In this document: positions 1 through 64,000 of the stretch, piece by piece
Position numbering within the stretch: position 1 is the stretch's first letter
How the letters are laid out: the number at the start of each line of letters is the position of its first letter
From: Polaribacter sp.
GTDB lineage: Bacteria > Bacteroidota > Bacteroidia > Flavobacteriales > Flavobacteriaceae
DNA length: 64,000 nt
Direction: 5' to 3'
Assembly (NCBI RefSeq): GCF_024639685.1
Contig: NZ_JAHEHX010000002.1
Location: forward strand, 132,825-196,824
Position numbers and translations under genes: made by a program
Notes under the pieces: model-generated
Databases searched by the model: none
Told to the model about the DNA's origin: nothing
What the model saw: the letters and a program-made list of their open reading frames with translations, nothing else

Positions 1-2465
1 TCTGTATCTGTAACCTCTTCACCTAGTAAATACTTACTAAAATGATCTGCTCTTAACCAGAAAGAATACTCTGTCATGCTTCCAAAACCATGTCTTTGGC
101 CTGGCATAATCATAAATTTAAAACGTTTATGCGCTTTAATTAATTCGTTTGCCATTCTTATCGTTCCTGCAGGATGCACGTTATTATCCATATCTCCATG
201 AATTAACATTAAGTGTCCTTTTAAATTTTTAGCTAAAGATTGATTGTCATCAATTTTATATTTATGCGAAACTTTACCTTTCTCATCAATTTCTTCTTTA
301 ACTCCATGATGTGTTTCAGACCACCAAGAGTTATACACGTTGTTATCATGATTTCCTGCAGAAGAAACTGCTGCTTTAAAGAAATCTGGATACACTAACA
401 TTGCTGCTGTAGACATAAAACCACCTCCTGAATGTCCGTAAATACCTACTTTTTCGATATCTATATAATCATGTCTATTAGCCAATTGTTGTGCTACATA
501 TTTTTTGTCAGCCAAACCATAATCACGTAAATTACCATAACCATAGTTATGATACCATTTAGATCTGTCTGGATGACCTCCTCTGTTACCTAATGTAATT
601 ACTACAAAACCTACTTGAGCCATTCTGTCTAAACGATCCATTCTATAAGAAAAAGACTTATTTACAGCTTCGGTTTGTGGCCCAGGATAAACATATTCTA
701 ATAACGGATATACTTTAGTAGTGTCCATGTCAAAAGGCTTGTATAGTACACCATAAATATCTGTAATTCCATCATCTGCTTTTACTTTAAACGGTTCAGG
801 AAACTTGTATCCAGAAGCAAATAATTGCGATAAATCCGCAGTTTCTAAATCCATTACTTTACGTCCATTAGCATCTCTGACTTCAGATTTTGGTACAGTG
901 TTTACTCTAGAGTAATTACTAACAAAGTATTGATTTGAATCTGACATGCTTGTATTTGCTGTAAAATCACCTGGATCTAAAGTTCTCATTCCAGAACCAT
1001 TTAAGTTGATTTTATACGTATGTAAATAATAAGGGTCTTGTTCTTTGTTTACACCATTTGCAGTAAAAAACAACTTTCTGCTTTTCTCATCTAACCCTGC
1101 AAAACCATCTACATGATAATCACCTTCTGTAATTTGGTTTTTTAAATTACCTTCTGCATCATATAAATAAAAATGTGCCCAACCATCTCTTTCTGCCCAA
1201 TGTAACATTTCTGTTTCATTGTTAAACAACACTAATGGTCTAGACTCAATATATGTATTAAATCGTTCTTCAATTAAGGTTTTGTATTCTCCTGTATTTA
1301 AATCTGCAACATTAATATCGTACTTTTTACGATCTCTCGAAATTACACTAAAATAAAGTTTGCCTTTTTTTGACAATAGTAAAGAAGGTGTAAAATCATC
1401 ATCTCTTTGCGATTGTTTTCTTGGCGCTCTAAATACATTTAAACTTTGCTGACGAGTAGAATCTAGAGGAACTGTAATATGCGTTTTACTTGGAATATCA
1501 AAAATCATTAATTGTGATTTGTAATATTCTTGTTCTCCTGGCATATGATATTTATAGGTTTCTAGAGTAGGCCTTTTGTTACCTGTAGAATTGATAACCC
1601 ATAAGTCTTTAATATGTCTTGAATCTGATTTTTCGAAAACAAACTTTTTAGAATCATGAGACCAAGTGCCCCAAACTCCTTTTTTTTTGTCTTTATTTTT
1701 TTCTACATCTTCATTGTCTTGACCTCTACCTCCCCAAGTATATCCATAATTCTCTTCACCATCAGTTGTCCATTGGTTTTCTACAACAGTAGTATCTTTT
1801 TCGTCTTTAATAAACTTTTTAAAGTTTACTTTATCCATCCAATAAATGTTATGATTTTTACCATATAGAACAATTGAACTATCTGGAGCAATATTTGCCC
1901 AACGTTGCCAAGGCTTTTTCTCTAGCTTTTTAGTATCTATAATAGTTAAGCCATTACTACCTAATCTGTATTCTAAATGGTACGTTTTCTTCTCCATTTT
2001 AGGCTTTTTCTTTCTAACTTTTTTAGAAGCAGTAGAATCTTTCTTTTCTTTTTTTTTATCTTCATCTACAACCTCTACCTCTTCTGTAGATGTAACCCTA
2101 ACACGAATTGCATTTTCTGCTTCGTTAAATTTAAAATTAAATCTTGGTAAATGTTTTGCATCATAAGGATCTTTAGTGATTTCTGTTAACCATTTTGCCA
2201 TTTTTACATTATCAAATAATGGTTTCTTGGTCTTTTTATCTACATCTACTATGTAGTGATTTGAACCTTCAGAAGTTTTATATGCATACCAAAAACGGTT
2301 TCCTTTTTTTAGCCAATGAGGGCTAACTGAAGTAGAATGCACCATTTTAGCAAGGTTTTTTGGCGAGTATTTAGCTGCCTGTCTGTAGTTAGGTTTTGGA
2401 GTTTCTTGAGCAGATACAACAGAAATAGCAAAAAGAAACACAAAAAATAAAGTAATTTTTTTCAT
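1..2465 (-). CDS. S9 family (DPP IV-like) serine peptidase, 3' end beyond window edge
   Basis: Translated by hand (absent from ORF track because it runs off the edge): signal peptide MKKITLFFVFLFAISVVSA, nucleophile motif VGIYGHSGGG (~425-450), LLIHGDMDNNVHP, C-terminal PGQRHGF His motif. Confidence 0.92.
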   Translation of the reverse strand, partial: MKKITLFFVFLFAISVVSAQETPKPNYRQAAKYSPKNLAKMVHSTSVSPHWLKKGNRFWYAYKTSEGSNHYIVDVDKKTKKPLFDNVKMAKWLTEITKDPYDAKHLPRFNFKFNEAENAIRVRVTSTEEVEVVDEDKKKEKKDSTASKKVRKKKPKMEKKTYHLEYRLGSNGLTIIDTKKLEKKPWQRWANIAPDSSIVLYGKNHNIYWMDKVNFKKFIKDEKDTTVVENQWTTDGEENYGYTWGGRGQDNEDVEKNKDKKKGVWGTWSHDSKKFVFEKSDSRHIKDLWVINSTGNKRPTLETYKYHMPGEQEYYKSQLMIFDIPSKTHITVPLDSTRQQSLNVFRAPRKQSQRDDDFTPSLLLSKKGKLYFSVISRDRKKYDINVADLNTGEYKTLIEERFNTYIESRPLVLFNNETEMLHWAERDGWAHFYLYDAEGNLKNQITEGDYHVDGFAGLDEKSRKLFFTANGVNKEQDPYYLHTYKINLNGSGMRTLDPGDFTANTSMSDSNQYFVSNYSRVNTVPKSEVRDANGRKVMDLETADLSQLFASGYKFPEPFKVKADDGITDIYGVLYKPFDMDTTKVYPLLEYVYPGPQTEAVNKSFSYRMDRLDRMAQVGFVVITLGNRGGHPDRSKWYHNYGYGNLRDYGLADKKYVAQQLANRHDYIDIEKVGIYGHSGGGFMSTAAMLVYPDFFKAAVSSAGNHDNNVYNSWWSETHHGVKEEIDEKGKVSHKYKIDDNQSLAKNLKGHLMLIHGDMDNNVHPAGTIRMANELIKAHKRFKFMIMPGQRHGFGSMTEYSFWLRADHFSKYLLGEEVTDT

Positions 2466-2567
2466 TTGAAGTGTAAGATTAGTTTGAATTATTTATAAAG
2501 TTGACCAAAACTATCTAGACTGCAAATTTTTTAAGAAATGTTTGTTAAAATTTTAACAGTTTACCCC

Positions 2568-3017
2568 TCAGTTTAGGTTCCTTTTCTCAATAAAGAAGCG
2601 CTTTAATAATAAAGAGCAATCATTTTCTAAAATACCTGAAGTAACTTTTGTTTTAGGATGTAATTGTGCTCCTAAATTTACAAAGCCTCTTTTAGGCTCT
2701 GAAGCTCCATAAACAATTCTAGCTATTTGAGACCAATAACTTGCGCCTGCACACATTTGGCAAGGCTCTAAAGTTACATACAAAATACAATCTTTTAAAT
2801 ATTTACCTCCTAAAAAGTTAGCAGCTGCTGTAAATGCTTGCATTTCTGCATGTGCAGTTACATCGTTTAATATTTCTGTTAAATTATGAGCTCTTGCAAT
2901 AATTTGATTGTTTAATACAATAACAGCACCTACAGGAATTTCACCTTTATCAAAAGCAATTTCTGCTTCCTGATAGGCTTTTTTCATAAAATAAGTGTCA
3001 TCAAAAGGCTGAATCAT
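2568..3017 (-). CDS. tadA: tRNA adenosine deaminase / nucleoside deaminase
   Basis: GEIPVGAVIV, HAEM, VTLEPCQMC zinc motifs. Confidence 0.9.
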   Translation of the reverse strand: MIQPFDDTYFMKKAYQEAEIAFDKGEIPVGAVIVLNNQIIARAHNLTEILNDVTAHAEMQAFTAAANFLGGKYLKDCILYVTLEPCQMCAGASYWSQIARIVYGASEPKRGFVNLGAQLHPKTKVTSGILENDCSLLLKRFFIEKRNLN

Positions 3018-3059
3018 GTTTTTGGATCTAAAAACTCAATATTACAAAATTTGATATTG

Positions 3060-3067
3060 TATTTTTG
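3060..3067 (+). promoter_or_regulatory. Bacteroidetes sigma70 -7 box (TATTTTTG) for dxs
   Basis: Matches TAnnTTTG 7 nt before ATG 3075. Confidence 0.5.
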
Positions 3068-3074
3068 TAAACTA

Positions 3075-4841
3075 ATGAAAAACTTATTAGCCAACATATC
3101 AAATCCTTCAGATTTAAGAAAACTGAATTTAAGCGAACTTCCAGAACTTGCGAAAGATCTGAGAGCATTTATTATTGATATTGTTGCTACTAAAGAAGGT
3201 CATTTAGGTGCAAGTTTAGGAGTTGTAGAGCTAACCATTGCATTACATTATCTATTTGACACACCTAATGACTTATTGGTTTGGGATGTAGGTCATCAAG
3301 CCTATGGGCATAAAATATTAACGGATAGAAAAAGTGTTTTTCATACCAATAGACAATTTAACGGAATTGCTGGCTTTCCTTCGAAACAAGAAAGTAATTT
3401 TGATACTTTTGGAGTAGGACATTCCTCTACTTCTATTTCTGCAGCTCTTGGTATGGCTATAGCCTCAAATTTAAAAGGGGAAACAGAGAAACATCATATT
3501 GCTGTTATTGGTGATGCTTCTATTGCAAGTGGAATGGCTTTTGAAGCTCTGAACCATGCAGGTGTTTCTAAGGCAAATATTCTAATTATTTTAAATGATA
3601 ATGCAATTGGCATAGACCCTTCTGTAGGTGCTTTAAAAGAGTACTTAACTCGAGTAAAATCAGATAAAAAACTAGCAGCTCAAAACAACATTATTAAAGC
3701 TTTAAATTTTAATTATTCAGGTCCTGTAGATGGTCATAATTTACCAAAATTATTGTCTGAATTAGAACGACTAAAAAAAGTTAAAGGCCCTAAGTTTTTA
3801 CATGTTATCACTACAAAAGGTAAGGGTTTACAGAAAGCTGAAGAAGACCAAATTACTTATCATGCCCCTGGAAAATTCGACAAGATTTCTGGAGAGCGAT
3901 TAGAGAAGGTAGACAGTTTGTTTACTAAATATCAGGATGTATTTGGTAAAACTATAGTAGAATTGGCCAAAGAAAATATCAAGATAGTAGCAATTACACC
4001 TGCAATGTTAACTGGTAGTTCTTTAAAATTGATGATGCAAGAAATACCTGACAGAACTTTTGATGTTGGTATTGCAGAGCAACATGCAGTTACACTTGCT
4101 GCAGGAATGGCTACACAGGGTTTAGTGCCTTTTTGTAATATTTATTCCACTTTTTTACAAAGAGCGTACGATCAAGTAATACATGATGTTGCCTTGCAGA
4201 ATTTACCTGTAATATTTTGTTTGGATAGAGCTGGTTTGGTTGGTGAAGATGGTGCAACACATCATGGAGTTTTTGACATTGCTTATTTAAGATGCATACC
4301 CAACCTCATAATTTTCGCTCCAAGAAACGAAATTGAATTACGTAACATATTATATACTGCTCAATTAGGCTTAGAACAACCAATTGCTATAAGATACCCA
4401 AGAGGTTACGGAAAAAATAAAGATTGGCAACAACCTTTTTCTAAGATTGAAATTGGTAAAGCTGTTACTTTAAAGCAAGGTGATGAAATTGCTATACTTT
4501 CTATTGGAACAATAAGTGATAATGTAACACAGGCTATATATTTAGCTCAAAATAAAAAGTCTTTAGCACATTTTGATATGCGATTTATAAAACCCCTTGA
4601 TAAGGAATTGTTAAATCATATTTTTAGTAATTTCTCTAAAATAGTTACTGTAGAAGATGGCACAATCACAGGAGGTTTTGGTTCATCAATAGTAGAATAT
4701 GCAGCTAAAAATAACTTTAAAAATAATATACAAATCGTTGGTATTCCTGACGATTTTATAACTCATGGAAGTATCTTAGAACTACAAAAAGAAGTTGGCT
4801 TAGATAGTAATTCTTTGGCCAAGCTTTTCTCTAAAACATAA
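3075..4841 (+). CDS. dxs: 1-deoxy-D-xylulose-5-phosphate synthase
   Basis: GHLGASLGVVEL, WDVGHQAY, GHSSTSISA, GIAEQHA, DRAGLVGEDGATHHG; ATG at 3075 preferred over TTG at 3051. Confidence 0.97.
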   Translation: MKNLLANISNPSDLRKLNLSELPELAKDLRAFIIDIVATKEGHLGASLGVVELTIALHYLFDTPNDLLVWDVGHQAYGHKILTDRKSVFHTNRQFNGIAGFPSKQESNFDTFGVGHSSTSISAALGMAIASNLKGETEKHHIAVIGDASIASGMAFEALNHAGVSKANILIILNDNAIGIDPSVGALKEYLTRVKSDKKLAAQNNIIKALNFNYSGPVDGHNLPKLLSELERLKKVKGPKFLHVITTKGKGLQKAEEDQITYHAPGKFDKISGERLEKVDSLFTKYQDVFGKTIVELAKENIKIVAITPAMLTGSSLKLMMQEIPDRTFDVGIAEQHAVTLAAGMATQGLVPFCNIYSTFLQRAYDQVIHDVALQNLPVIFCLDRAGLVGEDGATHHGVFDIAYLRCIPNLIIFAPRNEIELRNILYTAQLGLEQPIAIRYPRGYGKNKDWQQPFSKIEIGKAVTLKQGDEIAILSIGTISDNVTQAIYLAQNKKSLAHFDMRFIKPLDKELLNHIFSNFSKIVTVEDGTITGGFGSSIVEYAAKNNFKNNIQIVGIPDDFITHGSILELQKEVGLDSNSLAKLFSKT

Positions 4842-4872
4842 AAAAAGGCACTGTAAACGGTGCCTTTTTTTT
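4841..4872. terminator. Bidirectional intrinsic terminator
   Basis: AAAAAAGGCAC-tgtaaacg-GTGCCTTTTTTT between convergent dxs and T9SS gene. Confidence 0.85.
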
Positions 4873-4888
4873 GTTTTACTATTTTTAA

Positions 4889-7800
4889 TTATTTAATGAT
4901 AATTTTCTTTGAAGTTCGCACTCCATTTTCATCAAAAAGATATAAAAAATACATGCCTGCATTTAAAGAAATACTCATCTGTTGTTCTTTTTGAGAAATA
5001 AAATCTATTGTTGAATTGAAAGCCTCTCTTCCAGAAACATCATATATTTTAACTTTTGTTTTCGCAAAACTATCTCCAGCATAAATCGTAAAATTACCAT
5101 TTGAAACTGTTGGATAAACTGCAAATAGATCTTTATTATCTATAACGTCTTGCACAGAAGCTGTTGCAGCATTTATATTTTTTATAGCCCACCCGTATGA
5201 ATTAGCCCCAGCATCTGCAACTAATTTAAATCTAAAAACAACAGTCTGACCAGGAGTTAACCCTTTGTCTATTAAATTAATTGTTTGCGTTTTAAATAAA
5301 CCTTCATCATACATAGCAAATGAATCATTGTAGGTAGACAACCAATCTGAAAACCTTCTTGCATCGTATTTATCTAATACAACCCAATTTTCTAGATCCG
5401 AAGAAGCCTCAATAATTACATAGTCATAAAACGAATTTAGGTCAGACAAATTATCTGTATAAGGCTCAACTATAGCTACATCAGTATAGGTAAGTGTATT
5501 GTTACCATGTGAAATAAGCAGTGGTTTCTTTAAAATTGTAGTATATGTTGTGTTATTGGCATAAGGATGGTCAGCTATGTTTAATACATTACTATCAAAA
5601 TAAACTCCGTCGTCTATTTTAAATTCACCATCATAGGTGTACACGTCTAACTCAGAAAATTCGGCAATATTTACATTTGCAGCTGGTGTATCAAAATTTA
5701 TGATATTTACAGTTTCTTCTCTAATTCCAGAAGATAAACCTACAGAATCATCAAAAAGCTGCACTCCAATTTTGTGAGTTCCTTCAGTTAACCCTTCAGT
5801 TTCAAAAGTATACGTAACCCCTGTAGTGTAATCTTGTATCACTTCTCCTACCTCTACATCATCAACAAAAAACTTAGCTCTACTTACTTCTTCTACAGTT
5901 GCGTTATAAGACACAATTGATCGAGAACTTTCAATACCCTTTTGTCTTAAAGACACATCTGGCGCTACTAAATAAACAGGTAACGTATAATTTTGTAAAG
6001 CAGATATGGTTGCAGACCAAACTCCTCTTCCATAAGTTGCTATAACTACTTGATCGTTAACAATTCTCATATCATATGTAGCAACAGGTATAAAACCTTC
6101 TACCAGATTCCATGTTGTTCCACCGTCTAAAGTTTCTACAATACCAATATCTGTTCCTGCCCAAATAATATTTTCATCAAAAGGCATTTCTAAAACGCAG
6201 TGAACAGCTACATCTGGGAAACCTCTTCTTTCTCTTGAAGCAAAACCTGTAATATCTGTCCAGGTTTGTCCCAAATCATCAGTTTTTAAAATCTTTGCTA
6301 AACCTTGTGATGCAAAAGATACATACGCTCTATTTTCTTCTTTATAAGAAGGTGAAATTCCAGTAATAAAAACATTCTGATCTCCTTCAGGATTATCATA
6401 AGTTCCGGTTGCATTAAATGTTTGACCATTGTCTCTAGAAACATGCATAACATAAGAACCACTTTCTGTCATTGCTGCTCCTGCCCATACAATATTTGGG
6501 TTTGCATGTGAAGCTTCTACATTTAATGCACTTGTTGCGCTAGGCGTATAATTATTAAAAATTTCACTTAGTGACCAAGAACCTCCAAAATCTGTAGACC
6601 TCCAAACACCATTCGTAGAAATTGCAAACACAACATCTGGATTGTTGTCTACGTTAGATAGTTTAGAATAGAATGGCGACAAATTTCCATTTCCAGAATC
6701 TTCAAAATTAGTTAGAGCTCCGTTATTATCTATATACCTTCCAATATTTCCGTAATTTTGCGAAGCAACAATATAGTTACCTGGCTTATTATAATGCCAA
6801 ACTGCTTCAAAACCGTCTCCTCCTAATATTTTCTGGTACGACTTCGTTAAACTCGAATTACTTCCAGATGAAATCCAGGAACCATTGTCTTGAGCACCTG
6901 CAATGTAGTTATCTGATCCATTTTGTTTTGTTGCAGCATAAAACTGAGTACTATTTTTTCCTGCTGCAGTTCCAGACCAAGTCCCTGCGATTGCTCCAGG
7001 ATTTGATCCGTAAGCTGTACTATACACTCCACCATCATTAGCCAGAAGAATTCTAAACTCTTGGTTATTACCTAATATATAAGACAAACCATGTTGATCA
7101 ACATGAACACCAGAATTAATTTGATTATTATCGTAACCAGAAGCAATAGATTGAAAAGTAAAATTCGTACTAGTTATAGTAACCTTAAAGACAGCAACAC
7201 CTCCAACATAAAAAGTATTAGTATTATAAGGATGAGCCATTATTATATTATCATACCAACCTTGTCCTGTAAGTAAATTTGCATTTGGGCTAGAAGTTGT
7301 TAATTTTGTATAAGAAGCACCTTTATCTGTAGATTGATAAAAATCTGTGTTTGTATAGGTACCTCCACTTCCTGAATATACACTTAAGAATATGTAATTT
7401 GTATCTGCAGGAGAAACTGCCAATTCAAAACGGGAATGGTTTCCATTAAAATCTGCTCTATCAAAAGAAGTAGACCATGTTAATCCTCCATCTATACTTT
7501 TTACGATTCCAAAGTTTCCGACAGAACCATATTGAATATTAAAATCTGTTGGATCTGCATCAAGATCTTGAACAGTTCCAGAGGAAACGAAAGTTTGAGT
7601 CCAATTAGCACCACCGTCTATAGTTCTATAAATACCCGATCTTGTACCTACCAAAAGATTATTTTTATCATTTGGATTAATAATTATCCTTCCAATATCA
7701 CCAAAACTTATTGTATTGGTTAAACTTTCCCAAGTTGCACCACCATCTATTGTTTTATAAACACCAGAGCATCCAATAGCTCCTAAGTTTCCAAAAGGCT

Positions 7801-8341
7801 CACCAGTACCAACGTATAATGTGTTTTTATCTTGTGGACTAATTACAATAGTAGAAGTTGCTAAATTTGGTATTGTAGTATCTGTAAGGTTTACAAAAGT
7901 AGCTCCTGCATCTTCTGTTAACCAAACACCACCACCAACTGTTCCAAAAAACCAACGATTTGCATTGGTAGGATCTACTGCAATTCCTCTAGTTCTTCCT
8001 GGAACATTTGCAGGTCCTCTTTCTGTAAAAACAGTAGTTATTTCAGTATCTTTTTTAAGACTACGGTTTTGTGCTTTTAACTTTTTAAACTCTTCTATTA
8101 AATACCCTTTTTTATAGGTTGATTTTTCTGCATTAATAGGTTTTCTAATTTCATTTTGATAATCAGCCATAAACTCAATCCCTTTTTTATGTTTAATATC
8201 AGGATTTTTTTTATGTCTTTTTTCTTTAATGACTTGAATCTTTGCTTCTGCTGGTTTTTCTAAAATTTTTTGGTTTTCTAAATTACAAGAAACTGCTGCT
8301 ATTCCTAAAAGTGCAAGTAAAAGGTAATTAACTTTTTTCAT
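4889..8341 (-). CDS. Asp-box (BNR/VPS10-like) beta-propeller protein with lipoprotein-type signal and T9SS type A C-terminal domain, 1150 aa
   Basis: LLGIAAVS-C lipobox; repeated S/T-x-D-x-G-x-T/S-W Asp boxes; CTD VYPTVSNGNF...LNAGMYFLYL...KKIIIK. Confidence 0.85.
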   Translation of the reverse strand: MKKVNYLLLALLGIAAVSCNLENQKILEKPAEAKIQVIKEKRHKKNPDIKHKKGIEFMADYQNEIRKPINAEKSTYKKGYLIEEFKKLKAQNRSLKKDTEITTVFTERGPANVPGRTRGIAVDPTNANRWFFGTVGGGVWLTEDAGATFVNLTDTTIPNLATSTIVISPQDKNTLYVGTGEPFGNLGAIGCSGVYKTIDGGATWESLTNTISFGDIGRIIINPNDKNNLLVGTRSGIYRTIDGGANWTQTFVSSGTVQDLDADPTDFNIQYGSVGNFGIVKSIDGGLTWSTSFDRADFNGNHSRFELAVSPADTNYIFLSVYSGSGGTYTNTDFYQSTDKGASYTKLTTSSPNANLLTGQGWYDNIIMAHPYNTNTFYVGGVAVFKVTITSTNFTFQSIASGYDNNQINSGVHVDQHGLSYILGNNQEFRILLANDGGVYSTAYGSNPGAIAGTWSGTAAGKNSTQFYAATKQNGSDNYIAGAQDNGSWISSGSNSSLTKSYQKILGGDGFEAVWHYNKPGNYIVASQNYGNIGRYIDNNGALTNFEDSGNGNLSPFYSKLSNVDNNPDVVFAISTNGVWRSTDFGGSWSLSEIFNNYTPSATSALNVEASHANPNIVWAGAAMTESGSYVMHVSRDNGQTFNATGTYDNPEGDQNVFITGISPSYKEENRAYVSFASQGLAKILKTDDLGQTWTDITGFASRERRGFPDVAVHCVLEMPFDENIIWAGTDIGIVETLDGGTTWNLVEGFIPVATYDMRIVNDQVVIATYGRGVWSATISALQNYTLPVYLVAPDVSLRQKGIESSRSIVSYNATVEEVSRAKFFVDDVEVGEVIQDYTTGVTYTFETEGLTEGTHKIGVQLFDDSVGLSSGIREETVNIINFDTPAANVNIAEFSELDVYTYDGEFKIDDGVYFDSNVLNIADHPYANNTTYTTILKKPLLISHGNNTLTYTDVAIVEPYTDNLSDLNSFYDYVIIEASSDLENWVVLDKYDARRFSDWLSTYNDSFAMYDEGLFKTQTINLIDKGLTPGQTVVFRFKLVADAGANSYGWAIKNINAATASVQDVIDNKDLFAVYPTVSNGNFTIYAGDSFAKTKVKIYDVSGREAFNSTIDFISQKEQQMSISLNAGMYFLYLFDENGVRTSKKIIIK

Positions 8342-8749
8342 TTATTTGATTTCTATTATTATGCTATAGTTATTATTATTGTTGCTATTGTTGTTTGATA
8401 ATAATTCACTTTTGTTGTCTTTCTTAATCATTCCTATATGAGGATAGCCTTTTAATTCTGTATTAGTATACCAAACTAATTTTGTCCCTTCAAAGCTTCC
8501 ACATTTTATTACTTTCTCAGTATTTATGTCCAATACTGTATAGTCTATTATTTTTTTGATCATTAGATCATTTTTAAAGCTCGTTACAAGCATCATCGTT
8601 TTCGATAAGTTGTACGTTTTTTCTACGATACTATTAACACTTGTTTTTGCAGTGTAATTTATAGCATTTGAGGTTAATTGCTTGCATTTACAAGAGGTTA
8701 AAAAAAGTAAAAAAAAAAGAGCTGATACAGAAATCACTCTATTTTTCAT
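8342..8749 (-). CDS. Hypothetical small lipoprotein, 135 aa
   Basis: LLFLTS-C lipobox; stop abuts next start (TAAATG); Asn-rich C-terminus. Confidence 0.75.
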   Translation of the reverse strand: MKNRVISVSALFFLLFLTSCKCKQLTSNAINYTAKTSVNSIVEKTYNLSKTMMLVTSFKNDLMIKKIIDYTVLDINTEKVIKCGSFEGTKLVWYTNTELKGYPHIGMIKKDNKSELLSNNNSNNNNNYSIIIEIK

Positions 8750-8872
8750 TTTATTAAATTATTATTAATTAGTAAAAATAAAGCTAATTATTTAATATTA
8801 AAACAATTTAACTGTTAATTTTTTAAGATTTTAAAACATTAAACATAACAATAAAGTGAAGTTGTTATAAAC

Positions 8873-8904
8873 AAAAAATGGAGGCTAATTAGCCTCCATT
8901 TTTT
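8873..8904 (-). terminator. Intrinsic terminator (perfect 32-bp palindrome)
   Basis: AAAAAATGGAGGCTAA|TTAGCCTCCATTTTTT just after the 140-aa lipoprotein stop. Confidence 0.85.
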
Positions 8905-8920
8905 ATTTATATATTAATTT

Positions 8921-9343
8921 TTATCGAGGTATATCATCCATAGAAATTTTTCTAACAATTGCATATTTAGCATAATTAGTTTTATTCTTCTTCTTATATG
9001 AAAGAACAACTTCATTTGCCTTTAATTCAAATGGAAATTCTACATTCTCAATTAAAGTCAATTCTTTATTGATACTTCCAGAAATACTAAAAGTATCTTC
9101 ATTAACTTTAGAAGGTATAATTTGATTTCTAAAATAAATAGCCAATAGCTTAATCTTAGCAGTATCAAATTGATTGAAATTCAAATTTACTTGAATATAA
9201 GTATCCTCATCTGCAATTGCTGGTGAAATTTCTTTAAAAAAACCTTCATTTAATTGTAACTTGTTTTCTTTTACTAAGCTAAAATCTTGCGACTTACACC
9301 CCATCAAAAAAACAACCAGAAAGCAAGAAAATAAGATTTTCAT
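8921..9343 (-). CDS. Hypothetical small lipoprotein, 140 aa
   Basis: VVFLMG-C lipobox; 4 nt downstream of the T9SS gene. Confidence 0.75.
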   Translation of the reverse strand: MKILFSCFLVVFLMGCKSQDFSLVKENKLQLNEGFFKEISPAIADEDTYIQVNLNFNQFDTAKIKLLAIYFRNQIIPSKVNEDTFSISGSINKELTLIENVEFPFELKANEVVLSYKKKNKTNYAKYAIVRKISMDDIPR

Positions 9344-9347
9344 AGTT

Positions 9348-12074
9348 TTAGTTTTTTACAAATTTTCTAGAAATAGCCTTATTATCTTGATTTAATTTTA
9401 CAATGTATAAACCTTTATCCAAGCTAGACACATCAATTGATTTTTGATCTAAAGCACCTTTTAATACTTCTTTACCTCTAATATCATAAATAGCAAATTT
9501 TGTTTCGTTAGATAGTTGAATATCATTAGAACCAAACTGCAATTTAAGTTGAGTTGGATTTGGATACATTGCTAAAGTAATTGTATCTATTGAATTATCA
9601 TCAACAGACAATGATTCATTAAGATCTGCTTGATAAATTCCATTCCCATGAGTACCCATTAATAAAATATTATCTGATGGCCTATATACCAAACCGCTAA
9701 CTACCGGAATTCCCATAGTACTTGCACCCTCTAAATTCCAATCTTGAATCGTTGGATCGTTTGAACTAAACAAACCTCTAGCTGTACCAACAAAGTATGT
9801 GACTTGCCCATCTACTAGAGCAATAGCACCTGCTCTTAAAGAAAACGCTTCTAAATTACGTTCAACTTCTGTCCAAGTTGGGGTTGCAGCTGTTGCATTA
9901 TTTGTAACAAAAACATTCCTAATATCATCTCCATAACTTGCATAAGTAACCATTACAATATCTGGATTTGTTGGGTGTACAGCAATATCAGAGGTGTATT
10001 GGCCATTATTAATTTGTGTAGCATCAATCTGAACTTCATTTGGTGTTATTTTTACTAGAGAAGTTAGGTCTGTTGCATTAATTGGATCTTTTAATCTGAA
10101 TACATTACCACCTCTACCACCAATAAACAAGTAACTATTTTCTGCATCATAAGAACCCCTTGTTGTCTCAAACGTCGTAATTCTTTCTGAAAAAGGAGTA
10201 TTTCCTACTAAAGACCACGTGCTACTTGTTACATTCTCTGCATTATCCGTTCTTAATAAGCTTCCATTACTTGCGTAATAGATAACATTTGGATTATCTG
10301 GATCCATATGAAAATAGGTAACAAACTGACTTGGGTAAGCTTCTCCTGCATCAGTAGTTGGGGTAATTGTTGCTGTTATAGAGTTTTCATCACCTCTATA
10401 CATTAGTCCATTTTGAGTTGTTACATAAGTAATATAGCCTGAAGCTAAAAAACCTGTTTTTGGAGTGACTGAAACTGCTGCTCCATCTCCTCCAAATAAA
10501 TCTGACATAGTAGAATTGTCAGGATTTCCTGCATCTATACCCCCAATTGTAGTTCCATTATCTTGTGCTCCTCCAATAACAAAATCATTCCCTTCTTCAT
10601 TTACCATATTTACGTGGTAATATTGATAGGTTAAGTAATCATTATTTAAATTTTGCCACTGCACAAAATTACTTGAAATATTTGTTGTTTTGTGAACACC
10701 TCCATCTGTGCCTGTAAAGAAAGTAGTACCATCTTCGCTCCAAACTAAAGAATGAATGTCTGGATGGTGTTCTACTTCTCCTTCTTTATAAATACCATAA
10801 CCATTTACACCTGCATACCCACCAATTCTTTTAAAAGTTGGGTCTGAGGTTATATTCTCTATCTTGTAAACATTAGTACCTCCAATTGTTACAAAATTTT
10901 CGTTATCTGGTTTTACAGAAATCACTAAATCGTATGCACCTTGAATAGAAAATGGATCATTACCATCGCTATCACCACCGTCTTCATCTGGTAGTTTGTC
11001 GCTATAATTTACCCAAGTAGATGTAGCAAAATTATATTGCCACAAGTCAGCTTCTGGAACCCTATTCCCTTCTTTATTACTTTGTCCGTTATTATAGAGC
11101 ATGTATAATATATCTTCATTTGATGGCGCTAAAGCCAATGTGATTCTATTTGATGGCCTAAAATCTGTAGAAGTAGGGTTTATTTGAAGCCAAGTTCCAT
11201 TTCCTGTAGCAGACGTATACACACCTCTATTAAAAGTACCTCCTCCATCTAAAGAAGCAAAAACTCTACCAGTACTTGCAATAACTACATCTGTCCACCC
11301 TCTATCTTCAGCTCCTAATTGTAACTCTATAACTGGACCTGACTCACCAAATCTATAAACTCTACCTGCAGTACCAACAAACAAATCTCCTGTTATAGGA
11401 TGTACTTCTAAATCTATAATAATATCAAAAAAACTGTCAAATGAATCAAAATTACTAGACGTAGTCTCCATTTGCTGCCATGTTAAACCACTATCAGTAG
11501 ATTTCCATATTCCGTTTCCTAAGTAACTCTCTTGTAAGCCAGCACTATTTCCTCTATACTCGCCTGTCCCATAATACCAAATATTCTGATGACCATCTCT
11601 TGGATCTTGAGCAATTGCTGTAACATTATGAATATCATTTAAACCAGAAACTTTTGTCCAAGAACTTCCGCCATCTACAGTCCTAAAAACTCCACTACTA
11701 ACACCACCTGCAATCATTGTGTTACCAGTTGCATCACTTAGATCAATTTTTACTGACCTTGTTCTACCTCCTAAATTAGAAGGTCCTCTACTTATAAAAT
11801 CATAAGTGGTAGCTCTTGCAAAAAAATTATTTTCCTTTTCTATAATAGCAGTTGCTAATTCTTTGTCTTTTTCTAATTGAGGAATTGTTCCTGTTGTTGG
11901 ATTTTTTTGCATATCAAAATCATGCAACCATCTAGCTTCTGTATCTTCAGCTTTCTCAGCTAAAGTCTTCTTCTTTTTTTTTGGTAAATTAGATTCATCA
12001 TTGTTTTGAACGTTACAAGATAAAACAAAGCCCATTGTAAACACAATAAGCATTACATTGTAGATTTTTTTCAT
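9348..12074 (-). CDS. Asp-box beta-propeller protein with lipoprotein-type signal and T9SS type A C-terminal domain, 908 aa
   Basis: MGFVLS-C lipobox; RTVDGGSSW and KSTDSGLTW Asp boxes; CTD MYPNPTQ...IYDIRGKEV...LDKGLYIVKL...RKFVKN. Confidence 0.85.
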   Translation of the reverse strand: MKKIYNVMLIVFTMGFVLSCNVQNNDESNLPKKKKKTLAEKAEDTEARWLHDFDMQKNPTTGTIPQLEKDKELATAIIEKENNFFARATTYDFISRGPSNLGGRTRSVKIDLSDATGNTMIAGGVSSGVFRTVDGGSSWTKVSGLNDIHNVTAIAQDPRDGHQNIWYYGTGEYRGNSAGLQESYLGNGIWKSTDSGLTWQQMETTSSNFDSFDSFFDIIIDLEVHPITGDLFVGTAGRVYRFGESGPVIELQLGAEDRGWTDVVIASTGRVFASLDGGGTFNRGVYTSATGNGTWLQINPTSTDFRPSNRITLALAPSNEDILYMLYNNGQSNKEGNRVPEADLWQYNFATSTWVNYSDKLPDEDGGDSDGNDPFSIQGAYDLVISVKPDNENFVTIGGTNVYKIENITSDPTFKRIGGYAGVNGYGIYKEGEVEHHPDIHSLVWSEDGTTFFTGTDGGVHKTTNISSNFVQWQNLNNDYLTYQYYHVNMVNEEGNDFVIGGAQDNGTTIGGIDAGNPDNSTMSDLFGGDGAAVSVTPKTGFLASGYITYVTTQNGLMYRGDENSITATITPTTDAGEAYPSQFVTYFHMDPDNPNVIYYASNGSLLRTDNAENVTSSTWSLVGNTPFSERITTFETTRGSYDAENSYLFIGGRGGNVFRLKDPINATDLTSLVKITPNEVQIDATQINNGQYTSDIAVHPTNPDIVMVTYASYGDDIRNVFVTNNATAATPTWTEVERNLEAFSLRAGAIALVDGQVTYFVGTARGLFSSNDPTIQDWNLEGASTMGIPVVSGLVYRPSDNILLMGTHGNGIYQADLNESLSVDDNSIDTITLAMYPNPTQLKLQFGSNDIQLSNETKFAIYDIRGKEVLKGALDQKSIDVSSLDKGLYIVKLNQDNKAISRKFVKN

Positions 12075-12083
12075 GTGTTTATT

Positions 12084-13418
12084 TTAAAATATATTTCCAA
12101 ATATTTTTCTTCGAAGTCTAATAGCATAACTATCAGACATCCTAGAAACGTAAGTACAAACTGCCATTATTCTATCGTATTGACTAACAGATTGACTAAC
12201 GTATTCTTGAGGCATTAAATTTACTAATAAGTTATCATAATTACTATTATTGTTTTCAAAATTATTATTGATAGCTGTTATAAAAACATCTAACAAATCG
12301 CCTATAATTCTATAACCTGCAACTTCCTTTTCTAACACCTCTTTGCTTTTGTAGATTTTATCGATACTTATTTTTATAATATCATTAATTTGTGCTTCAT
12401 ACTTACACTTATCTAACAAAGAATTTTTAAAATCACCATTTAAAATACCCTCTTCGTTCTTTAAAAAAATGGTTACAGCTTCATCAATTAACGCATTAAT
12501 TGCAATTGCTCTTAAATAGGCTGTTCTATCTTTGGTATGTTGCAAGGCATAATATTTATCTCTGTTGATGCCATGAATTAATTTAGACATGTATTCTAGG
12601 GCATAATCTTCATCAATTAACCCTAGATTGATACCATCTTCAAAATCAATAATCGTATAGCAAATATCATCTGCAGCCTCTACCAAATAAGCTAATGGAT
12701 GTCTGTAAAAAGAATTGGATTCTGCATTTTTAGGTTTCATTCCTAACTCTGTAACAACGTCTAAAAATGCCTCTTTATCAGATTGAAAGAATCCGTATTT
12801 TTTATCTACAATATGATTCGTCGGTTTTTTAGGTAAGCTTTCTTTTGGATATTTTAAGAATGCTCCTAAAGTTGCATAACACAAGCGTAAGCCTCCTGAA
12901 ATACCCTCTCTAGATTCTGTAAGAATTTTAAATCCGTTTGCATTACCTTCAAAATCTACTAAATCTTGATATTGTTTATCAGAAAGTTTTGCTTTGTATT
13001 GCAAACCTTTACCGGTTTTAAAATATTCGCCTATTGCTTTTTCTCCTGAATGACCAAAAGGTGGATTTCCAATATCATGAGTTACAGAAGCTGCTGCTAC
13101 AATTGCTCCAAAATCATTAAAAGTATAGCCTAATTCTACTAGATTTGGATGACGTTCTAACAACACCTTACCTACTCTTCTACCCAGAGTTCTACCTACT
13201 ACAGATACTTCTATACTGTGGGTTAATCTTGTGTGTACAAAATCGGTTTCTGATAATGGAATTACTTGTGTTTTGTCTTGTAAGCTTCTAAAAGCTGATG
13301 AAAATATGATTCTATCAAAATCTACTTCAAAGCCCAAACGTGTTTCGTCTTGTCCAATTCTTGGTCTTTTTTTAATATCACCGAAACGTTTTAGAGAAAG
13401 TAATTGTTCCCAGTTCAT
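12084..13418 (-). CDS. dgt: Deoxyguanosinetriphosphate triphosphohydrolase (HD family)
   Basis: RSLQDKTQV, HTRLTHS, HDIGNPPFGHSGE, EAADDICY. Confidence 0.95.
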   Translation of the reverse strand: MNWEQLLSLKRFGDIKKRPRIGQDETRLGFEVDFDRIIFSSAFRSLQDKTQVIPLSETDFVHTRLTHSIEVSVVGRTLGRRVGKVLLERHPNLVELGYTFNDFGAIVAAASVTHDIGNPPFGHSGEKAIGEYFKTGKGLQYKAKLSDKQYQDLVDFEGNANGFKILTESREGISGGLRLCYATLGAFLKYPKESLPKKPTNHIVDKKYGFFQSDKEAFLDVVTELGMKPKNAESNSFYRHPLAYLVEAADDICYTIIDFEDGINLGLIDEDYALEYMSKLIHGINRDKYYALQHTKDRTAYLRAIAINALIDEAVTIFLKNEEGILNGDFKNSLLDKCKYEAQINDIIKISIDKIYKSKEVLEKEVAGYRIIGDLLDVFITAINNNFENNNSNYDNLLVNLMPQEYVSQSVSQYDRIMAVCTYVSRMSDSYAIRLRRKIFGNIF

Positions 13419-13421
13419 AAT

Positions 13422-13466
13422 ATGCTGAATTTACTTGAGCTGAACTTGATTTAATAGTTCAGTATC
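13422..13466 (-). repeat. Degenerate, apparently nested REP-like palindrome in dgt 5' UTR
   Basis: Minus strand GATACTGAAC...AAGTTCAGC...AAATTCAGCAT resembles the element at 50435-50457. Confidence 0.45.
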
Positions 13467-13490
13467 TATTTTTAAGATTTTCGAAAATAC

Positions 13491-13520
13491 AAAAAGAGAG
13501 GCATTTCTACCTCTCTTTTT
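13491..13520 (-). terminator. Intrinsic terminator after nrdA
   Basis: AAAAAGAGAGG-catttcta-CCTCTCTTTTT. Confidence 0.85.
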
Positions 13521-13542
13521 ATCAAGTTTTAATTTATTTGGT

Positions 13543-15942
13543 TTAAGAACCACACATTAAGCAATCGTCATCTGGCCCTGCTCCTTTTGAGGCATCTACC
13601 ATTGCTTTGAATTCTGCTGGTGTCATTGGCTTTTCTTCTTCAATAACTTCTGCTTTCTTTTCTTTAGAAACTGTAAACTGAATTGCATTTACTGCAGATT
13701 TTGTTCTTAAATAATACATCCCTGTTTTTAAACCAGATTTCCAAGCATAGAAATGCATTGATGTTAATTTCCCATAATCTGGATCTTTTAGGAATAAGTT
13801 TAATGATTGAGACTGATCGATAAAATACCCTCTATGACGTGCCATATCAATAACATCTTTCATACTCATTTCCCAAACTGTTTTGTACAATTCACGTAAA
13901 TCAGCAGGAATTTCTTCAATGTGTTGAATAGAACCATTTGCACGCATAATGCTTTCTTTCATATCATTATCCCACAAACCTAATTCCACTAGGTCTTCTA
14001 ATAAGTGTTTGTTTACTACAATAAACTCACCAGACAACACTCTTCTTGTATAAATATTAGAAGTGTATGGCTCAAAAGCTTCATTATTTCCTAAAATTTG
14101 AGAAGTAGATGCTGTTGGCATTGGTGCTACTAACAACGAGTTTCTAACTCCATGCTTCATAACTTGTTTACGTAGTTTCGCCCAATCCCAATTACCGCTT
14201 AATTCATCATCATTTACACCCCACATGTTAAATTGGAATTCACCCTCAGACATTGGAGACCCTTTAAAAGTAGAATATGGTTCTTTTGCTTTTGCAATTT
14301 CCATAGATGAAGTTACAGCTGCAAAATACATCGTTTCAAAAATATCTTGATTTAGCTTTTTAGCTTCTTCACTTGTAAATGGCAAACGTAAATTAATGAA
14401 GGTATCTGCTAATCCTTGAATACCTAAACCTACTGGTCTATGTCTAAAGTTTGAGTTTTCTGCTTCTTTTACAGGATAAAAATTAGCATCGATAACTGTA
14501 TCTAAATTACGTGTTACCTTCTTAGTAACATCGAATAATTTTTTATGGTTAAAATACTTCTCCCCATTTTCTCTTTCAGAAACGAACATTGGTAACGCAA
14601 TAGAAGCCAAGTTACATACAGCAACTTCGTCTTTTGCAGTATACTCCATAATTTCTGTACATAAGTTTGATGAACGAATGGTACCTAAATTTTTCTGATT
14701 TGTTTTTCTGTTAACAGCATCTTTATACAACATATAAGGAGTTCCAGTCTCAATTTGAGATTCTAAAATCTTCTCCCATAATTCACGAGCTTTAATGGTT
14801 TTTCTTCCTTTACCTGCAGCTTCATAACTTGTATATAGGCGTTCAAATTCTTCTCCATACGTATCATATAAATGAGGACATTCGTGAGGGCACATTAATG
14901 TCCACTCACCATCTTCTTGTACACGTTTCATAAATAAATCTGAAATCCACATTGCATAGAATAAATCTCTTGCACGCATTTCTTCTTTACCATGATTTTT
15001 CTTTAAATCTAAAAAGTCGAAAATATCTGCATGCCAAGGCTCTAAATACATTGCAAAAGAACCTTTACGCTTACCTCCACCTTGGTCTACATAACGTGCT
15101 GTATCATTAAAAACACGTAACATTGGTACAATACCATTAGAAGTACCGTTTGTACCTGCAATATAAGAACCTGTAGCTCTAATATTGTGTAAAGACAAGC
15201 CTATACCTCCTGCAGATTGAGAAATCTTTGCAGTTTGCTTAAGTGTATCGTAAATACCTTCTATACTATCATCTTGCATTTGCAATAAGAAACAAGAAGA
15301 CATTTGAGGCTTTGGTGTACCTGAATTAAATAGAGTTGGAGTTGCATGCGTAAAATATTTTTTACTCATTAACTCATAAGTTGCAATAGCTTCATCAATA
15401 TCATTTTTATGAATACCAATAGAAACACGCATTAACATATGTTGTGGACGCTCTGCAATTTGACCATTCAACTTTAATAAATATGAACGTTCTAAAGTTT
15501 TAAAACCAAAATAATCGTAATTAAAATCTCTATTATAGATGATAGTAGAATCTAGCTTTTCTGCATTTGCTTTTATAATTTCGTAAATGTCATCTGCTAA
15601 CAGCGGCGCCTTTTTCCCTGTACGTGGATTTACATAGAAATATAAATCATCCATCGTTTCTGAGAATGATTTTTTTGTGTTTTTATGTAGGTTAGATACT
15701 GCTATTCTTGCTGCTAATTTTGCGTAATCTGGATGAGCAGTGGTCATAGTTGCCGCAGTTTCTGCAGCTAAATTATCTAACTCAGGCGTGGTAACACCAT
15801 CATACAAACCTTCAATAACGCGCATGGCTACTTTTACAGGATCAACAATTTTATTTAATCCATAACACATTTTCTTAACTCTAGCAGTGATCTTGTCGAA
15901 CATCACTGGCTCTTTTTTGCCATCTCTTTTTAGTACGTACAT
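13543..15942 (-). CDS. nrdA: Class Ia ribonucleotide reductase alpha subunit with N-terminal ATP cone
   Basis: VLKRDG ATP cone, [44 protein letters not shown]-terminal CLMC. Confidence 0.97.
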
Positions 15943-16064
15943 TTGGTTTGTTTGTTTAGTTTATTGATTATTTATTGAGCCAACAAATCATCCACATTTG
16001 GGGGCTTTTATTTTACCCAATGAAGATTGGGTAACTATTATTTTAAAAATTATGCCTTTTGTAA

Positions 16065-17036
16065 TTAAAAGTCTGAATCGAAACTTATGCTTCCAGTTCC
16101 ACCAGATTTAACCCCAGCTTTTTGATATTCTGATACTCTTTTTTCGAAGAAGTTTGTTTTCCCTTCTAAAGAAATCATTTCCATAAAATCGAACGGATTT
16201 GTAACATCATATACTTTTTCACAACCAAATTCTAACAATAATCTATCTGTTACAAATTCTAAGTATTGTGTCATCAACTTTGAGTTCATACCAATTAAAC
16301 TTACTGGTAATGATTCTGTCACAAATTCTCTTTCAATATCTAAAGCATCAACAATGATTTCTTTAATTCTCTCTTTAGGCACTCTATTTACAATATGATT
16401 GTTATGTAAATGAACTGCAAAATCACAGTGCATACCTTCATCTCTAGAAATTAATTCGTTAGAAAAAGTCAAACCTGGCAACAGACCTCTTTTCTTTAAC
16501 CAGAAAATAGAACAGAAAGCTCCTGAAAAGAAAATACCTTCTACTGCTGCAAAAGCAATTAAACGCTCTGCAAAAGAATCAGATTCAATCCATTTTAAGG
16601 CCCAATCTGCTTTTTTCTTAATAGCAGGAAAAACTTCAATTGCTCTGAATAACCTATCTTTTTCAACTTCATCTTTAACATAAGTATCTATTAATAAAGA
16701 ATACGTTTCTGAATGAATGTTTTCCATCATAATTTGAAAACCGTAGAAAAATTTTGCTTCAGAGTATTGCACTTCATTTACAAAATTTTCCGCAAGATTT
16801 TCATTTACAATACCATCAGAGGCTGCAAAAAATGCCAAAATGTGTTTTATAAAATAACGCTCATCATCTGTTAACTTAGTAGTCCAATCTACTAAATCTG
16901 AGTGTAAATCAATTTCTTCTGCAGTCCAAAAACAAGCTTGTTGTTTTTTATACCATTCCCATAAATCATTATGCTGTATGGGGAAAATTACAAAGCGACT
17001 ATCATTTGGTTGAAGGATTGGTTCTTGTTTAGACAT
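16065..17036 (-). CDS. nrdB: Class Ia ribonucleotide reductase beta subunit
   Basis: [47 protein letters not shown]. Confidence 0.97.
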
Positions 17037-17396
17037 GGTTTTGTTTATTTTGAGCGTTATTGAATATTATTTAATCGTTAAGAACGACCTCTACAAATAT
17101 TGAAATTTTTGTTTCAAAATGAAAGACCTACTTATTCACAAATGCTATGAAGTTTTTAACAAAATGATAAAAAAATGGAAAATCAGGCTTTTTATATTTT
17201 ATTTTAATGTGTTGATTTTCAATGTCTTGTAAAGTTAAAATCTTCTTAAAGCCCAATCTCATTGACATTCTTAAATTCTTTTTTTAAAACTTTTTATTTT
17301 TTTTGTTTTAAAAAAAATAAGTGGTTCAAAAAATATAATGAAGGTTAAACAAAATGATTCATTAGTAAAAATTTAAAATGATAGCTTTTTAAGTAT

Positions 17397-17404
17397 TATA
17401 TTTG
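17397..17404 (+). promoter_or_regulatory. -7 box (TATATTTG) for cold-shock gene
   Basis: TAnnTTTG 30 nt upstream of GTG start. Confidence 0.55.
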
Positions 17405-17434
17405 TAGTATTATTAACATTTATTATATATCAAA

Positions 17435-17626
17435 GTGAAAAACGGAACAGTAAAATTCTTCAACGAGTCTAAGGGATTTGGATTTGTAATTGAAGACGGT
17501 TCAAAAACAGAGTATTTTGTGCACGTATCAGGATTAATTGACGAAATTAGAGAAGGTGATGCAGTAGAATTTGACCTGAAAGAAGGTAGAAAAGGTTTAA
17601 ACGCAGTAGACGTTAGAGTAATCTAA
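17435..17626 (+). CDS. Cold-shock protein (CSD)
   Basis: GTVKFFNESKGFGF (RNP1), FVHVS (RNP2); GTG start. Confidence 0.95.
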   Translation: MKNGTVKFFNESKGFGFVIEDGSKTEYFVHVSGLIDEIREGDAVEFDLKEGRKGLNAVDVRVI

Positions 17627-17658
17627 TTATATTATTTAGAATTTTTTTACATAACAAC

Positions 17659-17692
17659 AAGTCGCTTATTTTTTTTTAAGCGACTTTTTTTT
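17659..17692 (+). terminator. Intrinsic terminator after cold-shock gene
   Basis: AAGTCGCTTA-T7-TAAGCGACTT followed by T run. Confidence 0.85.
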
Positions 17693-17723
17693 AGCTTATT
17701 TTTGTAACGACAAATAAAATTTA

Positions 17724-18743
17724 ATGAAAAAAAGGTTTCCGAAATTTGTACAAATAGCTATTATTTCTTTGTACTTAATATTTTTAGCAGGCTCTATTGT
17801 TAGGATGACAGGTTCTGGAATGGGTTGTCCAGACTGGCCAAAATGCTTTGGGTACTACATACCACCTACTTCAGAAGAAGAAATTACATGGAAACCAAAC
17901 ACAACTTACAAAAAGGGTTTTATCATTATAAAAAATGAAGTTTTATTTGTTGCTGCAAAAGACCTTCAAACCACAAAAGAGTTTGATTTAAAAAACTGGA
18001 AAAAATATACCAAACATGATTACACCGTTTTTAACAAATACCACACTTGGACAGAGTATATTAATAGACTAGTATCTGTACTAGCAGGTTTTGTTTTTCT
18101 ATTTTTAGTCTACGGATCATTAAAGTACTGGAAAGAAAACAAAAAAATAACACTTCTTTCTTTTGGTGCATTCTTTTTAATGCTATTTGAGGCTTGGCTA
18201 GGAAAAACTGTTGTAGACACAAATTTAACCCCAGCAATTATCACTCTACATATGGTAGTTGGATTAGTCATCATTGCACTACTCTTAAATTTAAAATTCA
18301 TCATATCCTCTAAAAAAACATATCCTTACAACGCCCTATTTAACAAACTATTAATTATTTCTGTAGTATTTTCATTGATTCAAATTGCAATGGGAACTCA
18401 AGTACGACAATTTATAGATGAGCAGGTTAAGCTTTTTGGTTTTGAAAATAAAAATCATAGCTTAATGAACCCTAACTTAAAATTTTATTTACATAGGTCT
18501 TTTACGATCGCTATTGTTCTTGTAAACTTCAGCTTGTTATACCTTAACCAAATTAAAAAGCTTGGATACAAACTGATAAATTGGATTGTTTTTTTAATAT
18601 TTTTAGAAGCAATTACTGGTATTTTAATGTATTATGCAGAAATTCCGATTGGCACACAGGCTATACACTTAATGGCAGGAGCACTACTCTTTGGAATGCA
18701 ATTTTATTTATGGCTACAGAGCAGAAAATTTACTAAGGCATAA
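17724..18743 (+). CDS. ctaA: Heme A synthase (COX15/CtaA family)
   Basis: GSIVRMTGSGMGCPDWPKC, EYINR, multiple TM helices with conserved His; TATTTTTG box at 17697-17704. Confidence 0.92.
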   Translation: MKKRFPKFVQIAIISLYLIFLAGSIVRMTGSGMGCPDWPKCFGYYIPPTSEEEITWKPNTTYKKGFIIIKNEVLFVAAKDLQTTKEFDLKNWKKYTKHDYTVFNKYHTWTEYINRLVSVLAGFVFLFLVYGSLKYWKENKKITLLSFGAFFLMLFEAWLGKTVVDTNLTPAIITLHMVVGLVIIALLLNLKFIISSKKTYPYNALFNKLLIISVVFSLIQIAMGTQVRQFIDEQVKLFGFENKNHSLMNPNLKFYLHRSFTIAIVLVNFSLLYLNQIKKLGYKLINWIVFLIFLEAITGILMYYAEIPIGTQAIHLMAGALLFGMQFYLWLQSRKFTKA

Positions 18744-18797
18744 AGCTTGCTTCATTAAATTATAAGGCTAGTTCTAATAAGAAAATTAAACCTAAAG

Positions 18798-19217
18798 TTA
18801 CGGGTGTGCATTTACCCAAACTTCCCCGTCAGAAAAATACTCTTTTTTCCAAATAGGAACCTTTTCTTTTAAAGTGTCTATAGCAAATTCACAAGCTAAT
18901 ATAGCAGCTTTTCTGTGCTTAGAAGAAACTGCAATAATAACAGGAACCTCACTAACTTTTAACAAACCCTCTGCGTGATGAATCGCTATTTTATAGATGT
19001 CATATTTTACTAGAGCAGCATCTGCGATTTTTTGCATTTCTTTGATCGCCATTGGTTTATAGCTAGAAAAATCTAATTGCCTCACTTCTTTTCCTTGTGT
19101 ATCATTTCTAACTGTACCTACAAAAACTGAAATACCTCCACAAATAGGGTCTTCTACAAAACGATAACATTCTTGTAAATCCAATTGATTAGAAGTTAAT
19201 TCTACTGAAGTTCTCAT
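18798..19217 (-). CDS. moaE: Molybdopterin synthase catalytic subunit
   Basis: FVGTVR, HRKAA, LKEKVPIWKKE. Confidence 0.93.
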   Translation of the reverse strand: MRTSVELTSNQLDLQECYRFVEDPICGGISVFVGTVRNDTQGKEVRQLDFSSYKPMAIKEMQKIADAALVKYDIYKIAIHHAEGLLKVSEVPVIIAVSSKHRKAAILACEFAIDTLKEKVPIWKKEYFSDGEVWVNAHP

Positions 19218-19247
19218 AAATTTTATAAACTCATAGTGTTAGAAAAA

Positions 19248-19276
19248 CAAAAATACAAATTCGTAATGTATCTTTG
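19248..19276. promoter_or_regulatory. Back-to-back -7 boxes for moaE (minus, 19248-19255) and DUF3817 gene (plus, 19269-19276)
   Basis: TATTTTTG on minus and TATCTTTG on plus. Confidence 0.55.
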
Positions 19277-19301
19277 TTTTAAATTAAACATACTTAAAGA
19301 A

Positions 19302-19577
19302 ATGACAAAACTATTTAGATTAATTAGCTTTCTAGAAGGGGTTTCTTACTTACTCTTACTGTTTGTTGTTGCGACACCAATTAAATACACACAAGGAGAC
19401 AGCTCTTATGTTAAGCTATTAGGCATGCCACATGGCATTTTATTTATGTTATATATTGTATTTGCTATCGTGATTAAAAAACAAATGAAATGGAATCTAA
19501 AAGATCTGGGAATCGTCTTAATTTGCGCAATAATTCCTTTTGGTACTTTTTTTGTTGATAAAAAATATTTACGTTAA
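19302..19577 (+). CDS. DUF3817 family small membrane protein
   Basis: FRLISFLEGVSYLLLL, GMPHGILF, AIIPFGTF; ATG 19302 fits promoter position. Confidence 0.8.
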   Translation: MTKLFRLISFLEGVSYLLLLFVVATPIKYTQGDSSYVKLLGMPHGILFMLYIVFAIVIKKQMKWNLKDLGIVLICAIIPFGTFFVDKKYLR

Positions 19578-19820
19578 TTACCCGCCACTTACCGGAGGAA
19601 TTATAGCGATAATATCTGTTGAATTTAACTCTAGTAAATCTTGTGCATATACTTCGTTAACAGCTATTGCATACGAATTTAATTTTTCTAAAACAGGGTA
19701 ACTTTTCTTTAAAGCTTTTTTAAAATCAGCTACTGTTGTGTTTTTTTGTAGGTTCATGATGGTTTCATTAGCCCCCACTAAATCTCTTGTTATTCCGAAA
19801 AAAAGTACTTTAAGTGTCAT
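19578..19820 (-). CDS. moaD: Molybdopterin synthase sulfur carrier (MoaD/ThiS)
   Basis: VLFFG start, AVNEVY, C-terminal IPPVSGG. Confidence 0.93.
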   Translation of the reverse strand: MTLKVLFFGITRDLVGANETIMNLQKNTTVADFKKALKKSYPVLEKLNSYAIAVNEVYAQDLLELNSTDIIAIIPPVSGG

Positions 19821-19834
19821 AGTTTACAAAAAAA

Positions 19835-22309
19835 TTAAAAGGTTAAATTAAAGCCTAATAATAAACCATCATTCTGAATACCATCATGAAATGATTTAAT
19901 ATAATCTATTCTTAAGAAGCGCCATTTCCCAAAACCTATATTCTCTAAACCGATAGCAACTTCAGAATACTGTTTTGTATCTGACATATACATTGTTTTG
20001 GCACTTGTAATTATATGATAATTCAAAATACTAAGTACTGGAAGTTTTGCTAAAAGAGCTCCTTTAAAATTGTGCTCTATGTGTGCTTCTACATATTTGT
20101 TATTTGAGAAGAAACGATAATACTCTAATAAACCAAAATTATTTTTACGATTACCATCAGTCACAATAAACATTTGATTCCCTTTTACTTGTAAGTTATC
20201 CATGAACGCAATATTTTTCTTTTCAAAAAAGACTCCTGCTCTTAAATAATAGAAAAAATCACCATAATTACCTGTATTTAGATTCTGAGTTAAGCTAGCT
20301 GTAATTAAATCTGAATTAAATTCGTCATTTTGTGCACCAAATGTTTTTCTGAAATTTAAATTAAGTAGTGGATATTTACGATTACCGACGTTAACCTTTC
20401 TATCTGGGTAAGACAAGTATTTCTGCCCAAAAGCAAAAGAAGCTCCAATATTTAAAGTTACTATTTTATGAGATGTAAAAACAGAACTGGTAAAGTTTTT
20501 TGGTTCTAGAGGATTATTAGAGGTGTAAGGATCGTTTTTACTCTGTCTTGCAAAAGAATAATTTGTAGTATTAAAAAGTGGTTTTCTATTTGCGTACTCT
20601 AAAGACGATGATAAATAAATTCCATTAGTAATCTCCTCAGAAAAGTCAATTCTTACAAATTCCTTTTCATAAATTTTCATGTAGTTTAATCTCCTTGTTA
20701 ACGTCCGTATTAAATTGTCCAACTTTTTAATTGGATTTCTCCCATTGAATTGCGCTGTTGTTACACCTCCAGAAATTGTTAACCTTGGCTTTGAAATGTT
20801 ATTCCATTTTTTAGAAAATGAAATAACAGGTCTTAATTTACGTTCTGAAAAACCATAATTAACATTCGCCGAAACACGCCACCATTTACCTGTTTTATTC
20901 AGTTCTTCAAAATAACTCAATCCAACAGAACCATTTAACCCTTGTACTGTGTTAAAACTTACACCCAAAAGAGGACCACTGTAAGAAAGAGCTCTATTCT
21001 TGTAAGAGTTATTATAAGTATATCCTAATAAAGGATTAAACCAGTTGAATAAATTATTTTTGGCATCTAGTGAGTCTAAGTACTTTTTTGATTTTCGAAC
21101 AACTTTTATACTATCTTTTACTTTGTAATCATTTACCTCCTCTTTTGTTAAGGCTACCGGCCTTAAAGTGTTCCAAAAAATAGTATCTTTTTTTGTAGCA
21201 TTTTTCTCGAAAGTTAATACCTCATTCTTAAACGTACTTTCAGTAAAATTTGGAGAAAAATTATAATCAGAATATACGTAAGAAAATTTTCCTCTTGGTT
21301 TAAATCCAAAAATAGAAATATCAAAAGTTATAGACTGACTAATTAACACCCATCCTTCTATAATAGGGGAATAAGCATAGCCTTGTTTTAGCCCTAAAGA
21401 GTTTACAAAAGGAAGATTTACTTGAAGCCCAGTGGTTGTTAAATCGCAACCATATATAGCCCAATCATCTTCTACAATATAAATATACCCTTTAAAAACT
21501 CGGTCGTTTTTCCTTTTAGGTATTACTTTTATTTTATTAATTAACCTGTTATTTGAATCGTAAAAACTACCTTCTAATTTGTAAGTGTAGTAACCAAATG
21601 CGTTTGAAGAAATTGGAGAAACCAAATCATTAAAAATTGCAATGCTGTTTTCGTAAAGATCAACATTAGAATCCTCTGCCCTATTAAAACTCACACCATT
21701 ATCTTCTCCAGAAACCTTGGAAGCTATTATTTTTTCTTTAAATCTTTTCGGTTTTTTTTGAAAAGAAATATCAGAAAATGTCTCTGACAAATAAATAATT
21801 CCACTTCTAGTCGTATCTAAACCTCCTCCAAAATCTCCAGTGCTTTGCCCAAGAAATTTTTCTGGTGCTTCTTTAATTCTTGTAAGTCCTCTAGAGTAAA
21901 ATTTTGCAGTATAATTAGCAAATTTATTTGTATTAATTTCTTTATTAGCAATTGCGTTACTAACAATTATATTTGCAGGATTCTGACTTGTAAAAATAGA
22001 AATTCCACTTAAGGAAACACTCTCTTCCTCTAAAGTTACATTTAAATAATAAGGTAATTCTGAAAAAGTAATTGACTTCTTTTTTGTTTTAAAACCTAGC
22101 ATTTGAAAAACAAGCGTGTAATTACCTGGCTCTTTAATAGTTAATTCGTAAACCCCATTATCATTAGAGGTTGTACCATTTACTGTCTTATCAAGATAAA
22201 TACTCACAAAAGAAAGAGGCTGATTTTTAATATCAGTTACAACCCCCTTAATTTGGGCGCTACAGTAAAAAGCTGCACTTAAAAAAAAGAAAAAGAGATT
22301 TTTTTTCAT
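19835..22309 (-). CDS. Outer-membrane protein with carboxypeptidase-regulatory-like N-domain plus DUF5686
   Basis: IKGVVTD..QPLSFVSI..GTTSNDNGVY, IYLSETFS, barrel-like C-terminus ending in F. Confidence 0.8.
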   Translation of the reverse strand: MKKNLFFFFLSAAFYCSAQIKGVVTDIKNQPLSFVSIYLDKTVNGTTSNDNGVYELTIKEPGNYTLVFQMLGFKTKKKSITFSELPYYLNVTLEEESVSLSGISIFTSQNPANIIVSNAIANKEINTNKFANYTAKFYSRGLTRIKEAPEKFLGQSTGDFGGGLDTTRSGIIYLSETFSDISFQKKPKRFKEKIIASKVSGEDNGVSFNRAEDSNVDLYENSIAIFNDLVSPISSNAFGYYTYKLEGSFYDSNNRLINKIKVIPKRKNDRVFKGYIYIVEDDWAIYGCDLTTTGLQVNLPFVNSLGLKQGYAYSPIIEGWVLISQSITFDISIFGFKPRGKFSYVYSDYNFSPNFTESTFKNEVLTFEKNATKKDTIFWNTLRPVALTKEEVNDYKVKDSIKVVRKSKKYLDSLDAKNNLFNWFNPLLGYTYNNSYKNRALSYSGPLLGVSFNTVQGLNGSVGLSYFEELNKTGKWWRVSANVNYGFSERKLRPVISFSKKWNNISKPRLTISGGVTTAQFNGRNPIKKLDNLIRTLTRRLNYMKIYEKEFVRIDFSEEITNGIYLSSSLEYANRKPLFNTTNYSFARQSKNDPYTSNNPLEPKNFTSSVFTSHKIVTLNIGASFAFGQKYLSYPDRKVNVGNRKYPLLNLNFRKTFGAQNDEFNSDLITASLTQNLNTGNYGDFFYYLRAGVFFEKKNIAFMDNLQVKGNQMFIVTDGNRKNNFGLLEYYRFFSNNKYVEAHIEHNFKGALLAKLPVLSILNYHIITSAKTMYMSDTKQYSEVAIGLENIGFGKWRFLRIDYIKSFHDGIQNDGLLLGFNLTF

Positions 22310-22550
22310 TCAAATATTTTATTATGTAGACGCAAACATACTGGTAATGTTACAAGAAAACCTTTAAAAATTGTTAAACCTGTTTATTCAATTTTAATTT
22401 AAGTTAGAACGACAAGTTTAGCAGATTGTTTTTTGGATCTTTAAACAATACTTTACAAAAAGGTTTCGTTGTAAAAAGAATAGAAAACATTTTACAAAGC
22501 TTACACTGAAAAGTATATATTTGTATGATTATATAAGGAAATAAGTATTT

Positions 22551-24824
22551 ATGAGCAATTCAAGAAAAAGACACGAAGCCTTACTATACCACGCAAAACC
22601 AAAACCTGGTAAAATTGCAGTTTTACCTACAAAAAAGTATGCTACTCAGCACGATTTAGCATTGGCCTACTCCCCAGGTGTTGCAGAGCCTTGTTTAGAA
22701 ATTGCAAAAGATAAAAACAATATTTATAAATATACATCTAAAGGAAATTTAGTTGCTGTAATTTCTAACGGAACTGCTGTTTTAGGATTAGGAGATATTG
22801 GTCCTGAAGCCTCTAAACCTGTAATGGAAGGAAAAGGGCTTCTTTTTAAAATATTTGCAGATATTGACGTTTTTGACATTGAGGTAGACGCTACAGATGT
22901 AGACAAATTTATTGAAACTGTAAAAGCGATAGCTCCAACATTTGGAGGCATTAATTTAGAAGATATTAAAGCTCCAGAAGCTTTTGAAATAGAAACTCGT
23001 TTAAAAGAAGAACTAGACATTCCTGTAATGCATGACGATCAGCATGGTACTGCAATTATTTCAGCAGCTGCATTAAAAAATGCTGTAGAAATCTCGGAAA
23101 AAGATATTTCTAAATTAAACATAATTGTGAACGGCGCAGGTGCTGCAGCCATATCTTGTACACGTTTGTATTTAGAATTAGGTGCAGTTAGAGAAAATAT
23201 CATCATGTGTGATAGTAAAGGGGTTATCAGAAAAGATAGAGATAATCTAACTTCTCAAAAAGCTGAATTTGCGACCTCGAAAGATGTTCATACTTTAGAA
23301 GAAGCAATGCAGAATGCTGATGTTTTTATAGGGCTCTCTACAGGGAAAATTGTTACACCAAACATGCTTTTATCTATGGCAAAAAACCCAATTGTTTTTG
23401 CTATGGCAAACCCTGTCCCAGAAATAGAGTATGACTTAGCTATAGCAACTAGAGATGATATTATAATGGCAACAGGTAGATCTGATCATCCTAACCAAGT
23501 AAACAATGTACTTGGTTTTCCATTTATTTTCAGAGGTGCTTTAGATGTAAGAGCAACAAAAATTAATGAAGCTATGAAGCTGGCCGCAGTTCATGCCCTT
23601 GCAGACCTAGCAAAAAAATCTGTTCCAGAACAAGTAAATATTGTTTATGATGAAGTAAGTTTAAATTTCGGAAAGGAATATATTATCCCAAAACCTTTTG
23701 ACCCTAGATTAATTTATGAAATTCCACCAGCAATTGCAAAAGCAGCAATGGAGTCTGGTGTAGCTTTAGAACCTATTACAGATTGGAATGCGTATAGAGA
23801 AGAATTAATGGAGCGTTCTGGTTCTGGAAGTAAAGAAATTAGACAAATTCACAATAGAGCTAAAAGAAATAAAAAACGAATTGTTTTTGCTGAAGCAGAT
23901 CATTTAGATGTCTTAAAAGCAGCACAAAGAATACAAGAAGAAAAATTAGGGCTACCTATTTTATTGGGTAGAAAGGAATTAATTCTTGAATTAAAAGAAG
24001 AAATTGGTTTTACAGAAGAAGTACCAATTTTTGATCCTAAAACAGATGAAGAGAACGATAGAAGAGAGCGTTTTGGATTGGCATATTGGCAAACAAGACA
24101 ACGCAAAGGAAGAACACTAACAGAAGCAAAAAAATTAATGCGAGAGCGTAATTATTTTGCTGCTATGATGGTTAATGTTGGAGAGGTCGATGCTTTAATA
24201 ACAGGTTATTCAAGACCCTACCCAACAGCTGTAAGACCAATATTAGAATCCATTCCAAGAGATAATGGTACTTCTAAAATAGCAGCATGTAATTTAATGC
24301 TTACCAAGCAAGGGCCAATATTTTTGGCAGATACCACTATAAATGTAAACCCTACCGCAAAAGATTTGGTAAAAATTTCTCAGATGACATCTAATTTGGT
24401 AAAGATGTTTGGAATGAAGCCTAATACAGCTATGCTTTCTTTTTCTAATTTTGGATCTACAAAAAGTGAGTCTTCTCAAAAAATTAGAGAAGCCGTTTCG
24501 TATATTCATCGTAATTTCCCAAACGCTATTGTAGATGGAGAAATTCAAGCAGATTTTGCTTTAAATCCAGAAATGCTAGCCAAAGAATTTCCGTTTTCAA
24601 AATTGAATGGAAAAAAAGTAAATGTTTTAATTTTCCCAAATCTAGAATCGGCAAATATTACCTATAAACTTTTAAAAGAAACACAGGGAGCTGAATCTAT
24701 TGGACCTGTAATTCTAGGGTTAAGTAAGGCAGCACATATTGTTCAGTTAGGGGCAAGCGTGGATGAAATGGTAAACATGGCAGCCTTAGCCTGTGTAGAT
24801 GCACAACAACGAGAAAAGAAATAA
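22551..24824 (+). CDS. maeB: NADP-dependent malic enzyme with PTA-like domain
   Basis: [45 protein letters not shown]; TATATTTG at 22516-22523. Confidence 0.96.
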
Positions 24825-24835
24825 AGAACAAAACT

Positions 24836-25417
24836 ATGATTACACAAATTAGAGGAAGATTAGTTGAAAAAAGTCCAACAGAGGTTGTCGTAGATTGTAG
24901 TGGAGTTGGCTACTTGCTTCATATTTCATTAAATACTTTTTCTAGTTTGCCTGAAGATGAAAACGTAATTCTATACACACATCTATCTATTAGGGAAGAT
25001 GCTCATACTTTGTTTGGATTTATTAATAAAACTGAGAGAGAAGTCTTTAAACTTTTAATTTCAGTTTCAGGAGTTGGTCCAAGTATTGCAAGAACCATGT
25101 GCTCTTCTATGACTTCAGAAGAAATACAACAAGCCATAGCTTCAGAAAATGTAGCTATAATTCAATCTGTAAAAGGAATTGGAGCAAAAACAGCACAACG
25201 TGTTATTGTAGACTTAAAAGATAAGATCTTAAATACCTTTGCTACGGACGAAATTTTTGTTATTACGAGCAATACAAATAAAGATGAAGCGTTATCTGCA
25301 TTAGAAGTATTAGGTTTTAATAGAAAACAATCTGACAAAGTAGTTTCCTCTGTTTTAAAAGAAAACCCAGAAGCTTCTGTAGAAAATATTATAAAACTTG
25401 CATTAAAAAACTTATAA
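24836..25417 (+). CDS. ruvA: Holliday junction branch migration protein
   Basis: GVGYLLHIS, LISVSGVGP, KGIGAKTAQR. Confidence 0.96.
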   Translation: MITQIRGRLVEKSPTEVVVDCSGVGYLLHISLNTFSSLPEDENVILYTHLSIREDAHTLFGFINKTEREVFKLLISVSGVGPSIARTMCSSMTSEEIQQAIASENVAIIQSVKGIGAKTAQRVIVDLKDKILNTFATDEIFVITSNTNKDEALSALEVLGFNRKQSDKVVSSVLKENPEASVENIIKLALKNL

Positions 25418-25421
25418 TCAG

Positions 25422-28400
25422 TTGCATAAGTTATTAAATAACACAGCTTTTTACACCTTATTTACCTTTGTAATTTGTTTTTCTTTGCAAGGACAAAACA
25501 ATCGTAAAAAAGATACTCTAGAAATAAAAAATGATACTTTACAACTTAAGTATGATTTTAAATACACCCAAAAAGGTGGATTTTTCTTAGATGATTTAGC
25601 AAAAAAAGAAGTGGTTTTTGACAAGGAACTCAATAAATACGTGATACTCGAAAAAATTGGGGACTATTATACAAAAACACCTATTTATTTAACGCAAAAA
25701 GAATACCAGGCATATCGATTAAAAAGAGATATGCTTCAATATTTTAAAGAAAAGGTAAGTGCCACAAATAGTAAGAAAAAAGGAGCAGCAGAGGCACAAA
25801 AAGACTTATTACCAAGTTATTATGTAAATTCAAAATTTTTTGAAACTATTTTTGGGGGGAATAAAATTGAATTTACTCCCACAGGAAATTTAAATTTAAA
25901 GCTTGGTTTTATTTATCAAAATACAGAAAACCCTCAAATTTCAGAGGAAAATAGAAGTAGTTTTACTTTCGATTTTGACCAACAAATTAATGCAAGCATA
26001 AGAGCAAAAGTTGGAGAGCGATTAGAGTTTACTGTAAACTATGACACACAGGCAAGTTTCGATTTTCAAAACCTAGTAAAAGTAGATTACAAACCAACAG
26101 AGGACGACATATTGCAAGGAATAGAGGCAGGTAATGTTTCTATGCCAATAAAAAACTCATTAATTAACGGTGCACAAAGTCTATTTGGTGTAAAAGCAAA
26201 ATTACAATTTGGTAAAACAACGGTTACTGGTGTGTTTTCTCAACAAAATTCAGAAAGTAAAACAGTAGTTGCTGAGGCTGGAGCTTCCATACAAGAGTTT
26301 GAGTTAAGAACTACAGATTATGATAATGATCGTCATTTTTTCTTATCTCAGTTTTTTATAGACAATTATGCAAATTCGTTAAAACAATACCCACTAGTTA
26401 GCAGTCAAGTAAACATTACTAGAATTGAAGTTTGGATTACAAACAGAAACGCAACTACAGAAGACTTTAGAAGTATTGTGGCACTGGCAGATTTGGGTGA
26501 ATTGAATAGGCCAGGTAGTGATTATCAAAACTTAGTAGACGATAAAAACACAGTCCAGCCAGTAAATCCGGTCGGAATTACTACTAATGGAGACACATTT
26601 TATTTACCACAAAACAATGCAAACTCTATTTATAGTCCTACTATTTTAAGTGGTATAAGAGATGTCTCTAATGTGGATAACACCTTGCAAACTCAATTTC
26701 AAATGGAGCAAGGTACAGATTACTCTATTTTAGAAAACGCACGGAAATTAACTACAAATGAATATAATTTAAACTCTAAGCTAGGGTACATTTCCTTAAA
26801 CAGACGTTTAAACGATGGAGAAGTTTTAGCTGTAGCTTATGAATATACAGTGGCTGGCTCTGTAGCAGGTAGTACAGAAAAATCATTTAAAGTAGGAGAA
26901 TTCTCTAATGATGGTATCCAGGCCCCTCAAAACTTAGCGGTTAAATTATTGCGTTCTGAAGTTTTACAAACAGTAAGACAAAATCTCCAAACAAATGAAG
27001 CAGAGGCTTTCCCTACGTGGAGGTTAATGATGAAAAATATTTATGCCCTAGGTGCTTATCCATTAAGTAGGGACGGATTTAGGTTTGAAATACAATATAG
27101 AGACGATCAAACAGGTATTGCCTCTAATATTTTACAAAATGCCAATACTCCCAATATTCCAAATACTCCCTTAATACAAGTTTTAAATTTAGATCAATTA
27201 GATCAAAGTCAATTTAGAACTGCAGACGGTTTTTTCGATTACGTAGAGGGTATTACAGTAAATTCACCTAACGGCTATATTATTTTTCCGGAGCCAGAAC
27301 CTTTTGGAAACGATTTAATCTTGGACCCATCTGATCCAAATGATATTGGTTTAGACGAAAACTTGGACAAACAATTTCTATTTAAAGAATTGTATTTAAA
27401 TACAAAAATTAATATTCAAAATAACTTTCAAGCAAAGGATAAGTACTTTTTAAAAGGGTATTTTAAATCAGAAAGTGCAGGTGGTATTCCCATTGGTGCT
27501 TTTAATGTGCCCCAAGGCTCTGTAATCGTTACAGCAGGCGGAAGGCAATTGGTAGAAGGGGTAGATTTTGTAGTAGATTACTTACAAGGGCGTGTGCAAA
27601 TTATAGATCCAGGTTTACAAGCTAGTGGAACACCTATAAGTGTTTCTACAGAAAATAATGCTGTTTTTAACCAACAAAGAAAAACCTTCATGGGAATTGA
27701 TGTTGAACATCAATTTTCTGAAAATTTTGTATTAGGAGCCACTGTATTAAATATTATGGAAAGGCCTTTAACTCCTAAAATAAATTTTGGCTCTGAACCA
27801 ATTAATAATACCATGCTTGGTTTAAATATAGATTTTTCTTCAGAGGTACCATACTTCACAAAATTGGCCAACAAATTACCCTTTGTAGATACAGACGTTA
27901 CCTCTAATATTTCTGTAAGAGCAGACATGGCTTACTTATTACCGGGAACACCAAGTGGTATTGATGTTACAGGTGCAGCTACGTCTTACATAGACGATTT
28001 TGAAGCTTCTCAAGTACCCATAAGTTTATTATCTGCTTTAGATTGGTATGAAGCTAGTACTCCAAAAAACCAATCTAATGACCAATTTAATGGCGCTAGT
28101 AGTGATTTATCATACAATTATAAAAGAGGAAAATTAGCTTGGTATAGTATTGATCAAATATTTTATGGTTTTGGAGAAACACCTCCAAGTATAAATGCAG
28201 ATGATTTGTCTAGAGCAGAAACAAGGCAAATTAATTTTAATGAACTATTTCCAAATCAACAGTTTGATATTACACAGAATACACAAATAAGAACTCTAGA
28301 TTTAGCTTATTTCCCAGAAGAAAGAGGTTCTTATAACTATAATCCTAATGCGATAATACAAGGGGACAAAGCTATTTTACCAAACCCGGAAAGTAATTGG

Positions 28401-31400
28401 GGTGGAATAATGCGTCCTTTAAATACAAATAATTTCGATCAGGCTAATGTTGAGTATATTCAATTTTGGATAATGGATCCGTATCAAAATTATTCTTTAA
28501 CAGAAGAGGAAGGTTTGCCTACAGGTATTAATCCAAACGACCTTTCCAATCAAGTTGGTGATTTATTCATAAATCTTGGTAATATTTCAGAAGACATTAC
28601 CAAAGACAACCGTAAAATGTTTGAGAATGGTTTACCAGAAGATGGCGCTAAAATTGATGGGGTAAATGTAAATAGTACTATCTGGGGAGATGTTCCTAGA
28701 AACCCCTCAATAATTTATGCTTTTAGTGAAGAAGATATTGCAAGAACCAACCAAGATTTAGGCTTTGACGGATTGAATAATGACGAAGAAAAAAGCTTGC
28801 CAAATATTGCCTCTAAATTCTCCAATTTATCAGATCCAGCAGCAGACGACTTTCAATTTTTTAGAGGAAGTTCATTAGATGGTATAAATGCATCAATCAT
28901 AAAAAGGTATAAAGATTTTAATAACACTCAAGGTAACTCACCTACCTTAAATCAATCTCCAGAAACATACCCTACCTCTTCTACAACTTATCCTGATGTA
29001 GAAGATATCAACAGAGATCAGACCATGAATACTGTAGAGAGCTTTTTCGAATATCAGATTTCTATGAATAGGAACGATTTACAAAAAGGAAGAAACTTTA
29101 TTGTAGACGAAAAAACAACTTCGGTTACTCTCGAAAATGGCGATTCACAAGAAACCAAGTGGTACCAATTTAGAGTTCCTATTAGAAACGGTAAACCTGT
29201 AAATGGCATTACAGATTTTAATAGCATTCGTTTTATTAGAATGTATGTTACTAATTTTAAAATGCCTGTTGTACTTCGTTTTGGAGAGTTAGATTTGGTT
29301 AGAGGAGATTACAGACGTTATGTAAGAACCATAGATCCAGCTATAAATCCAGATAGAGCTTTAACACAAGACGAATTGAAAAATTTTGAAGTAGGTGTCG
29401 TAAGTATAGAGCAAAATAACGGAAGTTATATTCAACCTCCAGGAATAGAAAGGGAAAGACTACAAGGAAGTACTACCGTTCAACTCCAAAATGAACAGTC
29501 TGTAACTTTAAAAGTAACGAATTTAGAACCCGGAAAAACAAGAGCTATCTATAAAAATATAAGTGTAGATTTAAGACGATTCAAAAACCTTAAAATGTTT
29601 ATGCATTTAGAAGGTGATGAGGGTTTTTCTGGAGTTATTAGGCTAGGAACAGACTTAAATGACAACTATTATGAAGTAGCATTACCATTAACTATAAGCT
29701 CTGGGGGTACAAGTCAGTTAGATATTTGGCCTGAAGCCAATAATTTAAATGCGCTTTTAGAAACATTTGGAAAAGTAAAATTAGAAAGAGATGCTATTGG
29801 TGCTCCCATAAACGAGCTGTATACATCTAACACACAAACTACAGATGTGCCTTACACGATAAGCGTAAAGGGGAACCCAACTTCTGCACAAATTAGAACT
29901 ATTCTGTTAGGTTTAAAAAACACAACTAATGTTAATAGAACAGGTGAAATATGGTTCAATGAATTAAGAGCTGCAGGTTTTGATAATGATGCTGGCTGGG
30001 CAGCAGTTTTAAATGCAGATGCAAATTTTGCAGATGTTGCCAATGTTTCTGTCTCTGGAAGTATACAAACAATAGGGTTTGGAAATGTAGAGGATAGAGT
30101 AAACCAAAGAAGTTTAGATGAAACCAAAGAGTACGATGTTTCTACAACCTTAAATTTAGGAAAAGTAATAACACCAGAAAAATGGGGAGTTCAACTACCA
30201 ATGACTTACAGTGTAGGAGAAAAATTTATTGATCCTAAGTTTGATCCTCAATACCAGGATGTATTATTAGAAGATGCTATTTCACAAAATCCAAATAGTG
30301 AATTTTCTAGAGATTATACTAAGAGAACAAGTATTAGTTTTATAAATGTAAGAAAAAATAGAAATCCAAATTCTACAAAAAAACCAAGGTTTTATGATAT
30401 TGAAAATATTGCAGTTTCTTATGCACATAACAAAGAATTTCATAGAGATTATAATATAGAGAAATATATTAACGAAAATGTTACTGCCTCTGCAACCTAT
30501 AATTATAAGATCAATTCATCTCCCATAGAGCTTTTTAAAAACTCTGAAAAATTTAAGAATAAATACTGGCGTTTTATAAAAGACTTAAATATAAATCCAG
30601 TCCCAAGTATTATAGCCCTTAATTCTAGGATTAACAGAAGTTATAATGAGCAACAATCACGTAACTTAGTACAAGGATTGTCTGCACAGCCAGAATTGGT
30701 TCAAAGAAGGTTTTTATTTGATTGGGATTATACCATTGGGTTTAACTTAACAAAATCAATAGATCTTAACTTTAATGCAACCAACAATTACATATATGAT
30801 GCGTTTGGAAGTGGGGAAGAATTACAAATTTTTGACAACTTCTTTAATACAGGTAATGCAAACCAATACCATCAAAAATTAAATGGAACATACCAACTAC
30901 CTTTTGATAAATTTCCTTTTTTAAGTTTTGTAAAAGCAGATTATGGATACACTGCAGATTTTGACTGGCAAGTACAATCTCAAGACGAAACTATTTCAAC
31001 ACAAATAGGAAATGTAATTCAAAATGCAAATACACATAATCTAAATACCACTTTTTCTTTTGATAAAATGTATAAAAATGTTGGGTTCGAGAAACTATTA
31101 TTAACTAAACAACAAAGAAAATTAGCAAAAGAAAATAAAAATGCTAGAATAAGACCAAAGAAGAATTTGCCAATAGGAAAGAAAATACTTAAACTTTCTT
31201 GGGACTTACTAACCGCTGTAAAACAAGCCACTATTAGTTACTCTGAAAATAATGGACAATATTTACAAGGTTATGACCAAGAGATTGGCTTTTTAGGAGG
31301 TGCACCCACATCTTTTGCTTTTGGGAGTCAAGTAGATATTAGAAACAAAGCCCTAACTAACGGTTGGTTAGTAACACCAAGGGCTTTAGTAGACGATCCA

Positions 31401-32549
31401 AATACGAATATAGATGAGAGTGCTTTTTATAATAAAACATACTCTAGAACACATTATAACAAATTAGATTATAATTTTACGTTAAAACCTATAAGAGATC
31501 TAAATATAGACGTTAGAGGTAATAAAATTAAAACATCAGACCTCTCTCAACAGTTAGATATCGTCGCAGATGGATCTGAAAATGGTTTTATAGATTTTGA
31601 TATTGACGCTTTTGAAACAGGGAACTTTAGCACAAGTTACTCTATGTTTGGTACTGCATTTACTAATGGTGATGCATTATTTGAGAAAATGAAAGAATAC
31701 AGAAGTACAATAAAAAATCGATTTGTTAGTGAGATTCCAAATGCAAACCCTGATGGTTTTGGAGAAAACAGTCAACAAGTTTTACTACCCGCATTTTTAG
31801 CAGCCTACTCTGGTAAGAATCCAAATACCATAGCAACAGGTTTATTTAGAAATATACCAATTCCTAATTGGACATTACGTTACAATGGTTTAATGAAATT
31901 AAAATGGTTTAAGAAAAACTTCTCTACGTTTATAATTTCACATGGGTACAGATCTTCGTATACACTATCTAGTTTTACCAACAATTTAAAATATAAAGAT
32001 GCAACAAAATTTACCAATGTAAATGCTGCAGGTAATTTTGAAGCCGAAAGATTAGTAGGTGCTGCTACACTAGTGGATGAGTTTTCTCCTTTAGTAAAAT
32101 TAGACATGAAAATGAAAAATTCTTTTTCTATCAGAGGAGAAGTAAAGAGAGACAGAACATTAACTATGAACTTCAACAACAGCACACTAACAGATATTGC
32201 TGGGACAGAATATATATTTGGTGTAGGGTATGTTTTTAAAGAAGTAAAGATGAACACCCGTTTTACAGGTAAGAAAACAACTTTAAAAGGAGACATAAAC
32301 CTAAGAGCAGATATATCTTTAAGAGATAACTTAACACAAATTAGGTATATTGATGAAGATAATAATCAAATTAGTGGTGGGCAACGATTATTTTCTATTA
32401 AATTTGTAGCAGATTATAGATTAAGTAGTAGTTTAACAGCATCTTTTTATTACAATCATCAAACATCTAAATATGCAATATCTACAACTTTTCCAAGACA
32501 AGCCATTAACGGCGGAATCAATATTATCTATAATTTAGGCGGTAATTAA
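25422..32549 (+). CDS. sprA: T9SS outer-membrane translocon SprA (Sov), 2375 aa
   Basis: Size, [38 protein letters not shown] and canonical ruvA-sprA-gcvH order; TTG start. Confidence 0.95.
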
Positions 32550-32571
32550 ACAACTTATAAAAGTAAATCAA

Positions 32572-32952
32572 ATGAACATTCCAGCGAATTTAAAGTACAC
32601 AAAAGATCACGAATGGGTTAAGATTGATGGCAATATTGCTACTGTAGGAATTACAGATTTTGCACAAGGGGAGTTAGGAGATATTGTGTATGTAGATGTA
32701 GATACATTAGACGATACTATAGAAGAAGGGGAAGTTTTTGGCTCGGTAGAAGCTGTAAAAACAGTATCTGACTTATTCATGCCTTTAACAGGAGAAGTTA
32801 TTGAATTGAATGATGCTTTAGAAGATGATCCTGAATTGGTGAATTCAGATCCTTATGAAAAAGGATGGATGATTAAATTAGAAATTTCTGACAAATCTCA
32901 ATTAAAAGACTTATTAGATGCTGAAGCGTATAAAAGTCTTATTACTGGGTAA
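32572..32952 (+). CDS. gcvH: Glycine cleavage system H protein
   Basis: [26 protein letters not shown] lipoyl-Lys. Confidence 0.97.
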
Positions 32953-33292
32953 ATTTATTTATATAGCTATAGCCATAACATTTGCAATCGTTTGTTTAAG
33001 TTTATTTAAACTACCTAGTAATGCTAAAAGTATAAATAATATTGATAAAGTTTACCACTCAATTGCATACTTTTCATTAGCAATAACTTGGCTGATAAGT
33101 TTTCATAAAAAAAAGAATACTAAAATGCTTATTGTATTTGCTTGTATTTTTTTTGGCATAATAATTGAAGTTATACAAAGTAAATTTACGAATTATAGAA
33201 TAGGTGATTCGTTTGATATTATAGCAAACTCCGTAGGAGTTTTATTCGCACTACTCTTCTTTAATCTGGTTTTTAAAAAAAAAGCATATTAA
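32918..33292 (+). CDS. VanZ-like family membrane protein
   Basis: [26 protein letters not shown]; overlaps gcvH by 35 nt. Confidence 0.8.
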
Positions 33293-33359
33293 TTAAACTG
33301 AGAGTTGTTTATAAGACAAATTTTTATTTAAATTAGCAATCTATTAAAAATGCTTTTCA

Positions 33360-34079
33360 ATGCAAATTAAGAAAAATCCAAAATCGAATTTAGAAAATTT
33401 TAGCAAAATTTTCATGCAAATAGGGCTTGTGTTAGCTTTGTTCGTAACATATGCAGCAATAGAACAGAAAACCTATGATAAAACGTATGGTGATTTAGCT
33501 GTCGTAAATATGAATGCTGAAATGGAAGAGGAAATTCCAATTACAGAAAGAATAGAGCCAGTTAAACCTAAAACACCACCACCTCCAACTCCAGAAAAGA
33601 TTGAAGTAGTAGAAGACGAAAAAGAAGTAGAAGAAACTGTAATTGAATCTACAGAAACTGATGAGGACGATGCTGTTGTTGTTGAAGAGATTGTAGAGAT
33701 CGAAGAAGCAGAAGAAGTAGTTGAAGATGTAAGTTTCATGATTATTGAAGACGTTCCTGTTTTTCCTGGGTGTAAAGGGAATAAAGTTGAGCTTAAAAAC
33801 TGTTTTAGTAAAATGGTACAAAAACATTTCTCAAGAAAGTTTGATGCTGAATTACCAAATGAATTAGGATTATCACCAGGTAAAAAAAGAGTTTTCATAG
33901 GTTTTAAGATTGACAAACAAGGTAACATTGTTAACGTACAAGCAAGAGGACCTCATCCAAAAATTGAAAGCGAAGTTATTAGCGTAATGAACAAATTACC
34001 TAAAATGAAGCCAGGTAGACAGAGAGGTAAACCAGTAGGCGTAAAATATAGTATTCCTTTTTCTTTAATTGTAGAGTAA
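33360..34079 (+). CDS. Energy transducer TonB
   Basis: N-terminal TM anchor, Pro/Glu-rich linker, TonB C-domain PVFPGC...KPGRQRGKPVGVKYSIP. Confidence 0.9.
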   Translation: MQIKKNPKSNLENFSKIFMQIGLVLALFVTYAAIEQKTYDKTYGDLAVVNMNAEMEEEIPITERIEPVKPKTPPPPTPEKIEVVEDEKEVEETVIESTETDEDDAVVVEEIVEIEEAEEVVEDVSFMIIEDVPVFPGCKGNKVELKNCFSKMVQKHFSRKFDAELPNELGLSPGKKRVFIGFKIDKQGNIVNVQARGPHPKIESEVISVMNKLPKMKPGRQRGKPVGVKYSIPFSLIVE

Positions 34080-34102
34080 AAAATACTTAACACAACATAA
34101 CT

Positions 34103-34135
34103 AAAACGTTTAGAACTTTTCTAAACGTTTTTTTT
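34103..34135 (+). terminator. Intrinsic terminator after tonB
   Basis: AAAACGTTTAGA-acttt-TCTAAACGTTTT plus T run. Confidence 0.85.
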
Positions 34136-34188
34136 GTTTTACATTTAAATTCATATGAATAGTAAAAATCACCTTAAGTACAAATAAA

Positions 34189-34824
34189 ATGAAAATAATT
34201 TCAACCAATATTGGTAAGCCTACTGAATTTATTTGGCAAGGAAAAACTGAGACTACTGGTATATTCAAAAAACCTATAAACGAACCTGTTTTCCTTACTA
34301 AAAATGATGTACTAAATGATGAAGTTACCAATCGGTTAAATCATGGGGGTTATTACAAAGCTTGTTATCTTTTTTCTGCAGATCAATACCCATATTGGAA
34401 AGAACTATATCCAAATTTAGATTGGACGTGAGGTATGTTTGGGGAAAATTTAACTGTTATGAACTTTGATGAAAAGCAAGTTTATTTAGGGGCTATTTAT
34501 AAGGTTGGTAAAGCAGTTGTATAGGTTTCTCAATATAGAGAACCTTGCTACAAGTTTGGGTATAAATTTGGTACTCAAAAAGTATTAGAACAATTTATAA
34601 CACATGGTGATGGAGGTACATATTTAAGTGTTCTAGAGGAAGGATATGTAAATATAAATGATGAATTTATACTTATAGAAAAACCTAAAAATAGTTTAAC
34701 TGTCTACGATCTATTCCAAGTAGTTTTTAGTAAAAACAAAGATCAAGATTTATTAAAAATCGCTGTAAAAAGTAAAGCGATTCCACCAAAAAAAAGAATG
34801 CTATTAAGTAACTATATTAAATAA
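34189..34824 (+). pseudogene. MOSC-domain (YiiM-like) protein, two in-frame nonsense codons
   Basis: Frame continues past TGA 34429-34431 (DWT*GMFGENLTV) and TAG 34522-34524 (AVV*VSQYREPCYKFG) to TAA 34822-34824; 211 codons in total. Confidence 0.88.
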
Positions 34825-34927
34825 AAGTAAATTAATGACAAACTATAAAGGGTTATAGAAATAAAACAAAAAAAGCTCAATAAAACGTTATTTTATTAAG
34901 CCTTTTAGAGTAGTATAAACGATTCAA

Positions 34928-35281
34928 TTAATCGTTGTTTACAGCTACTTTAGAATCAGGCTTCCATACATTCACTGAAGCAATTGCATTACTTTCGTAA
35001 TTAATTTCTTTTAAAGAATCCGCTGTCCATACGAACCACTTACCTATTTTTTTTCCATTATTATAATACGCTAATTGTACTTTGTTTCCATTCTTATCAA
35101 AACGAACCCATTCTCCTGTCAATTTTTTATCCTTAAAAAAACCTTGGGTTTTTATAGAACCATCTTTATAATAATAAGTTGCTTTCACTAAATCACCATG
35201 AGCGTTAAAAGTCGGTTTTTGTTCTTGAGCATACCCTATCATCGTAAGGCTAAATATCATTATTGCTAAAATATTTTTCAT
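34928..35281 (-). CDS. Secreted MORN-variant repeat protein, 117 aa
   Basis: Signal peptide; YYYKDGSIKTQGFFKDKKLTGEW and YYNNGKKIGKW repeats. Confidence 0.8.
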   Translation of the reverse strand: MKNILAIMIFSLTMIGYAQEQKPTFNAHGDLVKATYYYKDGSIKTQGFFKDKKLTGEWVRFDKNGNKVQLAYYNNGKKIGKWFVWTADSLKEINYESNAIASVNVWKPDSKVAVNND

Positions 35282-35313
35282 AGTTTTATATTTTAAGGTT
35301 TACATTTCCTTTA

Positions 35314-35368
35314 CAAATATAATAAATAAGTTACAATTAATCAACAATCACATAACATTAATTTAACA
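35314..35368 (-). promoter_or_regulatory. -7 box TATATTTG (35314-35321) with four 11-bp-phased TGTTA-like repeats upstream
   Basis: Plus-strand TTACA 35331, CAACA 35342, TAACA 35353, TAACA 35364. Confidence 0.6.
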
Positions 35369-35523
35369 TTGAGTAAATAAACTGATGTAATCATCTAATA
35401 ATCATATGTTTAACCATAAATAATTGTTAACATTAGAAGAAATAATAAAGGAAGTATAACTATTTACACGCTTACTCTTTTTTAATTTTGAAATAAAATG
35501 TACAGAAAGACTAAAAAAATAGA

Positions 35524-36198
35524 TTACGTTTTTTTTTGAGGAACTGCTATAAAGTCCTTCAAATAAAAAGGTTCAAAATATGCAACATCTTCAAAAGTAT
35601 TATTTACATATTTTTCATACGATAAAAAAGCCATTTGTTCTGAAGATGGAAATTTGCCATCTATAAACTTTGCATTTTTATGTTTTATTACTGGTTTGCA
35701 TTTTAAAGCACCATCTCCTAAAAAAGTAACTAATCCCTTATTTAAATAATTTAAGTAAGTATTATCAGTTACAATTTCTGCCTTAATACCACGTAAAGAT
35801 TGGTTTTGAATACTAAAAACATCTGAATATACTTCCATTCTTCTAGCATCTATCATAGGTATTATGCAGCCCTCTGAGATTGATATAGCATTAGCCAATG
35901 ACTGTAATGTATCTATAGAAATTAATGGAATATTATTTGCAAAGCAAAGCCCTTTTGCTGCAGAAACTCCAATTCTAAGACCGGTGTATGATCCAGGGCC
36001 TTTACTAACAGCTACTGCGTCAATATTTTTAATTGTAAGTTGGCTCTCTTTTAATACATTTTCTATAAATGGATGTAAAACTTCAGCGTGAGAATAATTC
36101 CCATTATTTAATTCTTTTACTGCAATTACTCTTCCTTTACTAGCTATACTTACCGAACAATTTTTTGTAGCAGTTTCTATATTTAAAATAATGCTCAA
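35524..36198 (-). CDS. tsaB: tRNA threonylcarbamoyladenosine biosynthesis protein TsaB
   Basis: IETATKNCSV, HAEVL, GPGSYTGLRIG, DARRMEVY. Confidence 0.96.
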   Translation of the reverse strand: MSIILNIETATKNCSVSIASKGRVIAVKELNNGNYSHAEVLHPFIENVLKESQLTIKNIDAVAVSKGPGSYTGLRIGVSAAKGLCFANNIPLISIDTLQSLANAISISEGCIIPMIDARRMEVYSDVFSIQNQSLRGIKAEIVTDNTYLNYLNKGLVTFLGDGALKCKPVIKHKNAKFIDGKFPSSEQMAFLSYEKYVNNTFEDVAYFEPFYLKDFIAVPQKKT

Positions 36199-36224
36199 AT
36201 CTATTTTTTTTTCAAATATACTTA

Positions 36225-36251
36225 TAAAAAAAACCTCACTAAAAGTGAGGT
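36225..36251 (-). terminator. Intrinsic terminator after TolC gene
   Basis: Minus strand ACCTCACT-ttt-AGTGAGGT-T8. Confidence 0.75.
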
Positions 36252-36277
36252 CTAAATTTATATATGTAAACTATTAT

Positions 36278-37609
36278 TTATTCTAAAATTAAATCACCCG
36301 CATAAAACTGCAGAACTTTCGTTTTAAATACATAATCGTATTTAGATCTTATAAGAGTAGCCTGTGCATTTACCAATCGTGTTCTTACTTGATCAAAATC
36401 GAATTGTGTCATCGCACCAAAATTATAGCGCTCTTGCGCATTTTTAAAAGATTCTTGCTGAGCCTCTAAAGATATTTTTGCAGCTTCATAACTTTTAAGA
36501 GCCGTTTTAACATCTAAAAAAGACTGCTCGATGGTTTGTTTTAAATTTAATTTTTCACTCTCTAAACGAGTTTCAAATATGCTTTTACTTATGAAAGCCT
36601 GTGAAACTCTATTTTTTGTTTGGAAACGATTAAAAATTGGAATACGTATATTAAATCCAAAACCATATCCTAAGTTATCATTCACTTGATCAAAAAATTC
36701 TGTATTACTAAATCCTGGAGGTAAATTTAAATTGTATCCATAATTGGTAGAAAGACCAGCAGAGGCGGTTATAGAAGGTAAAAAGTCTGCTTTTGAAATT
36801 TCTATACTCAAATCAGCATTTTCAATTGCCAATTTTGCTCTTTCTATTTCAGGAAGATTGTCTAAAGATTTTTCATAAATATTATTAGAATCTGTGTAAA
36901 ACAAGTTTTCTGACGGGGAGCCAACGTCTACAGGAGCGACATCAAATCCTTCAGCAGGGATTTGTAAAATTTGAGCTAAATTTAACAAAGCCAAATCCAA
37001 GGCATTTTCTTGTGTGATTACAGTTTGTAGATTTGAAGCTGCAGTAGATTCTGTATTTAGAAGATCTCCTTTAGGTATTACTCCAGATTTAAATCTACTT
37101 TTTGCGGCTATAATTTGATTTTCACTAATCTGATACTGTACTCTAGCAGCATTTAAATTTTCTTTTGCAAAAAGGACGTTTAAATAACCATTAACTACAA
37201 ATAAAGAGATATCGTTTTCGATTTTCTTTAAATCTAATTGACTAGATTTTACACCTAACTGTGCTTGCTTATAGATATTCGTATTTCTGAAACCGTTAAA
37301 AACGTTAACACCTGAGCTTAAATTTATAGACCCTCCAAAGAAACTGGTATTTACCCTATCTTGAGATACCGGATCAAAACCAGTACCAAAATTTAAATTA
37401 CCGCCTGTATTTCCTGACAAATTAGGAAGAAAGTTACCTTTTGCAATAGCCACATCAACTTCTGAGGAAGCAAGATTTAACTTATTTTGTTGGATGGAAA
37501 TGTTTTTACTTAAAGCTTCATCTACACATTCTTTTAAGGTCCATTGTTTTTGCGAAAAAGTTGCAATAGACATAAATAAAACGAGCAGCACTATAGATTG
37601 ATTTCTCAA
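36278..37609 (-). CDS. TolC family outer-membrane efflux protein
   Basis: WTLKECVDEALSKN, AKGNFLPNL, PIFNRFQ, AQERYNFG. Confidence 0.92.
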   Translation of the reverse strand: MRNQSIVLLVLFMSIATFSQKQWTLKECVDEALSKNISIQQNKLNLASSEVDVAIAKGNFLPNLSGNTGGNLNFGTGFDPVSQDRVNTSFFGGSINLSSGVNVFNGFRNTNIYKQAQLGVKSSQLDLKKIENDISLFVVNGYLNVLFAKENLNAARVQYQISENQIIAAKSRFKSGVIPKGDLLNTESTAASNLQTVITQENALDLALLNLAQILQIPAEGFDVAPVDVGSPSENLFYTDSNNIYEKSLDNLPEIERAKLAIENADLSIEISKADFLPSITASAGLSTNYGYNLNLPPGFSNTEFFDQVNDNLGYGFGFNIRIPIFNRFQTKNRVSQAFISKSIFETRLESEKLNLKQTIEQSFLDVKTALKSYEAAKISLEAQQESFKNAQERYNFGAMTQFDFDQVRTRLVNAQATLIRSKYDYVFKTKVLQFYAGDLILE

Positions 37610-37733
37610 AACTTAAATATTTTTTTGGTTGATTAACAGATCCTAATTAATAAATAAAAATGTTTTTATTTCAATTTATTAGTAAGACGTTTAAAAGTAA
37701 AATTTGTTACATAATTTTACTCTTATTGAAATG

Positions 37734-37955
37734 TTAATTTTTAATTCTCTTTCTATACCTATATAGAGTAAAGAATAATACCCCAATTAATAAATAAGGA
37801 AAAACCATTAAATAAGTAATTCCGTTGTTTACTCCTTCTGCCATAGAAATATCGCCAGTTTCAACAACTGCTTTACACATGGCACATTGAGAAAAACCAA
37901 TGTTAGAGATTCCTATAAAAAACAAGAGTACTAATGACTGTTTAATTTTAAGCAT
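37734..37955 (-). CDS. Small hypothetical membrane protein with CxxC
   Basis: Signal-like N-terminus, QCAMCKA, C-terminal TM; last gene of cox accessory operon. Confidence 0.7.
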   Translation of the reverse strand: MLKIKQSLVLLFFIGISNIGFSQCAMCKAVVETGDISMAEGVNNGITYLMVFPYLLIGVLFFTLYRYRKRIKN

Positions 37956-38487
37956 AATAAGGAGAAATCATAACGTAAACTATAACACCGGTAACGGCCA
38001 CATATAACCAAATTGGAAAAGTTTTTTTAGCTATTTTCCTATGGTCCGCAAAAAGACCAAGTTTTGCTTTCATATAAGTTAACAAAACAAAAGGGATTAC
38101 GATTATTGACAATACAATATGGGTTACTAAAATAAAATAATATACATAAGCTATAACCCCTTTACCTCCAAAAACTGTTGAATCTGAAGTCATGTGATAT
38201 GCAATATACATTACTAAAAAAGCTAAAGAAAGTGCAATTGCGGTTGTATTTAACTGCTCATGTAACCTTTTATTTCCTTTCTTAATAGCTACGACTGCAA
38301 CTATTAGAACAACTGCTGTTAAGCCATTAATGAAAGCATAAATTGGTGGTAAAAAAATTAAAGGTTCAACATCGAAACCTAATTCTCTTAAATTAATTCC
38401 AAATAAAGCAGCGACTGCTAATGGAATAATAATAGTTAAAACGGTAATAATTTTTTTGTATTTTTTTTCTTGGGCTATATTATTCAT
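37948..38487 (-). CDS. DUF420 family membrane protein (oxidase assembly)
   Basis: AFINGLTA, FLVMYIAYH, YYFILVTHI, IWLYVAVTG. Confidence 0.85.
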   Translation of the reverse strand: MNNIAQEKKYKKIITVLTIIIPLAVAALFGINLRELGFDVEPLIFLPPIYAFINGLTAVVLIVAVVAIKKGNKRLHEQLNTTAIALSLAFLVMYIAYHMTSDSTVFGGKGVIAYVYYFILVTHIVLSIIVIPFVLLTYMKAKLGLFADHRKIAKKTFPIWLYVAVTGVIVYVMISPYYA

Positions 38488-39124
38488 TCAATAGTAATTT
38501 AATGTCTTCTTTTAATTCTTTCATTTGGTCTGGAAAATCTTTATCTCCTAAAGCACTATAATACATTAACGGATTACCTAAATCATCTTTCCTAGATCTG
38601 ATATAGCCATTTTTATCTACAAGGGCAAATAAACCTGAATGCTCAAAACCACCATGAGACTCCTCTCCTTTACCAACATATAATTTAAAACCTTTAGTAG
38701 ATAGTTCGTAAACGACATCTTGAGACTTTCCCGTTAGTAGATGCCAGTTTTTGTGAGTTATATCGTTATTCTTTGCATATTCTTTTAAAACAGCTGGAGT
38801 ATCAATGTCTGGTGTTATAGATATTGATGCAATTCCAAACTCAGGATTCCCAAAAAATGCATTTTGTAGTACTACCATTTTTTGATTCATAATTGGGCAA
38901 ATACTTGGGCAAGTTGAAAAGAAAAACTCAACCACATAGACTTTATCTTCATAAGAAGCGTTGGTTATGGTTTTACCTTCTTGATTTATAAATTCAAAAT
39001 TAGGTACTTTACCAAACTTTAGTAAAACAGAATCATCAAATCTGTTTACTATTTTAGGAATTGCGTAGATTCCGAATAATAAAATAACAAAAGTAATACC
39101 TACATAAGAATACTTTTTTTTCAT
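38480..39124 (-). CDS. SCO family copper chaperone
   Basis: FFFSTCPSICP CxxxC and HSG His ligand. Confidence 0.92.
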   Translation of the reverse strand: MKKKYSYVGITFVILLFGIYAIPKIVNRFDDSVLLKFGKVPNFEFINQEGKTITNASYEDKVYVVEFFFSTCPSICPIMNQKMVVLQNAFFGNPEFGIASISITPDIDTPAVLKEYAKNNDITHKNWHLLTGKSQDVVYELSTKGFKLYVGKGEESHGGFEHSGLFALVDKNGYIRSRKDDLGNPLMYYSALGDKDFPDQMKELKEDIKLLLNE

Positions 39125-39792
39125 AAAACTATTTCTTTTCTGCTTGCTTTATTTTTATTTTTTTCTTTAAATGCTGCGTAGTATTCGTAATACAAAACTT
39201 TAATATCATCTTTCAGTTTACTTTTTAAAACAGAAACTGAATTTATATTATAACCATACATTTTGCCGTCTTTGCTGTCTTCATCTTGGGTTCTACCTCT
39301 TAAGTTTCCTTCTCTGTCAATTAGATATACATAATTTGAAGCTAGATTGTTTAAAGACTTATTCGTTGCTAGAGCATCATAGAAACCATCTATTTCAACT
39401 TTTGAACTTTCTAAAAAAATCCAACTCTTCATATCTGTAAAACTAGATAGTTTTTCTTTTAACTGTTTCACATTATCATTCTGACCTTTCGGATAAACAG
39501 CAATAATTTGAAAACGTTTATAATCTAAAAATGATTTGTAAATTTTTTCATTTAAAGCTAATACACCCGGTTGCATTTTTGCGCTCTCAGTTCCTAAGAA
39601 ACAAATAATAGAAATGTGATCTTTAAAAGTGTTTCGCTTAGTGCTATCTATCTCAGAAATATCTACAATATCTTTAGTTAAAATAGGCAACTTTGTAAAG
39701 TTGTTTGTTCCTGTAGATAAGACTAAAAATAGTAATAAAGGAAAAATAAATAATAAGAATAAAACAATTCTTTTTTTAGTAAAAAACTTCAT
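39121..39792 (-). CDS. Hypothetical membrane-anchored thioredoxin/SCO-like protein lacking CxxxC
   Basis: N-terminal TM; YLIDREGNLRG resembles SCO C-terminus. Confidence 0.6.
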   Translation of the reverse strand: MKFFTKKRIVLFLLFIFPLLLFLVLSTGTNNFTKLPILTKDIVDISEIDSTKRNTFKDHISIICFLGTESAKMQPGVLALNEKIYKSFLDYKRFQIIAVYPKGQNDNVKQLKEKLSSFTDMKSWIFLESSKVEIDGFYDALATNKSLNNLASNYVYLIDREGNLRGRTQDEDSKDGKMYGYNINSVSVLKSKLKDDIKVLYYEYYAAFKEKNKNKASRKEIVL

Positions 39793-39845
39793 TTACAAAT
39801 AAGTTTTAAAAAAACTAACTAAATCTTAGCGAATATATAATATAG

Positions 39846-39870
39846 AAAAAGGTGGTTAAAACCACCTTTT
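39846..39870 (-). terminator. Internal terminator after cox subunit IV
   Basis: AAAAGGTGGT-taaa-ACCACCTTTT. Confidence 0.7.
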
Positions 39871-39876
39871 AATTTT

Positions 39877-40218
39877 TTACCAACGAACTAGTGGTGCCAG
39901 AGTATCAAACAGATAATTTCCTTCTATAAGTAGCAATGTTACTAAATAACAGATTAAGAAAATTCCTGTCCAAACAACAGCTCTTCTAAACCATTTTTTT
40001 TCTCCTTCTAAGTGCATAAAAGACCATGCTATATAGTAGGCTTTAAATAAAGTTAGAATTATGAAAATCCAGTTTAAAGGACTAGTCCCTAGAAAACTTG
40101 TTTTGTGTAATAAATCAGGTTTAATAATACCTAATGCTACTTCAACAATAGTAACTACAGATAGTAAACCAAATACCATCCATATTTTCTTAACGTTTGA
40201 TTCGTGTGTGTGTGCCAT
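39877..40218 (-). CDS. Cytochrome c oxidase subunit IV family protein
   Basis: LSVVTIVEV, LTLFKAYYIAWSFMHL. Confidence 0.88.
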   Translation of the reverse strand: MAHTHESNVKKIWMVFGLLSVVTIVEVALGIIKPDLLHKTSFLGTSPLNWIFIILTLFKAYYIAWSFMHLEGEKKWFRRAVVWTGIFLICYLVTLLLIEGNYLFDTLAPLVRW

Positions 40219-40238
40219 TTGTTGTTAATATTTTTTAT

Positions 40239-41219
40239 TTATACTAAGTAGAAGAAAGTGAATACAAAAACCCAAACTAAATCTACAAAGTGCCAATACA
40301 ATCCTACTTTTTCTACCATTTCATAATGCCCTCTCTTTTCATATGTTCCTAGAATGACATTGAAAAATATAATGATATTTAACACAATACCCGAAAGTAC
40401 GTGAAAACCATGAAATCCTGTAATAAAGAAGAAAAAGTTAGCGAATATAGTATTCCCATATTCATTTACCTCTAAGTTAGCACCTTCTACTATTTGTTCA
40501 GCTTTTGCTAATTCAGCCAATCCTTTTTCTCTAGAAAAAATAATTTTTTGTTTTTCTTCTAAATTAATTTGTTCACTTCTAACAAATATAGAAGGGTTTG
40601 CTGCGTAAGAAGTCTTTATCTGAGCCAAAGAGTAATTAGAAACCTCTTCACCACTTTCAAACCATAAGCCATTTTTCTTAGTATGGGTTACTCTACCATC
40701 ATTGCGTTCTCCAACAACAAAATCAGACAAAGCGATCTGATGACCATCTTTAACAAACTGTAATAATTTACCATCTGTAGTTTTAACTGCTCCGTATGTA
40801 CCGTTAATAAACGTATTCCATTCCCAAGCTTGAGAACCTACGAAAATTAAACCTCCAATAATAGTGGCAAACATATACCAAGTTACTTTACTTTTCTTCA
40901 TTTGATGCCCTGCATCAACAGCTAATACCATAGTTACTGAAGAAAAAATTAAGACAAAAGTCATAAACGCTACGTAGTACATTGGGAACTCCCCATGTAT
41001 AAAAGGAATGTGCGTAAATACTTCATCTGCAATTGGCCAAGAATCAATAAATTTAAAACGCGTTAAGCCGTAAGCTGCTAAAAATCCTGAGAATGTTAAT
41101 GCATCAGAAAGAATAAAAAACCACATCATCATTTTACCATAGCTAGCGCTAAATGGTCTTACTCCACCACCACTCCAAGTGTTTTTTCTGTCTGAAGGTA
41201 TAGCAATATTTGCTTCCAT
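40239..41219 (-). CDS. Cytochrome c oxidase subunit III family protein with soluble insertion
   Basis: WFFILSDALTF, ITGFHGFHV, GLYWHFVDLVW. Confidence 0.92.
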   Translation of the reverse strand: MEANIAIPSDRKNTWSGGGVRPFSASYGKMMMWFFILSDALTFSGFLAAYGLTRFKFIDSWPIADEVFTHIPFIHGEFPMYYVAFMTFVLIFSSVTMVLAVDAGHQMKKSKVTWYMFATIIGGLIFVGSQAWEWNTFINGTYGAVKTTDGKLLQFVKDGHQIALSDFVVGERNDGRVTHTKKNGLWFESGEEVSNYSLAQIKTSYAANPSIFVRSEQINLEEKQKIIFSREKGLAELAKAEQIVEGANLEVNEYGNTIFANFFFFITGFHGFHVLSGIVLNIIIFFNVILGTYEKRGHYEMVEKVGLYWHFVDLVWVFVFTFFYLV

Positions 41220-41271
41220 AAATAATATTTAATTAAAATCTAAAATTTTTGTCAAAATTAATCAATTTTCA

Positions 41272-41859
41272 TCACCTAATAAAATAGAAAAAGAAAAATA
41301 GATAAATCCATAATAAATCTACAAAATGCCAAAAAATAGCTCCTAATTCAAAGCCTAATAAGTCTTCTGGCTTGTATTTGTATTTAAAATGATTATAAAT
41401 AACAACAAACAGCACAATAATCCCTGCGAAAATGTGAAGTATATGCATAAATGTTATACCAATAATAAAAGAGGTAGAGACTGTACTCTCTGGTCCTGTA
41501 AAAAATAAACCGATACTTTTTAGTTGATTAAACCCTACATACTGCTGCCAAATGAAACCGATACCTAATATTAAAGTAACAACCACGAGAAGCAGTGATA
41601 ATGCTCTTTTGTCTTTCTTTAAAAAATATTGTGAAAGGAATAATGTAAGGCTACTTATTACTATTAAAACTGTACTGACAAAGAAGGCTTGAGGTAAATC
41701 AAAATCTACCCAATCTTCTCTCTTCATGCTTATTACGTAGGCACTTGTTAGACCTGCAAAAAACATAACCATACTAATCATGGCAATCCATAACATTGGT
41801 TTTGCTGATTTCTTTTGAGCCACTTTATACTCTTGCTCTAATGCTTTTTCTTCTATCAT
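41272..41859 (-). CDS. Second cytochrome c oxidase subunit III family protein
   Basis: MFFAGLTSAY, FMHILH, IFWHFVDLLW. Confidence 0.9.
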   Translation of the reverse strand: MIEEKALEQEYKVAQKKSAKPMLWIAMISMVMFFAGLTSAYVISMKREDWVDFDLPQAFFVSTVLIVISSLTLFLSQYFLKKDKRALSLLLVVVTLILGIGFIWQQYVGFNQLKSIGLFFTGPESTVSTSFIIGITFMHILHIFAGIIVLFVVIYNHFKYKYKPEDLLGFELGAIFWHFVDLLWIYLFFFFYFIR

Positions 41860-41862
41860 GAT

Positions 41863-42765
41863 CTATTGTAAAAATTTATCAATTACATATATTACTTGTA
41901 CAATGGTAATGTATACAACACTAGCCAGCATCAATTTTCGTGCATCTGTGTTTTGTTCTGTTTTATGTAGTTTAACTCCAAAGTAAAGCATCATTAAACC
42001 TAACAATGCTACTATCACAGCAGTAGCTGGGTGGATAAAAAACTCTCCCGATACTTTTAATACAGGGATTACAGAAACTAAAATCATAATCACTGTATAA
42101 AAAATAATCTGCTTTACAGCATTTTTATCTTTAGTGTCAGTTGGTAACATCATAAAACCTGCTTTTTTGTACTCTTCGTATTGCAACCAACCAATGGCCC
42201 AAAAGTGAGGAAATTGCCAAAAAAATTGAATCATAAATAAAACCCCTGCCTCTATTCCAAACTGATTAGTTGCTGCTACCCAACCTAACATAAAAGGAAT
42301 TGCTCCAGGAATTGCGCCCACAAAAACAGTTAACGGCGTAACAGACTTTAACGGAGTATATACAGAAGTATATAAAAATATAGAAATTGCTCCAAATAAA
42401 GCTGTTTTTGGATTTATAGAATATAAAATTGTTAGCCCTAAAATTGTAAATAACAACGCAATAAACATCGCAAAATTCACAGTCATTCTTCCTGTTGGAA
42501 GCGGCCTGTTTTTTGTTCTAAACATTAAGGCATCCGTATCTTTTTCAATAACTTGATTAAATGCATTTGATGCTCCCACCATAAAAAAGCCGCCCAAAGA
42601 AAGCAGTAAGAGTACTTTTAGACTAACTATATCTACAGCCAATAAATATCCAGCAACAGAAGAAAAAACAACACTTAGAGACAAGCCAACTTTAGTAAGT
42701 TGCTTTAAGTCTGACAAAAGTGTCTCTTTTGCTATTTTTGTATCTGAAATTACAGTCGAATCCAT
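41863..42765 (-). CDS. cyoE: Protoheme IX farnesyltransferase (heme O synthase)
   Basis: NQVIEKDTDALMFRTKNRPLP, YTPLK, WQFPHFWAI; TATCTTTG box at 42783-42790. Confidence 0.96.
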   Translation of the reverse strand: MDSTVISDTKIAKETLLSDLKQLTKVGLSLSVVFSSVAGYLLAVDIVSLKVLLLLSLGGFFMVGASNAFNQVIEKDTDALMFRTKNRPLPTGRMTVNFAMFIALLFTILGLTILYSINPKTALFGAISIFLYTSVYTPLKSVTPLTVFVGAIPGAIPFMLGWVAATNQFGIEAGVLFMIQFFWQFPHFWAIGWLQYEEYKKAGFMMLPTDTKDKNAVKQIIFYTVIMILVSVIPVLKVSGEFFIHPATAVIVALLGLMMLYFGVKLHKTEQNTDARKLMLASVVYITIVQVIYVIDKFLQ

Positions 42766-42845
42766 ACTCTGAGAATATTTTACAAAGATATTTGATAATT
42801 ATGAATTTACCACATAATTATGTGGTTTTGTGGTGTTAAAAACAT

Positions 42846-42917
42846 AAAAAAACCCACTCAAAGATGAGTGGGAAAATTGCTATGAAAAAGAAAAAGTGTG
42901 ATTTATTCAACCACTTT
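42846..42917 (-). ncRNA. Candidate ~70-nt small RNA (5' stem, single-stranded seed, terminator)
   Basis: TATATTTA box (42926-42919), AAAGTG..CACTTT stem, TTCTTTTTCATAGCAATTTT, then CCCACTCA-tctt-TGAGTGGG-T7. Confidence 0.5.
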
Positions 42918-42933
42918 GTAAATATAATTATAA

Positions 42934-43521
42934 TTATTCAGAAAAATCTTTATAATTTTCTTTTTTTGAAAAATCTTTTGCTTTTTTAAACTTAACAAAG
43001 GTGTTTAATGAAAAAAGTTCTTGTTTGTTTTTAGAGTAATTGAAAAGGGAATCTAAAGAGTACTTTGAATTTTTATTAAATCTTAGGCGAAGTGTGTCTT
43101 GATTAAACTGAAAAAACCCTCTATAAACGCATCTTTGATTCTTTTGAATAATTTTTAACTCAAAATAATTATCTGAAAATAATGTCAATCTTCTTGTATC
43201 CTTGGAAGTCTTAGGAGTTTCAAAAAGGTTTATTTTTGTTTTAAAAAAGTTCTCACCATGATAATTTAAAAATAAGGACAAAACTATACAATAAATCACG
43301 GCTATTAGAACAGGCCTATAATTAAAAAGTTCTTTTTTTAGAACTATATTGTAAAAATTATTGAATAAAATAACAAGAAAAACGACTATAAAACAGATAA
43401 TAAAACCTGTAATAATTAACAATTCTTTTACTCCAAAACAATAGTCACCAAAATGTATAAGGAACGTTAAAGGCAGTAAAGCTATTGAAATCAGTAATAA
43501 ATATCTCTTTCTAATTTTCAT
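42934..43521 (-). CDS. Hypothetical membrane protein
   Basis: 195-aa ORF with three N-terminal hydrophobic segments; no motif recognised. Confidence 0.65.
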   Translation of the reverse strand: MKIRKRYLLLISIALLPLTFLIHFGDYCFGVKELLIITGFIICFIVVFLVILFNNFYNIVLKKELFNYRPVLIAVIYCIVLSLFLNYHGENFFKTKINLFETPKTSKDTRRLTLFSDNYFELKIIQKNQRCVYRGFFQFNQDTLRLRFNKNSKYSLDSLFNYSKNKQELFSLNTFVKFKKAKDFSKKENYKDFSE

Positions 43522-43567
43522 TAAGTCCTTTGTTCTAAAAAATTGTTTATTTAATTGTTTTCTTGTT

Positions 43568-44338
43568 TTATTTTTTAGAAAATCTAGCTAGTGCTTTTTT
43601 TGTAAAATCGGACAGCACCAATTCTCCAGAAACCTGAGCTCTTTCTATTAGTAGTTCTTTCCAATGGTCTGTATTTTCCCAAAACACTTTCTTCATTTCT
43701 GCTAGTGCTTGCGAATTGTAAGATGCCAATTTTTGTGCAAAAAAGTCAATTTCAGTATCTAATTCTTTAATATTCTCGTAAACTTTAGTATACAATCCTT
43801 TTTCTTTAGCCCAATAAGCGTTTTTCCAATTGGTGCCATCTAAAGTCAATTCGCTTAAGGCTGCCAACCCTATTTTACGTTTTACAGCTGGCTCTATAAC
43901 AAAAGGGCCAATACCTATGGTTAATTCAGACAATTTTATGGAAGCTGCTTTTGTAGCTAAAACATAATCACAAGCTGCAGCTAAACCTACTCCTCCACCC
44001 ACAGTTTTTCCTTGAACTCTTCCAATAATTAACTTGCTACAGGTTCTCATTGCATTGATCACATTTGCAAAACCTGAAAAGAATTGTTTGCCTTCTTCTA
44101 AATTACGAATAGCTACTAATTCATCAAAAGAAGCACCTGCACAAAATGCTTTTTGTCCTTCAGATTTTAAGATAATTACAGCAACTTCATCATTATTAGA
44201 AATGGCATCAAACTCTTTTGCTAAGCGACCTAACAACTCACTTGGAAATGAATTACTTGCAGGATGTCCAAACTCTATAGTTGCGATATTTCCTTGAATA
44301 TTGGTGTATAAACTTCCATTTTGTCTTGTAGTACTCAT
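43568..44338 (-). CDS. Enoyl-CoA hydratase/isomerase family protein
   Basis: AFCAGASF, GKTVGGGVGLAAACD, LSELTIG. Confidence 0.93.
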   Translation of the reverse strand: MSTTRQNGSLYTNIQGNIATIEFGHPASNSFPSELLGRLAKEFDAISNNDEVAVIILKSEGQKAFCAGASFDELVAIRNLEEGKQFFSGFANVINAMRTCSKLIIGRVQGKTVGGGVGLAAACDYVLATKAASIKLSELTIGIGPFVIEPAVKRKIGLAALSELTLDGTNWKNAYWAKEKGLYTKVYENIKELDTEIDFFAQKLASYNSQALAEMKKVFWENTDHWKELLIERAQVSGELVLSDFTKKALARFSKK

Positions 44339-44387
44339 GTCTAAAGTTTTATCAAAAGTAGGGTATTAAATATGAAAAATCAATGTA

Positions 44388-44420
44388 AAAATAAAGTCAT
44401 TATGCTAGCATAATGACTTT
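44388..44420 (-). terminator. Terminator-like perfect 28-bp palindrome after leuS
   Basis: AAAGTCATTATGCT|AGCATAATGACTTT at 44393-44420, followed by ATTTTT on minus. Confidence 0.7.
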
Positions 44421-44457
44421 AACGTATTCTTAATAACTTAGGTTAATTTAAAAAATA

Positions 44458-47277
44458 TTAACCTACAATATTTACAATTTTACCTGGCACAACAATTACC
44501 TTTTTAGGTGTTCTGCCTTGCAATTGTGCTTGAGTTTTTTCGTGTTCCATTACTGTTTTCTCAATTTCTTCTTTAGACAAATCTAAAGGAAGTTCTAATG
44601 TAAAACGCATTTTACCATTAAAAGAAATTGGGTAATTCTTAGCAGTTTCTAGCAAATTTTTTGGCTCAAAAACTGGAAAAGGAGCAGTTGAAATCGATTC
44701 ATTATTGCCTAACAAACTCCATAATTCTTCTGTAATATGTGGTGCATAAGGTGATAATAAAACCAATAAAGGCTCTAAAATTTCACGCTTGTTACATTTT
44801 AAAGCAGTTAATTCGTTTACAGCAATCATAAAAGTAGAAACTGATGTATTAAAAGAGAAATTCTCTATATCTTCTTCTACCTTTTTAATAGTTTTGTGTA
44901 AAGTCTTTAACTCATCTTTGGTTGCTTTTTCTTCTGAAACTTCAAATTGCTCTCCATTAAAATACAATTTCCATAATTTCTTTAAGAATGATGAAACTCC
45001 AGAAATACCAGAAGTTTTCCAAGGTTTAGTTTGCTCTAAAGGCCCTAAAAACATTTCGAATAAACGCAAAGCATCTGCACCATATTCTGCAACAATATCA
45101 TCTGGGTTAACCACATTGAATTTAGACTTGGACATTTTTTCTACCTCACGTCCTACTTTATATACTTCATTTTCTAAGATAAATTCAGCATTTTTAAAAT
45201 CAACATTTAGAGGATGATTTTTAAAACCTTCTATATCTAGCTCATCAGAGGCATTTACCAAAGAAACGTCAGAATGAATAGGCTGAACACTCTTCCCTTC
45301 AATTAACCCTTTTGAAAAAAACCTATTTGTCCCTTCCTCTCTGTAAACAAAAGCACTTGTCCCCAAAATCATTCCTTGATTTATCAACTTTTTTGCAAAT
45401 TCATCTACAGGAAATACGCCTTTGTCAAACAAGAATTTTTGCCAAAAACGAGCATATAATAAATGACCAGTTGCATGCTCTGAACCACCTATGTATAAAT
45501 CAATATTTTGCCAATAATCTAAATTTTCTTTAGAAGCAATTTCAGTATCATTCTGTGGATCCATATACCTATTAAAGTAATATGAACTTCCTGCCCAACC
45601 AGGCATTGTATTCAATTCTATTGGAAATACAGTTTCATTGTCAATTAAATCGTTGCTTACCACTTTATTTGTTTCAGAATTCCAAGCCCAAACATCAGCA
45701 TTTCCTAAAGGTGGTTTTCCATCTTCAGTTGGCAAGTACTTTTCCACTTCTGGCAAAACAACTGGCAAGTGCTTTACATCAATCATTTGAGGCATACCCT
45801 CTTTATAATATACAGGAAATGGCTCTCCCCAATAACGTTGTCTGCTAAAAACTGCATCACGTAATCTGTAATTTATTTTTCCATAACCAAAGCCCCTTTT
45901 TTCCATTTCGTAAATGGCCAATTTTAAGGCTTTCTTATATTTTAATCTTGATAAAAAGTCTGAGTTTGCAATGACAGTGCCTTCTTTATCTGCGTGAGCA
46001 GCTTCAGAAATATCTACACCTTCAAAAATATTAGGAATTGGAATATCAAAATGTTTTGCAAAATCATAATCACGTTGATCTCCACAAGGAACAGCCATTA
46101 CAGCTCCAGTTCCATAAGAGGCTAACACATAATCTCCAACCCATATTTGCACTTTTTCACCAGAAAAAGGATGAATTGCATATGCTCCTGTAAACGCACC
46201 AGAAATGGTTTTAACATCAGCCATTCTATCACGTTCAGAACGTTTTGCTGTAGCTTCTATATAAGCGTTTACTTTATCTTTCTGCTCATCTGTTACAATT
46301 TGTGAAACCAACTCGTGTTCTGGAGCTAATGTCATAAAACTTACTCCAAAAATAGTATCAGGTCTTGTGGTAAATACATCTATTTTCGCATCAAAACCAT
46401 CTACTTTAAAAGAAACCATTGCTCCTTGAGAACGTCCAATCCAATTGGTTTGAGAATCTTTAAGTGGTTGTGGCCAATCGATGGTATTTAATCCATCTAA
46501 CAAACGTTGTGCATAAGCAGAAATTCGCATAGACCATTGTGTCATTTTTTTACGAACAACAGGATGACCTCCTCTTTCTGAAACTCCGTTTACAATTTCG
46601 TCATTAGCTAAAACTGTACCTAATGCAGGACACCAGTTTACTTCTGTATCAGAAAGAAATGTTAATCTGTATTGTAATAAAATTTCCTCTTTTTGAATTG
46701 TAGTAAATCCACTCCAATCTTCAGCAGTAAAAGAAATAACCTCATCATCACAAACTGCATTTACAGTAGCATTTCCCTCTTTTTCAAAAACTGAAATTAA
46801 GGTAGCTATGTCTTCTGCTTTATCCTTATCTTTATTATACCAAGAATTGAATAATTGAATAAAAATCCACTGAGTCCATTTATAATACTCAGGATTTGAA
46901 GTACGTACTTCTCTACTCCAATCAAAAGAAAACCCAATTTGATCTAATTGTCTTCTGTACGTTTTTATGTTTGCTTCTGTAGTTTTTGCAGGATGCTGCC
47001 CAGTTTGAATAGCATATTGTTCTGCAGGTAATCCAAAAGAATCATAACCTTGTGGATGCAACACATTAAAGCCTTTATGACGCTTGTAACGTGCATAAAT
47101 ATCACTAGCAATATATCCTAAAGGATGCCCAACATGCAAACCTGCTCCTGAAGGATAAGGAAACATATCTAACACATAGTATTTAGGCAAATCAGAGCTA
47201 TTAGAGGCTTTGAATGTTTGGTTCTCTGCCCAATATTTTTGCCAATTCTTCTCTATTTCTTGATGATTGTATTGCAT
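44458..47277 (-). CDS. leuS: Leucine--tRNA ligase
   Basis: DMFPYPSGAGLHVGH (HIGH), FTTRPDT editing domain, KMSKS; TAAATTTG box at 47299-47306. Confidence 0.98.
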   Translation of the reverse strand: MQYNHQEIEKNWQKYWAENQTFKASNSSDLPKYYVLDMFPYPSGAGLHVGHPLGYIASDIYARYKRHKGFNVLHPQGYDSFGLPAEQYAIQTGQHPAKTTEANIKTYRRQLDQIGFSFDWSREVRTSNPEYYKWTQWIFIQLFNSWYNKDKDKAEDIATLISVFEKEGNATVNAVCDDEVISFTAEDWSGFTTIQKEEILLQYRLTFLSDTEVNWCPALGTVLANDEIVNGVSERGGHPVVRKKMTQWSMRISAYAQRLLDGLNTIDWPQPLKDSQTNWIGRSQGAMVSFKVDGFDAKIDVFTTRPDTIFGVSFMTLAPEHELVSQIVTDEQKDKVNAYIEATAKRSERDRMADVKTISGAFTGAYAIHPFSGEKVQIWVGDYVLASYGTGAVMAVPCGDQRDYDFAKHFDIPIPNIFEGVDISEAAHADKEGTVIANSDFLSRLKYKKALKLAIYEMEKRGFGYGKINYRLRDAVFSRQRYWGEPFPVYYKEGMPQMIDVKHLPVVLPEVEKYLPTEDGKPPLGNADVWAWNSETNKVVSNDLIDNETVFPIELNTMPGWAGSSYYFNRYMDPQNDTEIASKENLDYWQNIDLYIGGSEHATGHLLYARFWQKFLFDKGVFPVDEFAKKLINQGMILGTSAFVYREEGTNRFFSKGLIEGKSVQPIHSDVSLVNASDELDIEGFKNHPLNVDFKNAEFILENEVYKVGREVEKMSKSKFNVVNPDDIVAEYGADALRLFEMFLGPLEQTKPWKTSGISGVSSFLKKLWKLYFNGEQFEVSEEKATKDELKTLHKTIKKVEEDIENFSFNTSVSTFMIAVNELTALKCNKREILEPLLVLLSPYAPHITEELWSLLGNNESISTAPFPVFEPKNLLETAKNYPISFNGKMRFTLELPLDLSKEEIEKTVMEHEKTQAQLQGRTPKKVIVVPGKIVNIVG

Positions 47278-47414
47278 CTTATCTCTATTTTAAGCCTGCA
47301 AATTTACGTTTATTCTATGAAAGAATAAATTCGAATTTTAACATTATTACTCTTACAATCATTTTGTAAATTAGCGACATAAATTTTTAACTAAAAGAAT
47401 AAAAAAAGGATTCT

Positions 47415-48299
47415 TTAAACTGTAACTCCACTTGCAGTAACGCCTCTATCAATCTTACGCATTAACCCCTGCAATACTTTTCCTGGCCCTATTTCTATGA
47501 ATTCAGTTCCCCCATCTGCCACCATAGCTTGTATGCATTGTGTCCATTTAACAGGTGCGGTTAATTGTGCTATTAAATTACTTTTAATAGTTGTTGCATC
47601 TGTAATAGCCTTTGCTGCTACATTTTGATAAACTGGACATTTTGGTTCGCTAAAGTTTGTTGCCTCAATAGCTGCTGCTAGCTCTGCTCTAGCAGGCTCC
47701 ATTAAAGGCGAATGAAACGCTCCTCCAACAGGTAATAATAAAGCTCTTCTTGCTCCTTTTTCTGTTAATACTTCACAGGCTTTTTTTACGGCTTCTACAT
47801 CTCCTGAAATCACCAACTGGCCAGGACAATTGTAATTTGCAGCAACGACTAGACCTTCTTCTATTGCTGCACATGTTTCTTCTACAACTGCGTCCTCTAA
47901 ACCTAAAACTGCAGCCATTGTAGATGGAGTTTGCTCACATGCTTTTTGCATAGCTAAAGCTCTTTTAGAAACCAAACGTAATCCATCTTCAAAAGACAAA
48001 ACACCATTGGCAACTAATGCAGATAACTCTCCTAAAGAATGCCCAGCTACCATTTCTGGCTGAAAAGTATCACCTAAAACCTTAGCTAATATTACTGAAT
48101 GTAAAAATATTGCTGGCTGTGTTACCTTTGTTTCTTTTAGTTCTTCTGCTGTTCCAGTAAACATAATATCTGTTATAGAGAACCCTAAAATATCATTGGC
48201 TTTTTCAAACAACTCTTTTGCCAAATCAGAGTTTTCGTATAAATCTAAACCCATTCCTGTAAATTGTGCTCCTTGTCCTGGAAAAATATATGCTTTCAT
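47415..48299 (-). CDS. fabD: Malonyl-CoA:ACP transacylase
   Basis: FPGQGAQ, TQPA, GHSLGE, GAFHS; TATTTTTG box at 48345-48352. Confidence 0.97.
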   Translation of the reverse strand: MKAYIFPGQGAQFTGMGLDLYENSDLAKELFEKANDILGFSITDIMFTGTAEELKETKVTQPAIFLHSVILAKVLGDTFQPEMVAGHSLGELSALVANGVLSFEDGLRLVSKRALAMQKACEQTPSTMAAVLGLEDAVVEETCAAIEEGLVVAANYNCPGQLVISGDVEAVKKACEVLTEKGARRALLLPVGGAFHSPLMEPARAELAAAIEATNFSEPKCPVYQNVAAKAITDATTIKSNLIAQLTAPVKWTQCIQAMVADGGTEFIEIGPGKVLQGLMRKIDRGVTASGVTV

Positions 48300-48437
48300 T
48301 GTAAATTATTTATTCGTTGAATTCTTTTTAAAATTTGAAAGCGACAAAAATAACGAAATTTAGTTAGAGCTTCATCTTTAGCATTCTTAGCCTCATTTAC
48401 AATTCTATCTTCAATCAAAATTTGTAACTTCGTTCAT

Positions 48438-49139
48438 ATGAATAAAAATGATAAACGTACTGCAGATCGAATTTACCTCATCTTAGCAGCTCTTTTTATA
48501 GCTTCTTTAGTAACATCTAATCTAATTTTTCAAAAGTTTTTTTATTGGTATCCTTTTCAGCTAGAAGCTTTTGACGTAAAGTTATTTGAAGTTTCGGTGG
48601 GCTTACTCCCTTACCCAATTACATTTTTAATTACAGATATACTCTCTGAAATTTATGGTAAAAGAAAAGCAAATGAAGTAGTTATTGCAGGTATTTTTGC
48701 ATCTTTCTTTTCTTTATTAATTATTTACATTTCTAAAGAAGTTCCAGCAACTTCTTGGTCTCAAGTAAATGATGCTACTTTTATAGAAGTTTTTGGAGCT
48801 GCTCCTTTAGCAGTTTTAGCATCTATGTTAGCCTACTTGTTTGCGCAATTTATAGATATTAGAGTGTATCACTTTTGGAAAAAACTTACCAAAGGCAAAC
48901 ACTTATGGTTAAGAAATAACTTTTCTACATTTTCTTCTCAGTTTATAGATACCATGACTGTACTATTGTTACTTTGTTCTTTTGGTATTATAGATTGGAG
49001 TAAGTTCTGGGGATTATTACTAAGTGGGGTACTTTTTAAAATGATGATTGCTGCTTTAGATACACCTTTATTATATGCAGCTGTCTATGCATTTAGAAAA
49101 CGATTCAATTTAAAAGTAAACGAAGAAATATTAGATTAA
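48438..49139 (+). CDS. yhhQ: Queuosine precursor transporter (YhhQ/VUT family)
   Basis: YPITFLITDILSEIYG, AQFID, LRNNFST..SQFIDT. Confidence 0.9.
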   Translation: MNKNDKRTADRIYLILAALFIASLVTSNLIFQKFFYWYPFQLEAFDVKLFEVSVGLLPYPITFLITDILSEIYGKRKANEVVIAGIFASFFSLLIIYISKEVPATSWSQVNDATFIEVFGAAPLAVLASMLAYLFAQFIDIRVYHFWKKLTKGKHLWLRNNFSTFSSQFIDTMTVLLLLCSFGIIDWSKFWGLLLSGVLFKMMIAALDTPLLYAAVYAFRKRFNLKVNEEILD

Positions 49140-49192
49140 CTTTTTTGTAATTTTCTTAAAGTCAATTCGTCTAAAAAAGAAACAAAAACAAG

Positions 49193-49903
49193 ATGAAGAA
49201 AATATTTACACTCCTTTTTGCGCTAATCTCTTTTTTAGAAGTGAAAGCGCAGACCTCTATCTTTTCTAATTTATTAGAAAAACACGTTACCAGTGAAGGT
49301 GTTGTAGACTATGCAGCATTTAAGGCTGATGAAGTTCGATTAGACATATACCTTACCTATTTAGAAAATACAAATCCAGATAAATCATGGTCTAAAAGTC
49401 AACAAAAAGCTTTTTGGATGAATGCTTACAATGCGTATACCATAAAATTGATTTTAGAGAACTACCCTATTAACTCGATTATGGATATTAAAAAAGATGG
49501 AAAATCGGCTTGGAAAATTCCATTTGCTAAAGTAGGTAGAAAAACTTACACCTTAAATTATATTGAACACGAAATATTGCGAAAACAACTTTTTGACCCT
49601 AGAATTCATGTGGGTGTAAACTGTGCATCTATCTCTTGCCCTAAAATTTTAAACAAAGTCTTTACTGCTGGAAATATAGATACTACTTTAGAAATATTAA
49701 TGAAAGAATTCATCAATGATTCTTCAAGAAATAAAATCGGGAAAAAGTACATACAAATCTCTTCTATTTTTGATTGGTTTCAGCAAGATTTCACAAAAAA
49801 CGGTAGTGTAATTGATTACTTAAACAACTATACAGAATTCAAAATTAACGCAAAAGCAAATATCTCATATTTGAAATACGATTGGGGTTTGAACAGTAAA
49901 TAA
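49193..49903 (+). CDS. DUF547 domain secreted protein
   Basis: Signal peptide, VDYAAF, AFWMNAYNA, IEHEILR, RIHVGVNCASISCP. Confidence 0.9.
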   Translation: MKKIFTLLFALISFLEVKAQTSIFSNLLEKHVTSEGVVDYAAFKADEVRLDIYLTYLENTNPDKSWSKSQQKAFWMNAYNAYTIKLILENYPINSIMDIKKDGKSAWKIPFAKVGRKTYTLNYIEHEILRKQLFDPRIHVGVNCASISCPKILNKVFTAGNIDTTLEILMKEFINDSSRNKIGKKYIQISSIFDWFQQDFTKNGSVIDYLNNYTEFKINAKANISYLKYDWGLNSK

Positions 49904-49938
49904 TTACTATCTTTCAATTTTAAAAATAAATTCAATTT

Positions 49939-50274
49939 ATGTCTAAAACATATTATGATGATGCTGATTTGAGAAAATTCAGCAAAATTACAGAATGGAG
50001 TGAAGAATTAGGAAACAAGTTTTTCGATTATTATGGAAAAGTTTTTGAAGAAGGAGCATTAACTGCTCGTGAAAAATCATTAATAGCACTGGCTGTGGCG
50101 CATACAGAACAATGTCCTTATTGTATAGATGCCTATACAAAAGATGGCTTACAAAGAGGTATAACAAAACCAGAAATGATGGAAGCCATTCATGTGGGCG
50201 CTGCAATTAAAAGTGGTGCAACTTTGGTTCATGGAGTTCAAATGATGAACAAAGTGAACAAATTAGAAATGTAA
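49939..50274 (+). CDS. Arsenosugar-associated peroxidase-like protein (CMD/AhpD family)
   Basis: LTAREKSLIALAVA, CPYC; directly upstream of arsS. Confidence 0.88.
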   Translation: MSKTYYDDADLRKFSKITEWSEELGNKFFDYYGKVFEEGALTAREKSLIALAVAHTEQCPYCIDAYTKDGLQRGITKPEMMEAIHVGAAIKSGATLVHGVQMMNKVNKLEM

Positions 50275-50319
50275 GCAGAGACCAATTTTTTGCTTTTGTA
50301 AAAAATGTGTGAATCGCTT

Positions 50320-50457
50320 ATACTCGCAAAAGCGAGTATCTATAAAACCAAACCATTATTTTCTTCAAACATAAATTAAAGAACCAAAAAAAAGATTCTG
50401 AATTAAATTCAGAATCATAATAAAAAATAAAAGTGATACTGAATCAAATTCAGCATG
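50320..50457. repeat. Three palindromes (two REP-like) upstream of arsS
   Basis: ATACTCGC-aaaa-GCGAGTAT 50320-50339; GATTCTGAATT-a-AATTCAGAATC 50394-50416; GATACTGAATCAAATTCAGCATG 50435-50457. Confidence 0.6.
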
Positions 50458-51507
50458 AAAAAATCATTAAAAGCCAGAAATAACGATATTGCCAATACTT
50501 CTCGTCAACTAGAAATCCTTTCCAACGGAATTTTTGCCGACGGTGAGTTGCCTACATTTGCAAAAAAGATTAAAGAAACCAACCAATTTCCGTTACGTCC
50601 AAAAAAATTAGAAATTCTTCAAATCAACTTGGGCTATATGTGCAATCAAGTATGTGAGCATTGTCATGTTGATGCTGGGCCAGACAGAAAAGAAATTATG
50701 ACTGTTGAAACGATGCAGCAATGCTTGGAGATTGTCAAAAAAACAAAGGCACATACCTTAGATTTAACTGGTGGTGCTCCTGAAATGAATCCTAATTTTA
50801 GATGGTTTGTAGAAGAAGCTTCTAAAGCAGGTATTAAAGATTTTATCGTACGTTCTAACCTAACCATTATCAGAGCGAACAAAAAATTTCACGATTTACC
50901 GGAATTCTTTAAAAAACACAATGTTCATATTGTGTCTTCTATGCCTCATTGGACACGTGGAAAGACAGATAAACAAAGAGGAGATGGTGTTTTTGATAAA
51001 TCGATTAAAGCCTTACAAGAACTAAATGCTGTGGGTTATGGAATGCCTGACTCTAATTTAAAACTAGACTTGGTATATAATCCTTCTGGTGCTTTTTTAC
51101 CTGGAGATCAACAAGCTTTAGAAGCTGAATTCAAAAAAGCATTGAAAGCTGATTTTGACATTCACTTTCATAGTCTTTTTGCCATTACAAATTTACCTAT
51201 AAGCAGGTTTTTAGATTACTTAATTGCCTCAGACAATTATGAAGATTATATGTATGCTTTACTAGATGCATACAATCCTGCAGCAGTAGAAAATGTAATG
51301 TGTACCAATACCATTTCTATTAGTTGGGAGGGTTGGCTGTATGACTGCGATTTTAACCAAATGCTTAACTTAAAAGTAGCCAGTAAAATTAAACACGTTT
51401 CTGACTATAATGAAGAATTGTTACAAGATAGAAACATAATTATAAACCAACATTGTTATGGGTGTACAGCAGGAGCAGGAAGTAGTTGCCAAGGAACTGT
51501 TGCCTAA
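50455..51507 (+). CDS. arsS: Arsenosugar biosynthesis radical SAM protein
   Basis: QINLGYMCNQVCEHCHV (CxxxCxxC), DLTGGAPEMNP, YDCDFNQ, C-terminal HCYGCTAGAGSSCQG. Confidence 0.93.
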   Translation: MKKSLKARNNDIANTSRQLEILSNGIFADGELPTFAKKIKETNQFPLRPKKLEILQINLGYMCNQVCEHCHVDAGPDRKEIMTVETMQQCLEIVKKTKAHTLDLTGGAPEMNPNFRWFVEEASKAGIKDFIVRSNLTIIRANKKFHDLPEFFKKHNVHIVSSMPHWTRGKTDKQRGDGVFDKSIKALQELNAVGYGMPDSNLKLDLVYNPSGAFLPGDQQALEAEFKKALKADFDIHFHSLFAITNLPISRFLDYLIASDNYEDYMYALLDAYNPAAVENVMCTNTISISWEGWLYDCDFNQMLNLKVASKIKHVSDYNEELLQDRNIIINQHCYGCTAGAGSSCQGTVA

Positions 51508-51524
51508 TTAAAAATATAAATATC

Positions 51525-52493
51525 ATGAGTTATTTAGAGACTACACACAACGTTTATAAAGAAGCAGCTTTAACTCCAGATGTGGGGTTATGTTGTACAA
51601 CAAATCCGATTTGGGAATTACCAGGACTAAAAATTCCTAGAATTATGCAAGAAATGAATTATGGTTGTGGCTCTACTGTTCATGCTAGAGATTTAACCAA
51701 TAACCCTAAAATGTTATATGTAGGAGTTGGAGGCGGAATGGAGTTATTACAATTTGCATATTTCAACAGAAATAAAGGTGGTGTTATTGGCTTAGATGTG
51801 GTTGATGAAATGTTAGAGGCATCTCGTAAAAACTTTAAAATTGCCGAAGAACAAAACGATTGGTTTCAAAGCAATTTTGTAGATCTAAGAAAAGGAGATG
51901 CCATGAATTTACCGGTTGAAGACAACTCCATTGATGTGGCTGCACAAAACTGTTTGTTTAATATTTTTAAATCTGACGATTTAAAAAAAGCAATTGCAGA
52001 AATGTATAGAGTATTAAAACCACATGGTCGTTTAGTGATGAGTGATCCTACTTGCGAACAACCAATGAATGATACTTTGCGAAACGATGAACGTTTGCGA
52101 GCGCTTTGTTTAAGTGGGAGTTTACCAATTGCTGACTATGTGAAAGTATTAACAGATGCTGGCTTTGGAACTATAGAAATAAGAGCAAGAAAACCATATC
52201 GAATTCTAGACCCAAAAAAATACCCTACAGAAGAATTAATTTACATAGAGTCTATTGAAGTTGCTGCTATTAAAGATCCAATGCCTTCAGATGGCCCTTG
52301 TATTTTTACTGGAAAAACAGCAATTTATTATGGTAATGAAGATTTTTTTGATGACAATGCAGGTCATGTATTGCTAAAAAATCAGCCTTTAGCTATTTGC
52401 GATAAAACTGCTGGTGTTCTTGCTGGTTTAGGCAGAACTGATATTTTTATCTCTGAAAGTACTTACCACTATGATGGAGGTGGATGTTGTTAA
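51525..52493 (+). CDS. arsM: Arsenite S-adenosylmethionine methyltransferase
   Basis: GLCCT, NYGCG, YVGVGGG SAM motif, AQNCLFN, ALCLSG, terminal GGCC; ATG 51525. Confidence 0.9.
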   Translation: MSYLETTHNVYKEAALTPDVGLCCTTNPIWELPGLKIPRIMQEMNYGCGSTVHARDLTNNPKMLYVGVGGGMELLQFAYFNRNKGGVIGLDVVDEMLEASRKNFKIAEEQNDWFQSNFVDLRKGDAMNLPVEDNSIDVAAQNCLFNIFKSDDLKKAIAEMYRVLKPHGRLVMSDPTCEQPMNDTLRNDERLRALCLSGSLPIADYVKVLTDAGFGTIEIRARKPYRILDPKKYPTEELIYIESIEVAAIKDPMPSDGPCIFTGKTAIYYGNEDFFDDNAGHVLLKNQPLAICDKTAGVLAGLGRTDIFISESTYHYDGGGCC

Positions 52494-52597
52494 AACAATT
52501 GGTTATCAATTGTTATTCACCTTAGACTCATAAATCAATCTAAATTTCGAATGGATTTGTTAGTTAGTATAAAGTGAAAATCTAAAACAGAAACAAC

Positions 52598-53089
52598 ATG
52601 AAAAACCTTTTAATTCTTTTTTTAGTAATAAGTACAACTACGCTTGGACAAACAAAATTAGACAAACTTCTTTCTAAGTGGAACAAGAGAAATGTACCTT
52701 ACATATCAGTAGAAACACTGGCCTTACCTAAAACAAATGCAATTTTATTAGATGCTAGAGATCAAAGTGAATTTGATGTAAGTCATTTAAAAAATGCAGT
52801 TCGTGTAGGATATAATGATTTTAAATTAAAACAAACAATACTCAATTTACCAAAAGATAAAGATGTAAAAATTGTTGTGTATTGCTCATTGGGTATTCGC
52901 TCAGAAACTGTGGCACATAAATTAATGCAAGAAGGCTATACCAATATCTACAATTTATATGGAGGAATTTTTGAATGGAAAAATGCCAACTTTAAGGTGG
53001 TAGATACCTTAGGAAATCCCACAGAAAAAGTACATACATTCAACAAAAGTTGGAGCAAATGGCTTCATAGAGGAAAGAAAGTGTATTAA
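52598..53089 (+). CDS. Secreted rhodanese-like domain protein
   Basis: Signal peptide, LLDAR..EFDVSHL, YCSLGIRS, NLYGGIFEW. Confidence 0.88.
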   Translation: MKNLLILFLVISTTTLGQTKLDKLLSKWNKRNVPYISVETLALPKTNAILLDARDQSEFDVSHLKNAVRVGYNDFKLKQTILNLPKDKDVKIVVYCSLGIRSETVAHKLMQEGYTNIYNLYGGIFEWKNANFKVVDTLGNPTEKVHTFNKSWSKWLHRGKKVY

Positions 53090-53199
53090 TGTTTGATTAT
53101 AATAGTTTTAGACTCTCAGAAGAATGCTTTTTCATACTAAATGCTTACCGCTAATAGGGCTATAGTCTTATAAAAATTTAAAATGAATAATAATCATTT

Positions 53200-53814
53200 A
53201 TGCACAAAAACCTTCTACTTATTTTTACCAGAAACCCTGAATTAGGTAAAGTAAAAACGCGCTTGGCAAAAACAGTTGGCGATGAAACTGCTTTAGAAAT
53301 CTATAAATTTCTCCTAGAAAAGACTAGAGATGAGTCGCGTAATGTAAACGCTGACAAAGCTGTTTACTACTCTGTAAAAGTGAGAGACAATGATATTTGG
53401 AATGCTGAAACCTATCAAAAATTTACTCAAAAAGGCGAAGATTTAGGGTATAGAATGCAGTATGCCTTTGAGCAAGGATTTAAAACGGGTTATGAAAAAG
53501 TGCTAATCATTGGTAGCGATTTATATGATTTATCCTCAGAAAATATAGATTATGCTTTTCGTACATTAGACAATCATGATGTAGTTCTAGGGCCAGCAGA
53601 AGATGGTGGTTATTACTTATTAGGCATGAAGACCTTACATGCATCTGTTTTTCATAATAAAGAATGGGGTACATCCACAGTTCAAAAAGACACCTTAGCC
53701 AATTTAACCCATCAAAAGGTAAAATTATTAGAAACTAAAAATGATATAGATTTGTATGAGGATATTGAAGGCATCCCAGAAATTATGAATCGCTTTATCC
53801 ATACTAAAAAATAA
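53200..53814 (+). CDS. TIGR04282-type (DUF2064) arsenosugar-associated transferase
   Basis: IFTRNPELGKVKTRLA, LIIGSD, LGPAEDGGYYLLG, DID. Confidence 0.9.
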   Translation: MHKNLLLIFTRNPELGKVKTRLAKTVGDETALEIYKFLLEKTRDESRNVNADKAVYYSVKVRDNDIWNAETYQKFTQKGEDLGYRMQYAFEQGFKTGYEKVLIIGSDLYDLSSENIDYAFRTLDNHDVVLGPAEDGGYYLLGMKTLHASVFHNKEWGTSTVQKDTLANLTHQKVKLLETKNDIDLYEDIEGIPEIMNRFIHTKK

Positions 53815-53830
53815 AATACATTTGCGCATT

Positions 53831-54646
53831 ATGAAAGCAGCACAGTTACAAGAAACCATCACTTTTTTAAAAGAACAAGGCATCACTGCTCCAGAGGTAG
53901 GTATTGTATTAGGTACTGGTTTAGGAAAACTGGTAAACAAAATAGAAATCGTAAAAGAGATTGCGTATACAGATATTCCTAACTTTCCTATTGCTACAGT
54001 AGAATTTCATTCAGGTAGAATTATCTACGGAAAATTATCTGGTAAAATGGTTGTGGTGATGTCTGGGCGTTTTCATTTATATGAAGGATATACGCCTTGG
54101 GAGGTTACCTATGGTATACGAACCATGCATGGCTTAGGCATTCAGCATTTATTAATTTCTAATGCAGCAGGTGCTATTAACTTAGATTATACCAAAGGCG
54201 ATTTAATGTTGATTGAAGATCATATTAATCTACAAGGCAGTTCCCCTTTAGCTTTTAAAGGCGCTAATGAATTCGGAAACATCTTTGCAGATATGCTTGA
54301 ACCCTATTCAAAAAAGATGAATACAGCACTGAATTTAATTGCTACCGAAAATAACATTCAACTGCATACAGGAACGTATGCAAGTGTATTAGGGCCACAG
54401 TTAGAAACTAAAGCCGAATATAGAATGTTGCAAATTTTAGAGGTAGATGCAGTAGGCATGAGTACTGTACCAGAAGTAATTGTGGCCAAGCAATTGAATT
54501 TACCTTGTGCAGCTATTTCTGTATTAACAGATGAATGTGATCCTAAGAATTTACAACCTGTAGACATTGCTGAAATTATTGCTATTGCTGGCCAAGCAGA
54601 ACCTAAAATGATTATACTATTCAAAGAGGTGCTAGCTAAGTTGTAA
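53831..54646 (+). CDS. Purine nucleoside phosphorylase (trimeric class) with Asp at the base-specificity position
   Basis: [37 protein letters not shown]; ATG 53831. Confidence 0.92.
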
Positions 54647-54668
54647 TTGTACCTTTCTGATTTTATCT

Positions 54669-55628
54669 ATGAACCACAGCTTTACATCTTTTATTTTAGA
54701 AAAAACAGGCGCTACTTCTTTACAAGAAGTGGAGCTCATTCAAGAATTATGGAGTGGCTATGGGTACATTAAGCGCTTTGCCTTAGAAGGTAGCCCTTTG
54801 AAAACTGTGGTGGTTAAAAATGTACGATACCCAAAACAACAGCAACACCCAAGAGGTTGGAACTCCCAATTTGGTCATGAACGCAAGTTAAAATCTTATC
54901 AAGTGGAAACAGCTTGGTACACCCAATATGCACAACACAGCAAAGCACGTTTGCCCAAATGTTATGGTATTCGTCAACAAAATAACGAAGTGTGTATTGT
55001 TCTAGAAGATTTAGATGCTGCTGGTTACACATATCGAAAACAAGATGTTTCTTGGCAAGGAATTGACAACTGCTTGGCATGGCTTGCCAATTTTCATGCA
55101 TCTTATTTAGGGCAAACCCCTGAAAATTTATGGGCTATTGGTAGCTACTGGCATTTGGCTACAAGACCGCAAGAATTAGCAGTTTTAGCAGATGCTCCTT
55201 TAAAAAAAGCAGCACCCTTCATCGATCAGAAATTAAACGATTGCAAGTATACAACCTTTATTCATGGAGATGCAAAATTGGCCAACTTTTGTTTTTCTGC
55301 CAATGATGAAGTAGCCGGTGTTGATTTTCAATATGTTGGTGGTGGTTGTGGTATAAAAGATGTTGCCTATTTTATCGGTAGCTGCTTACCAGAGCAAGAA
55401 TGCGAACGTTTAGAAGCCGATATTCTTACCACCTATTTTACGCATTTGCATGCAGCCTTAGACACAGAACACAAAGCATTAGAAAAAGAATGGCGTACTT
55501 TATACCCTTATGCTTGGGCAGATTTTCATCGTTTTTTAAAAGGATGGAGTCCTGGGCATTGGAAACTAAATTCGTATAGCGAACGTATCACGCAACAGGT
55601 AATTATAGAACTTTCTAATGGACTTTAA
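54669..55628 (+). CDS. Small-molecule phosphotransferase (APH/choline/ecdysteroid kinase-like)
   Basis: [31 protein letters not shown]. Confidence 0.85.
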
Positions 55629-56436
55629 CGTATTGGCAAAAATTGCTTCAAAGGCTGTTCTAGAAGCAGGTAAGGTAATACAGAATGCCTTACATAAACC
55701 TATTGAAGTACAACATAAGGAAGGTGGCAACACCTTAGCATCACAAGTAGTTACTGCTATAGATGTAGCCTGTGAAAAAGTAATTCTAAAACACTTAGCA
55801 CCTACTTGTATAAAGTACGATCTTGGGTTGTTGACGGAAGAAACCGAAGACGACCAAAGCCGATTTACCAAAGACTATTTTTGGTGTATAGACCCTTTAG
55901 ATGGCACATTGCCCTTTATTAAGAAACATCCAGGCTTTTCGGTTTCCATAGCACTAGTCTCTAAAGAAGGTATTCCAGTAATTGGAGTAGTTTTAGACCC
56001 TACAAATAGTACCTTATATGTGGGCATAAAAGACCAAGGTGCGTTTAAAAATGGAAAAACTTGGGAGTTACCTCAACCCAAAAATACACTTACATTCGTT
56101 AGCGATAAAACCTTAGCAAACACCCCACAAAAAGAACAAATTTTAGGGCATATTGAAAAGCATTTAGAAGAATTGGGTTTAACACAATTTAAGGAAGTTT
56201 CAGGTGGTGGAGCTGTGTTGAATGCCCTTTTAGTAGCTGAACACAGACCAGCACTACTCATAAAACCTACCAAATTAGCACTTGGAGGTGGAAGCCTATG
56301 GGATTTTGCAGCAACTGTTTGTATTTTTAGTGAATTGGATTTAAAAGCCACATCATATAACGGTAATCCTTTAGATTTGAACTCTAAAACTAGCACATTT
56401 TTAAATACACAAGGGGTATATTTTTATTCTTTTTAA
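55618..56436 (+). CDS. Inositol monophosphatase/CysQ-family phosphatase
   Basis: [18 protein letters not shown]; overlaps kinase stop by 11 nt. Confidence 0.9.
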
Positions 56437-56494
56437 GAATTAATTAGACTTTTCTTAAAGACAATTATTGCTTTTTGTATATTTGTTAAATACA

Positions 56495-57382
56495 ATGAAC
56501 AAGTATTTAAACATTATAAAAAACTCGTATTCAGGATACTGGAACTACCTGAAAAACTCCGTTTTGCTGGAGTTAAATTGGGAGAATTACTTTTATGGGT
56601 TACTAATTATTTCTTTTGTAGTTTGGGGTCTAGAAGCTATGTTTCCTTGGCGTAAAAACCAATCTTTGTTTCGTAAAGATTTTTGGTTGGATACCTTTTA
56701 CATGTTCTTTAACTTTTTTCTATTAAATCTTATTGTTTTAATTGCTTTATCCAACACTGCAGCCGAAATCTTTAATGATTTGTTAGGGTTTATCGGTTTA
56801 ACTATAAGTAGTTTTCAGTTGCTAGATTTAAATATCCTACCTTTTTTACTACGTATCTTTATTTTCTTTATTGTAGTCGATTTTACTCAATGGTGGACGC
56901 ATCGTTTACTGCATAGAGTCGATTTTTTATGGAATTTTCATAAAGTACATCACTCCGTAAAAGAGATGGGCTTTGCAGCCCACTTGCGTTACCACTGGAT
57001 GGAACCTGTAATTTACAATTCGTTGCGCTATATTCCGCTTGCCATTATTGGCGGGTTTTCTCCACAAGATGTTGGTATTGTTCATTTCTTTAACATTACT
57101 ATTGGACATCTTAACCATGCAAATATTAATTGGGATTATGGATGGTTAAAATATATTTTAAACAATCCAAAAATGCACATTTGGCATCATGCTAAAGAGT
57201 TGCCTAAAGACCATAAGCATGGGGTGAATTTTGCACTAACCTTGAGTGTTTGGGACTACTTATTCAAAACCAATTATATTCCTTATTCAGGAAGAGATAT
57301 TGAACTTGGTTTTGAAGATGATTCGAGCTTTCCAAAAAATTTTGTGCAACAGGAATTCTATCCATTAAGTAAAAGTAAATAG
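56495..57382 (+). CDS. Fatty acid hydroxylase/sterol desaturase family membrane di-iron enzyme
   Basis: WTHRLLH, HKVHHS, HLNH, HIWHH His boxes; own TATATTTG box at 56478-56485. Confidence 0.9.
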   Translation: MNKYLNIIKNSYSGYWNYLKNSVLLELNWENYFYGLLIISFVVWGLEAMFPWRKNQSLFRKDFWLDTFYMFFNFFLLNLIVLIALSNTAAEIFNDLLGFIGLTISSFQLLDLNILPFLLRIFIFFIVVDFTQWWTHRLLHRVDFLWNFHKVHHSVKEMGFAAHLRYHWMEPVIYNSLRYIPLAIIGGFSPQDVGIVHFFNITIGHLNHANINWDYGWLKYILNNPKMHIWHHAKELPKDHKHGVNFALTLSVWDYLFKTNYIPYSGRDIELGFEDDSSFPKNFVQQEFYPLSKSK

Positions 57383-57737
57383 ATTTGTTAGCTATTAGTA
57401 TTTTGTCCTAAGTTTTTACCATTTTTAAGCTAAAGCGATCTTTCTATTTTTAAAACATGTAATCTAGATAACTCTTTTACAATTGCAAACACTAATTATA
57501 TACCCTACATTTTAAAGAAAAAAATACCTTACTTCTCTTTTTTATTATTTGTATAAGTATTTTTTTGGTCTTTTATTTGGTTGTTTGGAACAAAAATATA
57601 CAAATCAAAGATGACTGTATCATTAAAATTTTAGACAAAATGTGTACCTTTACCTAAGTAAAAAACAAGATTATTTTAATAATAATTTGCAATCTATAAA
57701 CTAACATAACGTCTATTTTCTTCTACAAAGACTCTAT

Positions 57738-57965
57738 ATGATATTTGATTTACTTTATTTTATTAATATTATTCTGTCTATTCTAATAGGTGTTTTTCTA
57801 TGGTTTAAGTTAAAACCAAACAACTTTTCTCTGCATACAAAATCTCTAGCGGCTTATTTAATCTTTAATGCTATTTGTTTAATACTTGAACTAGTGCTTT
57901 TAAACCTCCATGGATATCTCCAACAACAAATGTGCGCATTACATTTAATTAAGCTCCAAAATTAG
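57738..57965 (+). pseudogene. Truncated membrane-protein N-terminus (possibly a membrane-anchored AraC-type regulator) fused to antisense DNA
   Basis: Two hydrophobic helices to about 57880; the remainder is the reverse complement of another gene start. Confidence 0.5.
57871..57939 (-). pseudogene. 22-codon N-terminal remnant of a metallophosphoesterase (PPP/ApaH-like)
   Basis: MRTFVVGDIHGGLKALVQVLNK*; GDIHG motif I; intact TAATTTTG box at 57957-57964. Confidence 0.8.
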
Positions 57966-58014
57966 AATCTTTTTCTCTAAATAAAAAAAGCGTGTATTAA
58001 GTTTACATTAAACA

Positions 58015-59019
58015 TTACCTGTTAGCATATAAGCTTGTAATAAGTACTTCTGTAGGTTTATTTTGCGGTGTAAATCTATTGTTTTTTAAACCGCCAACAA
58101 ATTCATGGTTATGAAACCACTTCCATAAAAAACCTCCTGCAAACCAATCCTCTCCCCAAAACTGATTATAAATGGCTTGTAGCGCATTTGTTTGTGCGTT
58201 AAGGTTTACTTTATCTTGAGTGCGAGAAAATTCCCATGGCCTTTTAGCATTGTAATCAATACTTCTATACCCAAACTCGGTAAATAACACAGGCTTTTTA
58301 AACTTTTGCTGTATGGCTAGTATTGCCTATTTGTGAATGTCCCAACTTTCTTCTAACTCTAAAATAGTTGGAGTTTTTGATGCGCTTAATGGAAAATAAG
58401 CATCTATTCCAATAAAATCTAGTTCGCCCCACAAAGAAAAGCGCTTGTATTCGTCCCAATTAACAGCATATGTGAGTTTACCTGAATAAATAGATCTGAT
58501 TTCCTTTATTAAGGAGCTCCAATAATTGGGTCTATTGAGCACGAACTCTTTTAACTCTGTCCCAATGCAAAGTAAACCTGCTTTTAACTGTTCTGCGGCT
58601 TTTGCGTAAGTAAGTATATATTTTCTGTAAGAAGATTCCAATAACTTCCACCCTTCTTTTGTATTTGGTTTTAAATTACCTGTAAAAACCCCTCTACGTA
58701 ACCATATATGCGGTTTAATCATAATATGAATTCCTGATTTTTGAAACTCATTGGCATACTGTAGTAATCCATTTTCCGTTTCGCCAAACCACTCTCCTTT
58801 AGTGTTAAATTCAATTTTTGGAATAGCTTTATCTCTAATAATACCATAAGGCATTAACGCTATATAGTTGCTATTTGTTTTTAAAACAGGAGTAATATGT
58901 TGCTGATTAATTGGTTCTCTAGAAGCCACAAAGCTTAATCCATTTATTTTTTGAGACAAAATTTTAGAGGAAATACTTAAAAAGATACCTAGAATTAAAA
59001 TAGTACACTTTACATTCAT
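58015..59019 (-). pseudogene. Glycoside hydrolase family 113 (beta-mannanase-like) split by one in-frame TAG
   Basis: IKPHIW, CIGTEL, LTYAVNWD, IGIDAYFPL, then TAG 58327-58329 and in-frame AILAIQQKFKKPVLFTEFGYRS...FAGGFLWKW. Confidence 0.85.
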
Positions 59020-59208
59020 AAGAGTTAAAAATACAGTTTTTTTTATTACAAATTTTTCTAAAAATAAAAAAGGAGACTGGACTTTTATTAACTCGAGAGA
59101 AAACAATGCTATATTCGCTCTTTTTATTTATAATCATTTAAAATTGGATATTTCTTTTAAGTTCTTAACTTTAGCTTCGACAGAATGTAAAGAATCTATC
59201 AACTAATT

Positions 59209-60558
59209 ATGGAACATATTGTAATTATTGGAAATGGAATTTCTGGAGTTACAGCTGCAAGACATATCAGAAAAAATTCTGACAAACAGATTACTATTGT
59301 CTCTGCTGAAACCAAATACTTTTTTTCTAGAACAGCACTCATGTACGTGTACATGGGACATATGAAATTTGAACATACTCAACCTTACGAAAATTGGTTT
59401 TGGGATAAGAATAACATCAACTTAAAAGAAGGGTATGTAACGCAGGTAAACACTGATGATAAGTTACTAAGTTTTAAAGACAACTCTACTTTATCCTATG
59501 ATAAACTAATCATAGCTACAGGTTCTAAACCCAATAAATTTGGCTGGCCAGGAGAGGATTTAAAAGGAGTTTTAGGCATGTACCACAAACAAGATCTAGA
59601 AAACTTAGAAATCTATGCTCCTAATAAAGAAGTGTGTAAAAGAGCAGTAATTGTTGGTGGTGGTTTAATAGGAATTGAATTGGCAGAAATGCTAAGAAGT
59701 AGAGACATACCTGTTACCTTTTTGGTACGTGAAAGTAGTTTTTGGAATGAGGTTTTACCTGCCCAAGAATCTGAAATGATTAATAAACATATTTTAGAAC
59801 ATCACATAGACCTGCGATTAAGCACTCATTTAAAAGAGATAAAATCTGATGAAAACGGAAATGTAAAGTCTGTTGTTATCGAAGAAACTGGCGAAGAAAT
59901 ACCTTGTAATGTACTAGGTTTAACTGCAGGGGTTTCACCAAACATCAACTTTTTAAAAGATTCTGGAATAGAGACTAAAAAAGGTGTTTTGGTAAACCGA
60001 TTTCTAGAAACCAATATAAAAGATGTTTATGCGATTGGTGATTGTGCAGAGCAAAACGAAGCTATTGGTCTACGAAGAAATATTGAAGCTATTTGGTACA
60101 CAGGAAGAATGATGGGTGAAACATTAGCACAAACTATTTGTGGAAAACCTAGAGAGTACAACCCTGGACATTGGTTTAACTCCGCTAAATTTTTAGACAT
60201 TGAATACCAAACCTATGGTTGGGTATTTAGCGAGAGAAATAAAAAAAAGTATGAAACCTATTTTCAGTGGAAACATTCCAAACAAAATAGTTGCATTACC
60301 ATTTCTTACGATGCTAAAACTCAACAATTTTTAGGGATAAATACCTTCGGAATTCGAATGCGTCACGAGAAATTTAATCAATGGTTAACCGAAAAACAAT
60401 CTATACAATATGTTTTAAAGCATTTAAAAGATGCTAATTTTGATCCTGAATTTTATAGCTTATACGAAAAACAAATTATAGCCAAATTCAACATAGAAAA
60501 CAATACACAACTAAGAGTAAAACCAAAAAGTTGGAAGCGTATATTTTCTAAAATATAA
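59209..60558 (+). CDS. NAD(P)/FAD-dependent oxidoreductase (pyridine nucleotide-disulfide/rubredoxin reductase-like)
   Basis: IGNGISG, IIATGS, VGGGLIG, YAIGDCAE. Confidence 0.9.
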   Translation: MEHIVIIGNGISGVTAARHIRKNSDKQITIVSAETKYFFSRTALMYVYMGHMKFEHTQPYENWFWDKNNINLKEGYVTQVNTDDKLLSFKDNSTLSYDKLIIATGSKPNKFGWPGEDLKGVLGMYHKQDLENLEIYAPNKEVCKRAVIVGGGLIGIELAEMLRSRDIPVTFLVRESSFWNEVLPAQESEMINKHILEHHIDLRLSTHLKEIKSDENGNVKSVVIEETGEEIPCNVLGLTAGVSPNINFLKDSGIETKKGVLVNRFLETNIKDVYAIGDCAEQNEAIGLRRNIEAIWYTGRMMGETLAQTICGKPREYNPGHWFNSAKFLDIEYQTYGWVFSERNKKKYETYFQWKHSKQNSCITISYDAKTQQFLGINTFGIRMRHEKFNQWLTEKQSIQYVLKHLKDANFDPEFYSLYEKQIIAKFNIENNTQLRVKPKSWKRIFSKI

Positions 60559-60584
60559 ATCATACACCTTAAAAAACAGATTCT

Positions 60585-62207
60585 TTGAAAATTTTACAAC
60601 AATTAGGCTTAACCGTTTTTCTAATAGCTCTTTTGCTATTTACATCGAGTATTTTTACAGGTAATTTTTCCATGAAACAGAAAGACTTTGATGCTTTTTT
60701 GACTGAAAAAAACTATAAAAGCGAACATTTTACTGAAGCTTTACAAAAAGCTATTGTAACACCAGAACCCTTGTCTATATTTGAATTTTCTAAAAGAGTT
60801 AGACAAGCTGTTGCTGATAATAACGCTTATTACAATACTCTAATTAAAAAATACAATGCAGAGAAAAACTGGAAGAAAAAAGGAGCTCAATATCAATATA
60901 AAATTAACGGCAAACCACATAGCATTAGTTTTGAAATTGCTAAAAAAGCAGGTAATGGATTTGTAAAAGAAAATGCAGGACTTAGCTGGCTGCTTACCTT
61001 TGGGCTCGGTATTGTTGGAGCACTGCTTTTTATACTACCTAACATTATTTTATTAGGAAAGCCAGGTATTAAAAATAATCATATTTATCAGCAATCTGCA
61101 ACCAACAGAGGTTTTATGGCTTGGTTGGTTTTAGTATACCTCGTCGTTTTTTACTTAGTACTCTATTTTATGGCAGACTATTTAGTAAATTGGACCTTTA
61201 TGCTAGACCCAATAAGCAAGGCTCTAAATGGAGGACCTGCTTCACAATGGTTTGTTTATGGTTTTCTATATTGTACTATTATGCTAACCATGGGGGTTAG
61301 AATGTATATTAAATACAGACACAACAAATACCAAATTATTAGAACAACCTCGGTACTATTCTTTCAAATTGTTTTTGCTTTTCTTATTCCGGAAATTATG
61401 ACCAGCTTAAACATGCCAGGTTATGATTTTAAAAATGCGTTTCCTCTAGACTATGATTTCTTTTTTGAATGGAATTTAAAAAGCTTAACCGAAAGTGGTG
61501 GTATAGGTATTTTTATTCTAGTTTGGGGTATTGTATTAACTTTAATCATTGTGCCAGTTATGGTATACTTCTTTGGTAAAAGATGGTATTGTTCTTGGGT
61601 TTGTGGTTGTGGTGGATTAGCTGAAACTTTGGGCGACCCTTACAGACAACATTCTAACAAAAGCTTAAGTGCATGGAAGTTAGAACGCTGGTTAATACAC
61701 TCAGTATTGGTTTTTTCTTTAGTAATGACTTTAGTAACCTTGTATTGTTATTTTTCTGGAACTTCTTATTTTTTAGGTATAAAGTCGCAATGGATTAAAG
61801 ATACATACAGCTTTTTAATAGGTGCATGGTTTGCAGGTGTTATTGGTACAGGCTTCTACCCAATTTTTGGAAATAGAGTGTGGTGTAGATTTGGTTGTCC
61901 ATTGGCTGCTTATTTAGGTTTAGTGCAACGTTTTAAATCGAGATTTAGAATTACCACCAATGGCGGGCAGTGTATTTCTTGTGGAAACTGTTCTACATAC
62001 TGTGAACAAGGAATTGATGTAAGAGCCTATGCACAAAAAGGAGAAAACATTGTAAGATCTAGCTGTGTAGGTTGTGGAATTTGTTCTGCTGTGTGTCCTA
62101 GAGGAGTGCTGAAATTAGAAAATGGCCCTGAAGAAGGCAGAATTAATCCTACTGAAATTTTGTTAGGGAATGATGTTGACTTAATGCAATTGGTAAATAA
62201 AAAATAG
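60585..62207 (+). CDS. Membrane polyferredoxin (4Fe-4S binding, NapH/RdxA-like)
   Basis: Many TM helices, WYCSWVCGCG, WCRFGCP, CISCGNCSTYC, CVGCGICSAVCP; TTG start. Confidence 0.9.
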   Translation: MKILQQLGLTVFLIALLLFTSSIFTGNFSMKQKDFDAFLTEKNYKSEHFTEALQKAIVTPEPLSIFEFSKRVRQAVADNNAYYNTLIKKYNAEKNWKKKGAQYQYKINGKPHSISFEIAKKAGNGFVKENAGLSWLLTFGLGIVGALLFILPNIILLGKPGIKNNHIYQQSATNRGFMAWLVLVYLVVFYLVLYFMADYLVNWTFMLDPISKALNGGPASQWFVYGFLYCTIMLTMGVRMYIKYRHNKYQIIRTTSVLFFQIVFAFLIPEIMTSLNMPGYDFKNAFPLDYDFFFEWNLKSLTESGGIGIFILVWGIVLTLIIVPVMVYFFGKRWYCSWVCGCGGLAETLGDPYRQHSNKSLSAWKLERWLIHSVLVFSLVMTLVTLYCYFSGTSYFLGIKSQWIKDTYSFLIGAWFAGVIGTGFYPIFGNRVWCRFGCPLAAYLGLVQRFKSRFRITTNGGQCISCGNCSTYCEQGIDVRAYAQKGENIVRSSCVGCGICSAVCPRGVLKLENGPEEGRINPTEILLGNDVDLMQLVNKK

Positions 62208-62337
62208 AGTTCACTTAACAAAGACTTCATAATTTATTTAACATAAAAGTCTTATAAGTATAAAATATTGATACTTTTACTGCCAAAAAATAATTGCAAG
62301 CGAATATTTTAATAAAAATAACATCGATTTTAGTAAA

Positions 62338-63030
62338 ATGAATACCTTAGTTACCGTAATTATCCCTGCATACAACGAGCAAGATGCTATTACTAAAGTC
62401 ATACAAGATATCCCCGAATTTGTAAATGAAATTATTGTTGTAAGCAATAACTCTACAGACAACACTGAAGAAAAGGCAAAAAAAGCAGGTGCAACAGTAT
62501 TACAGGAACAAAGAAAAGGATACGGGTATGCCTGTTTAAAAGGGCTACATTATATTGTACAGCAAAATACAAAACCAGAAATCATTGTATTCTTAGATGG
62601 AGATTACTCTGATTATCCAGAACAGTTAACCGAAATTATTACACCTATACTGCAAGAAAACATTGACTTTGTATTAGGTTCACGTGTAAAAGAATTGAGA
62701 GAAGTAGGTGCAATGACACCACAACAAATTTTCGGAAATTGGTTAGCTACTTTTTTAATGAAGGTGTTTTTTAATGCCCAATTTACAGATCTAGGGCCCT
62801 TTAGAGCTATAAAATACTCAAAACTATTAACGTTAGGAATGGAGGACAAAACGTATGGGTGGACTGTAGAAATGCAGCTAAAGATTTTAAAACAAAAAAT
62901 GAGTTATAGAGAACTACCTGTAAAGTATCGAAACAGAATTGGAGTTTCAAAAGTTTCAGGAACTTTAAAAGGTACTATATTTGCAGGAGTTAAAATTCTT
63001 AGCTGGATTTTTAAATATAGTTTTAAGTAA
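62338..63030 (+). CDS. GT2 glycosyltransferase, polyprenol-phosphate glycosyltransferase (DPM1-like)
   Basis: VIIPAYNE, GYGYAC, FLDGDYSD, LGSR, TDLGPFRAI. Confidence 0.88.
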   Translation: MNTLVTVIIPAYNEQDAITKVIQDIPEFVNEIIVVSNNSTDNTEEKAKKAGATVLQEQRKGYGYACLKGLHYIVQQNTKPEIIVFLDGDYSDYPEQLTEIITPILQENIDFVLGSRVKELREVGAMTPQQIFGNWLATFLMKVFFNAQFTDLGPFRAIKYSKLLTLGMEDKTYGWTVEMQLKILKQKMSYRELPVKYRNRIGVSKVSGTLKGTIFAGVKILSWIFKYSFK

Positions 63031-64000
63031 TGATTTTAGAGTACGCAATCATCTTTATTTACACCATTTGTTTAATGCTAATTTTCATGTATGCATTAGC
63101 ACAATTAAACCTTCTTATCAACTACCTTAAACACAAGAATAAAGAAGACAATGCTGCTAAATTTGATTTTAGAAATCCAGATGAAATTCCGTTTGTAACC
63201 ATACAACTTCCTGTTTATAATGAACTGTATGTAATGAAGCGACTTTTAAAAAATATCGCAAAAATAGACTACCCAATTCAAAAATTAGAAATTCAAGTTT
63301 TAGACGATTCTACAGATGAATCTGTAGAAAAGACAGCAAAACATGTTAAAAAAATTCAAGAATTAGGAATTGATATTCAACATATTAGAAGAAGTAATAG
63401 AGAAGGATTTAAAGCTGGAGCTTTAAAAGAAGGGTTAAAAATGGCAAAAGGTGAATTTATTGCTATTTTTGATGCCGATTTTTTACCAAAAAAAGATTGG
63501 CTCTACCAAACTGTTCCGTATTTTAAAGATTCAAGTATTGGTGTAGTACAAACCAGATGGGGACATATCAATAGAAATTACTCTACCCTAACAAGAATAC
63601 AAGCGTTTATGTTAGATGCCCACTTTACGCTGGAGCAAGTGGGTAGAAATAGCAAAGGACACTTTATTAATTTTAATGGAACTGCAGGTATTTGGAGAAA
63701 AGAATGTATTTATGATGCTGGTAATTGGCAGGGAGACACTTTAACTGAAGATATTGATTTAAGTTATAGAGCACAGCTAAATAATTGGAAGTTTAAATAT
63801 TTAGAACATGTAGAAACACCAGCGGAATTACCTGTAATTATTAGTGCTGCAAGATCTCAACAATTTAGATGGAATAAAGGTGGAGCTGAGAACTTTCAGA
63901 AAATGATTAAAAGAATTGTTACCTGTAAAAACGTTTCTTTTAAAACCAAAGTTCATGGGATTTTACACTTATTAAACAGCTCTATGTTTACCTGTATTTT
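63030..64000 (+). CDS. Processive GT2, cellulose synthase-like (CslA-type), 3' end beyond window edge
   Basis: Translated by hand from ATG 63030 (TAATG overlap): TIQLPVYNE, QVLDDSTD, GFKAGAL, IFDADF, NFNGTAGIWR, TEDIDLS, QQFRW (D,D,D,QxxRW). Confidence 0.9.
   Translation, partial: MILEYAIIFIYTICLMLIFMYALAQLNLLINYLKHKNKEDNAAKFDFRNPDEIPFVTIQLPVYNELYVMKRLLKNIAKIDYPIQKLEIQVLDDSTDESVEKTAKHVKKIQELGIDIQHIRRSNREGFKAGALKEGLKMAKGEFIAIFDADFLPKKDWLYQTVPYFKDSSIGVVQTRWGHINRNYSTLTRIQAFMLDAHFTLEQVGRNSKGHFINFNGTAGIWRKECIYDAGNWQGDTLTEDIDLSYRAQLNNWKFKYLEHVETPAELPVIISAARSQQFRWNKGGAENFQKMIKRIVTCKNVSFKTKVHGILHLLNSSMFTCI

Follow-up and report, generated by a model that had tools for sequence, protein, structure and literature searches.

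The minus strand of a Polaribacter sp. contig very probably carries a gene for a small regulatory RNA of roughly 70 nt that belongs to an apparently undescribed family found in about nine of ten genera of Flavobacteriaceae and in their phages. The gene lies at positions 42846-42926 of the window, by which we mean the whole 64,000-nt stretch of DNA that was analyzed. An invariant, exposed segment of the predicted RNA is the antisense of a start codon and its surroundings, so the RNA most likely works by base-pairing, although its targets are not yet settled. A sequence-only reading of this locus had described a -7-like box, a hairpin, an unpaired 20-mer antisense to AUG-AAA-AAG translation starts and a terminator, and had inferred a trans-acting small RNA, either independent or derived from a 3' UTR, that occludes the start codons of mRNAs for secreted or outer-membrane proteins. 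What that reading observed is correct in all its elements. Its interpretation is only partly supported, as comparative evidence strongly favors a discrete small RNA with its own promoter, an exposed seed and a terminator whereas a regulon of secreted or outer-membrane proteins is not demonstrated.

The genes surrounding the locus are all encoded on the minus strand, with leuS, an enoyl-CoA hydratase gene and an ORF for a 195-aa hypothetical membrane protein (42934-43521) upstream, and cyoE (UbiA family) and two COX3-like genes downstream. The stop codon of the 195-aa ORF (42936-42934) lies 8 nt before the -7 box, leaving 7 nt of spacer, and this ORF has no terminator of its own. Consequently, the terminator of the small RNA probably also ends the transcript of this gene, and a 3'-UTR-derived form of the RNA remains possible as the sequence-only reading allowed. 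The -7 box TATATTTA occupies 42926-42919 and departs from the Bacteroidota consensus TAnnTTTG in its last base, which is A instead of G. The predicted transcript is about 69 nt (42914-42846), with the start site inferred at about 5 nt after the -7 box and the 3' end placed in the U-tract. It begins with a 5' stem-loop (GUGGUU-GAAUA-AAUCAC) at 42914-42898 in the minimum-free-energy fold, for which the longer AAAGUG...CACUUU version of the earlier reading spans 42917-42893. This is followed by the single-stranded seed ACUUUUUCUUUUUCAUAGCAAUUUU at 42897-42873, which contains the 20-mer noted earlier (42892-42873), the core CUUUUUCAUAGCAAUU (42875-42890) and a CAU at 42882-42884 that is the antisense of AUG. 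The seed is followed by the terminator hairpin CCCACUCA-ucuu-UGAGUGGG (42872-42853) and a U7 tract (42852-42846). The 81-nt stretch folds into exactly these two hairpins with the 25-mer unpaired, at -19.2 kcal/mol (z = -4.2) with 0 of 200 shuffles as stable, and a terminator scan of the region picks the same site. Two further features of the neighborhood are a perfect 13-bp palindromic hairpin (TAAAGTCATTATGC-TAGC-GCATAATGACTTTA type) at 44392-44421 between leuS and the enoyl-CoA hydratase gene, which is followed by a T-run on the minus strand and is thus a probable leuS terminator, and a perfect 18-bp palindrome, ACCACATAATTATGTGGT, which sits over the -33 region of a TATCTTTG -7 box 18 nt upstream of the cyoE start (window 42809-42826 and 42783-42790, minus strand). 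The latter is a candidate operator for the haem O synthase / COX3 operon, and the block is conserved in orthologous loci of relatives, where the BLAST alignments run through it.

The unit is not just the end of the upstream gene, and its seed is conserved in relatives. A BLAST search of the window's own genome (2.46 Mb, 30.5% G+C) returned two additional intact copies at C7:133360-133433 and C10:376658-376741, where C numbers denote contigs of this genome. The genome also has a decayed fourth copy (UUUUCAUAGCAACAA-CCACUCAA...UUGAGUGG-UUUU) at the start of a contig (C4:~150-240, minus strand). All 24 genomes of the genus-level group that were searched first had several copies at 83-98% identity, while the flanks diverge. 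When laid side by side, every copy has the same plan consisting of a TAnnTTTG box, a hairpin of variable sequence a few bases later, an invariant ACUUUUUCUUUUUCAUAGCAAUUUU(U), a CCCACUCA-loop-UGAGUGGG terminator and a U-run. A covariance model built from 14 copies (R1) matches window 42846-42920 (C19:175670-175744) at 74.7 bits (E = 1.6e-10), and the seed of this copy is identical to the consensus. With R1 we detect the family in 119 of 121 genomes of the genus-level group, at 1-16 copies each and sometimes in tandem arrays, and in 134 of 151 genera of the family (about 89%), mostly at one copy each. In contrast, it is essentially absent from other families of the order and appears to be missing from one large genus of the same family, presumably Flavobacterium, with none of 7 genomes giving a hit. 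The weaker family-level hits are genuine, as the exact 14-mer of the seed lies at their coordinates in 94 of 101 genera. Twenty of these that were read by eye show the TATATTTG box, a covarying hairpin, the invariant AAUUUUUCUUUUUCAUAGCAAUUUUU and a CCCAUCCUUAA...UUAAGGGUGGG terminator. A scan of named genomes for the exact 29-mer returned Tenacibaculum, Polaribacter, Lutibacter, Aureibaculum, Namhaeicola, Lutimonas and many Flavobacteriaceae MAGs, and the window's genome is a small-genome member of this marine group.

Several lines of comparative evidence indicate that the unit is an RNA gene. RNAalifold on MAFFT alignments did not recover the variable hairpins because the alignments were out of register, so we used a covariance-model-guided alignment of 90 copies (77 distinct). 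In this alignment all nine pairs of the 5' helix show compensatory changes, with 95.3% of cells paired against 30-41% when the partner column is slid, and with 271 cells changed on both sides against 78.5 in shuffles (0 of 500 shuffles reach the observed value). The alignment was fitted to the model, which favors the structure, but the margin is very large. The terminator helix is nearly invariant in its outer CCCAC/GUGGG pairs and covaries in its inner pairs, and a terminator plus U-tract is present in every copy. A perfect TAnnTTTG occurs at one fixed position relative to the RNA model in 76 of 83 distinct copies, while the other 7, including the copy in the window, have one mismatch. The segment UUCUUUUUCAUAGCAAUUUU is identical in all 77 distinct copies, with a mean unpaired probability of 0.93, and is also invariant in 20 single-copy members from other genera.

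The copies also reside in unrelated places. Of 120 fetched loci, about 80 lie 18-37 nt upstream of the RNase P RNA gene (rnpB), including the C10 copy of this genome (minus strand) and, for example, loci L036, L063 and L136 (L numbers denote fetched loci), while 27 lie upstream of cyoE as does the copy in the window. In the Tenacibaculum/Polaribacter/Lutibacter/Aureibaculum group one copy or a tandem array of up to five copies precedes rnpB, and in some species the rnpB -7 box is squeezed into the gap. However, rnpB adjacency is not the ancestral, family-wide locus, since none of the 20 single-copy members from other genera that were checked is next to rnpB and the linkage is specific to one clade. 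No seed-rnpB complementarity was found either, and predicted pairing with the adjacent RNase P RNA is weaker than for shuffled seeds. Given this distribution, it is very unlikely that the stretch is only the intrinsic terminator and 3' UTR of the 195-aa ORF with a chance resemblance to an antisense start site. The close stop codon, the lack of another terminator for that ORF and the mismatch in this copy's -7 box would fit such a view, but it is contradicted by units with their own TAnnTTTG box at unrelated loci, in tandem arrays, in more than 130 genera and in phages, and by a hairpin that covaries while the single strand is invariant. A type I toxin-antitoxin antisense RNA (Sib/Ibs-like) is similarly not supported. 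The opposite-strand frame (MSGKIAMKKKK...) is 41 aa here but 13 and 10 codons in the other two copies and runs through the variable hairpin, so no peptide is conserved.

Units with the same seed are also present in phage genomes. The exact 20-mer occurs in 14 IMG/VR contigs and the 16-mer core in more than 120, of which 88 matches were inspected and 19 are small-RNA-like units with a -7 box, a short hairpin, the seed and a terminator. Examples include L391:2959-3030(+), L393:1569-1649(+) and L394:1722-1791(+), as well as L417, L425, L432 and L439. The hairpins and terminators of these units are unrelated to the chromosomal ones and to each other, such that only the 16-20-nt seed is shared. The contigs encode tape-measure, portal, tail, exonuclease and integrase proteins, and in two related contigs the unit sits among structural genes. 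Retention of only the single-stranded module on foreign scaffolds is the strongest sign that this module is the functional part. The multiple copies, the tandem arrays, and matches near the ends of predicted prophage contigs, one of them beside an integrase gene, could alternatively suggest a mobile repeat or phage attachment site whose conservation reflects DNA-level spread. We consider this very improbable, as there are no terminal inverted repeats or target duplications, most genera have exactly one copy, compensatory changes keep an RNA helix, and phage copies that share the single strand but not the flanks are the opposite of what an attachment-site core or a transposon end would show.

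Analysis of what the seed could pair with gave a more complicated picture. Within this genome, RNAduplex of the seed against the start regions of 2084 crudely called genes shows no excess over shuffled seeds, with 22 sites at or below -14 kcal/mol against 16 +/- 8.7. The two partial matches within the window that the sequence-only reading had cited do lie at ORF starts (8921-9343 and 34928-35281, both minus strand) but are at chance level, since CTATGAAAA occurs 4 times in the window, counting the locus itself, against 2.0 expected. One outlier is the start of comEC (C19:83170-84042, minus strand, outside the window), which encodes DUF4131 plus Competence domains. It has a perfect 17-nt complement, AAAUUGCUAUGAAAAAG, at -21.5 kcal/mol, the best of the 2084 start regions, and its start codon sits in the loop of a hairpin, GUACCUUU...AAAGGUAC. 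Seventeen of 25 comEC orthologues in the genus-level group, in which GCUAUGAAAAAG is mostly kept, reach -15.7 kcal/mol or better, mostly by keeping GCUAUGAAA(A/G)G, a level that only about 0.5% of this genome's start regions reach. However, comEC is rejected as a family-wide target, because in 24 other genera the hairpin is often kept but the complement is not. The comEC frame in this assembly is also truncated, at 292 aa against about 675 aa in all relatives, which reflects a frameshift, a pseudogene or an assembly error.

Across 100 other genera the exact anti-seed 14-mer occurs 160 times, of which about 104 are the small RNA genes themselves. The roughly 56 extra sites compare with 14 for the reversed pattern, but that control ignores the abundance of ATGAAAAAG starts, and a rough, context-aware estimate from this genome gives 10-36 expected. 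Outside a second small RNA described below there are roughly 44 extra sites, which is within or just above this expectation. Of the 52 extra sites that were fetched, 18 are first ATGs of long ORFs and 15 of these have signal peptides or lipoboxes. They belong to unrelated families, including sulfatase, FecR, a LacI-type regulator, thioredoxin-like and SIMPL proteins, with lipoprotein gene starts scattered among them. Pairing at AUG-AAA-AAG start regions fits the perfect complements found, but a global preference for secreted-protein start sites could not be shown. MKK starts are typical of signal peptides, so any seed containing CUUUUUCAU will “find” them, and a secreted or outer-membrane regulon remains plausible but unproven. 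A third recurrent context for the anti-seed occurs in L285, L313, L282 and L266 from other genera, where a shared CGCAACCTTT...TTTGCATCTA motif, possibly an alternative-sigma promoter, is followed about 20 nt later by UUGCUAUGAAAAAG, with an overlapping MKFFK... start following in two cases. In viral contigs the 16-mer anti-seed is mostly at chance level (5 gene starts among 88 matches), and no anti-seed start sites were found inside the fetched phage regions. Nevertheless, a D12-class N6-adenine DNA methyltransferase gene in a prophage contig (L397, IMGVR_UViG_2833707121_000001, ATG at rc position 3183) starts with a perfect 20-nt complement of the seed (AAAAUUGCUAUGAAAAAGAA).

At least 10 of the fetched sites are the apical loop of a second, also apparently undescribed small RNA of about 100 nt, as at L273:1265-1378(-), L295:1262-1374(-), L299:128-247(+), L271:1262-1375(-) and L316-L345. 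This predicted RNA has an upstream palindromic, operator-like TTGTTTAA-N13-17-TTAAACAA, a -7 box, a long 5' hairpin whose stem differs between genera and whose loop keeps AAUUGCUAUGAAAAAG, an invariant UUAUUGGUUAGGUUGUUU and a GC-rich terminator, as judged from single-sequence folds only. Its 3' motif is present in 33 of 101 genera, about 20 of which carry the anti-seed loop with a predicted duplex of -15 to -26 kcal/mol, and it has no Rfam match. One possibility is that this second RNA is the main partner, with one RNA sponging the other and start-codon matches in mRNAs being incidental. This loop is the only complement conserved across many genera, and all 21 genomes with the second RNA also carry the family described here. 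We regard this view as unlikely, however, because the second RNA is in only about a fifth to a third of genera and is absent from this genome and its genus, even though this genus has the most copies and keeps the seed invariant.

Taken together, we favor, with a probability of roughly 0.6, a model in which window 42846-42914 is one of three intact paralogous genes in this genome for a non-coding RNA that is made from its own Bacteroidota-type promoter, ended by an intrinsic terminator, and acts in trans by antisense pairing. In this view the exposed segment would bind RNAs that carry (A)AUUGCUAUGAAAAAG, which in mRNAs is a start codon with its -5 to +9 context, and covering it should block 30S binding in a phylum that mostly initiates without a Shine-Dalgarno sequence. 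The comEC mRNA would be the best candidate target in this genome, while in other genera the loop of the second small RNA looks like a start-site mimic and is a possible decoy or partner. Sequence comparison establishes the gene architecture, the family, the structure and the invariance and accessibility of the seed, whereas transcription itself, the pairing and any regulatory outcome are inferred, with transcription resting on the promoter and terminator alone. No single target explains why 20-25 nt are invariant across more than 100 genera, which is more than most antisense seeds need. It therefore remains conceivable, although doubtful, that the U/C-rich single strand is a protein-binding site that titrates or recruits an RNA-binding protein for which phage copies would compete. 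The lack of genome-wide target enrichment and the retention of only the single-stranded module by phages fit such a site as well as a seed. On the other hand, this view does not predict perfect 17-20-nt complements in comEC, the methyltransferase start and the conserved loop of the second RNA, and no candidate protein or chaperone was found, as searches of this genome detected no RRM_1, Hfq, ProQ or CsrA homologue.

A more tentative possibility is that CUUUUUCAUAGCAAUU is a portable “anti-start-codon” module that host chromosomes across Flavobacteriaceae keep invariant on a core small RNA, that phages carry on unrelated scaffolds to tap into the same control point, and that a second chromosomal small RNA displays a start-site mimic (AAUUGCUAUGAAAAAG) in a hairpin loop as a decoy or partner. 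Together these would form a family-wide RNA-RNA circuit acting on Shine-Dalgarno-less translation initiation that phages hijack. Post-transcriptional control in Bacteroidota is poorly known outside gut Bacteroides, and there are no characterized small RNAs for the marine Flavobacteriaceae that dominate algal-bloom carbon turnover and include fish pathogens. The breadth of the family, a seed that is among the longest invariant ones known to us, and its copying by phages suggest that it is probably a core regulator, and the antisense of AUG plus its context provides a concrete handle on how translation initiation is controlled in bacteria that mostly lack Shine-Dalgarno pairing. We treat the family as undescribed because a scan of the whole window against Rfam 15 gave nothing at gathering score, because weak hits down to E = 10 on 42500-43300 (STnc480, Ref84, GadY and others) are resemblances between terminators, and because topical literature searches found no description and no paper holding the seed or its complement as text, although subscription-only literature lay outside the search. 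Rfp18 and the other Rfp small RNAs of F. psychrophilum (PMC9723704) are also different, as none of their sequences in Table S8 contains the seed and Rfp18 has four hairpins. Absence from that published list, and from the large genus noted above, may explain why the family has gone unnoticed.

The closest known system is FopS (“family of paralogous sRNAs”) and GibS of Bacteroides thetaiotaomicron (PMC11697453, PMC7366714). These are multicopy small RNAs of 65-75 nt from the same phylum that are driven by the canonical Bacteroidota promoter, and the family described here similarly has paralogues, three intact here and up to 16 in relatives, with a conserved -7 box. FopS comprises 14 paralogues with a single-stranded seed and a terminator, and was shown to pair next to the start codon of susC mRNAs and block translation, which is the mechanism proposed here, with RbpB counteracting it (PMC11697453). 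However, no FopS or GibS match to the Rfam model that the authors say they deposited was obtained at E up to 10 on 42500-43300, a conserved, covarying hairpin precedes the seed in every copy whereas the FopS seed is at the very 5' end directly followed by the terminator hairpin, and the seed is different and includes the anticodon-like CAU. In addition, the host family is Flavobacteriaceae and not Bacteroidaceae, no link to susC was found, and a six-frame search of this 100%-complete genome found no RRM_1 (PF00076) match, the class to which RbpB belongs, while the control search finds it in B. thetaiotaomicron. Sibling or multicopy seed-defined small RNAs of Proteobacteria and Firmicutes (OmrA/OmrB, Qrr1-5 and LhrC1-5) likewise have several paralogous copies, sometimes in tandem, an identical seed on scaffolds that are otherwise free to vary, a Rho-independent terminator and pairing at translation initiation regions. 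Those families depend on Hfq or other known chaperones and are confined to much narrower taxa, while this family spans a whole bacterial family with a 20-25-nt invariant stretch and also occurs on phage genomes. Finally, prophage-encoded small RNAs that copy or counteract host core small RNAs, such as AgvB (anti-GcvB) of EHEC prophages, and RNA sponges such as SroC/GcvB, resemble the present case in that phage or prophage genomes carry short promoter-to-terminator units that interact with or imitate a conserved host module, and in that a second RNA carries a sequence complementary to the seed. Here, as inferred from sequence alone, the phage units carry the same seed as the host RNA and would be mimics, while the complementary RNA is chromosomal and presents the complement in a hairpin loop that looks like a start site.

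Follow-up and report, generated by a model that had tools for sequence, protein, structure and literature searches.

An arsenosugar-type ArsS/ArsM gene cluster of Polaribacter, with its PNP as candidate DDMAA phosphorylase

Within the analysed window, a 64-kb stretch of Polaribacter sp. DNA, the ten co-oriented genes reported by an initial annotation were all recovered as plus-strand ORFs, and profile matches showed each of the family assignments to be correct (Table 1). No gap between these genes exceeds 180 bp, and the ORFs of kinase and IMPase overlap by 11 bp. Start codons of three genes were corrected. The listed ArsM ORF begins with TTG at 51486, the likely start being the ATG at 51525 (HMM match from residue 15), and based on ATG positions and HMM match starts, the PNP and hydroxylase ORFs, which begin at 53822 and 56468, likely start at the ATGs at 53831 and 56495. 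The host had been described as a heterotrophic marine-type flavobacterium, and it is a Polaribacter-like heterotroph; its ArsS is 92–96% identical to Polaribacter ArsS. A metatranscriptome of the source sample contained fragments of the CMD and hydroxylase genes with 100% identity, and one RNA-library contig of a related strain spanned the PNP-kinase junction; the contigs behind this RNA evidence are sparse and may partly stem from DNA.

Table 1. Genes and gene remnants of the cluster and its flanks (window positions; scores in bits, with model cutoff where given).
Feature	Position	Strand	Basis
Vut_1 / YhhQ-family (queuosine-precursor-type) transporter	48438..49139	+	PF02592, 168.5; TIGR00697, 137.5
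DUF547 protein	49193..49903	+	PF04784, 89.6
AhpD/CMD-like 'arsenosugar biosynthesis-associated peroxidase-like protein'	49939..50274	+	TIGR04169, 189.5 vs 120
ArsS, radical SAM	50455..51507	+	TIGR04167, 439.9 vs 300; PF12345
ArsM, arsenosugar-type As(III) SAM methyltransferase	51525..52493	+	NF038099 'AsSugarArsM', 578 vs 400
Single-domain rhodanese, 'near glycosyltransferase' subfamily	52598..53089	+	NF045521, 204 vs 145
TIGR04282 / DUF2064 CofC-like transferase	53200..53814	+	TIGR04282, 216.6 vs 134
Trimeric-type PNP	53831..54646	+	PRK08202, 312.9 vs 218
EcKL/APH-fold small-molecule kinase	54669..55628	+	PF02958 and PF01636
IMPase-superfamily phosphatase	55618..56436	+	PF00459, 126
Membrane di-iron FA_hydroxylase-family protein	56495..57382	+	PF04116, 94.4
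ApaH/PrpE-like metallophosphoesterase remnant, 22 codons	57874..57939	-	tblastn
GH113-like gene, interrupted	58015..59106	-	PF22612 on both halves
Pyridine-nucleotide-disulfide oxidoreductase	59209-60558	+	downstream block
NapH-like 4Fe-4S membrane protein	60585-62207	+	downstream block
AglJ/DPM1-like GT2	62338-63030	+	downstream block
Second GT2	63036 to window end (64000)	+	downstream block

The region represents the form that the arsenosugar-type ArsS/ArsM cluster, common across marine Flavobacteriaceae, takes in Polaribacter. This cluster type is already known and annotated. Curated NCBIfam models name most of its core for arsenosugar biosynthesis, which the earlier reading had overlooked; those for TIGR04169, ArsS, AsSugarArsM, TIGR04282 and the neighbouring rhodanese were passed in the window. 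Domains of ArsR, ArsC, Acr3 and ArsB were not found among the window ORFs of at least 120 aa; an ArsR shorter than this may be present. The NCBIfam matches and the lack of resistance domains among these ORFs bear out the earlier view that the genes do not form an ars resistance operon.

The window was compared with the ArsS loci of further Bacteroidota species, 80 in number (81 loci in total), of which 57 have adequate flanks. Partner genes were CMD (72/81), TIGR04282 (70), PNP (53), rhodanese (46), ArsM (42), DUF547 (36), TIGR04283 (26) and the hydroxylase (21), the last occurring in about a third of ArsS loci and joining ArsS less often than other conserved partners. Among the well-flanked loci, PNP was present in 40, TIGR04282 in 51 and DUF547 in 30, which upholds the earlier assignment of PNP and TIGR04282 to the cluster. 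The recurrent order is CMD-ArsS-Rhod-TIGR04282-PNP-ArsM-(FAH)-DUF547-TIGR04283; the Polaribacter order differs in that DUF547 stands first and ArsM directly follows ArsS. Furthermore, phosphate/arsenate transporter genes directly follow ArsM elsewhere (PstSCAB in L020, PiT in L003); PstSCAB in L066 was deduced from shared permease ORFs, and the PiT family also occurs in L027 and L064.

Upstream, the Vut_1 gene directly precedes DUF547 in 3/3 Polaribacter-type loci with an upstream flank, and its family (f63) is restricted to the window, L001 and L071; its membership of the cluster is uncertain. Downstream, two usual neighbours have decayed. The ApaH/PrpE-like gene, which usually follows the cluster, is reduced to a tblastn match confined to residues 1–22 (70–95% identity to family f11), and the GH113-like gene, a recurrent minus-strand neighbour (22/81 loci), carries an in-frame TAG at 58327–58329, across which a single-frame tblastn alignment runs. 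Moreover, the downstream block 59209..64000 is recurrently linked to the cluster by position: it lies directly after PNP in L055 and L058, and its first gene directly follows ArsM in L063. This conserved synteny past 57382 had been overlooked in the earlier reading.

ArsM enzymes of relatives methylate As(III) to dimethylarsenite; the ten Cys residues of ArsM are invariant in 42/42 relatives. The ArsS motif C63-x3-C67-x2-C70 is intact, and CX3CX2C and C-terminal Cys are kept in 80–81 of 81 proteins. According to PMC13598754, relatives of ArsS add the 5'-deoxyadenosyl radical to dimethylarsenite, yielding DDMAA, so that the radical ends in the product and 5'-deoxyadenosine is not released by ArsS. 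The CMD gene is the tightest partner of ArsS, adjoining it on the upstream side in 72/81 loci, and its product, an AhpD-like protein with CPYC at residues 59–62 (at least 90% conserved), probably maintains the redox state of the arsenic substrate that ArsS requires. The rhodanese has the active-site loop C96-SLGI-R101, with C96 and R101 conserved, and is probably exported, as judged from its signal-peptide-like N-terminus (hydrophobic in 83% of members). DUF547, an accessory cluster member, also appears to be exported (signal-peptide-like N-terminus, hydrophobic in 92% of members) and carries a CASxSCP motif with both Cys (C144/C149) invariant. The predicted export of both proteins had been left out of the earlier reading.

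The PNP gene, usually located directly after TIGR04282, encodes a pocket with L200, D243 and I257 (human-PNP numbering). The changes N243D, H257I/V/L and F200L were observed in 53/53 cluster PNPs, whereas the residues that bind phosphate and ribose are retained. In a set of about 130 family representatives, most carry the canonical Y/F-N-H triad, and the L-D-hydrophobic combination is concentrated in the nearest relatives. Judging by these residues, the pocket would suit an adenine nucleoside without a 5'-OH, such as the 5'-modified adenosine DDMAA, and the phosphorolysis step of the initial annotation is plausible. TIGR04282 scored 28–35 bits against CofC models, its best PDB match was 3CGX, a 'putative nucleotide-diphospho-sugar transferase' (E 5e-28), and its N-terminal motif is of the K-x-P-x-x-G-K-V-K-T-R-L type. 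The likeness to CofC and 3CGX points to a phosphate ester as acceptor of an NMP, and a role in nucleotidyl- or glycosyl-transfer on arsenoribose phosphate is proposed.

Based on gene conservation and active-site residues, a whole arsenosugar route with the cluster PNP as DDMAA phosphorylase, followed by TIGR04282, is proposed with a probability of about 0.55. ArsM would convert As(III) to dimethylarsenite, and ArsS would join the latter with SAM to give DDMAA. PNP would then split DDMAA into adenine and alpha-5-deoxy-5-dimethylarsinoyl-ribose-1-phosphate, its Asp reading 6-aminopurines and a hydrophobic residue taking the place of the 5'-OH hydrogen-bonding residue of normal PNP. The CofC-like TIGR04282 protein may activate or transfer the sugar phosphate, an NDP-sugar being the simplest case, although NDP-ribofuranose donors are unusual, which counts against the proposal. 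The next step in canonical clusters would be formation of the beta-riboside by an inverting GT2 (TIGR04283). TIGR04283 was not found anywhere in the window, a point overlooked in the earlier reading, and a nearby GT2 scored 38.9 bits against this model (cutoff 182); here, another glycosyltransferase may perform the last step, or the product may differ.

That the core makes DDMAA and PNP merely salvages SAM by-products in general, acting on methylthioadenosine or on 5'-deoxyadenosine from abortive radical SAM cleavage, is rather unlikely. The pocket occurs in about 18 of 130 family representatives, and also in planctomycete (Isosphaeraceae) PNPs with L-D-I/V that adjoin IleRS in a housekeeping context with no ArsS within 9 kb; because these share the signature, it is not ArsS-specific and is equally compatible with a phosphorylase that handles MTA or 5'-deoxyadenosine in general. 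Moreover, 17 of the 57 well-flanked loci have no adjacent PNP. Of these, 13 retain a TIGR04282-like gene, so TIGR04282 may not act downstream of PNP, a point against the main proposal. Against salvage stand the incorporation of the adenosyl radical by ArsS without release of 5'-deoxyadenosine (PMC13598754), the fixed place of PNP directly after TIGR04282 across 53 loci of many genera, and its co-variation with ArsM (28/40 PNP-positive vs 3/17 PNP-negative well-flanked loci), rhodanese, DUF547, TIGR04283 and the hydroxylase. It is extremely improbable that PNP serves as the missing arsenate reductase, with nucleoside arsenolysis giving ribose-1-arsenate and thiols such as the CPYC protein reducing it to As(III) for ArsM. 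ArsC was not found among the window ORFs of at least 120 aa, and some clusters contain phosphate/arsenate transporters; however, the genome may encode ArsC outside the window, and the conserved change of base- and 5'-OH-reading residues would be left unexplained. Mammalian PNP reduces arsenate in vitro with a dithiol, but the in vivo relevance of this reaction is doubtful.

The initial annotation had joined all ten genes into one linear pathway, tailoring of the arsenoribose falling to kinase and IMPase and arsenolipid formation to the hydroxylase. Its cluster type is supported and its PNP step plausible, whereas the tailoring and arsenolipid parts are not supported, and the full route is very unlikely. 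In its favour, the kinase-IMPase pair sits co-oriented between PNP and hydroxylase with gaps of 22–58 bp in the window, L001 and L084 (all Polaribacter-type; only in this genus does it lie within the cluster), the RNA-library contig bridges the PNP-kinase junction, and a bacterial source has been suggested for ocean arsenosugar ether phospholipids. However, no kinase match was found in 79/80 ArsS loci, and the tight pair, with IMPase always immediately downstream of the kinase (L081, L082, L084, L085, L086, L087), occurs among unrelated neighbours in five other genera, namely Algibacter, Flavilitoribacter, Wocania, Lentimicrobium and Jejuia. The cluster tolerates passengers, since L001 holds a DUF4365 gene between PNP and the pair and a T9SS/DM13 gene between TIGR04282 and PNP. 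Kinase (HGDxxxxN, DFQ) and IMPase (DPLDGT, WDFAA) motifs are intact; the AF2 model of the kinase (pLDDT 89.5) resembles generic APH-type kinases (Foldseek TM ~0.5), methylthioribose kinase not being among the 50 matches listed, and IMPase falls below the CysQ and SuhB cutoffs (TIGR01331, 108 bits vs 228.8). Moreover, the PNP product would already be a 1-phosphate, leaving no obvious need for a kinase. The pair is most likely an autonomous two-gene module lodged in the Polaribacter cluster, an arsenic-unrelated passenger. Arsenolipid synthesis had been deduced from the one FA_hydroxylase gene, and the cluster is without acyltransferase or phosphatidyltransferase; the hydroxylase, with conserved His boxes and 87 bits against the OlsE model (cutoff 475), is an accessory cluster member, elsewhere usually located between ArsM or PNP and DUF547. 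It is likewise quite improbable that the cluster makes no arsenosugars here and instead acts on another metalloid (selenium) or on imported organoarsenicals, the NCBIfam names being over-extended from cyanobacteria. The TIGR04169 and TIGR04282 names are hypothetical equivalogs, model names show selenoproteins within the ArsS family, SusC-SusD-SSF-metallophosphoesterase inserts between ArsS and rhodanese in about ten loci (including Polaribacter L071 and L084) suggest import, and a literature search found no relevant paper with an experiment on any Bacteroidota member of the cluster. Conversely, ArsS and ArsM score far above equivalog/exception cutoffs built around characterised arsenic enzymes, and the Pst and PiT transporters within clusters point to arsenic.

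Compared with known systems, the window shares an As(III) methyltransferase with classical ars operons (arsR-arsB/acr3-arsC, sometimes arsM), but its ArsM belongs to the arsenosugar-specific subfamily and ArsR, ArsC, Acr3 and ArsB are lacking among the ORFs screened. TIGR04282 shares a fold family with CofC/FbiD, the 2-phospho-L-lactate (or PEP) guanylyltransferase, and with the uncharacterised 3CGX; unlike CofC, it reaches 34.5 bits against an equivalog cutoff of 105, and its NCBI name is glycosyltransferase, not nucleotidyltransferase. Like MTA and 5'-deoxyadenosine phosphorylases (MTAP-type salvage, DHAP shunt), the cluster PNP is predicted to convert an adenine nucleoside to adenine and a sugar-1-phosphate, with an Asp for the 6-amino group and a hydrophobic 5' pocket. 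Unlike MTAP, it is of the PunA/PNP-I type (MTAP models 97.7 vs cutoff 274.85), and no salvage-route isomerase or aldolase lies near it.

Among the closest known systems is also the ArsM-ArsS arsenosugar pathway of Synechocystis sp. PCC 6803 (Xue et al. 2019, as cited in PMC11009773), with the in vitro ArsS chemistry summarised in PMC13598754. Both have adjacent arsM and arsS genes, a radical SAM ArsS with CX3CX2C and the Cys-rich C-terminal DUF3641 domain, and DDMAA from dimethylarsenite and SAM as predicted product. In contrast to Synechocystis, the host is a heterotrophic member of the Bacteroidota, the genes lie outside any ars resistance operon, and the window adds PNP, TIGR04282, the AhpD-like protein, a rhodanese predicted to be exported, DUF547 and the membrane hydroxylase. 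Relative to the NCBIfam arsenosugar neighbourhood (TIGR04167, TIGR04169, NF038099, TIGR04282, TIGR04283, NF045521), five of the six models are passed, TIGR04283 being the one missing, and the gene order follows the family-wide pattern save for genus-specific rearrangements. Three further conserved neighbours (PNP, DUF547 and the hydroxylase) are named by no curated model for the pathway; among them, PNP, a conserved adenine-removing enzyme, may perform the next step after DDMAA.

Ten co-oriented open reading frames were confirmed on the plus strand at 49193-57382, and their Pfam and NCBIfam families are those named in the initial annotation. The genes are separated by gaps of -11 to 180 bp, their catalytic motifs are intact, and the true starts of the ArsM, purine nucleoside phosphorylase (PNP) and hydroxylase genes likely lie at 51525, 53831 and 56495, respectively. 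ArsS scored above the equivalog cutoff of TIGR04167 (439.9 vs. 300 bits) and possesses the radical SAM motif CX3CX2C and a DUF3641 domain; C63, C67, C70 and the C-terminal cysteines are kept in its relatives. ArsM, the gene of which begins 17 bp after that of ArsS, belongs to the arsenosugar subtype NF038099 (578 vs. 400 bits), and its conserved cysteines are invariant in 42 of 42 relatives. Furthermore, the AhpD-like CPYC protein (CMD) matched TIGR04169, 'arsenosugar biosynthesis-associated peroxidase-like protein' (189.5 bits, cutoff 120), the rhodanese matched subfamily NF045521, 'rhoda_near_glyco' (204 vs. 145 bits), the putative transferase matched TIGR04282, 'arsenosugar biosynthesis glycosyltransferase' (216.6 vs. 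134 bits), and the PNP is of the PunA type (PRK08202, 312.9 vs. 218 bits). The remaining three genes encode an EcKL/APH kinase, an IMPase-superfamily phosphatase and an FA_hydroxylase-family membrane protein.

ArsS shares 92-96% identity with Polaribacter proteins, the flanking fabD, leuS and Vut_1 transporter genes are syntenic with Polaribacter porphyrae, and the window sequence was recovered almost whole in four riverine metagenome runs. Outside the cluster, housekeeping genes such as dxs, nrdAB, sprA, ruvA, gcvH and those for cytochrome oxidase assembly are encoded. No ArsR, ArsC, Acr3 or ArsB domain was found by Pfam among window ORFs of at least 120 aa; therefore, the locus is not an ars resistance operon, as had been stated initially. 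It is a further member of a cluster type that is already named by curated HMMs.

One genome per species was scanned, yielding at least 598 stretches that encode an ArsS relative. Eighty loci with flanks of up to 10 kb were kept, mostly from Flavobacteriaceae and in a few cases from other Bacteroidota families, and gene families were counted in an all-against-all ORF census of these loci plus the window (81 in total; see the table). The canonical gene order is CMD-ArsS-rhodanese-TIGR04282-PNP-ArsM-(hydroxylase)-DUF547-TIGR04283. Fifty-seven loci had sufficient flanking sequence; 40 of these encode PNP and 51 encode TIGR04282. PNP presence varies together with that of ArsM, rhodanese, DUF547, TIGR04283 and the hydroxylase. 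Based on these counts and the co-variation, PNP, DUF547 and the hydroxylase are genuine conserved neighbours of ArsS, although no curated model names them for the pathway. In this respect the description of the cluster as 'extended' holds; it is not supported for the kinase and the phosphatase.

Features of the window and of comparison loci from other genomes (L numbers), with the number of loci, out of 81, in which a family was counted
Feature	Locus	Position	Strand	Loci of 81	Remarks
CMD				72/81	
TIGR04282-like				70/81	
PNP				53/81	
Rhodanese				46/81	
ArsM				42/81	
DUF547				36/81	
TIGR04283 GT2 family				26/81	missing from window
FA_hydroxylase				21/81	
Pyridine-nucleotide-disulfide oxidoreductase				16/81	
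NapH-like Fe-S membrane protein				11/81	
Vut_1/YhhQ queuosine-precursor-type transporter	window	48438-49139	+		53 bp upstream of DUF547, co-oriented; also in L001 and L071 (Polaribacter)
ApaH/PrpE-like metallophosphoesterase remnant	window	57874-57939	-		first 22 codons (MRTFVVGDIHGGLKALVQVLNK*), within the 57383-58014 spacer
GH113-like gene	window	58015-59106	-	22/81	recurs next to cluster; in-frame TAG at 58327-58329
Downstream block	window	59209-64000	+		pyridine-nucleotide-disulfide oxidoreductase, NapH-like 4Fe-4S membrane protein, AglJ/DPM1-like GT2, second GT2
T9SS-sorted DM13 protein	L001 (P. porphyrae)	13356-14057			between TIGR04282 and PNP
DUF4365	L001 (P. porphyrae)	14968-16365			between PNP and kinase
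Kinase-IMPase pair	L081, L082, L085, L086, L087	kinase at ~8-9 kb			abutting or overlapping; Flavobacteriaceae, Saprospiraceae, Lentimicrobium
PNP with L200/D243/I-or-V257 pocket (Isosphaeraceae)	L088	9001-9831			next to IleRS
PNP with L200/D243/I-or-V257 pocket (Isosphaeraceae)	L089	9001-9831			next to IleRS
PstSCAB	L020	14137-17474			directly after ArsM
PiT/PHO4 transporter	L003	5210-6205			directly after ArsM
MFS transporter	L012	14081-15244			directly after ArsM
ArsI-like glyoxalase/bleomycin-resistance-fold protein, 140 aa	L008 (Kordia jejudonensis)	13201-13623			after ArsM

The kinase and IMPase genes accompany ArsS in only one of the 80 comparison loci, that of P. porphyrae, and the pair again lies between PNP and the hydroxylase in Polaribacter reichenbachii. 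Homologues of the kinase with 65-70% identity are widespread, and the IMPase gene directly follows them in Algibacter, Flavilitoribacter, Wocania, Lentimicrobium and Jejuia, in unrelated surroundings and devoid of ArsS genes. Clear passengers do occur in the Polaribacter cluster, namely the DUF4365 and T9SS/DM13 genes of P. porphyrae; the DM13/T9SS gene was also seen in L071 and L084 (both Polaribacter) and in L035. An MtnK-like methylthioribose/5-deoxyribose kinase was considered and rejected: comparison of the kinase with PDB sequences gave no match, and the best 50 Foldseek matches to its AlphaFold model (pLDDT 89.5) comprise APH, fructosamine-3-kinase, AmiN, PsiK and homoserine kinase at TM values of ~0.5, with methylthioribose kinase not among the 50 listed. 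Such generic APH-fold matches of a predicted model say nothing on the substrate. Likewise, the phosphatase falls short of CysQ (TIGR01331, 108.1 bits vs. a cutoff of 228.8) and is a generic member of the IMPase superfamily. We conclude that the two genes form an autonomous module, conserved in its own right, which came to lie in the cluster by accident at genus level or, at most, was added in this lineage alone. Tailoring by kinase and phosphatase, as proposed in the initial annotation, is probably wrong, and both enzymes are removed from the route.

[quoted passage not shown] Fifty-three cluster PNPs were aligned to human PNP, the sequence of which showed 16 of 16 landmark residues at their published numbers (human numbering is used here). 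In human PNP, Asn243 selects 6-oxopurines and His257 hydrogen-bonds the 5'-OH; exchange N243D confers adenosine activity. Asp replaces Asn243 in 53 of 53 cluster PNPs, His257 is likewise replaced throughout (53/53) by Ile, Val or Leu, with Ile in the window enzyme, and Phe200 is Leu in every member (n = 53). The phosphate and ribose ligands H64, R84, H86, Y88, A116, M219 and S220 are kept, and S33 is Thr in 52 of 53. The same contrast is apparent in PDB alignments (8SWU, N/H; 8SWT, D/H; 4LNA, D/L). This pocket is as expected from sequence for an adenine nucleoside lacking the 5'-hydroxyl, such as DDMAA.

A 6-oxopurine-specific trimeric PNP was rejected, the window enzyme carrying Asp and Ile at positions 243 and 257 instead of Asn and His. 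By sequence the enzyme is not a methylthioadenosine (MTA) phosphorylase (MTAP) either (TIGR01694, 97.7 bits vs. 274.85); it may nevertheless work like one. Among ~130 representatives of the PNP family, the triad Y/F-N-H is the commonest (48), and the L-D-hydrophobic triad was found in ~18, concentrated among the closest relatives. However, a PNP clade of the distant Isosphaeraceae (Planctomycetota) carries L-D-I/V beside IleRS, with no ArsS gene within 9 kb, which rules out the signature as specific to ArsS clusters. Therefore, the pocket supports a substrate class comprising MTA, 5'-deoxyadenosine and DDMAA, and it is because of gene order that the PNP is assigned to DDMAA. A wider, uncharacterised subfamily of trimeric PNPs of the 5'-modified-adenosine type appears to exist. 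No Rosetta-stone fusions with other cluster proteins were found among the PNP-family representatives. Phosphorolysis of DDMAA by the PNP is retained as a reasonable and testable proposal.

Subsequent steps may be sketched by analogy. The TIGR04282 protein has matches among CofC models and to the uncharacterised PDB entry 3CGX, and carries a CofC-like N-terminal K-V-K-T-R-L motif together with conserved Asp residues. In the proposed route, PNP would cleave DDMAA to alpha-arsenoribose-1-phosphate, TIGR04282 would transfer an NMP moiety onto the sugar 1-phosphate, as CofC does in analogous fashion, and TIGR04283 would perform an inverting transfer to give the beta-riboside. By the general properties of these enzyme families, PNP inverts to the alpha-1-phosphate, nucleotidyl transfer retains the alpha configuration, and an inverting glycosyltransferase of family 2 (GT2) yields the beta-riboside present in arsenosugars, so that the stereochemistry of this hypothetical route would be coherent. 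Activation of the sugar phosphate by TIGR04282 is plausible. That it acts downstream of PNP is something we infer rather than a finding; a TIGR04282-like gene is kept in 13 of 17 ArsS loci that do not feature an adjacent PNP.

Family f7, corresponding to TIGR04283 (224.8 bits in comparison locus L069), gave no tblastn match in the whole 64 kb window. The nearest GT2 of the window, at 62338-63030, is AglJ/DPM1-like and reached 38.9 bits for TIGR04283 vs. a cutoff of 182; neighbouring Tenacibaculum loci also do without TIGR04283 beside the cluster. Hence, more of the route is missing here than is usual among Flavobacteriaceae, the canonical final glycosyltransferase being absent, and clusters of the Aequorivita, Winogradskyella or Neotamlana type would therefore be a better experimental model. 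Altogether, the initial interpretation is supported in part: phosphorolysis and activation by TIGR04282 are plausible, whereas kinase/phosphatase tailoring and arsenolipid formation were not sustained. The latter is speculative because the hydroxylase is the sole lipid-related gene; the ornithine-lipid hydroxylase OlsE was rejected (NF052566, 87.3 bits vs. 475), and PF04116 membership alone is established.

Regarding the accessory proteins, the CPYC protein CMD is hardly ever separated from ArsS and its sequence is extremely conserved; that it takes part in thiol redox chemistry on the arsenic substrate is the simplest guess. DUF547 features an invariant CASxSCP motif and a hydrophobic N-terminus in 92% of members, and the rhodanese a C-x4-R loop and a hydrophobic N-terminus in 83%. 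As judged from these N-termini, both proteins probably act outside the cytoplasm, an export which the initial scheme did not consider.

Inserts in the clusters of relatives were also inspected. By shared ORF family, L066 encodes the same permease at the position of PstSCAB, and L027 and L064 possess ORFs of the PiT family of L003. These inserts after ArsM in several genera, phosphate/arsenate-type transporters (PstSCAB, PiT/PHO4) or an MFS transporter, suggest deliberate handling of arsenate or phosphate by the cluster. The protein from K. jejudonensis has the glyoxalase/bleomycin-resistance fold, which is that of the C-As lyase ArsI; together with the transporters it provides independent support for the arsenic link. 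Moreover, about ten loci, two of them from Polaribacter, harbour a second DUF2064 gene, a SusC-SusD pair, a sodium:solute symporter and a Metallophos_2 phosphoesterase. The SusC-SusD insert lies between ArsS and rhodanese in L007, L021, L024, L028, L042, L044 and the Polaribacter loci L071 and L084, and upstream of ArsS in L019, L025 and L065. This PUL-like component hints at possible uptake of an external substrate.

At the 5' boundary, the Vut_1 transporter for purine analogues adjoins a pathway that would release adenine, possibly by coincidence. Past 57382, the genes that normally adjoin the cluster have decayed. Of the ApaH/PrpE-like gene, which is whole at the corresponding site in P. 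porphyrae and recurs next to GH113 on the minus strand of 11 further loci, 22 codons are left, and GH113 is interrupted by the in-frame TAG. Homologues of GH113 align across its stop in a single frame, and a selenocysteine codon was dismissed, the codon being TAG and not TGA. The downstream block recurs beside ArsS clusters, directly after PNP in the Salegentibacter loci L055 and L058, and its oxidoreductase directly follows ArsM in L063; it might serve for electron supply or glycosylation, or merely reflect synteny.

An Rfam scan of 47-60 kb revealed no riboswitch or other RNA apart from one chance snoRNA match (E 0.66), and the number of sites returned by promoter and terminator scans did not exceed that from shuffled sequence. 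Scanning for the Bacteroidetes -7 motif brought out no clear-cut promoter. The palindromes GATTCTGAATTAAATTCAGAATC and ATACTGAATCAAATTCAGCAT (50394-50456) lie 41 bp apart, the second overlapping the ArsS start codon, and are hardly repeated elsewhere in the window. As a conserved operator the pair was rejected, since it is not kept in the CMD-ArsS spacers of other loci, except for one looser match in L004. In the metatranscriptome of the sample from which the source metagenome originated, 100%-identical contigs cover CMD, the hydroxylase, GH113 (58603-58764) and GT2, and seawater RNA libraries contain contigs of a related strain on CMD, ArsS, the PNP-kinase junction, kinase, IMPase and hydroxylase. 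These contigs are sparse and may include DNA carry-over, and are no more than suggestive of co-transcription.

The predominant organic arsenic compounds of marine food webs are arsenosugars and arsenosugar lipids, and to our knowledge enzymes are assigned for the first two arsenosugar steps only, namely ArsM and ArsS. The comparative data nominate the altered-pocket PNP and the CofC-like transferase as candidates for the next steps. Literature searches retrieved no paper that deals with arsenosugar genes of flavobacteria or Bacteroidota, with the function of TIGR04282/DUF2064 or with an enzyme that cleaves DDMAA. Dimethylarsenite is converted to DDMAA by ArsS (PMC13598754); a 2026 preprint states that adenine 'can then be removed' and says no more on the step after DDMAA. 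A bacterial origin has been proposed for arsenosugar ether phospholipids of the ocean (bioRxiv 10.1101/2021.03.22.436501). Tentatively, with a probability of roughly 0.3, heterotrophic marine Flavobacteriaceae may be major, so far overlooked producers of arsenosugars, and perhaps also of the 'bacterial' arsenosugar lipids of the surface ocean, the conserved PNP/TIGR04282/TIGR04283 trio supplying the steps after DDMAA. The gene set is common in heterotrophic marine Bacteroidota, which would place such bacteria among the likely producers, next to algae and cyanobacteria.

Follow-up and report, generated by a model that had tools for sequence, protein, structure and literature searches.

The predicted arsenosugar locus

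The window, that is, the whole 64,000-nucleotide stretch of marine Polaribacter sp. DNA analyzed here, carries on its forward (+) strand a run of genes that family-model assignments predict to be an arsenosugar biosynthesis cluster. It includes a DUF547 protein with a signal-peptide-like N-terminus (49193..49903; Pfam PF04784), a recurrent cluster member present in many ArsS loci, and an arsenosugar-associated peroxidase-like protein of the AhpD/CMD family (49939..50274; TIGR04169, 189.5 bits against a cutoff of 120), whose gene lies immediately upstream of ArsS in nearly all of the 80 loci surveyed below. ArsS itself, the radical SAM enzyme making 5'-deoxy-5'-dimethylarsinoyl-adenosine, or DDMAA (here in its Cys form; 50455..51507; TIGR04167, 439.9 bits against 300), gives a weak HpnH match and is followed by the arsenosugar-type arsenite methyltransferase ArsM (51486..52493, starting at TTG 51486 or ATG 51525; NF038099, 578 bits against 400). 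Further along the same strand are a rhodanese-domain protein of the "near glycosyltransferase" subfamily, with a signal-peptide-like N-terminus (52598..53089; NF045521, 204.3 bits against 145), and a CofC-like TIGR04282/DUF2064 protein with a nucleotide-diphospho-sugar transferase fold (53200..53814; TIGR04282, 216.6 bits against 134; CofC, 1.5e-8; PDB 3cgx, E 5e-28). The purine nucleoside phosphorylase (PNP) that concerns us here begins 16 bp downstream of the latter (53831..54646).

The PNP gene is separated by 22 bp from an EcKL/APH-family small-molecule kinase (54669..55628; Pfam PF02958 and PF01636), which overlaps a CysQ/inositol-monophosphatase-family phosphatase (55618..56436; TIGR01331, 108 bits, below cutoff). 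These two genes are a lineage-specific insertion, with a tblastn match in only one locus (L001) besides the Polaribacter window. A fatty-acid-hydroxylase-family membrane protein (56468..57382; Pfam PF04116) is again a recurrent cluster member, its copies being 61-78% identical in many loci. The module at 59209..63030, found after the cluster in many genomes, encodes a pyridine-nucleotide-disulfide oxidoreductase, a NapH-like 4Fe-4S membrane protein, and a small GT2 that resembles AglJ or dolichyl-phosphate-hexose transferases. As a candidate for the arsenosugar glycosyltransferase TIGR04283, this GT2 (62338-63030) scores too low (38.9 bits against a cutoff of 182) and was ruled out. In Rapidithrix, the arrangement is Fer4-GT2-GT2-DUF2064-CMD-ArsS.

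The short intervals on both sides of the PNP gene argue for its predicted co-transcription with the TIGR04282 and kinase genes. A search for RNA evidence of co-transcription turned up only unrelated riverine metatranscriptomes (0.00 of words shared), and a sigma-70 promoter and terminator scan returned fewer promoter-like sites than shuffled sequence did, Bacteroidota using other promoters.

Identity and fold of the phosphorylase

The open reading frame at 53831-54646 (+) encodes a 271-aa trimeric-type PNP. It scores above the cutoffs of NF006054 (312.4 bits against 218) and TIGR01697, PNPH-PUNA-XAPA (261.3 against 197.1), and below those of both the inosine/guanosine-specific equivalog TIGR01700 (257.3 against 293.35) and the equivalog TIGR01694 for methylthioadenosine phosphorylase, MTAP (97.7 against 274.85). 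Family searches of 46 of the 48 called ORFs of at least 90 aa (the two left out are 117 and 110 aa long) found no other PNP-family gene in the window. The alignments show all of the phosphate, ribose, and catalytic motifs of trimeric PNPs, including VGMSTVPE and LTD. The positions checked, in human numbering, were Ser/Thr33, His64, Arg84, His86, Tyr88, Ala116-Gly118, Glu201, Met219-Ser220, and Thr242, and Glu is kept at the position of Glu201. An alignment-based AlphaFold2 model (pLDDT 93.6, pTM 0.92) superposes on 4LNA, 4M1E, 8SWT, and human PNP at TM 0.92-0.96; a single-sequence model was dropped (pLDDT 36.7) and the alignment-based one used instead.

The closest solved structures are PNP I of Spirosoma linguale (4LNA; E 1.9e-83, TM 0.96, 50% identity) and PNP I of Planctomyces limnophilus (4M1E; E 4.2e-65, TM 0.94-0.96, 41-42% identity), both structural-genomics entries for which we found no published function. 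Like the window PNP, they have Asp at the position of human Asn243, GPxLET with Leu at the position of Phe200, and a CxP loop, together with Leu at the position of His257. The loop itself reads TDLCFP or TDLCLP in these two proteins and TDECDP in the window PNP. Human PNP is about 39% identical to the window protein, the core and motifs being near-identical.

Active-site substitutions and the predicted pocket

Three positions of the active site depart from human PNP. Codon 234 (GAT, 54530..54532, +) encodes Asp where human PNP has Asn243. The HMMER alignment to PDB chains runs without gaps from the invariant motif to this residue, and BLASTP places it opposite Asp220 of human MTAP (the query sequence being 100% identical to 1cb0_A). 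Codon 246 (ATT, 54566..54568, +) encodes Ile in place of His257, the 5'-OH ligand of human PNP, and opposite MTAP Val233; the BLASTP alignment also sets I249 and I250 opposite MTAP V236 and L237. Codon 191 (TTA, 54401..54403, +) encodes Leu where human PNP has Phe200 and MTAP has Phe177. In the model, D234 sits at the end of strand 226-235 and I246 begins the C-terminal helix, just as N243 and H257, respectively, do in human PNP. The sequence-only reading had placed an Asp at the Asn position of trimeric PNPs and had named an Asp at the same position of MTAP; both statements hold in the alignments with human PNP and MTAP, with which the strand end of the model agrees. The Ile and Leu replacements are additional changes that it had not named.

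In human PNP, His257 hydrogen-bonds to O5', and the specificity of MTAP for 5'-substituted nucleosides has been ascribed to a hydrophobic site without hydrogen-bond partners (PMC5147791). The Asn243 and His257 pair typical of inosine/guanosine-specific PNPs is replaced in the window protein by Asp234 and Ile246, and its alignment to human MTAP shows the combination found there, a base-recognition Asp with a hydrophobic 5' pocket. Taken together, the changes of Asn243 to Asp, His257 to a hydrophobic residue, and Phe200 to Leu suggest an MTAP-like pocket in a PNP scaffold, which should accept adenine nucleosides without a 5'-OH. With Ile at the position of His257, the predicted pocket fits a 5'-substituted adenosine such as DDMAA.

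Human MTAP (1CB0), an enzyme specific for 5'-substituted adenosines (PMC5147791), belongs to the same fold superfamily and shares the Asp at the base-recognition position and the hydrophobic residues at the 5'-OH site of PNP. However, it is only 27% identical to the window protein, which keeps the PNP-type RFHxYEGY and GPxxET (with Glu201) where MTAP has GRQHTI and GPRFSS. The window protein is a PNP-clade member converging on MTAP-like determinants. An engineered counterpart exists in the human PNP double mutant E201Q:N243D (3GGS, 3GB9), which cleaves adenosine analogues (PMC2799393); it shares the Asp, whereas the window PNP retains Glu201 and also exchanges His257 and Phe200. Judged by these residues, the window PNP is a catalytically intact trimeric-type PNP from a subfamily that departs from human PNP at three active-site positions.

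Linkage to the arsenosugar genes

The association of the PNP with arsenosugar genes was quantified over 80 Bacteroidota ArsS loci, in which a PNP was sought within 10 kb. One was present in 55 of the 80 loci and shared the strand of ArsS in all but one of these (54/55). The TIGR04282 gene is no more than 300 bp away from it in 49 of 53 loci and ArsM in 38, and the TIGR04282-PNP pair keeps together when the block is shifted 8-9 kb from ArsS or inverted. The cluster PNP occurs across more than 20 Flavobacteriaceae genera, with PNP identity down to 48% and with rearrangements. The 52 full-length cluster copies all carry Asp, a hydrophobic residue (Ile, Leu, or Val), and Leu at the three positions and share the motif SV[LI]TD[ED]CDPxxL. 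Since 55 of 80 loci contain the PNP, 49 of 53 have it near TIGR04282, and 52 of 52 bear the signature, a functional link between the PNP and the arsenosugar genes in Flavobacteriaceae is well supported. The earlier assignment of the PNP to the cluster is thus borne out: it is a conserved, tightly embedded member in these genera.

The same-strand adjacency to arsenosugar signature genes is conserved across genera and is not universal. Among the 80 loci, the PNP is absent from about 17 that have the full 10 kb downstream, and the Pontibacter locus consists of CMD-ArsS-ArsM only. No substitute nucleosidase was found in the PNP-less ArsS clusters of Muricauda (L011), Maribacter (L019), Pontibacter (L094), and Rapidithrix (L095). 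The best 120 relatives of a Cytophagales ArsS came from Hymenobacteraceae and Rapidithrix only, a result that is silent on whether the Spirosomataceae with stand-alone PNPs lack ArsS. Just outside the cluster clade, the relative P0128 is directly followed by a DUF2064 fragment with a 4-bp overlap; neither ArsS nor ArsM occurs within 5.8-8 kb of it on the 15-kb contig. In a Rosetta-stone survey, the long PNP-containing representatives were fused to DeoC, phosphopentomutase, or further PNP repeats, and none of them to DUF2064, ArsS, or ArsM.

Distribution of the signature outside the cluster

Asp is a minority state among the nearest PNP relatives without being rare, accounting for about a quarter of the nearest family representatives at 50% identity (35 of 134, against 97 of 134 with Asn). 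The 52 cluster copies make up a single clade, so chance is the wrong yardstick for the conservation of their Asp. Spirosomataceae (the 4LNA type, in Spirosoma and Emticicia), Planctomycetes (the 4M1E type), and Rhodothermales/Rubricoccaceae have PNPs with the same Asp/hydrophobic/Leu signature in housekeeping contexts, and no ArsS was seen near these non-cluster genes in the 6-10 kb read on each side. Unlike the window PNP, the relatives of the Spirosoma enzyme and the Planctomycete-type relative stand in housekeeping neighborhoods without ArsS, ArsM, or TIGR04282. The Planctomycete-type gene sits between aspS and a rhamnosidase gene, and the Rhodothermales/Rubricoccaceae genes come after divIVA. 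The Asp is, consequently, not a cluster-specific adaptation.

No residue was found that is kept in all cluster copies and missing from all non-cluster ones. Closest to this pattern are E235 and D237, but TDMCDP (P0164), TDECDP (P0128), and TDECVP (P0125) are found in relatives outside the cluster. A wider set (K122, S138, A141, G144, E235, D237, P243, and V244) distinguishes Flavobacteriaceae from Spirosomataceae copies; it was dropped as a cluster signature, as these residues do not occur in all cluster copies and some occur in non-cluster relatives. The canonical NPLxGxN...RFPDMS loop, for example, is retained at the cluster loci L073 and L079.

The PNP of Bacteroides fragilis (8SWT) is a trimeric PNP with 46% identity and TM 0.95 to the window protein and with Asp at the position of Asn243, and it differs in retaining His at the position of His257 and Phe at that of Phe200. 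It was crystallized with the inosine analogue immucillin-H, so Asp alone is compatible with 6-oxopurine substrates. The Asp-type PNP of a Bacteroidales relative adjoins lpxK, lying between it and a metallophosphoesterase gene. For annotation, Asp and Ile mark a wide PNP subfamily and are by themselves insufficient to call a DDMAA phosphorylase.

The sequence-only reading had seen in the Asp a dedicated DDMAA phosphorylase that supplies the de-adenylation step. The Asp alignment, the cluster linkage, and Ile in place of His257 favor such a role. What does not stand is the Asp as the mark of a dedicated enzyme, since the same signature occurs in PNPs of housekeeping neighborhoods without ArsS and many ArsS clusters have no PNP close by.

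Proposed role and alternatives

Arsenosugars, the predominant form of arsenic in marine algae, are a major source of the element in the diet. Enzymes have been assigned only to the first steps of their synthesis, ArsM leading to dimethylarsenite and ArsS to DDMAA (as summarized in PMC8552651 and PMC13598754). Removal of the adenine and glycosidation were postulated decades ago, and the literature that we searched assigns an enzyme to neither step and contains no paper tying a PNP to arsenosugar synthesis or reporting DDMAA phosphorolysis. A conserved phosphorylase, embedded in the operon and with a predicted adenine-type, 5'-OH-independent pocket, is a concrete and directly testable candidate for the long-missing adenine removal.

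We consider it about an even chance (probability roughly 0.5) that an adenine-accepting, 5'-OH-independent PNP has been recruited into the operon, phosphorolyzes DDMAA, and feeds the TIGR04282 nucleotidyl/glycosyl-transferase-like protein. Under this proposal, a member of the Asp/hydrophobic/Leu subfamily would have been captured into the Flavobacteriaceae arsenosugar operon, where the likeliest in vivo reaction would be DDMAA + phosphate -> adenine + 5-deoxy-5-dimethylarsinoyl-alpha-D-ribose-1-phosphate. This sugar-1-phosphate would pass to the adjacent TIGR04282 protein, with its CofC-like nucleotidyl/glycosyl-transferase fold, and the arsenoribosyl unit would finally be handed to an acceptor to give beta-ribosides. 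If the PNP does yield a sugar-1-phosphate, a role for its TIGR04282 neighbor is suggested as well. Any exclusivity for DDMAA is putative, and the PNP may in addition work in the general salvage of adenosine, 5'-deoxyadenosine, or MTA.

There is a precedent for this order of events in hopanoid side-chain synthesis, in which the adenine is removed by HpnG, a member of another branch of the PNP/UDP superfamily. The radical SAM enzyme HpnH transfers the adenosyl group, the PNP homologue HpnG then removes the adenine, and knockouts build up adenosylhopane, the phosphorolytic product of HpnG not having been observed (PMC13459092). As in the proposed ArsS/PNP pair, a radical SAM enzyme transfers 5'-deoxyadenosyl and a clustered PNP-superfamily enzyme strips the adenine. 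By analogy with this precedent, the logic of the arsenosugar pathway is credible.

A possible, if on the whole improbable, explanation is that the entire subfamily acts in general adenosine, 5'-deoxyadenosine, or MTA salvage. In the operon, such an enzyme would clear SAM by-products (for example, 5'-deoxyadenosine from abortive cleavage by ArsS) and recycle adenine, leaving the arsenical untouched. The occurrence of the signature in housekeeping settings without ArsS, the lack of any cluster-specific active-site residue among those compared, and the many ArsS clusters that manage without a neighboring PNP are all in line with salvage. For a scavenger, however, one would look next to the radical SAM gene or at any other place in the genome, whereas the tightest partner of the PNP is TIGR04282 and not ArsS. 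Moreover, DDMAA would probably also fit a pocket that accepts 5'-deoxyadenosine or MTA, so that salvage shades into the proposed DDMAA phosphorolysis. Far less probable is that the locus holds an ordinary inosine/guanosine PNP and that its neighborhood is an accident of synteny. Its generic annotation as a purine-nucleoside phosphorylase is what such a PNP would bear, yet the protein falls below the curated TIGR01700 cutoff, both Asn243 and His257 are replaced, and the linkage has been kept over more than 20 genera despite the sequence divergence and rearrangements described above.

Arsenic chemistry offers another route, in which the PNP supplies As(III): arsenolysis of a nucleoside would give ribose-1-arsenate, which thiols would reduce to arsenite for ArsM. 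According to work summarized in PMC12608789, a review that also regards the in vivo relevance as doubtful, arsenate is reduced in vitro by mammalian PNP together with a dithiol, and the operon encodes thiol- or redox-type proteins (the rhodanese, the AhpD-like protein, and the disulfide oxidoreductase). Since neither the base nor the 5' specificity would have to change for arsenolysis, this route leaves the Asp/Ile/Leu signature and the TIGR04282 linkage unexplained, and we hold it to be very unlikely. It is also unlikely that the subfamily natively cleaves (amino)futalosine-type nucleosides of menaquinone synthesis, or another radical-SAM adenosylation product, its place in the arsenosugar operon being secondary. 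An Asn-type relative without His257 (P0142; 309.8 bits, above the TIGR01700 cutoff) does sit 34 bp downstream of mqnC (TIGR03699, 442.6 bits against a cutoff of 428.1). This is a single locus, however; no mqn genes were seen beside the Asp-type members examined or among the window ORFs searched, and the conserved order TIGR04282-PNP-ArsM would be left unexplained.

An extension of the DDMAA phosphorolysis proposal, speculative and rather unlikely as a whole, is that trimeric PNPs without His257 form an unrecognized functional class that strips the base from radical-SAM adenosylation products, the Asp form acting on DDMAA in ArsS operons (and perhaps on aminofutalosine elsewhere) and the Asn form acting on futalosine beside mqnC. 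The energy of the glycosidic bond would be saved as 5-dimethylarsinoyl-ribose-1-phosphate, from which TIGR04282 would make an arsenoribose activated with a nucleotide, the donor for an inverting GT2. If true, this donor and an inverting GT2 would account for the beta-riboside configuration of natural arsenosugars.

Nucleoside phosphorylase of the arsenosugar cluster

The nucleoside phosphorylase (PNP) of the arsenosugar cluster is encoded on the forward strand at 53831-54646 (271 amino acids) and is 97% identical to its Polaribacter dokdonensis counterpart. An upstream TTG at 53822 is the less likely start, since the homologues are 271 amino acids long. By NCBIfam models, the protein is a trimeric PNP (NF006054, 312 bits, cutoff 218; TIGR01697, 261, cutoff 197). 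It does not reach the curated cutoff of TIGR01700, the equivalog specific for inosine and guanosine (257.3 versus 293.35), and is far under that of the MTAP equivalog (97.7 versus 274.85). The best solved-structure match was 4LNA (Spirosoma linguale PNP I, E 1.9e-83); 8SWT (Bacteroides fragilis), 8SWU (Clostridium perfringens), 4M1E (Planctomyces limnophilus), and human PNP (E about 1e-57) were also among the closest. An AlphaFold2 model built from a 38-sequence alignment (pLDDT 93.6, pTM 0.92) superposed on the closest solved structures with TM values of 0.92 to 0.96.

The sequence-only reading had placed an Asp (GAT, 54530-54532, forward strand) at the position of Asn243 of human PNP, which was confirmed exactly: it is codon 234, and the HMMER alignment with human PNP (ISVLTD in the query, FSLITN in the human protein) is gap-free from an invariant 11-residue motif to Asp234. 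MTAP likewise has Asp here, as had been stated, with D220 of human MTAP (its sequence checked as identical to 1cb0_A) opposite Asp234 by BLASTP. Two further changes were absent from that reading, namely, Ile246 (ATT, 54566-54568, forward strand), aligned with human PNP His257 and MTAP Val233, and Leu191 (TTA, 54401-54403, forward strand), aligned with human PNP Phe200. MTAP V236 and L237 lie opposite I249 and I250. In the model, strand 226-235 ends with Asp234 and the C-terminal helix starts with Ile246. The sequence alignment shows no loss in the other motifs for phosphate binding, ribose binding, and catalysis, and Glu is kept at the E201 position. In human PNP, H257 is the ribose 5'-OH ligand and bonds O5'. 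The E201Q:N243D double mutant of human PNP cleaves adenosine analogues, whereas the wild type does not (PMC2799393), and the preference of MTAP for 5'-deoxy or 5'-substituted nucleosides has been ascribed to a hydrophobic site without hydrogen-bond partners (PMC5147791). Given the Asp, Ile, and Leu changes and the published roles of these positions, the pocket reads, at the sequence level, as one that takes an adenine-type base and does not need a 5'-OH; this goes further than the Asp alone would permit.

Signature outside arsenosugar clusters

Of the nearest PNP family representatives (clustered at 50% identity), 35 have Asp and 97 have Asn at the N243 position. The N243, H257, and F200 positions co-vary across the 127 representatives scored, with Asn/His/Phe or Tyr in 49, Asn/hydrophobic/Leu-type in 19, Asp/hydrophobic/Leu-type in 18, and Asp/His/Phe or Tyr in 9. 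A rough neighbor-joining tree groups the cluster copies in a single clade, adjoined by branches of other Asp/hydrophobic/Leu proteins, and the neighborhoods of these relatives are housekeeping. The PNPs of Spirosoma pulveris and Emticicia (4LNA type) are stand-alone genes, a Planctomycete-type PNP has aspS on one side and a rhamnosidase gene on the other, a Rhodothermales PNP (TDMCDPDDLKPVSI) is flanked by divIVA and ileS, and a Rubricoccaceae PNP (TDECVP) follows divIVA; no ArsS, ArsM, or TIGR04282 gene was present within the flanks read around any of them. A Bacteroidales Asp-type PNP retaining His and Tyr is flanked by lpxK and a metallophosphoesterase gene. The B. fragilis PNP (8SWT) is also of the Asp/His/aromatic type, with Phe instead of this Tyr, and was crystallized with the inosine analogue immucillin-H; thus, Asp alone does not exclude 6-oxopurines. 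Sequence comparison found no residue cleanly dividing cluster from non-cluster copies.

The Asp is not special to the arsenosugar cluster. Its signature is that of a broader PNP subfamily with members outside such clusters, so the earlier proposal that it marks a dedicated phosphorylase of 5'-deoxy-5'-dimethylarsinoyl-adenosine (DDMAA) is not supported. A candidate role in de-adenylation, the other part of that proposal, is reasonable, resting mainly on conserved operon membership and the three MTAP-like pocket changes. The enzyme family is known and the proposed substrate is new, and a step that has long been missing from arsenosugar biosynthesis can now be tested directly.

Metallophosphoesterase genes recur beside Asp-type PNPs (lpxK-PNP-Metallophos in Bacteroidales, L081-L083; Metallophos-PNP in L088), and a Maribacter locus (L019:8734-9939) has the ArsS-associated AhpD/CMD domain fused to a Metallophos domain. 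Natural PNP-DeoC and phosphopentomutase-PNP fusions occur among the nearest representatives (P0181, P0184, P0205, P0124), a set that also has proteins of ~850 amino acids with three PNP repeats.

Linkage to ArsS loci

A scan for the radical SAM enzyme ArsS, with one genome per species, yielded 80 Bacteroidota loci (ArsS identity, 63 to 92%). A PNP lies within 10 kb of ArsS in 55 of them, on the same strand in 54 of these 55, most commonly in the order perox-ArsS-rhodanese-TIGR04282-PNP-ArsM-FA hydroxylase-DUF547. TIGR04282 is within 300 bp of the PNP in 49 of the 53 loci having both, and the methyltransferase gene ArsM is within 300 bp in 38 loci. The TIGR04282-PNP pair is kept even in loci where its block is displaced 8 to 9 kb from ArsS (L007, L021, L024, L028, L042, L044) or inverted (L078), and PNP identity goes down to 48%; this is selection for linkage rather than residual synteny. 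Full-length cluster copies have Asp in 52 of 52 cases, with the His257 position always taken by Ile, Leu, or Val and the Phe200 position by Leu, and conserve the motif SV[LI]TD[ED]CDPxxL.

In about 17 of the 80 loci, no PNP is present in a complete 10 kb downstream (Maribacter, Muricauda/Flagellimonas, Arenibacter, Pseudozobellia, a Vicingaceae MAG, Adhaeribacter, and others). The Pontibacter cluster consists of CMD-ArsS-ArsM only, and that of Rapidithrix is Fer4-GT2-GT2-DUF2064-CMD-ArsS. No substitute nucleosidase was seen in the PNP-less clusters of Muricauda, Maribacter, Pontibacter, and Rapidithrix. Such clusters would be served either by a PNP encoded elsewhere, a part that the stand-alone Cytophagales PNPs might play, or by another enzyme.

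Proposed pathway and alternatives

An inverting GT2 using an NDP-alpha-sugar would yield beta-ribosides, and natural arsenosugars are beta-ribosides. ArsS makes DDMAA by linking dimethylarsenite to the 5'-deoxyadenosyl moiety of SAM (PMC13598754; PMC8552651); the literature searched assigned no enzyme to the following step. In the best-supported reading, the PNP would phosphorolyze DDMAA to adenine and 5-deoxy-5-dimethylarsinoyl-alpha-D-ribose-1-phosphate. The TIGR04282 (DUF2064) protein, its constant neighbor, is homologous to CofC-type nucleotidyltransferases in family searches and matches the putative nucleotide-diphospho-sugar transferase 3CGX (E 5e-28). As a sugar-1-phosphate is a natural substrate for a nucleotidyltransferase-like protein, we infer that the product might be handed to it, and an inverting GT2 could then convert the NDP-alpha-arsenosugar into the beta-riboside. 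Hopanoid synthesis offers a supporting precedent: the radical SAM adenosyltransferase HpnH acts first and the PNP homologue HpnG next, and adenosylhopane accumulates when HpnG is lost (PMC13459092). Furthermore, the gene of P0128 (TDECDP motif), a PNP branching immediately outside the clade of cluster copies, overlaps by 4 bp a downstream 137-amino-acid DUF2064/TIGR04282 fragment (L086:5770-6983 and L087:2210-3423), with no ArsS or ArsM within 5.8 to 8 kb on its 15-kb contig. This pair, which might be either a leftover or a minimal module of PNP and DUF2064, fits the proposal.

The non-cluster relatives favor a general salvage enzyme for adenosine, 5'-deoxyadenosine, or MTA that only cleans up after ArsS, a possible but rather unlikely explanation given that the PNP is linked more tightly to TIGR04282 than to ArsS. 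That the native substrates of the subfamily are futalosine-type nucleosides is improbable: mqn genes were not seen near the Asp-type members examined or in the window, and the idea draws on one metagenomic locus (L097:6825-8831). There, mqnC (TIGR03699, 442.6 bits, cutoff 428.1) is followed after 34 bp by an Asn-type trimeric PNP that scores over the TIGR01700 cutoff, has Ile in place of His257, and could be a phosphorolytic replacement for the futalosine hydrolase MqnB. Arsenate reduction through arsenolysis, known in vitro for mammalian PNP, is doubtful in vivo and would leave both the substitutions and the linkage unexplained, making it highly improbable here. There is just as little reason to expect an ordinary 6-oxopurine PNP placed in the cluster by chance, which the conserved linkage and the score under the TIGR01700 cutoff contradict.

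Gene order in the window

The window (GC, 32%) holds ordinary Flavobacteriaceae housekeeping genes at 1-47300 (tRNA-adenosine-deaminase-like, Dxs, T9SS-tailed proteins, NrdAB, CtaA, MoaE, malic enzyme/PTA, RuvA, a 2272-amino-acid SprA, heme o synthase, cytochrome oxidase subunits, LeuRS, and FabD), with no second nucleoside phosphorylase or nucleosidase in that part; family searches found no other PNP-family gene among 46 of the 48 called ORFs of at least 90 amino acids. The cluster follows on the forward strand, with a DUF547 protein (49193-49903), a peroxidase-like protein (49939-50274, TIGR04169), ArsS (50455-51507, TIGR04167), arsenosugar-type ArsM (51486-52493, NF038099), a rhodanese (52598-53089, NF045521), the TIGR04282/DUF2064 protein (53200-53814), and the PNP, flanked by gaps of 16 and 22 bp; an EcKL-family kinase, a CysQ-like phosphatase, and a fatty-acid-hydroxylase-family protein continue on this strand. 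The TTG start at 51486 would make ArsM overlap the end of ArsS; ATG 51525, 17 bp past the ArsS stop, is the likelier start, since the NF038099 alignment begins at residue 15. Signal-peptide-like hydrophobic N termini of the DUF547 protein (MKKIFTLLFALISFLEVKAQ...) and the rhodanese (MKNLLILFLVISTTTLGQ...) suggest that part of the system lies outside the cytoplasm.

The rhodanese has a six-residue active-site loop, CSLGIR, of the sulfurtransferase type. The EcKL/APH-family kinase and the overlapping CysQ/inositol-monophosphatase-like phosphatase (54669-56436), between the PNP and the fatty acid hydroxylase gene, are a lineage-specific addition, as tblastn against the ArsS loci matched only the window and Polaribacter porphyrae (L001). 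At 59209-63030, a pyridine-nucleotide-disulfide oxidoreductase, a NapH-like 4Fe-4S membrane protein, and a small GT2 form a module; the GT2 is similar to polyprenyl/dolichyl-phosphate sugar transferases (AglJ, DPM) and does not belong to TIGR04283. This module accompanies arsenosugar genes in many genomes (also L030, L051, L055, L058, L069, L078, and L095), and in Rapidithrix (L095) it is immediately followed by DUF2064-CMD-ArsS.

Follow-up and report, generated by a model that had tools for sequence, protein, structure and literature searches.

An EcKL-type kinase and IMPase-superfamily phosphatase pair in a Polaribacter arsenosugar operon: probably an inserted, autonomous module

The window analysed in this study (the whole stretch of DNA, 64,000 nucleotides) carries on its + strand, between 49.9 and 57.4 kb, a complete arsenosugar gene set as judged by matches to family profiles. 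Lodged among these genes are two others, predicted to encode a small-molecule kinase and a phosphatase, and their presence raises the question of whether they contribute to arsenosugar synthesis or merely share the locus. A sequence-only reading of this DNA had left both answers standing, proposing either true tailoring enzymes of the arsenosugar route or a two-gene cassette inserted into the operon and transcribed along with it. The genes and the two spacers that border the pair are as follows.

49939..50274, + strand: AhpD-like 'arsenosugar biosynthesis-associated peroxidase-like protein' (TIGR04169, 189.5 bits, cut-off 120)
50455..51507, + strand: ArsS, the radical-SAM arsenosugar enzyme (TIGR04167, 439.9 bits, cut-off 300)
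51486..52493, + strand: arsenosugar-type ArsM methyltransferase (NF038099, 578 bits, cut-off 400)
52598..53089, + strand: rhodanese-domain protein of the arsenosugar neighbourhood (NF045521, 204 bits; recurrent in the clusters of other genera)
53200..53814, + strand: TIGR04282/DUF2064 CofC-like 'arsenosugar biosynthesis glycosyltransferase' (TIGR04282, 216.6 bits)
53822..54646, + strand: purine-nucleoside phosphorylase (PNP), a conserved cluster member (PRK08202, 312.9 bits; in 16/20 clusters of other genera)
54647..54668, + strand: PNP-kinase spacer of 22 nt, the left junction of the insertion (lacks a terminator-like site and a TANNTTTG box)
54669..55628, + strand: EcKL/APH-fold small-molecule kinase, 319 aa (Pfam EcKL, 4.5e-17; catalytic motifs kept)
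55618..56436, + strand: IMPase-superfamily (CysQ-like) phosphatase, 272 aa (Pfam Inositol_P, 2.3e-36; 11-nt overlap with the kinase)
56437..56494, + strand: phosphatase-FAH spacer of 58 nt, the right junction of the insertion (TATATTTG box at 56478-56485)
56495..57382, + strand: fatty-acid-hydroxylase-family membrane protein (FAH) (Pfam FA_hydroxylase, 9.7e-27; in 11/20 clusters of other genera)

The matches to TIGR04169, TIGR04167, NF038099, NF045521, TIGR04282 and the PNP model uphold the assignment of this locus as an arsenosugar operon, and hence the earlier statement that the pair is embedded in one. ArsS is present as a single copy above the TIGR04167 cut-off in the entire genome. The spacing that had been described also holds, with open reading frame coordinates placing the kinase start 22 nt past the PNP stop and giving an overlap of 11 nt between kinase and phosphatase. 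All components of the canonical Flavobacteriaceae arsenosugar cluster (AhpD-like, ArsS, rhodanese, TIGR04282, PNP, ArsM, FAH and DUF547) are found in the window. Unlike the canonical arrangement, ArsM sits before the rhodanese gene in the genus of the window, and the pair separates PNP from FAH, whose likely start codon is the ATG at 56495.

The proposed APH-type fold of the first enzyme is borne out by matches to Pfam EcKL (62.7 bits, cut-off 22, E 4.5e-17) and Pfam APH (28.1 bits, cut-off 23.2, E 2e-6). With the EcKL/CHK-like branch of the APH superfamily (PF02958, PF01636, PF07914), the protein shares a bilobal fold, K50, E80 and the motifs H-G-D-x-x-x-x-N and D-F-Q. Across 96 aligned homologs with identities as low as 38%, VVVK50, E80, H199-G-D-A-K-L-A-N206 and D219-F-Q are invariant; these residues correspond to the beta-3 Lys (K50), the helix-C Glu (E80), the catalytic loop (H199, D201 and N206) and the metal-binding Asp (D219). 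Unlike that branch, the protein has a Lys in its catalytic loop (HGDAKLAN), a feature of protein kinases. The AF2 model is a confident bilobal kinase (pLDDT 95.8). Judged by these features, the kinase gene is intact and catalytically complete.

Placing this kinase next to a characterised enzyme proved more difficult. The top Foldseek matches of the model are all APH-fold kinases with a probability of 1.00, yet TM-scores reach only 0.4-0.59 and identities 11-15%; they include putative APHs, YtaA, aminopropanol kinase, APH(3'), amicoumacin kinase, a model containing MtnK and homoserine kinase II. In contrast to the EcKL/APH branch at large, the kinase has no solved structure that can be reached by sequence. 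A single-sequence search of the PDB returned nothing at E <= 1, and the sole PDB match of the family profile is the catalytic loop of the Cdc7 protein kinase (E = 0.002). Look-alikes in the ESM Atlas are all unnamed EcKL/APH clusters. No NCBIfam family, the MtnK model included, matches at E <= 0.01. We considered and rejected an identity as MtnK (5-methylthioribose kinase) given this missing family match and the remote structural likeness to the MtnK-containing model (rank 23, 12% identity, TM 0.59). A search of the literature on bacterial EcKL kinases found no characterised homolog or known substrate for the bacterial branch to which the kinase belongs.

The second enzyme is an IMPase-family phosphatase, as the sequence-only reading had it, with a match to Pfam PF00459 (Inositol_P) of 126 bits (cut-off 27, E 2.3e-36). 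It shares its fold and the motifs E-E, D-P-x-D-G-T and W-D with CysQ (3'(2'),5'-bisphosphate nucleotidase) and SuhB/IMPase (PF00459), and in an alignment of homologs E74-E75, D92-P-L-D-G-T97 and W228-D229 are invariant. The AF2 model shows the IMPase fold with high confidence (pLDDT 93.1), and the gene, like that of the kinase, is intact and catalytically complete. Assignment to a subfamily is less direct. The best NCBIfam match is CysQ TIGR01331 (E 5.4e-31), at 108.1 bits against a cut-off of 228.8, and the protein scores under every NCBIfam cut-off; its family profile lies between SuhB/IMPase (1.6e-32) and CysQ (3.7e-23). Foldseek gives the highest TM-scores to Bacteroides CysQ 3b8b (0.78) and Entamoeba PAP nucleotidase (0.77), with E-values down to 3e-18 to SuhB and IMPase. 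Homologs are named 'CysQ family protein' by NCBI. Each gene thus adds a new member, so far uncharacterised, to a well-known superfamily.

Unlike CysQ and SuhB/IMPase, this phosphatase is obligatorily paired or fused with the kinase. Within the genus, kinase immediately followed by phosphatase on the same strand is found at 9/9 close-ortholog loci, a tenth locus ending at a contig edge. The same order is present in six of nine other genera of the family (the three exceptions have the kinase only), at both loci from Saprospiraceae and Lentimicrobium, and in 14/14 genomes that represent two further families within the phylum. Besides the phosphatase, no constant neighbour was detected among the kinase loci compared. 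The genes beside the pair elsewhere, each seen once, include TPR, TerB, RtcB, LysM/BON, SnoaL and AhpC-like genes.

Representatives of 50%-identity clusters, searched exhaustively, yielded 1496 relatives of the kinase, 313 of them at E <= 1e-30, and identities of 60-69% are retained across classes. About a dozen of the best 150 relatives are proteins of 537-679 aa. All ten of the long homologs that were scanned are fusions of an N-terminal kinase with a C-terminal IMPase; two fusions were confirmed in DNA as single open reading frames, and one comes from a Lentisphaeria MAG. Fusion together with synteny is a classical signature of two activities that act on one substrate. Similarly, the Methanocaldococcus bifunctional NADP phosphatase/NAD kinase (NF010678) and PFK-2/FBPase-2 each unite a kinase and a phosphatase in one unit that acts on one metabolite. 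In the NF010678 protein the phosphatase half is also of the IMPase family, and NF010678 matches the phosphatase of the window weakly (6.3e-5); in contrast, the kinase partner here has an APH fold rather than an NAD-kinase fold, and the domain order is kinase then phosphatase. Our searches of the literature on bacterial EcKL kinases and arsenosugar gene clusters found no description of a kinase-IMPase pair, and the module, split or fused, appears to be undescribed in the searchable literature.

If the pair were a general part of the arsenosugar route, it would be expected to recur with the genes of that route, and its distribution was compared with theirs. Of 20 ArsS regions, each taken from a different genus of the family outside that of the window, 0/20 contain the kinase and phosphatase, while PNP occurs in 16, FAH in 11 and DUF547 in 13. 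The recurrent order in these other genera is AhpD-like, ArsS, (rhodanese), TIGR04282, PNP, ArsM, (FAH), DUF547. The clusters that lack the pair include those of six genomes that carry it elsewhere, either 119-542 kb off or on other contigs. The surroundings of the pair, to about 10 kb, hold no arsenic gene in Flavilitoribacter, Lentimicrobium, nine other Flavobacteriaceae genera, the 14 genomes of two other families or three contigs that bear fusions.

Co-occurrence at the level of whole genomes points the same way. In a family sample of 150 genera, scored for ArsS above its cut-off and for the kinase at E <= 1e-30, ArsS is found in 117 and the kinase in 9; six of the nine kinase genomes have ArsS compared with 117/150 overall, which is not above background, and the kinase is never near ArsS (119, 378 or 542 kb apart, or on separate contigs). 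In a phylum sample of 300 genomes that are >= 90% complete, with the kinase threshold at E <= 1e-60, the kinase is present in 18, ArsS in 109 and both in 5, never adjacent, so that 13/18 kinase carriers lack ArsS. The family with the most carriers in this sample (49 genomes) has the kinase in 16 and ArsS in 13, with 3 shared compared with ~4 by chance. Phylogenetic profiling against ArsS, a check named alongside the earlier proposal, therefore reveals no co-occurrence, and the pair is mostly found without an arsS cluster, the distributional part of what had been named there as refuting the proposal. Taken with the absence from 20/20 clusters of other genera and the unrelated neighbourhoods elsewhere, these distributions largely refute the reading of the pair as true tailoring enzymes, and the pair is unlikely to act in arsenosugar synthesis generally. 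Membership of the pair in the arsenosugar biosynthesis gene set was rejected on the same counts, as it is embedded in one subclade of the genus only.

The alternative put forward at the outset, an inserted two-gene cassette, is sustained by same-genus empty sites and by a single clade of embedded kinases. The public loci closest to the kinase are three Polaribacter loci (MAGs) at 90% identity. Among 80 species of the genus of the window, the kinase finds a match in 12: ten of these are close orthologs, 63-90% identical and located directly after PNP in every case, and two are a divergent paralog found elsewhere. P. reichenbachii is among the species with the embedded pair. The other 68 species are without the kinase. 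In ten closed genomes of the genus that lack it, PNP is immediately followed by FAH (three), by ArsM (five) or by neither (two). In two empty-site genomes the PNP stop and FAH start read TAAATG, with no spacer and translational coupling of the two genes, and the same position in the window holds 22 nt, two genes and the 58-nt spacer.

In a quick maximum-likelihood tree, the cluster-embedded kinases form one clade with moderate support (SH-aLRT 83) that also takes in one MAG labelled Winogradskyella, and its sister group comprises the kinases from other genera, from Saprospiraceae and from Lentimicrobium. The PNPs next to embedded kinases belong to one subclade of the genus and are interspersed with those of empty-site genomes. 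This pattern fits a single insertion followed by vertical descent with some losses or recombination. That a quick tree of moderate support underlies the single origin is a point to be counted against it.

The insertion itself has left few marks. Flanking direct or inverted repeats do not exceed the size expected by chance, and no mobile-element hallmarks flank the pair. Codon usage, which had been suggested as a check for horizontal origin, gives a slightly raised GC3 (0.284 and 0.253 for the pair versus a window mean of 0.225, sd 0.038) that is within about 1.5 sd of the window and therefore uninformative; a foreign base composition of the pair was accordingly set aside as carrying no usable signal. 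Because GC3 is barely raised and flanking repeats are lacking, the insertion is probably old and its mechanism no longer visible. The slight rise in GC3 and the lack of mobile-element hallmarks also weigh against an explanation by insertion.

Both genes nonetheless bear the signs of use. Comparison with six orthologs from the genus gives dN/dS of 0.10-0.16 (kinase) and 0.05-0.29 (phosphatase), similar to the values for the rhodanese and TIGR04282 genes, and dS of the pair is comparable to that of the flanking cluster genes. Since catalytic motifs are kept, models are confident, selection is purifying and dS values match, we infer that both enzymes are working genes that have diverged jointly with the cluster. 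About 10 species have retained the cassette inside the operon, between two genes that are translationally coupled where it is absent, although their divergence is deep (dS above 1); this observation runs counter to a purely autonomous module and also fits lineage-specific recruitment. A complex prediction for kinase and phosphatase gave a score of 0.00, below the mark, and is counted neither for nor against their association.

The portion of the cassette proposal that concerns transcription is upheld in part. No terminator-like site or hairpin was found in the 22-nt gap between PNP and the kinase, and the gap leaves no room for a promoter. Because of this short gap and the lack of a terminator-like site, the pair is likely co-transcribed with the operon by read-through from the operon promoter. 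Downstream of the phosphatase, no convincing terminator was found. The 'own promoter box' ascribed to FAH is present as TATATTTG at 56478-56485, but a promoter role for it is not established, as TANNTTTG occurs in the window at chance frequency (123 seen versus 115 expected). A sigma-70 promoter scan returned fewer sites than in shuffles, and the sigma-70 consensus is not applicable to Bacteroidota.

We consider it likely, on balance, that the pair is an autonomous kinase/phosphatase module that was inserted once in one sublineage and is not a general arsenosugar component. The module would comprise an ATP-dependent EcKL/APH-fold small-molecule kinase and a metal-dependent IMPase-superfamily phosphomonoesterase, putatively acting on one small molecule. 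Its two genes appear to spread together across Bacteroidota and other phyla, and some bacteria have them fused into one polypeptide. In one sublineage of the genus of the window (probably Polaribacter), a single insertion would have set the module between PNP and FAH, which are otherwise translationally coupled. Since then, it would have been passed on as part of the operon, whose promoter probably drives its transcription.

Regarding its chemistry, the kinase is expected to phosphorylate a hydroxyl of a metabolite, and two roles can be envisaged for the phosphatase. It may remove a different phosphate from the resulting bisphosphate, which would amount to a net relocation of phosphate: the kinase would add a second phosphate to a metabolite that is already phosphorylated, and the phosphatase would take off the original one. 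Alternatively, it may remove the same phosphate and so control the pool of the phosphorylated metabolite, much like PFK-2/FBPase-2 or the archaeal fusion of NADP phosphatase and NAD kinase. Several branches of the IMPase superfamily prefer bisphosphates. Because of this preference, and because the phosphatase is needed only alongside the kinase, we regard phosphate relocation and pool control as the two likeliest mechanisms.

A more specific role is offered by the possibility that the imported pair was co-opted for an arsenosugar intermediate in this Polaribacter sublineage, as a lineage-specific tailoring or salvage activity. The kinase would phosphorylate the anomeric or 2/3-OH position of 5-deoxy-5-dimethylarsinoyl-ribose or of its adenosine precursor, and subsequent dephosphorylation would lead to a modified arsenosugar or a salvage route. 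The pair does lie within the operon, 22 nt past PNP and in the same orientation, and no terminator-like site intervenes; this exact position is held in 10/10 close orthologs of the genus, and the pair, under purifying selection, has diverged along with the genes around it. One kinase of the APH fold, 5-methylthioribose kinase, takes a 5-substituted ribose as its substrate, and an MtnK-containing model is among the fold matches of the kinase at rank 23. The expected product of PNP at this locus is presumably 5-deoxy-5-dimethylarsinoyl-ribose-1-phosphate, and such a sugar 1-phosphate is a plausible type of substrate for a kinase coupled to a bisphosphate-type phosphatase, which counts against the autonomous-module explanation.

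However, adjacency that stems from one evolutionary event makes position by itself a light argument. In addition, 68/80 species of the genus and 20/20 clusters of other genera do without the pair, genomes devoid of ArsS use the same pair at 60-69% identity, the presence of a phosphorylase makes an anomeric kinase unnecessary in the cluster, and no NCBIfam model, that of MtnK included, matches the kinase. We therefore regard lineage-specific co-option as unlikely. ArsS is known to make an adenosyl arsenical (PMC12159101). A co-opted role in Polaribacter on that compound or on the expected PNP product, for which position is the entire argument, is similarly doubtful. It is also improbable, and slightly more so, that an undescribed bifunctional kinase/phosphatase which relocates or gates phosphate on a common metabolite was co-opted in the Polaribacter sublineage for the ribose-1-phosphate- or nucleoside-type arsenical of ArsS and PNP. 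If such a co-opted bifunctional pair did exist, carrier species would contain a phosphorylated or otherwise altered arsenosugar intermediate.

The remaining explanation, that the phosphatase is the CysQ 3'(2'),5'-bisphosphate nucleotidase or inositol monophosphatase of the cell and the kinase an unrelated neighbour such as an antibiotic or xenobiotic phosphotransferase, can draw on the TIGR01331 match (5.4e-31), the NCBI naming of homologs, the top TM-scores to Bacteroides CysQ 3b8b (0.78) and Entamoeba PAP nucleotidase (0.77) and Foldseek matches of the kinase dominated by aminoglycoside phosphotransferases, amicoumacin kinase too, but it is very unlikely given that 108 bits falls far under the cut-off of 228, that phosphatase and kinase are gained and lost together and, in several lineages, are fused, that relatives without the pair have no IMPase-family protein, and that the likeness to resistance kinases is limited to 11-15% identity and TM 0.4-0.59. 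The phosphatase is the sole PF00459 member of a 2.46-Mb, 100%-complete genome, and five closed same-genus genomes without the pair contain no PF00459/IMPase-family protein at all. Because these relatives manage without one, gene content indicates that the phosphatase is not a housekeeping CysQ or SuhB that lies by chance beside the kinase.

For the arsenic pathway, the preferred explanation of the pair as an autonomous module means that the model of the route can be pruned: PNP, the TIGR04282 protein, rhodanese, FAH and DUF547 recur with ArsS and merit assays, unlike the kinase and phosphatase. What remains of interest is the orphan bifunctional kinase-IMPase module itself, which is widespread and strongly conserved and, given its fusions and strict pairing, a clean target. 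A single screen for substrates of the fused enzyme could supply a function for hundreds of clusters now named 'oxidoreductase family' or 'CysQ family'.

The kinase of the kinase-phosphatase pair belongs to a family that includes a kinase-only branch, because no IMPase gene adjoins the kinase homologs (49-64% identity) at loci L013 (genome G133), L015 (G003), L017 (G140) and L052, and searches with a protein query did not find an IMPase ortholog in G003, G133 or G140. Where mapped, the open reading frames of these solitary homologs encode approximately 322-327 amino acids.

The pair itself is far more common in a family of another class (f27, genomes G288-G502 of the phylum sample), where it is carried by 16 of 49 genomes, versus 9 of 150 in the family to which the window belongs. 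The f27 kinases are still 60-66% identical to the kinase of the window. This frequency and level of identity suggest strong constraint, between-class transfer, or both. A homolog 85% identical to the kinase of the window (P0002) derives from a metagenome-assembled genome labelled 'Winogradskyella sp.', whereas in the kinase tree it is nested within the Polaribacter clade. Mis-binning or recent transfer is therefore possible.

The pair lies between two of the following features of the window, PNP and FAH:

49193-49903, DUF547 protein, at the head of the arsenosugar cluster
53822-54646, purine-nucleoside phosphorylase (PNP)
56495-57382, fatty-acid-hydroxylase-family gene (FAH)
58327-63998, GH113-like gene (minus strand), pyridine-nucleotide-disulphide oxidoreductase, 4Fe-4S membrane protein, GT2 glycosyltransferase and the next gene

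In same-genus genomes that lack the pair (loci L055, L057 and L060), PNP and FAH are joined by TAAATG, an arrangement of translational coupling. FAH looks like a genuine step of the arsenosugar route, possibly on its lipid or aglycone side. The gene recurs in the arsenosugar clusters of 11 of 20 other genera. In the window, the FAH start codon is spanned by an AT-rich inverted repeat (56473-56523; 21-nt arms, 81% complementary, 9 nt apart) that also contains the TATATTTG box, and this repeat might influence FAH translation after insertion of the pair.

The DUF547 protein is a further conserved companion of ArsS, the radical-SAM arsenosugar enzyme. Its gene heads the cluster in the window, whereas it is found at the tail in 13 of the 20 clusters from other genera. 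Genomes with a split cluster carry a second, divergent DUF2064/TIGR04282-like paralog, of 31-35% identity, directly beside AhpD-like-ArsS (loci L029, L033, L039, L040, L044, L045, L055, L056, L059 and L060). Several species of the same genus as the window carry a SusC/SusD-type block between ArsS and the rhodanese-TIGR04282-PNP part (locus L005).

Within the 180-nt gap from the AhpD-like gene to ArsS lies a near-perfect 23-nt palindrome, GATTCTGAATT-A-AATTCAGAATC (50394-50416), with an adjoining T/A run, which could serve as an operator or a bidirectional terminator. The genes from the GH113-like gene through the one following the GT2 glycosyltransferase recur beside ArsS clusters in many genera. 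The arsenosugar neighbourhood probably extends beyond the core operon.
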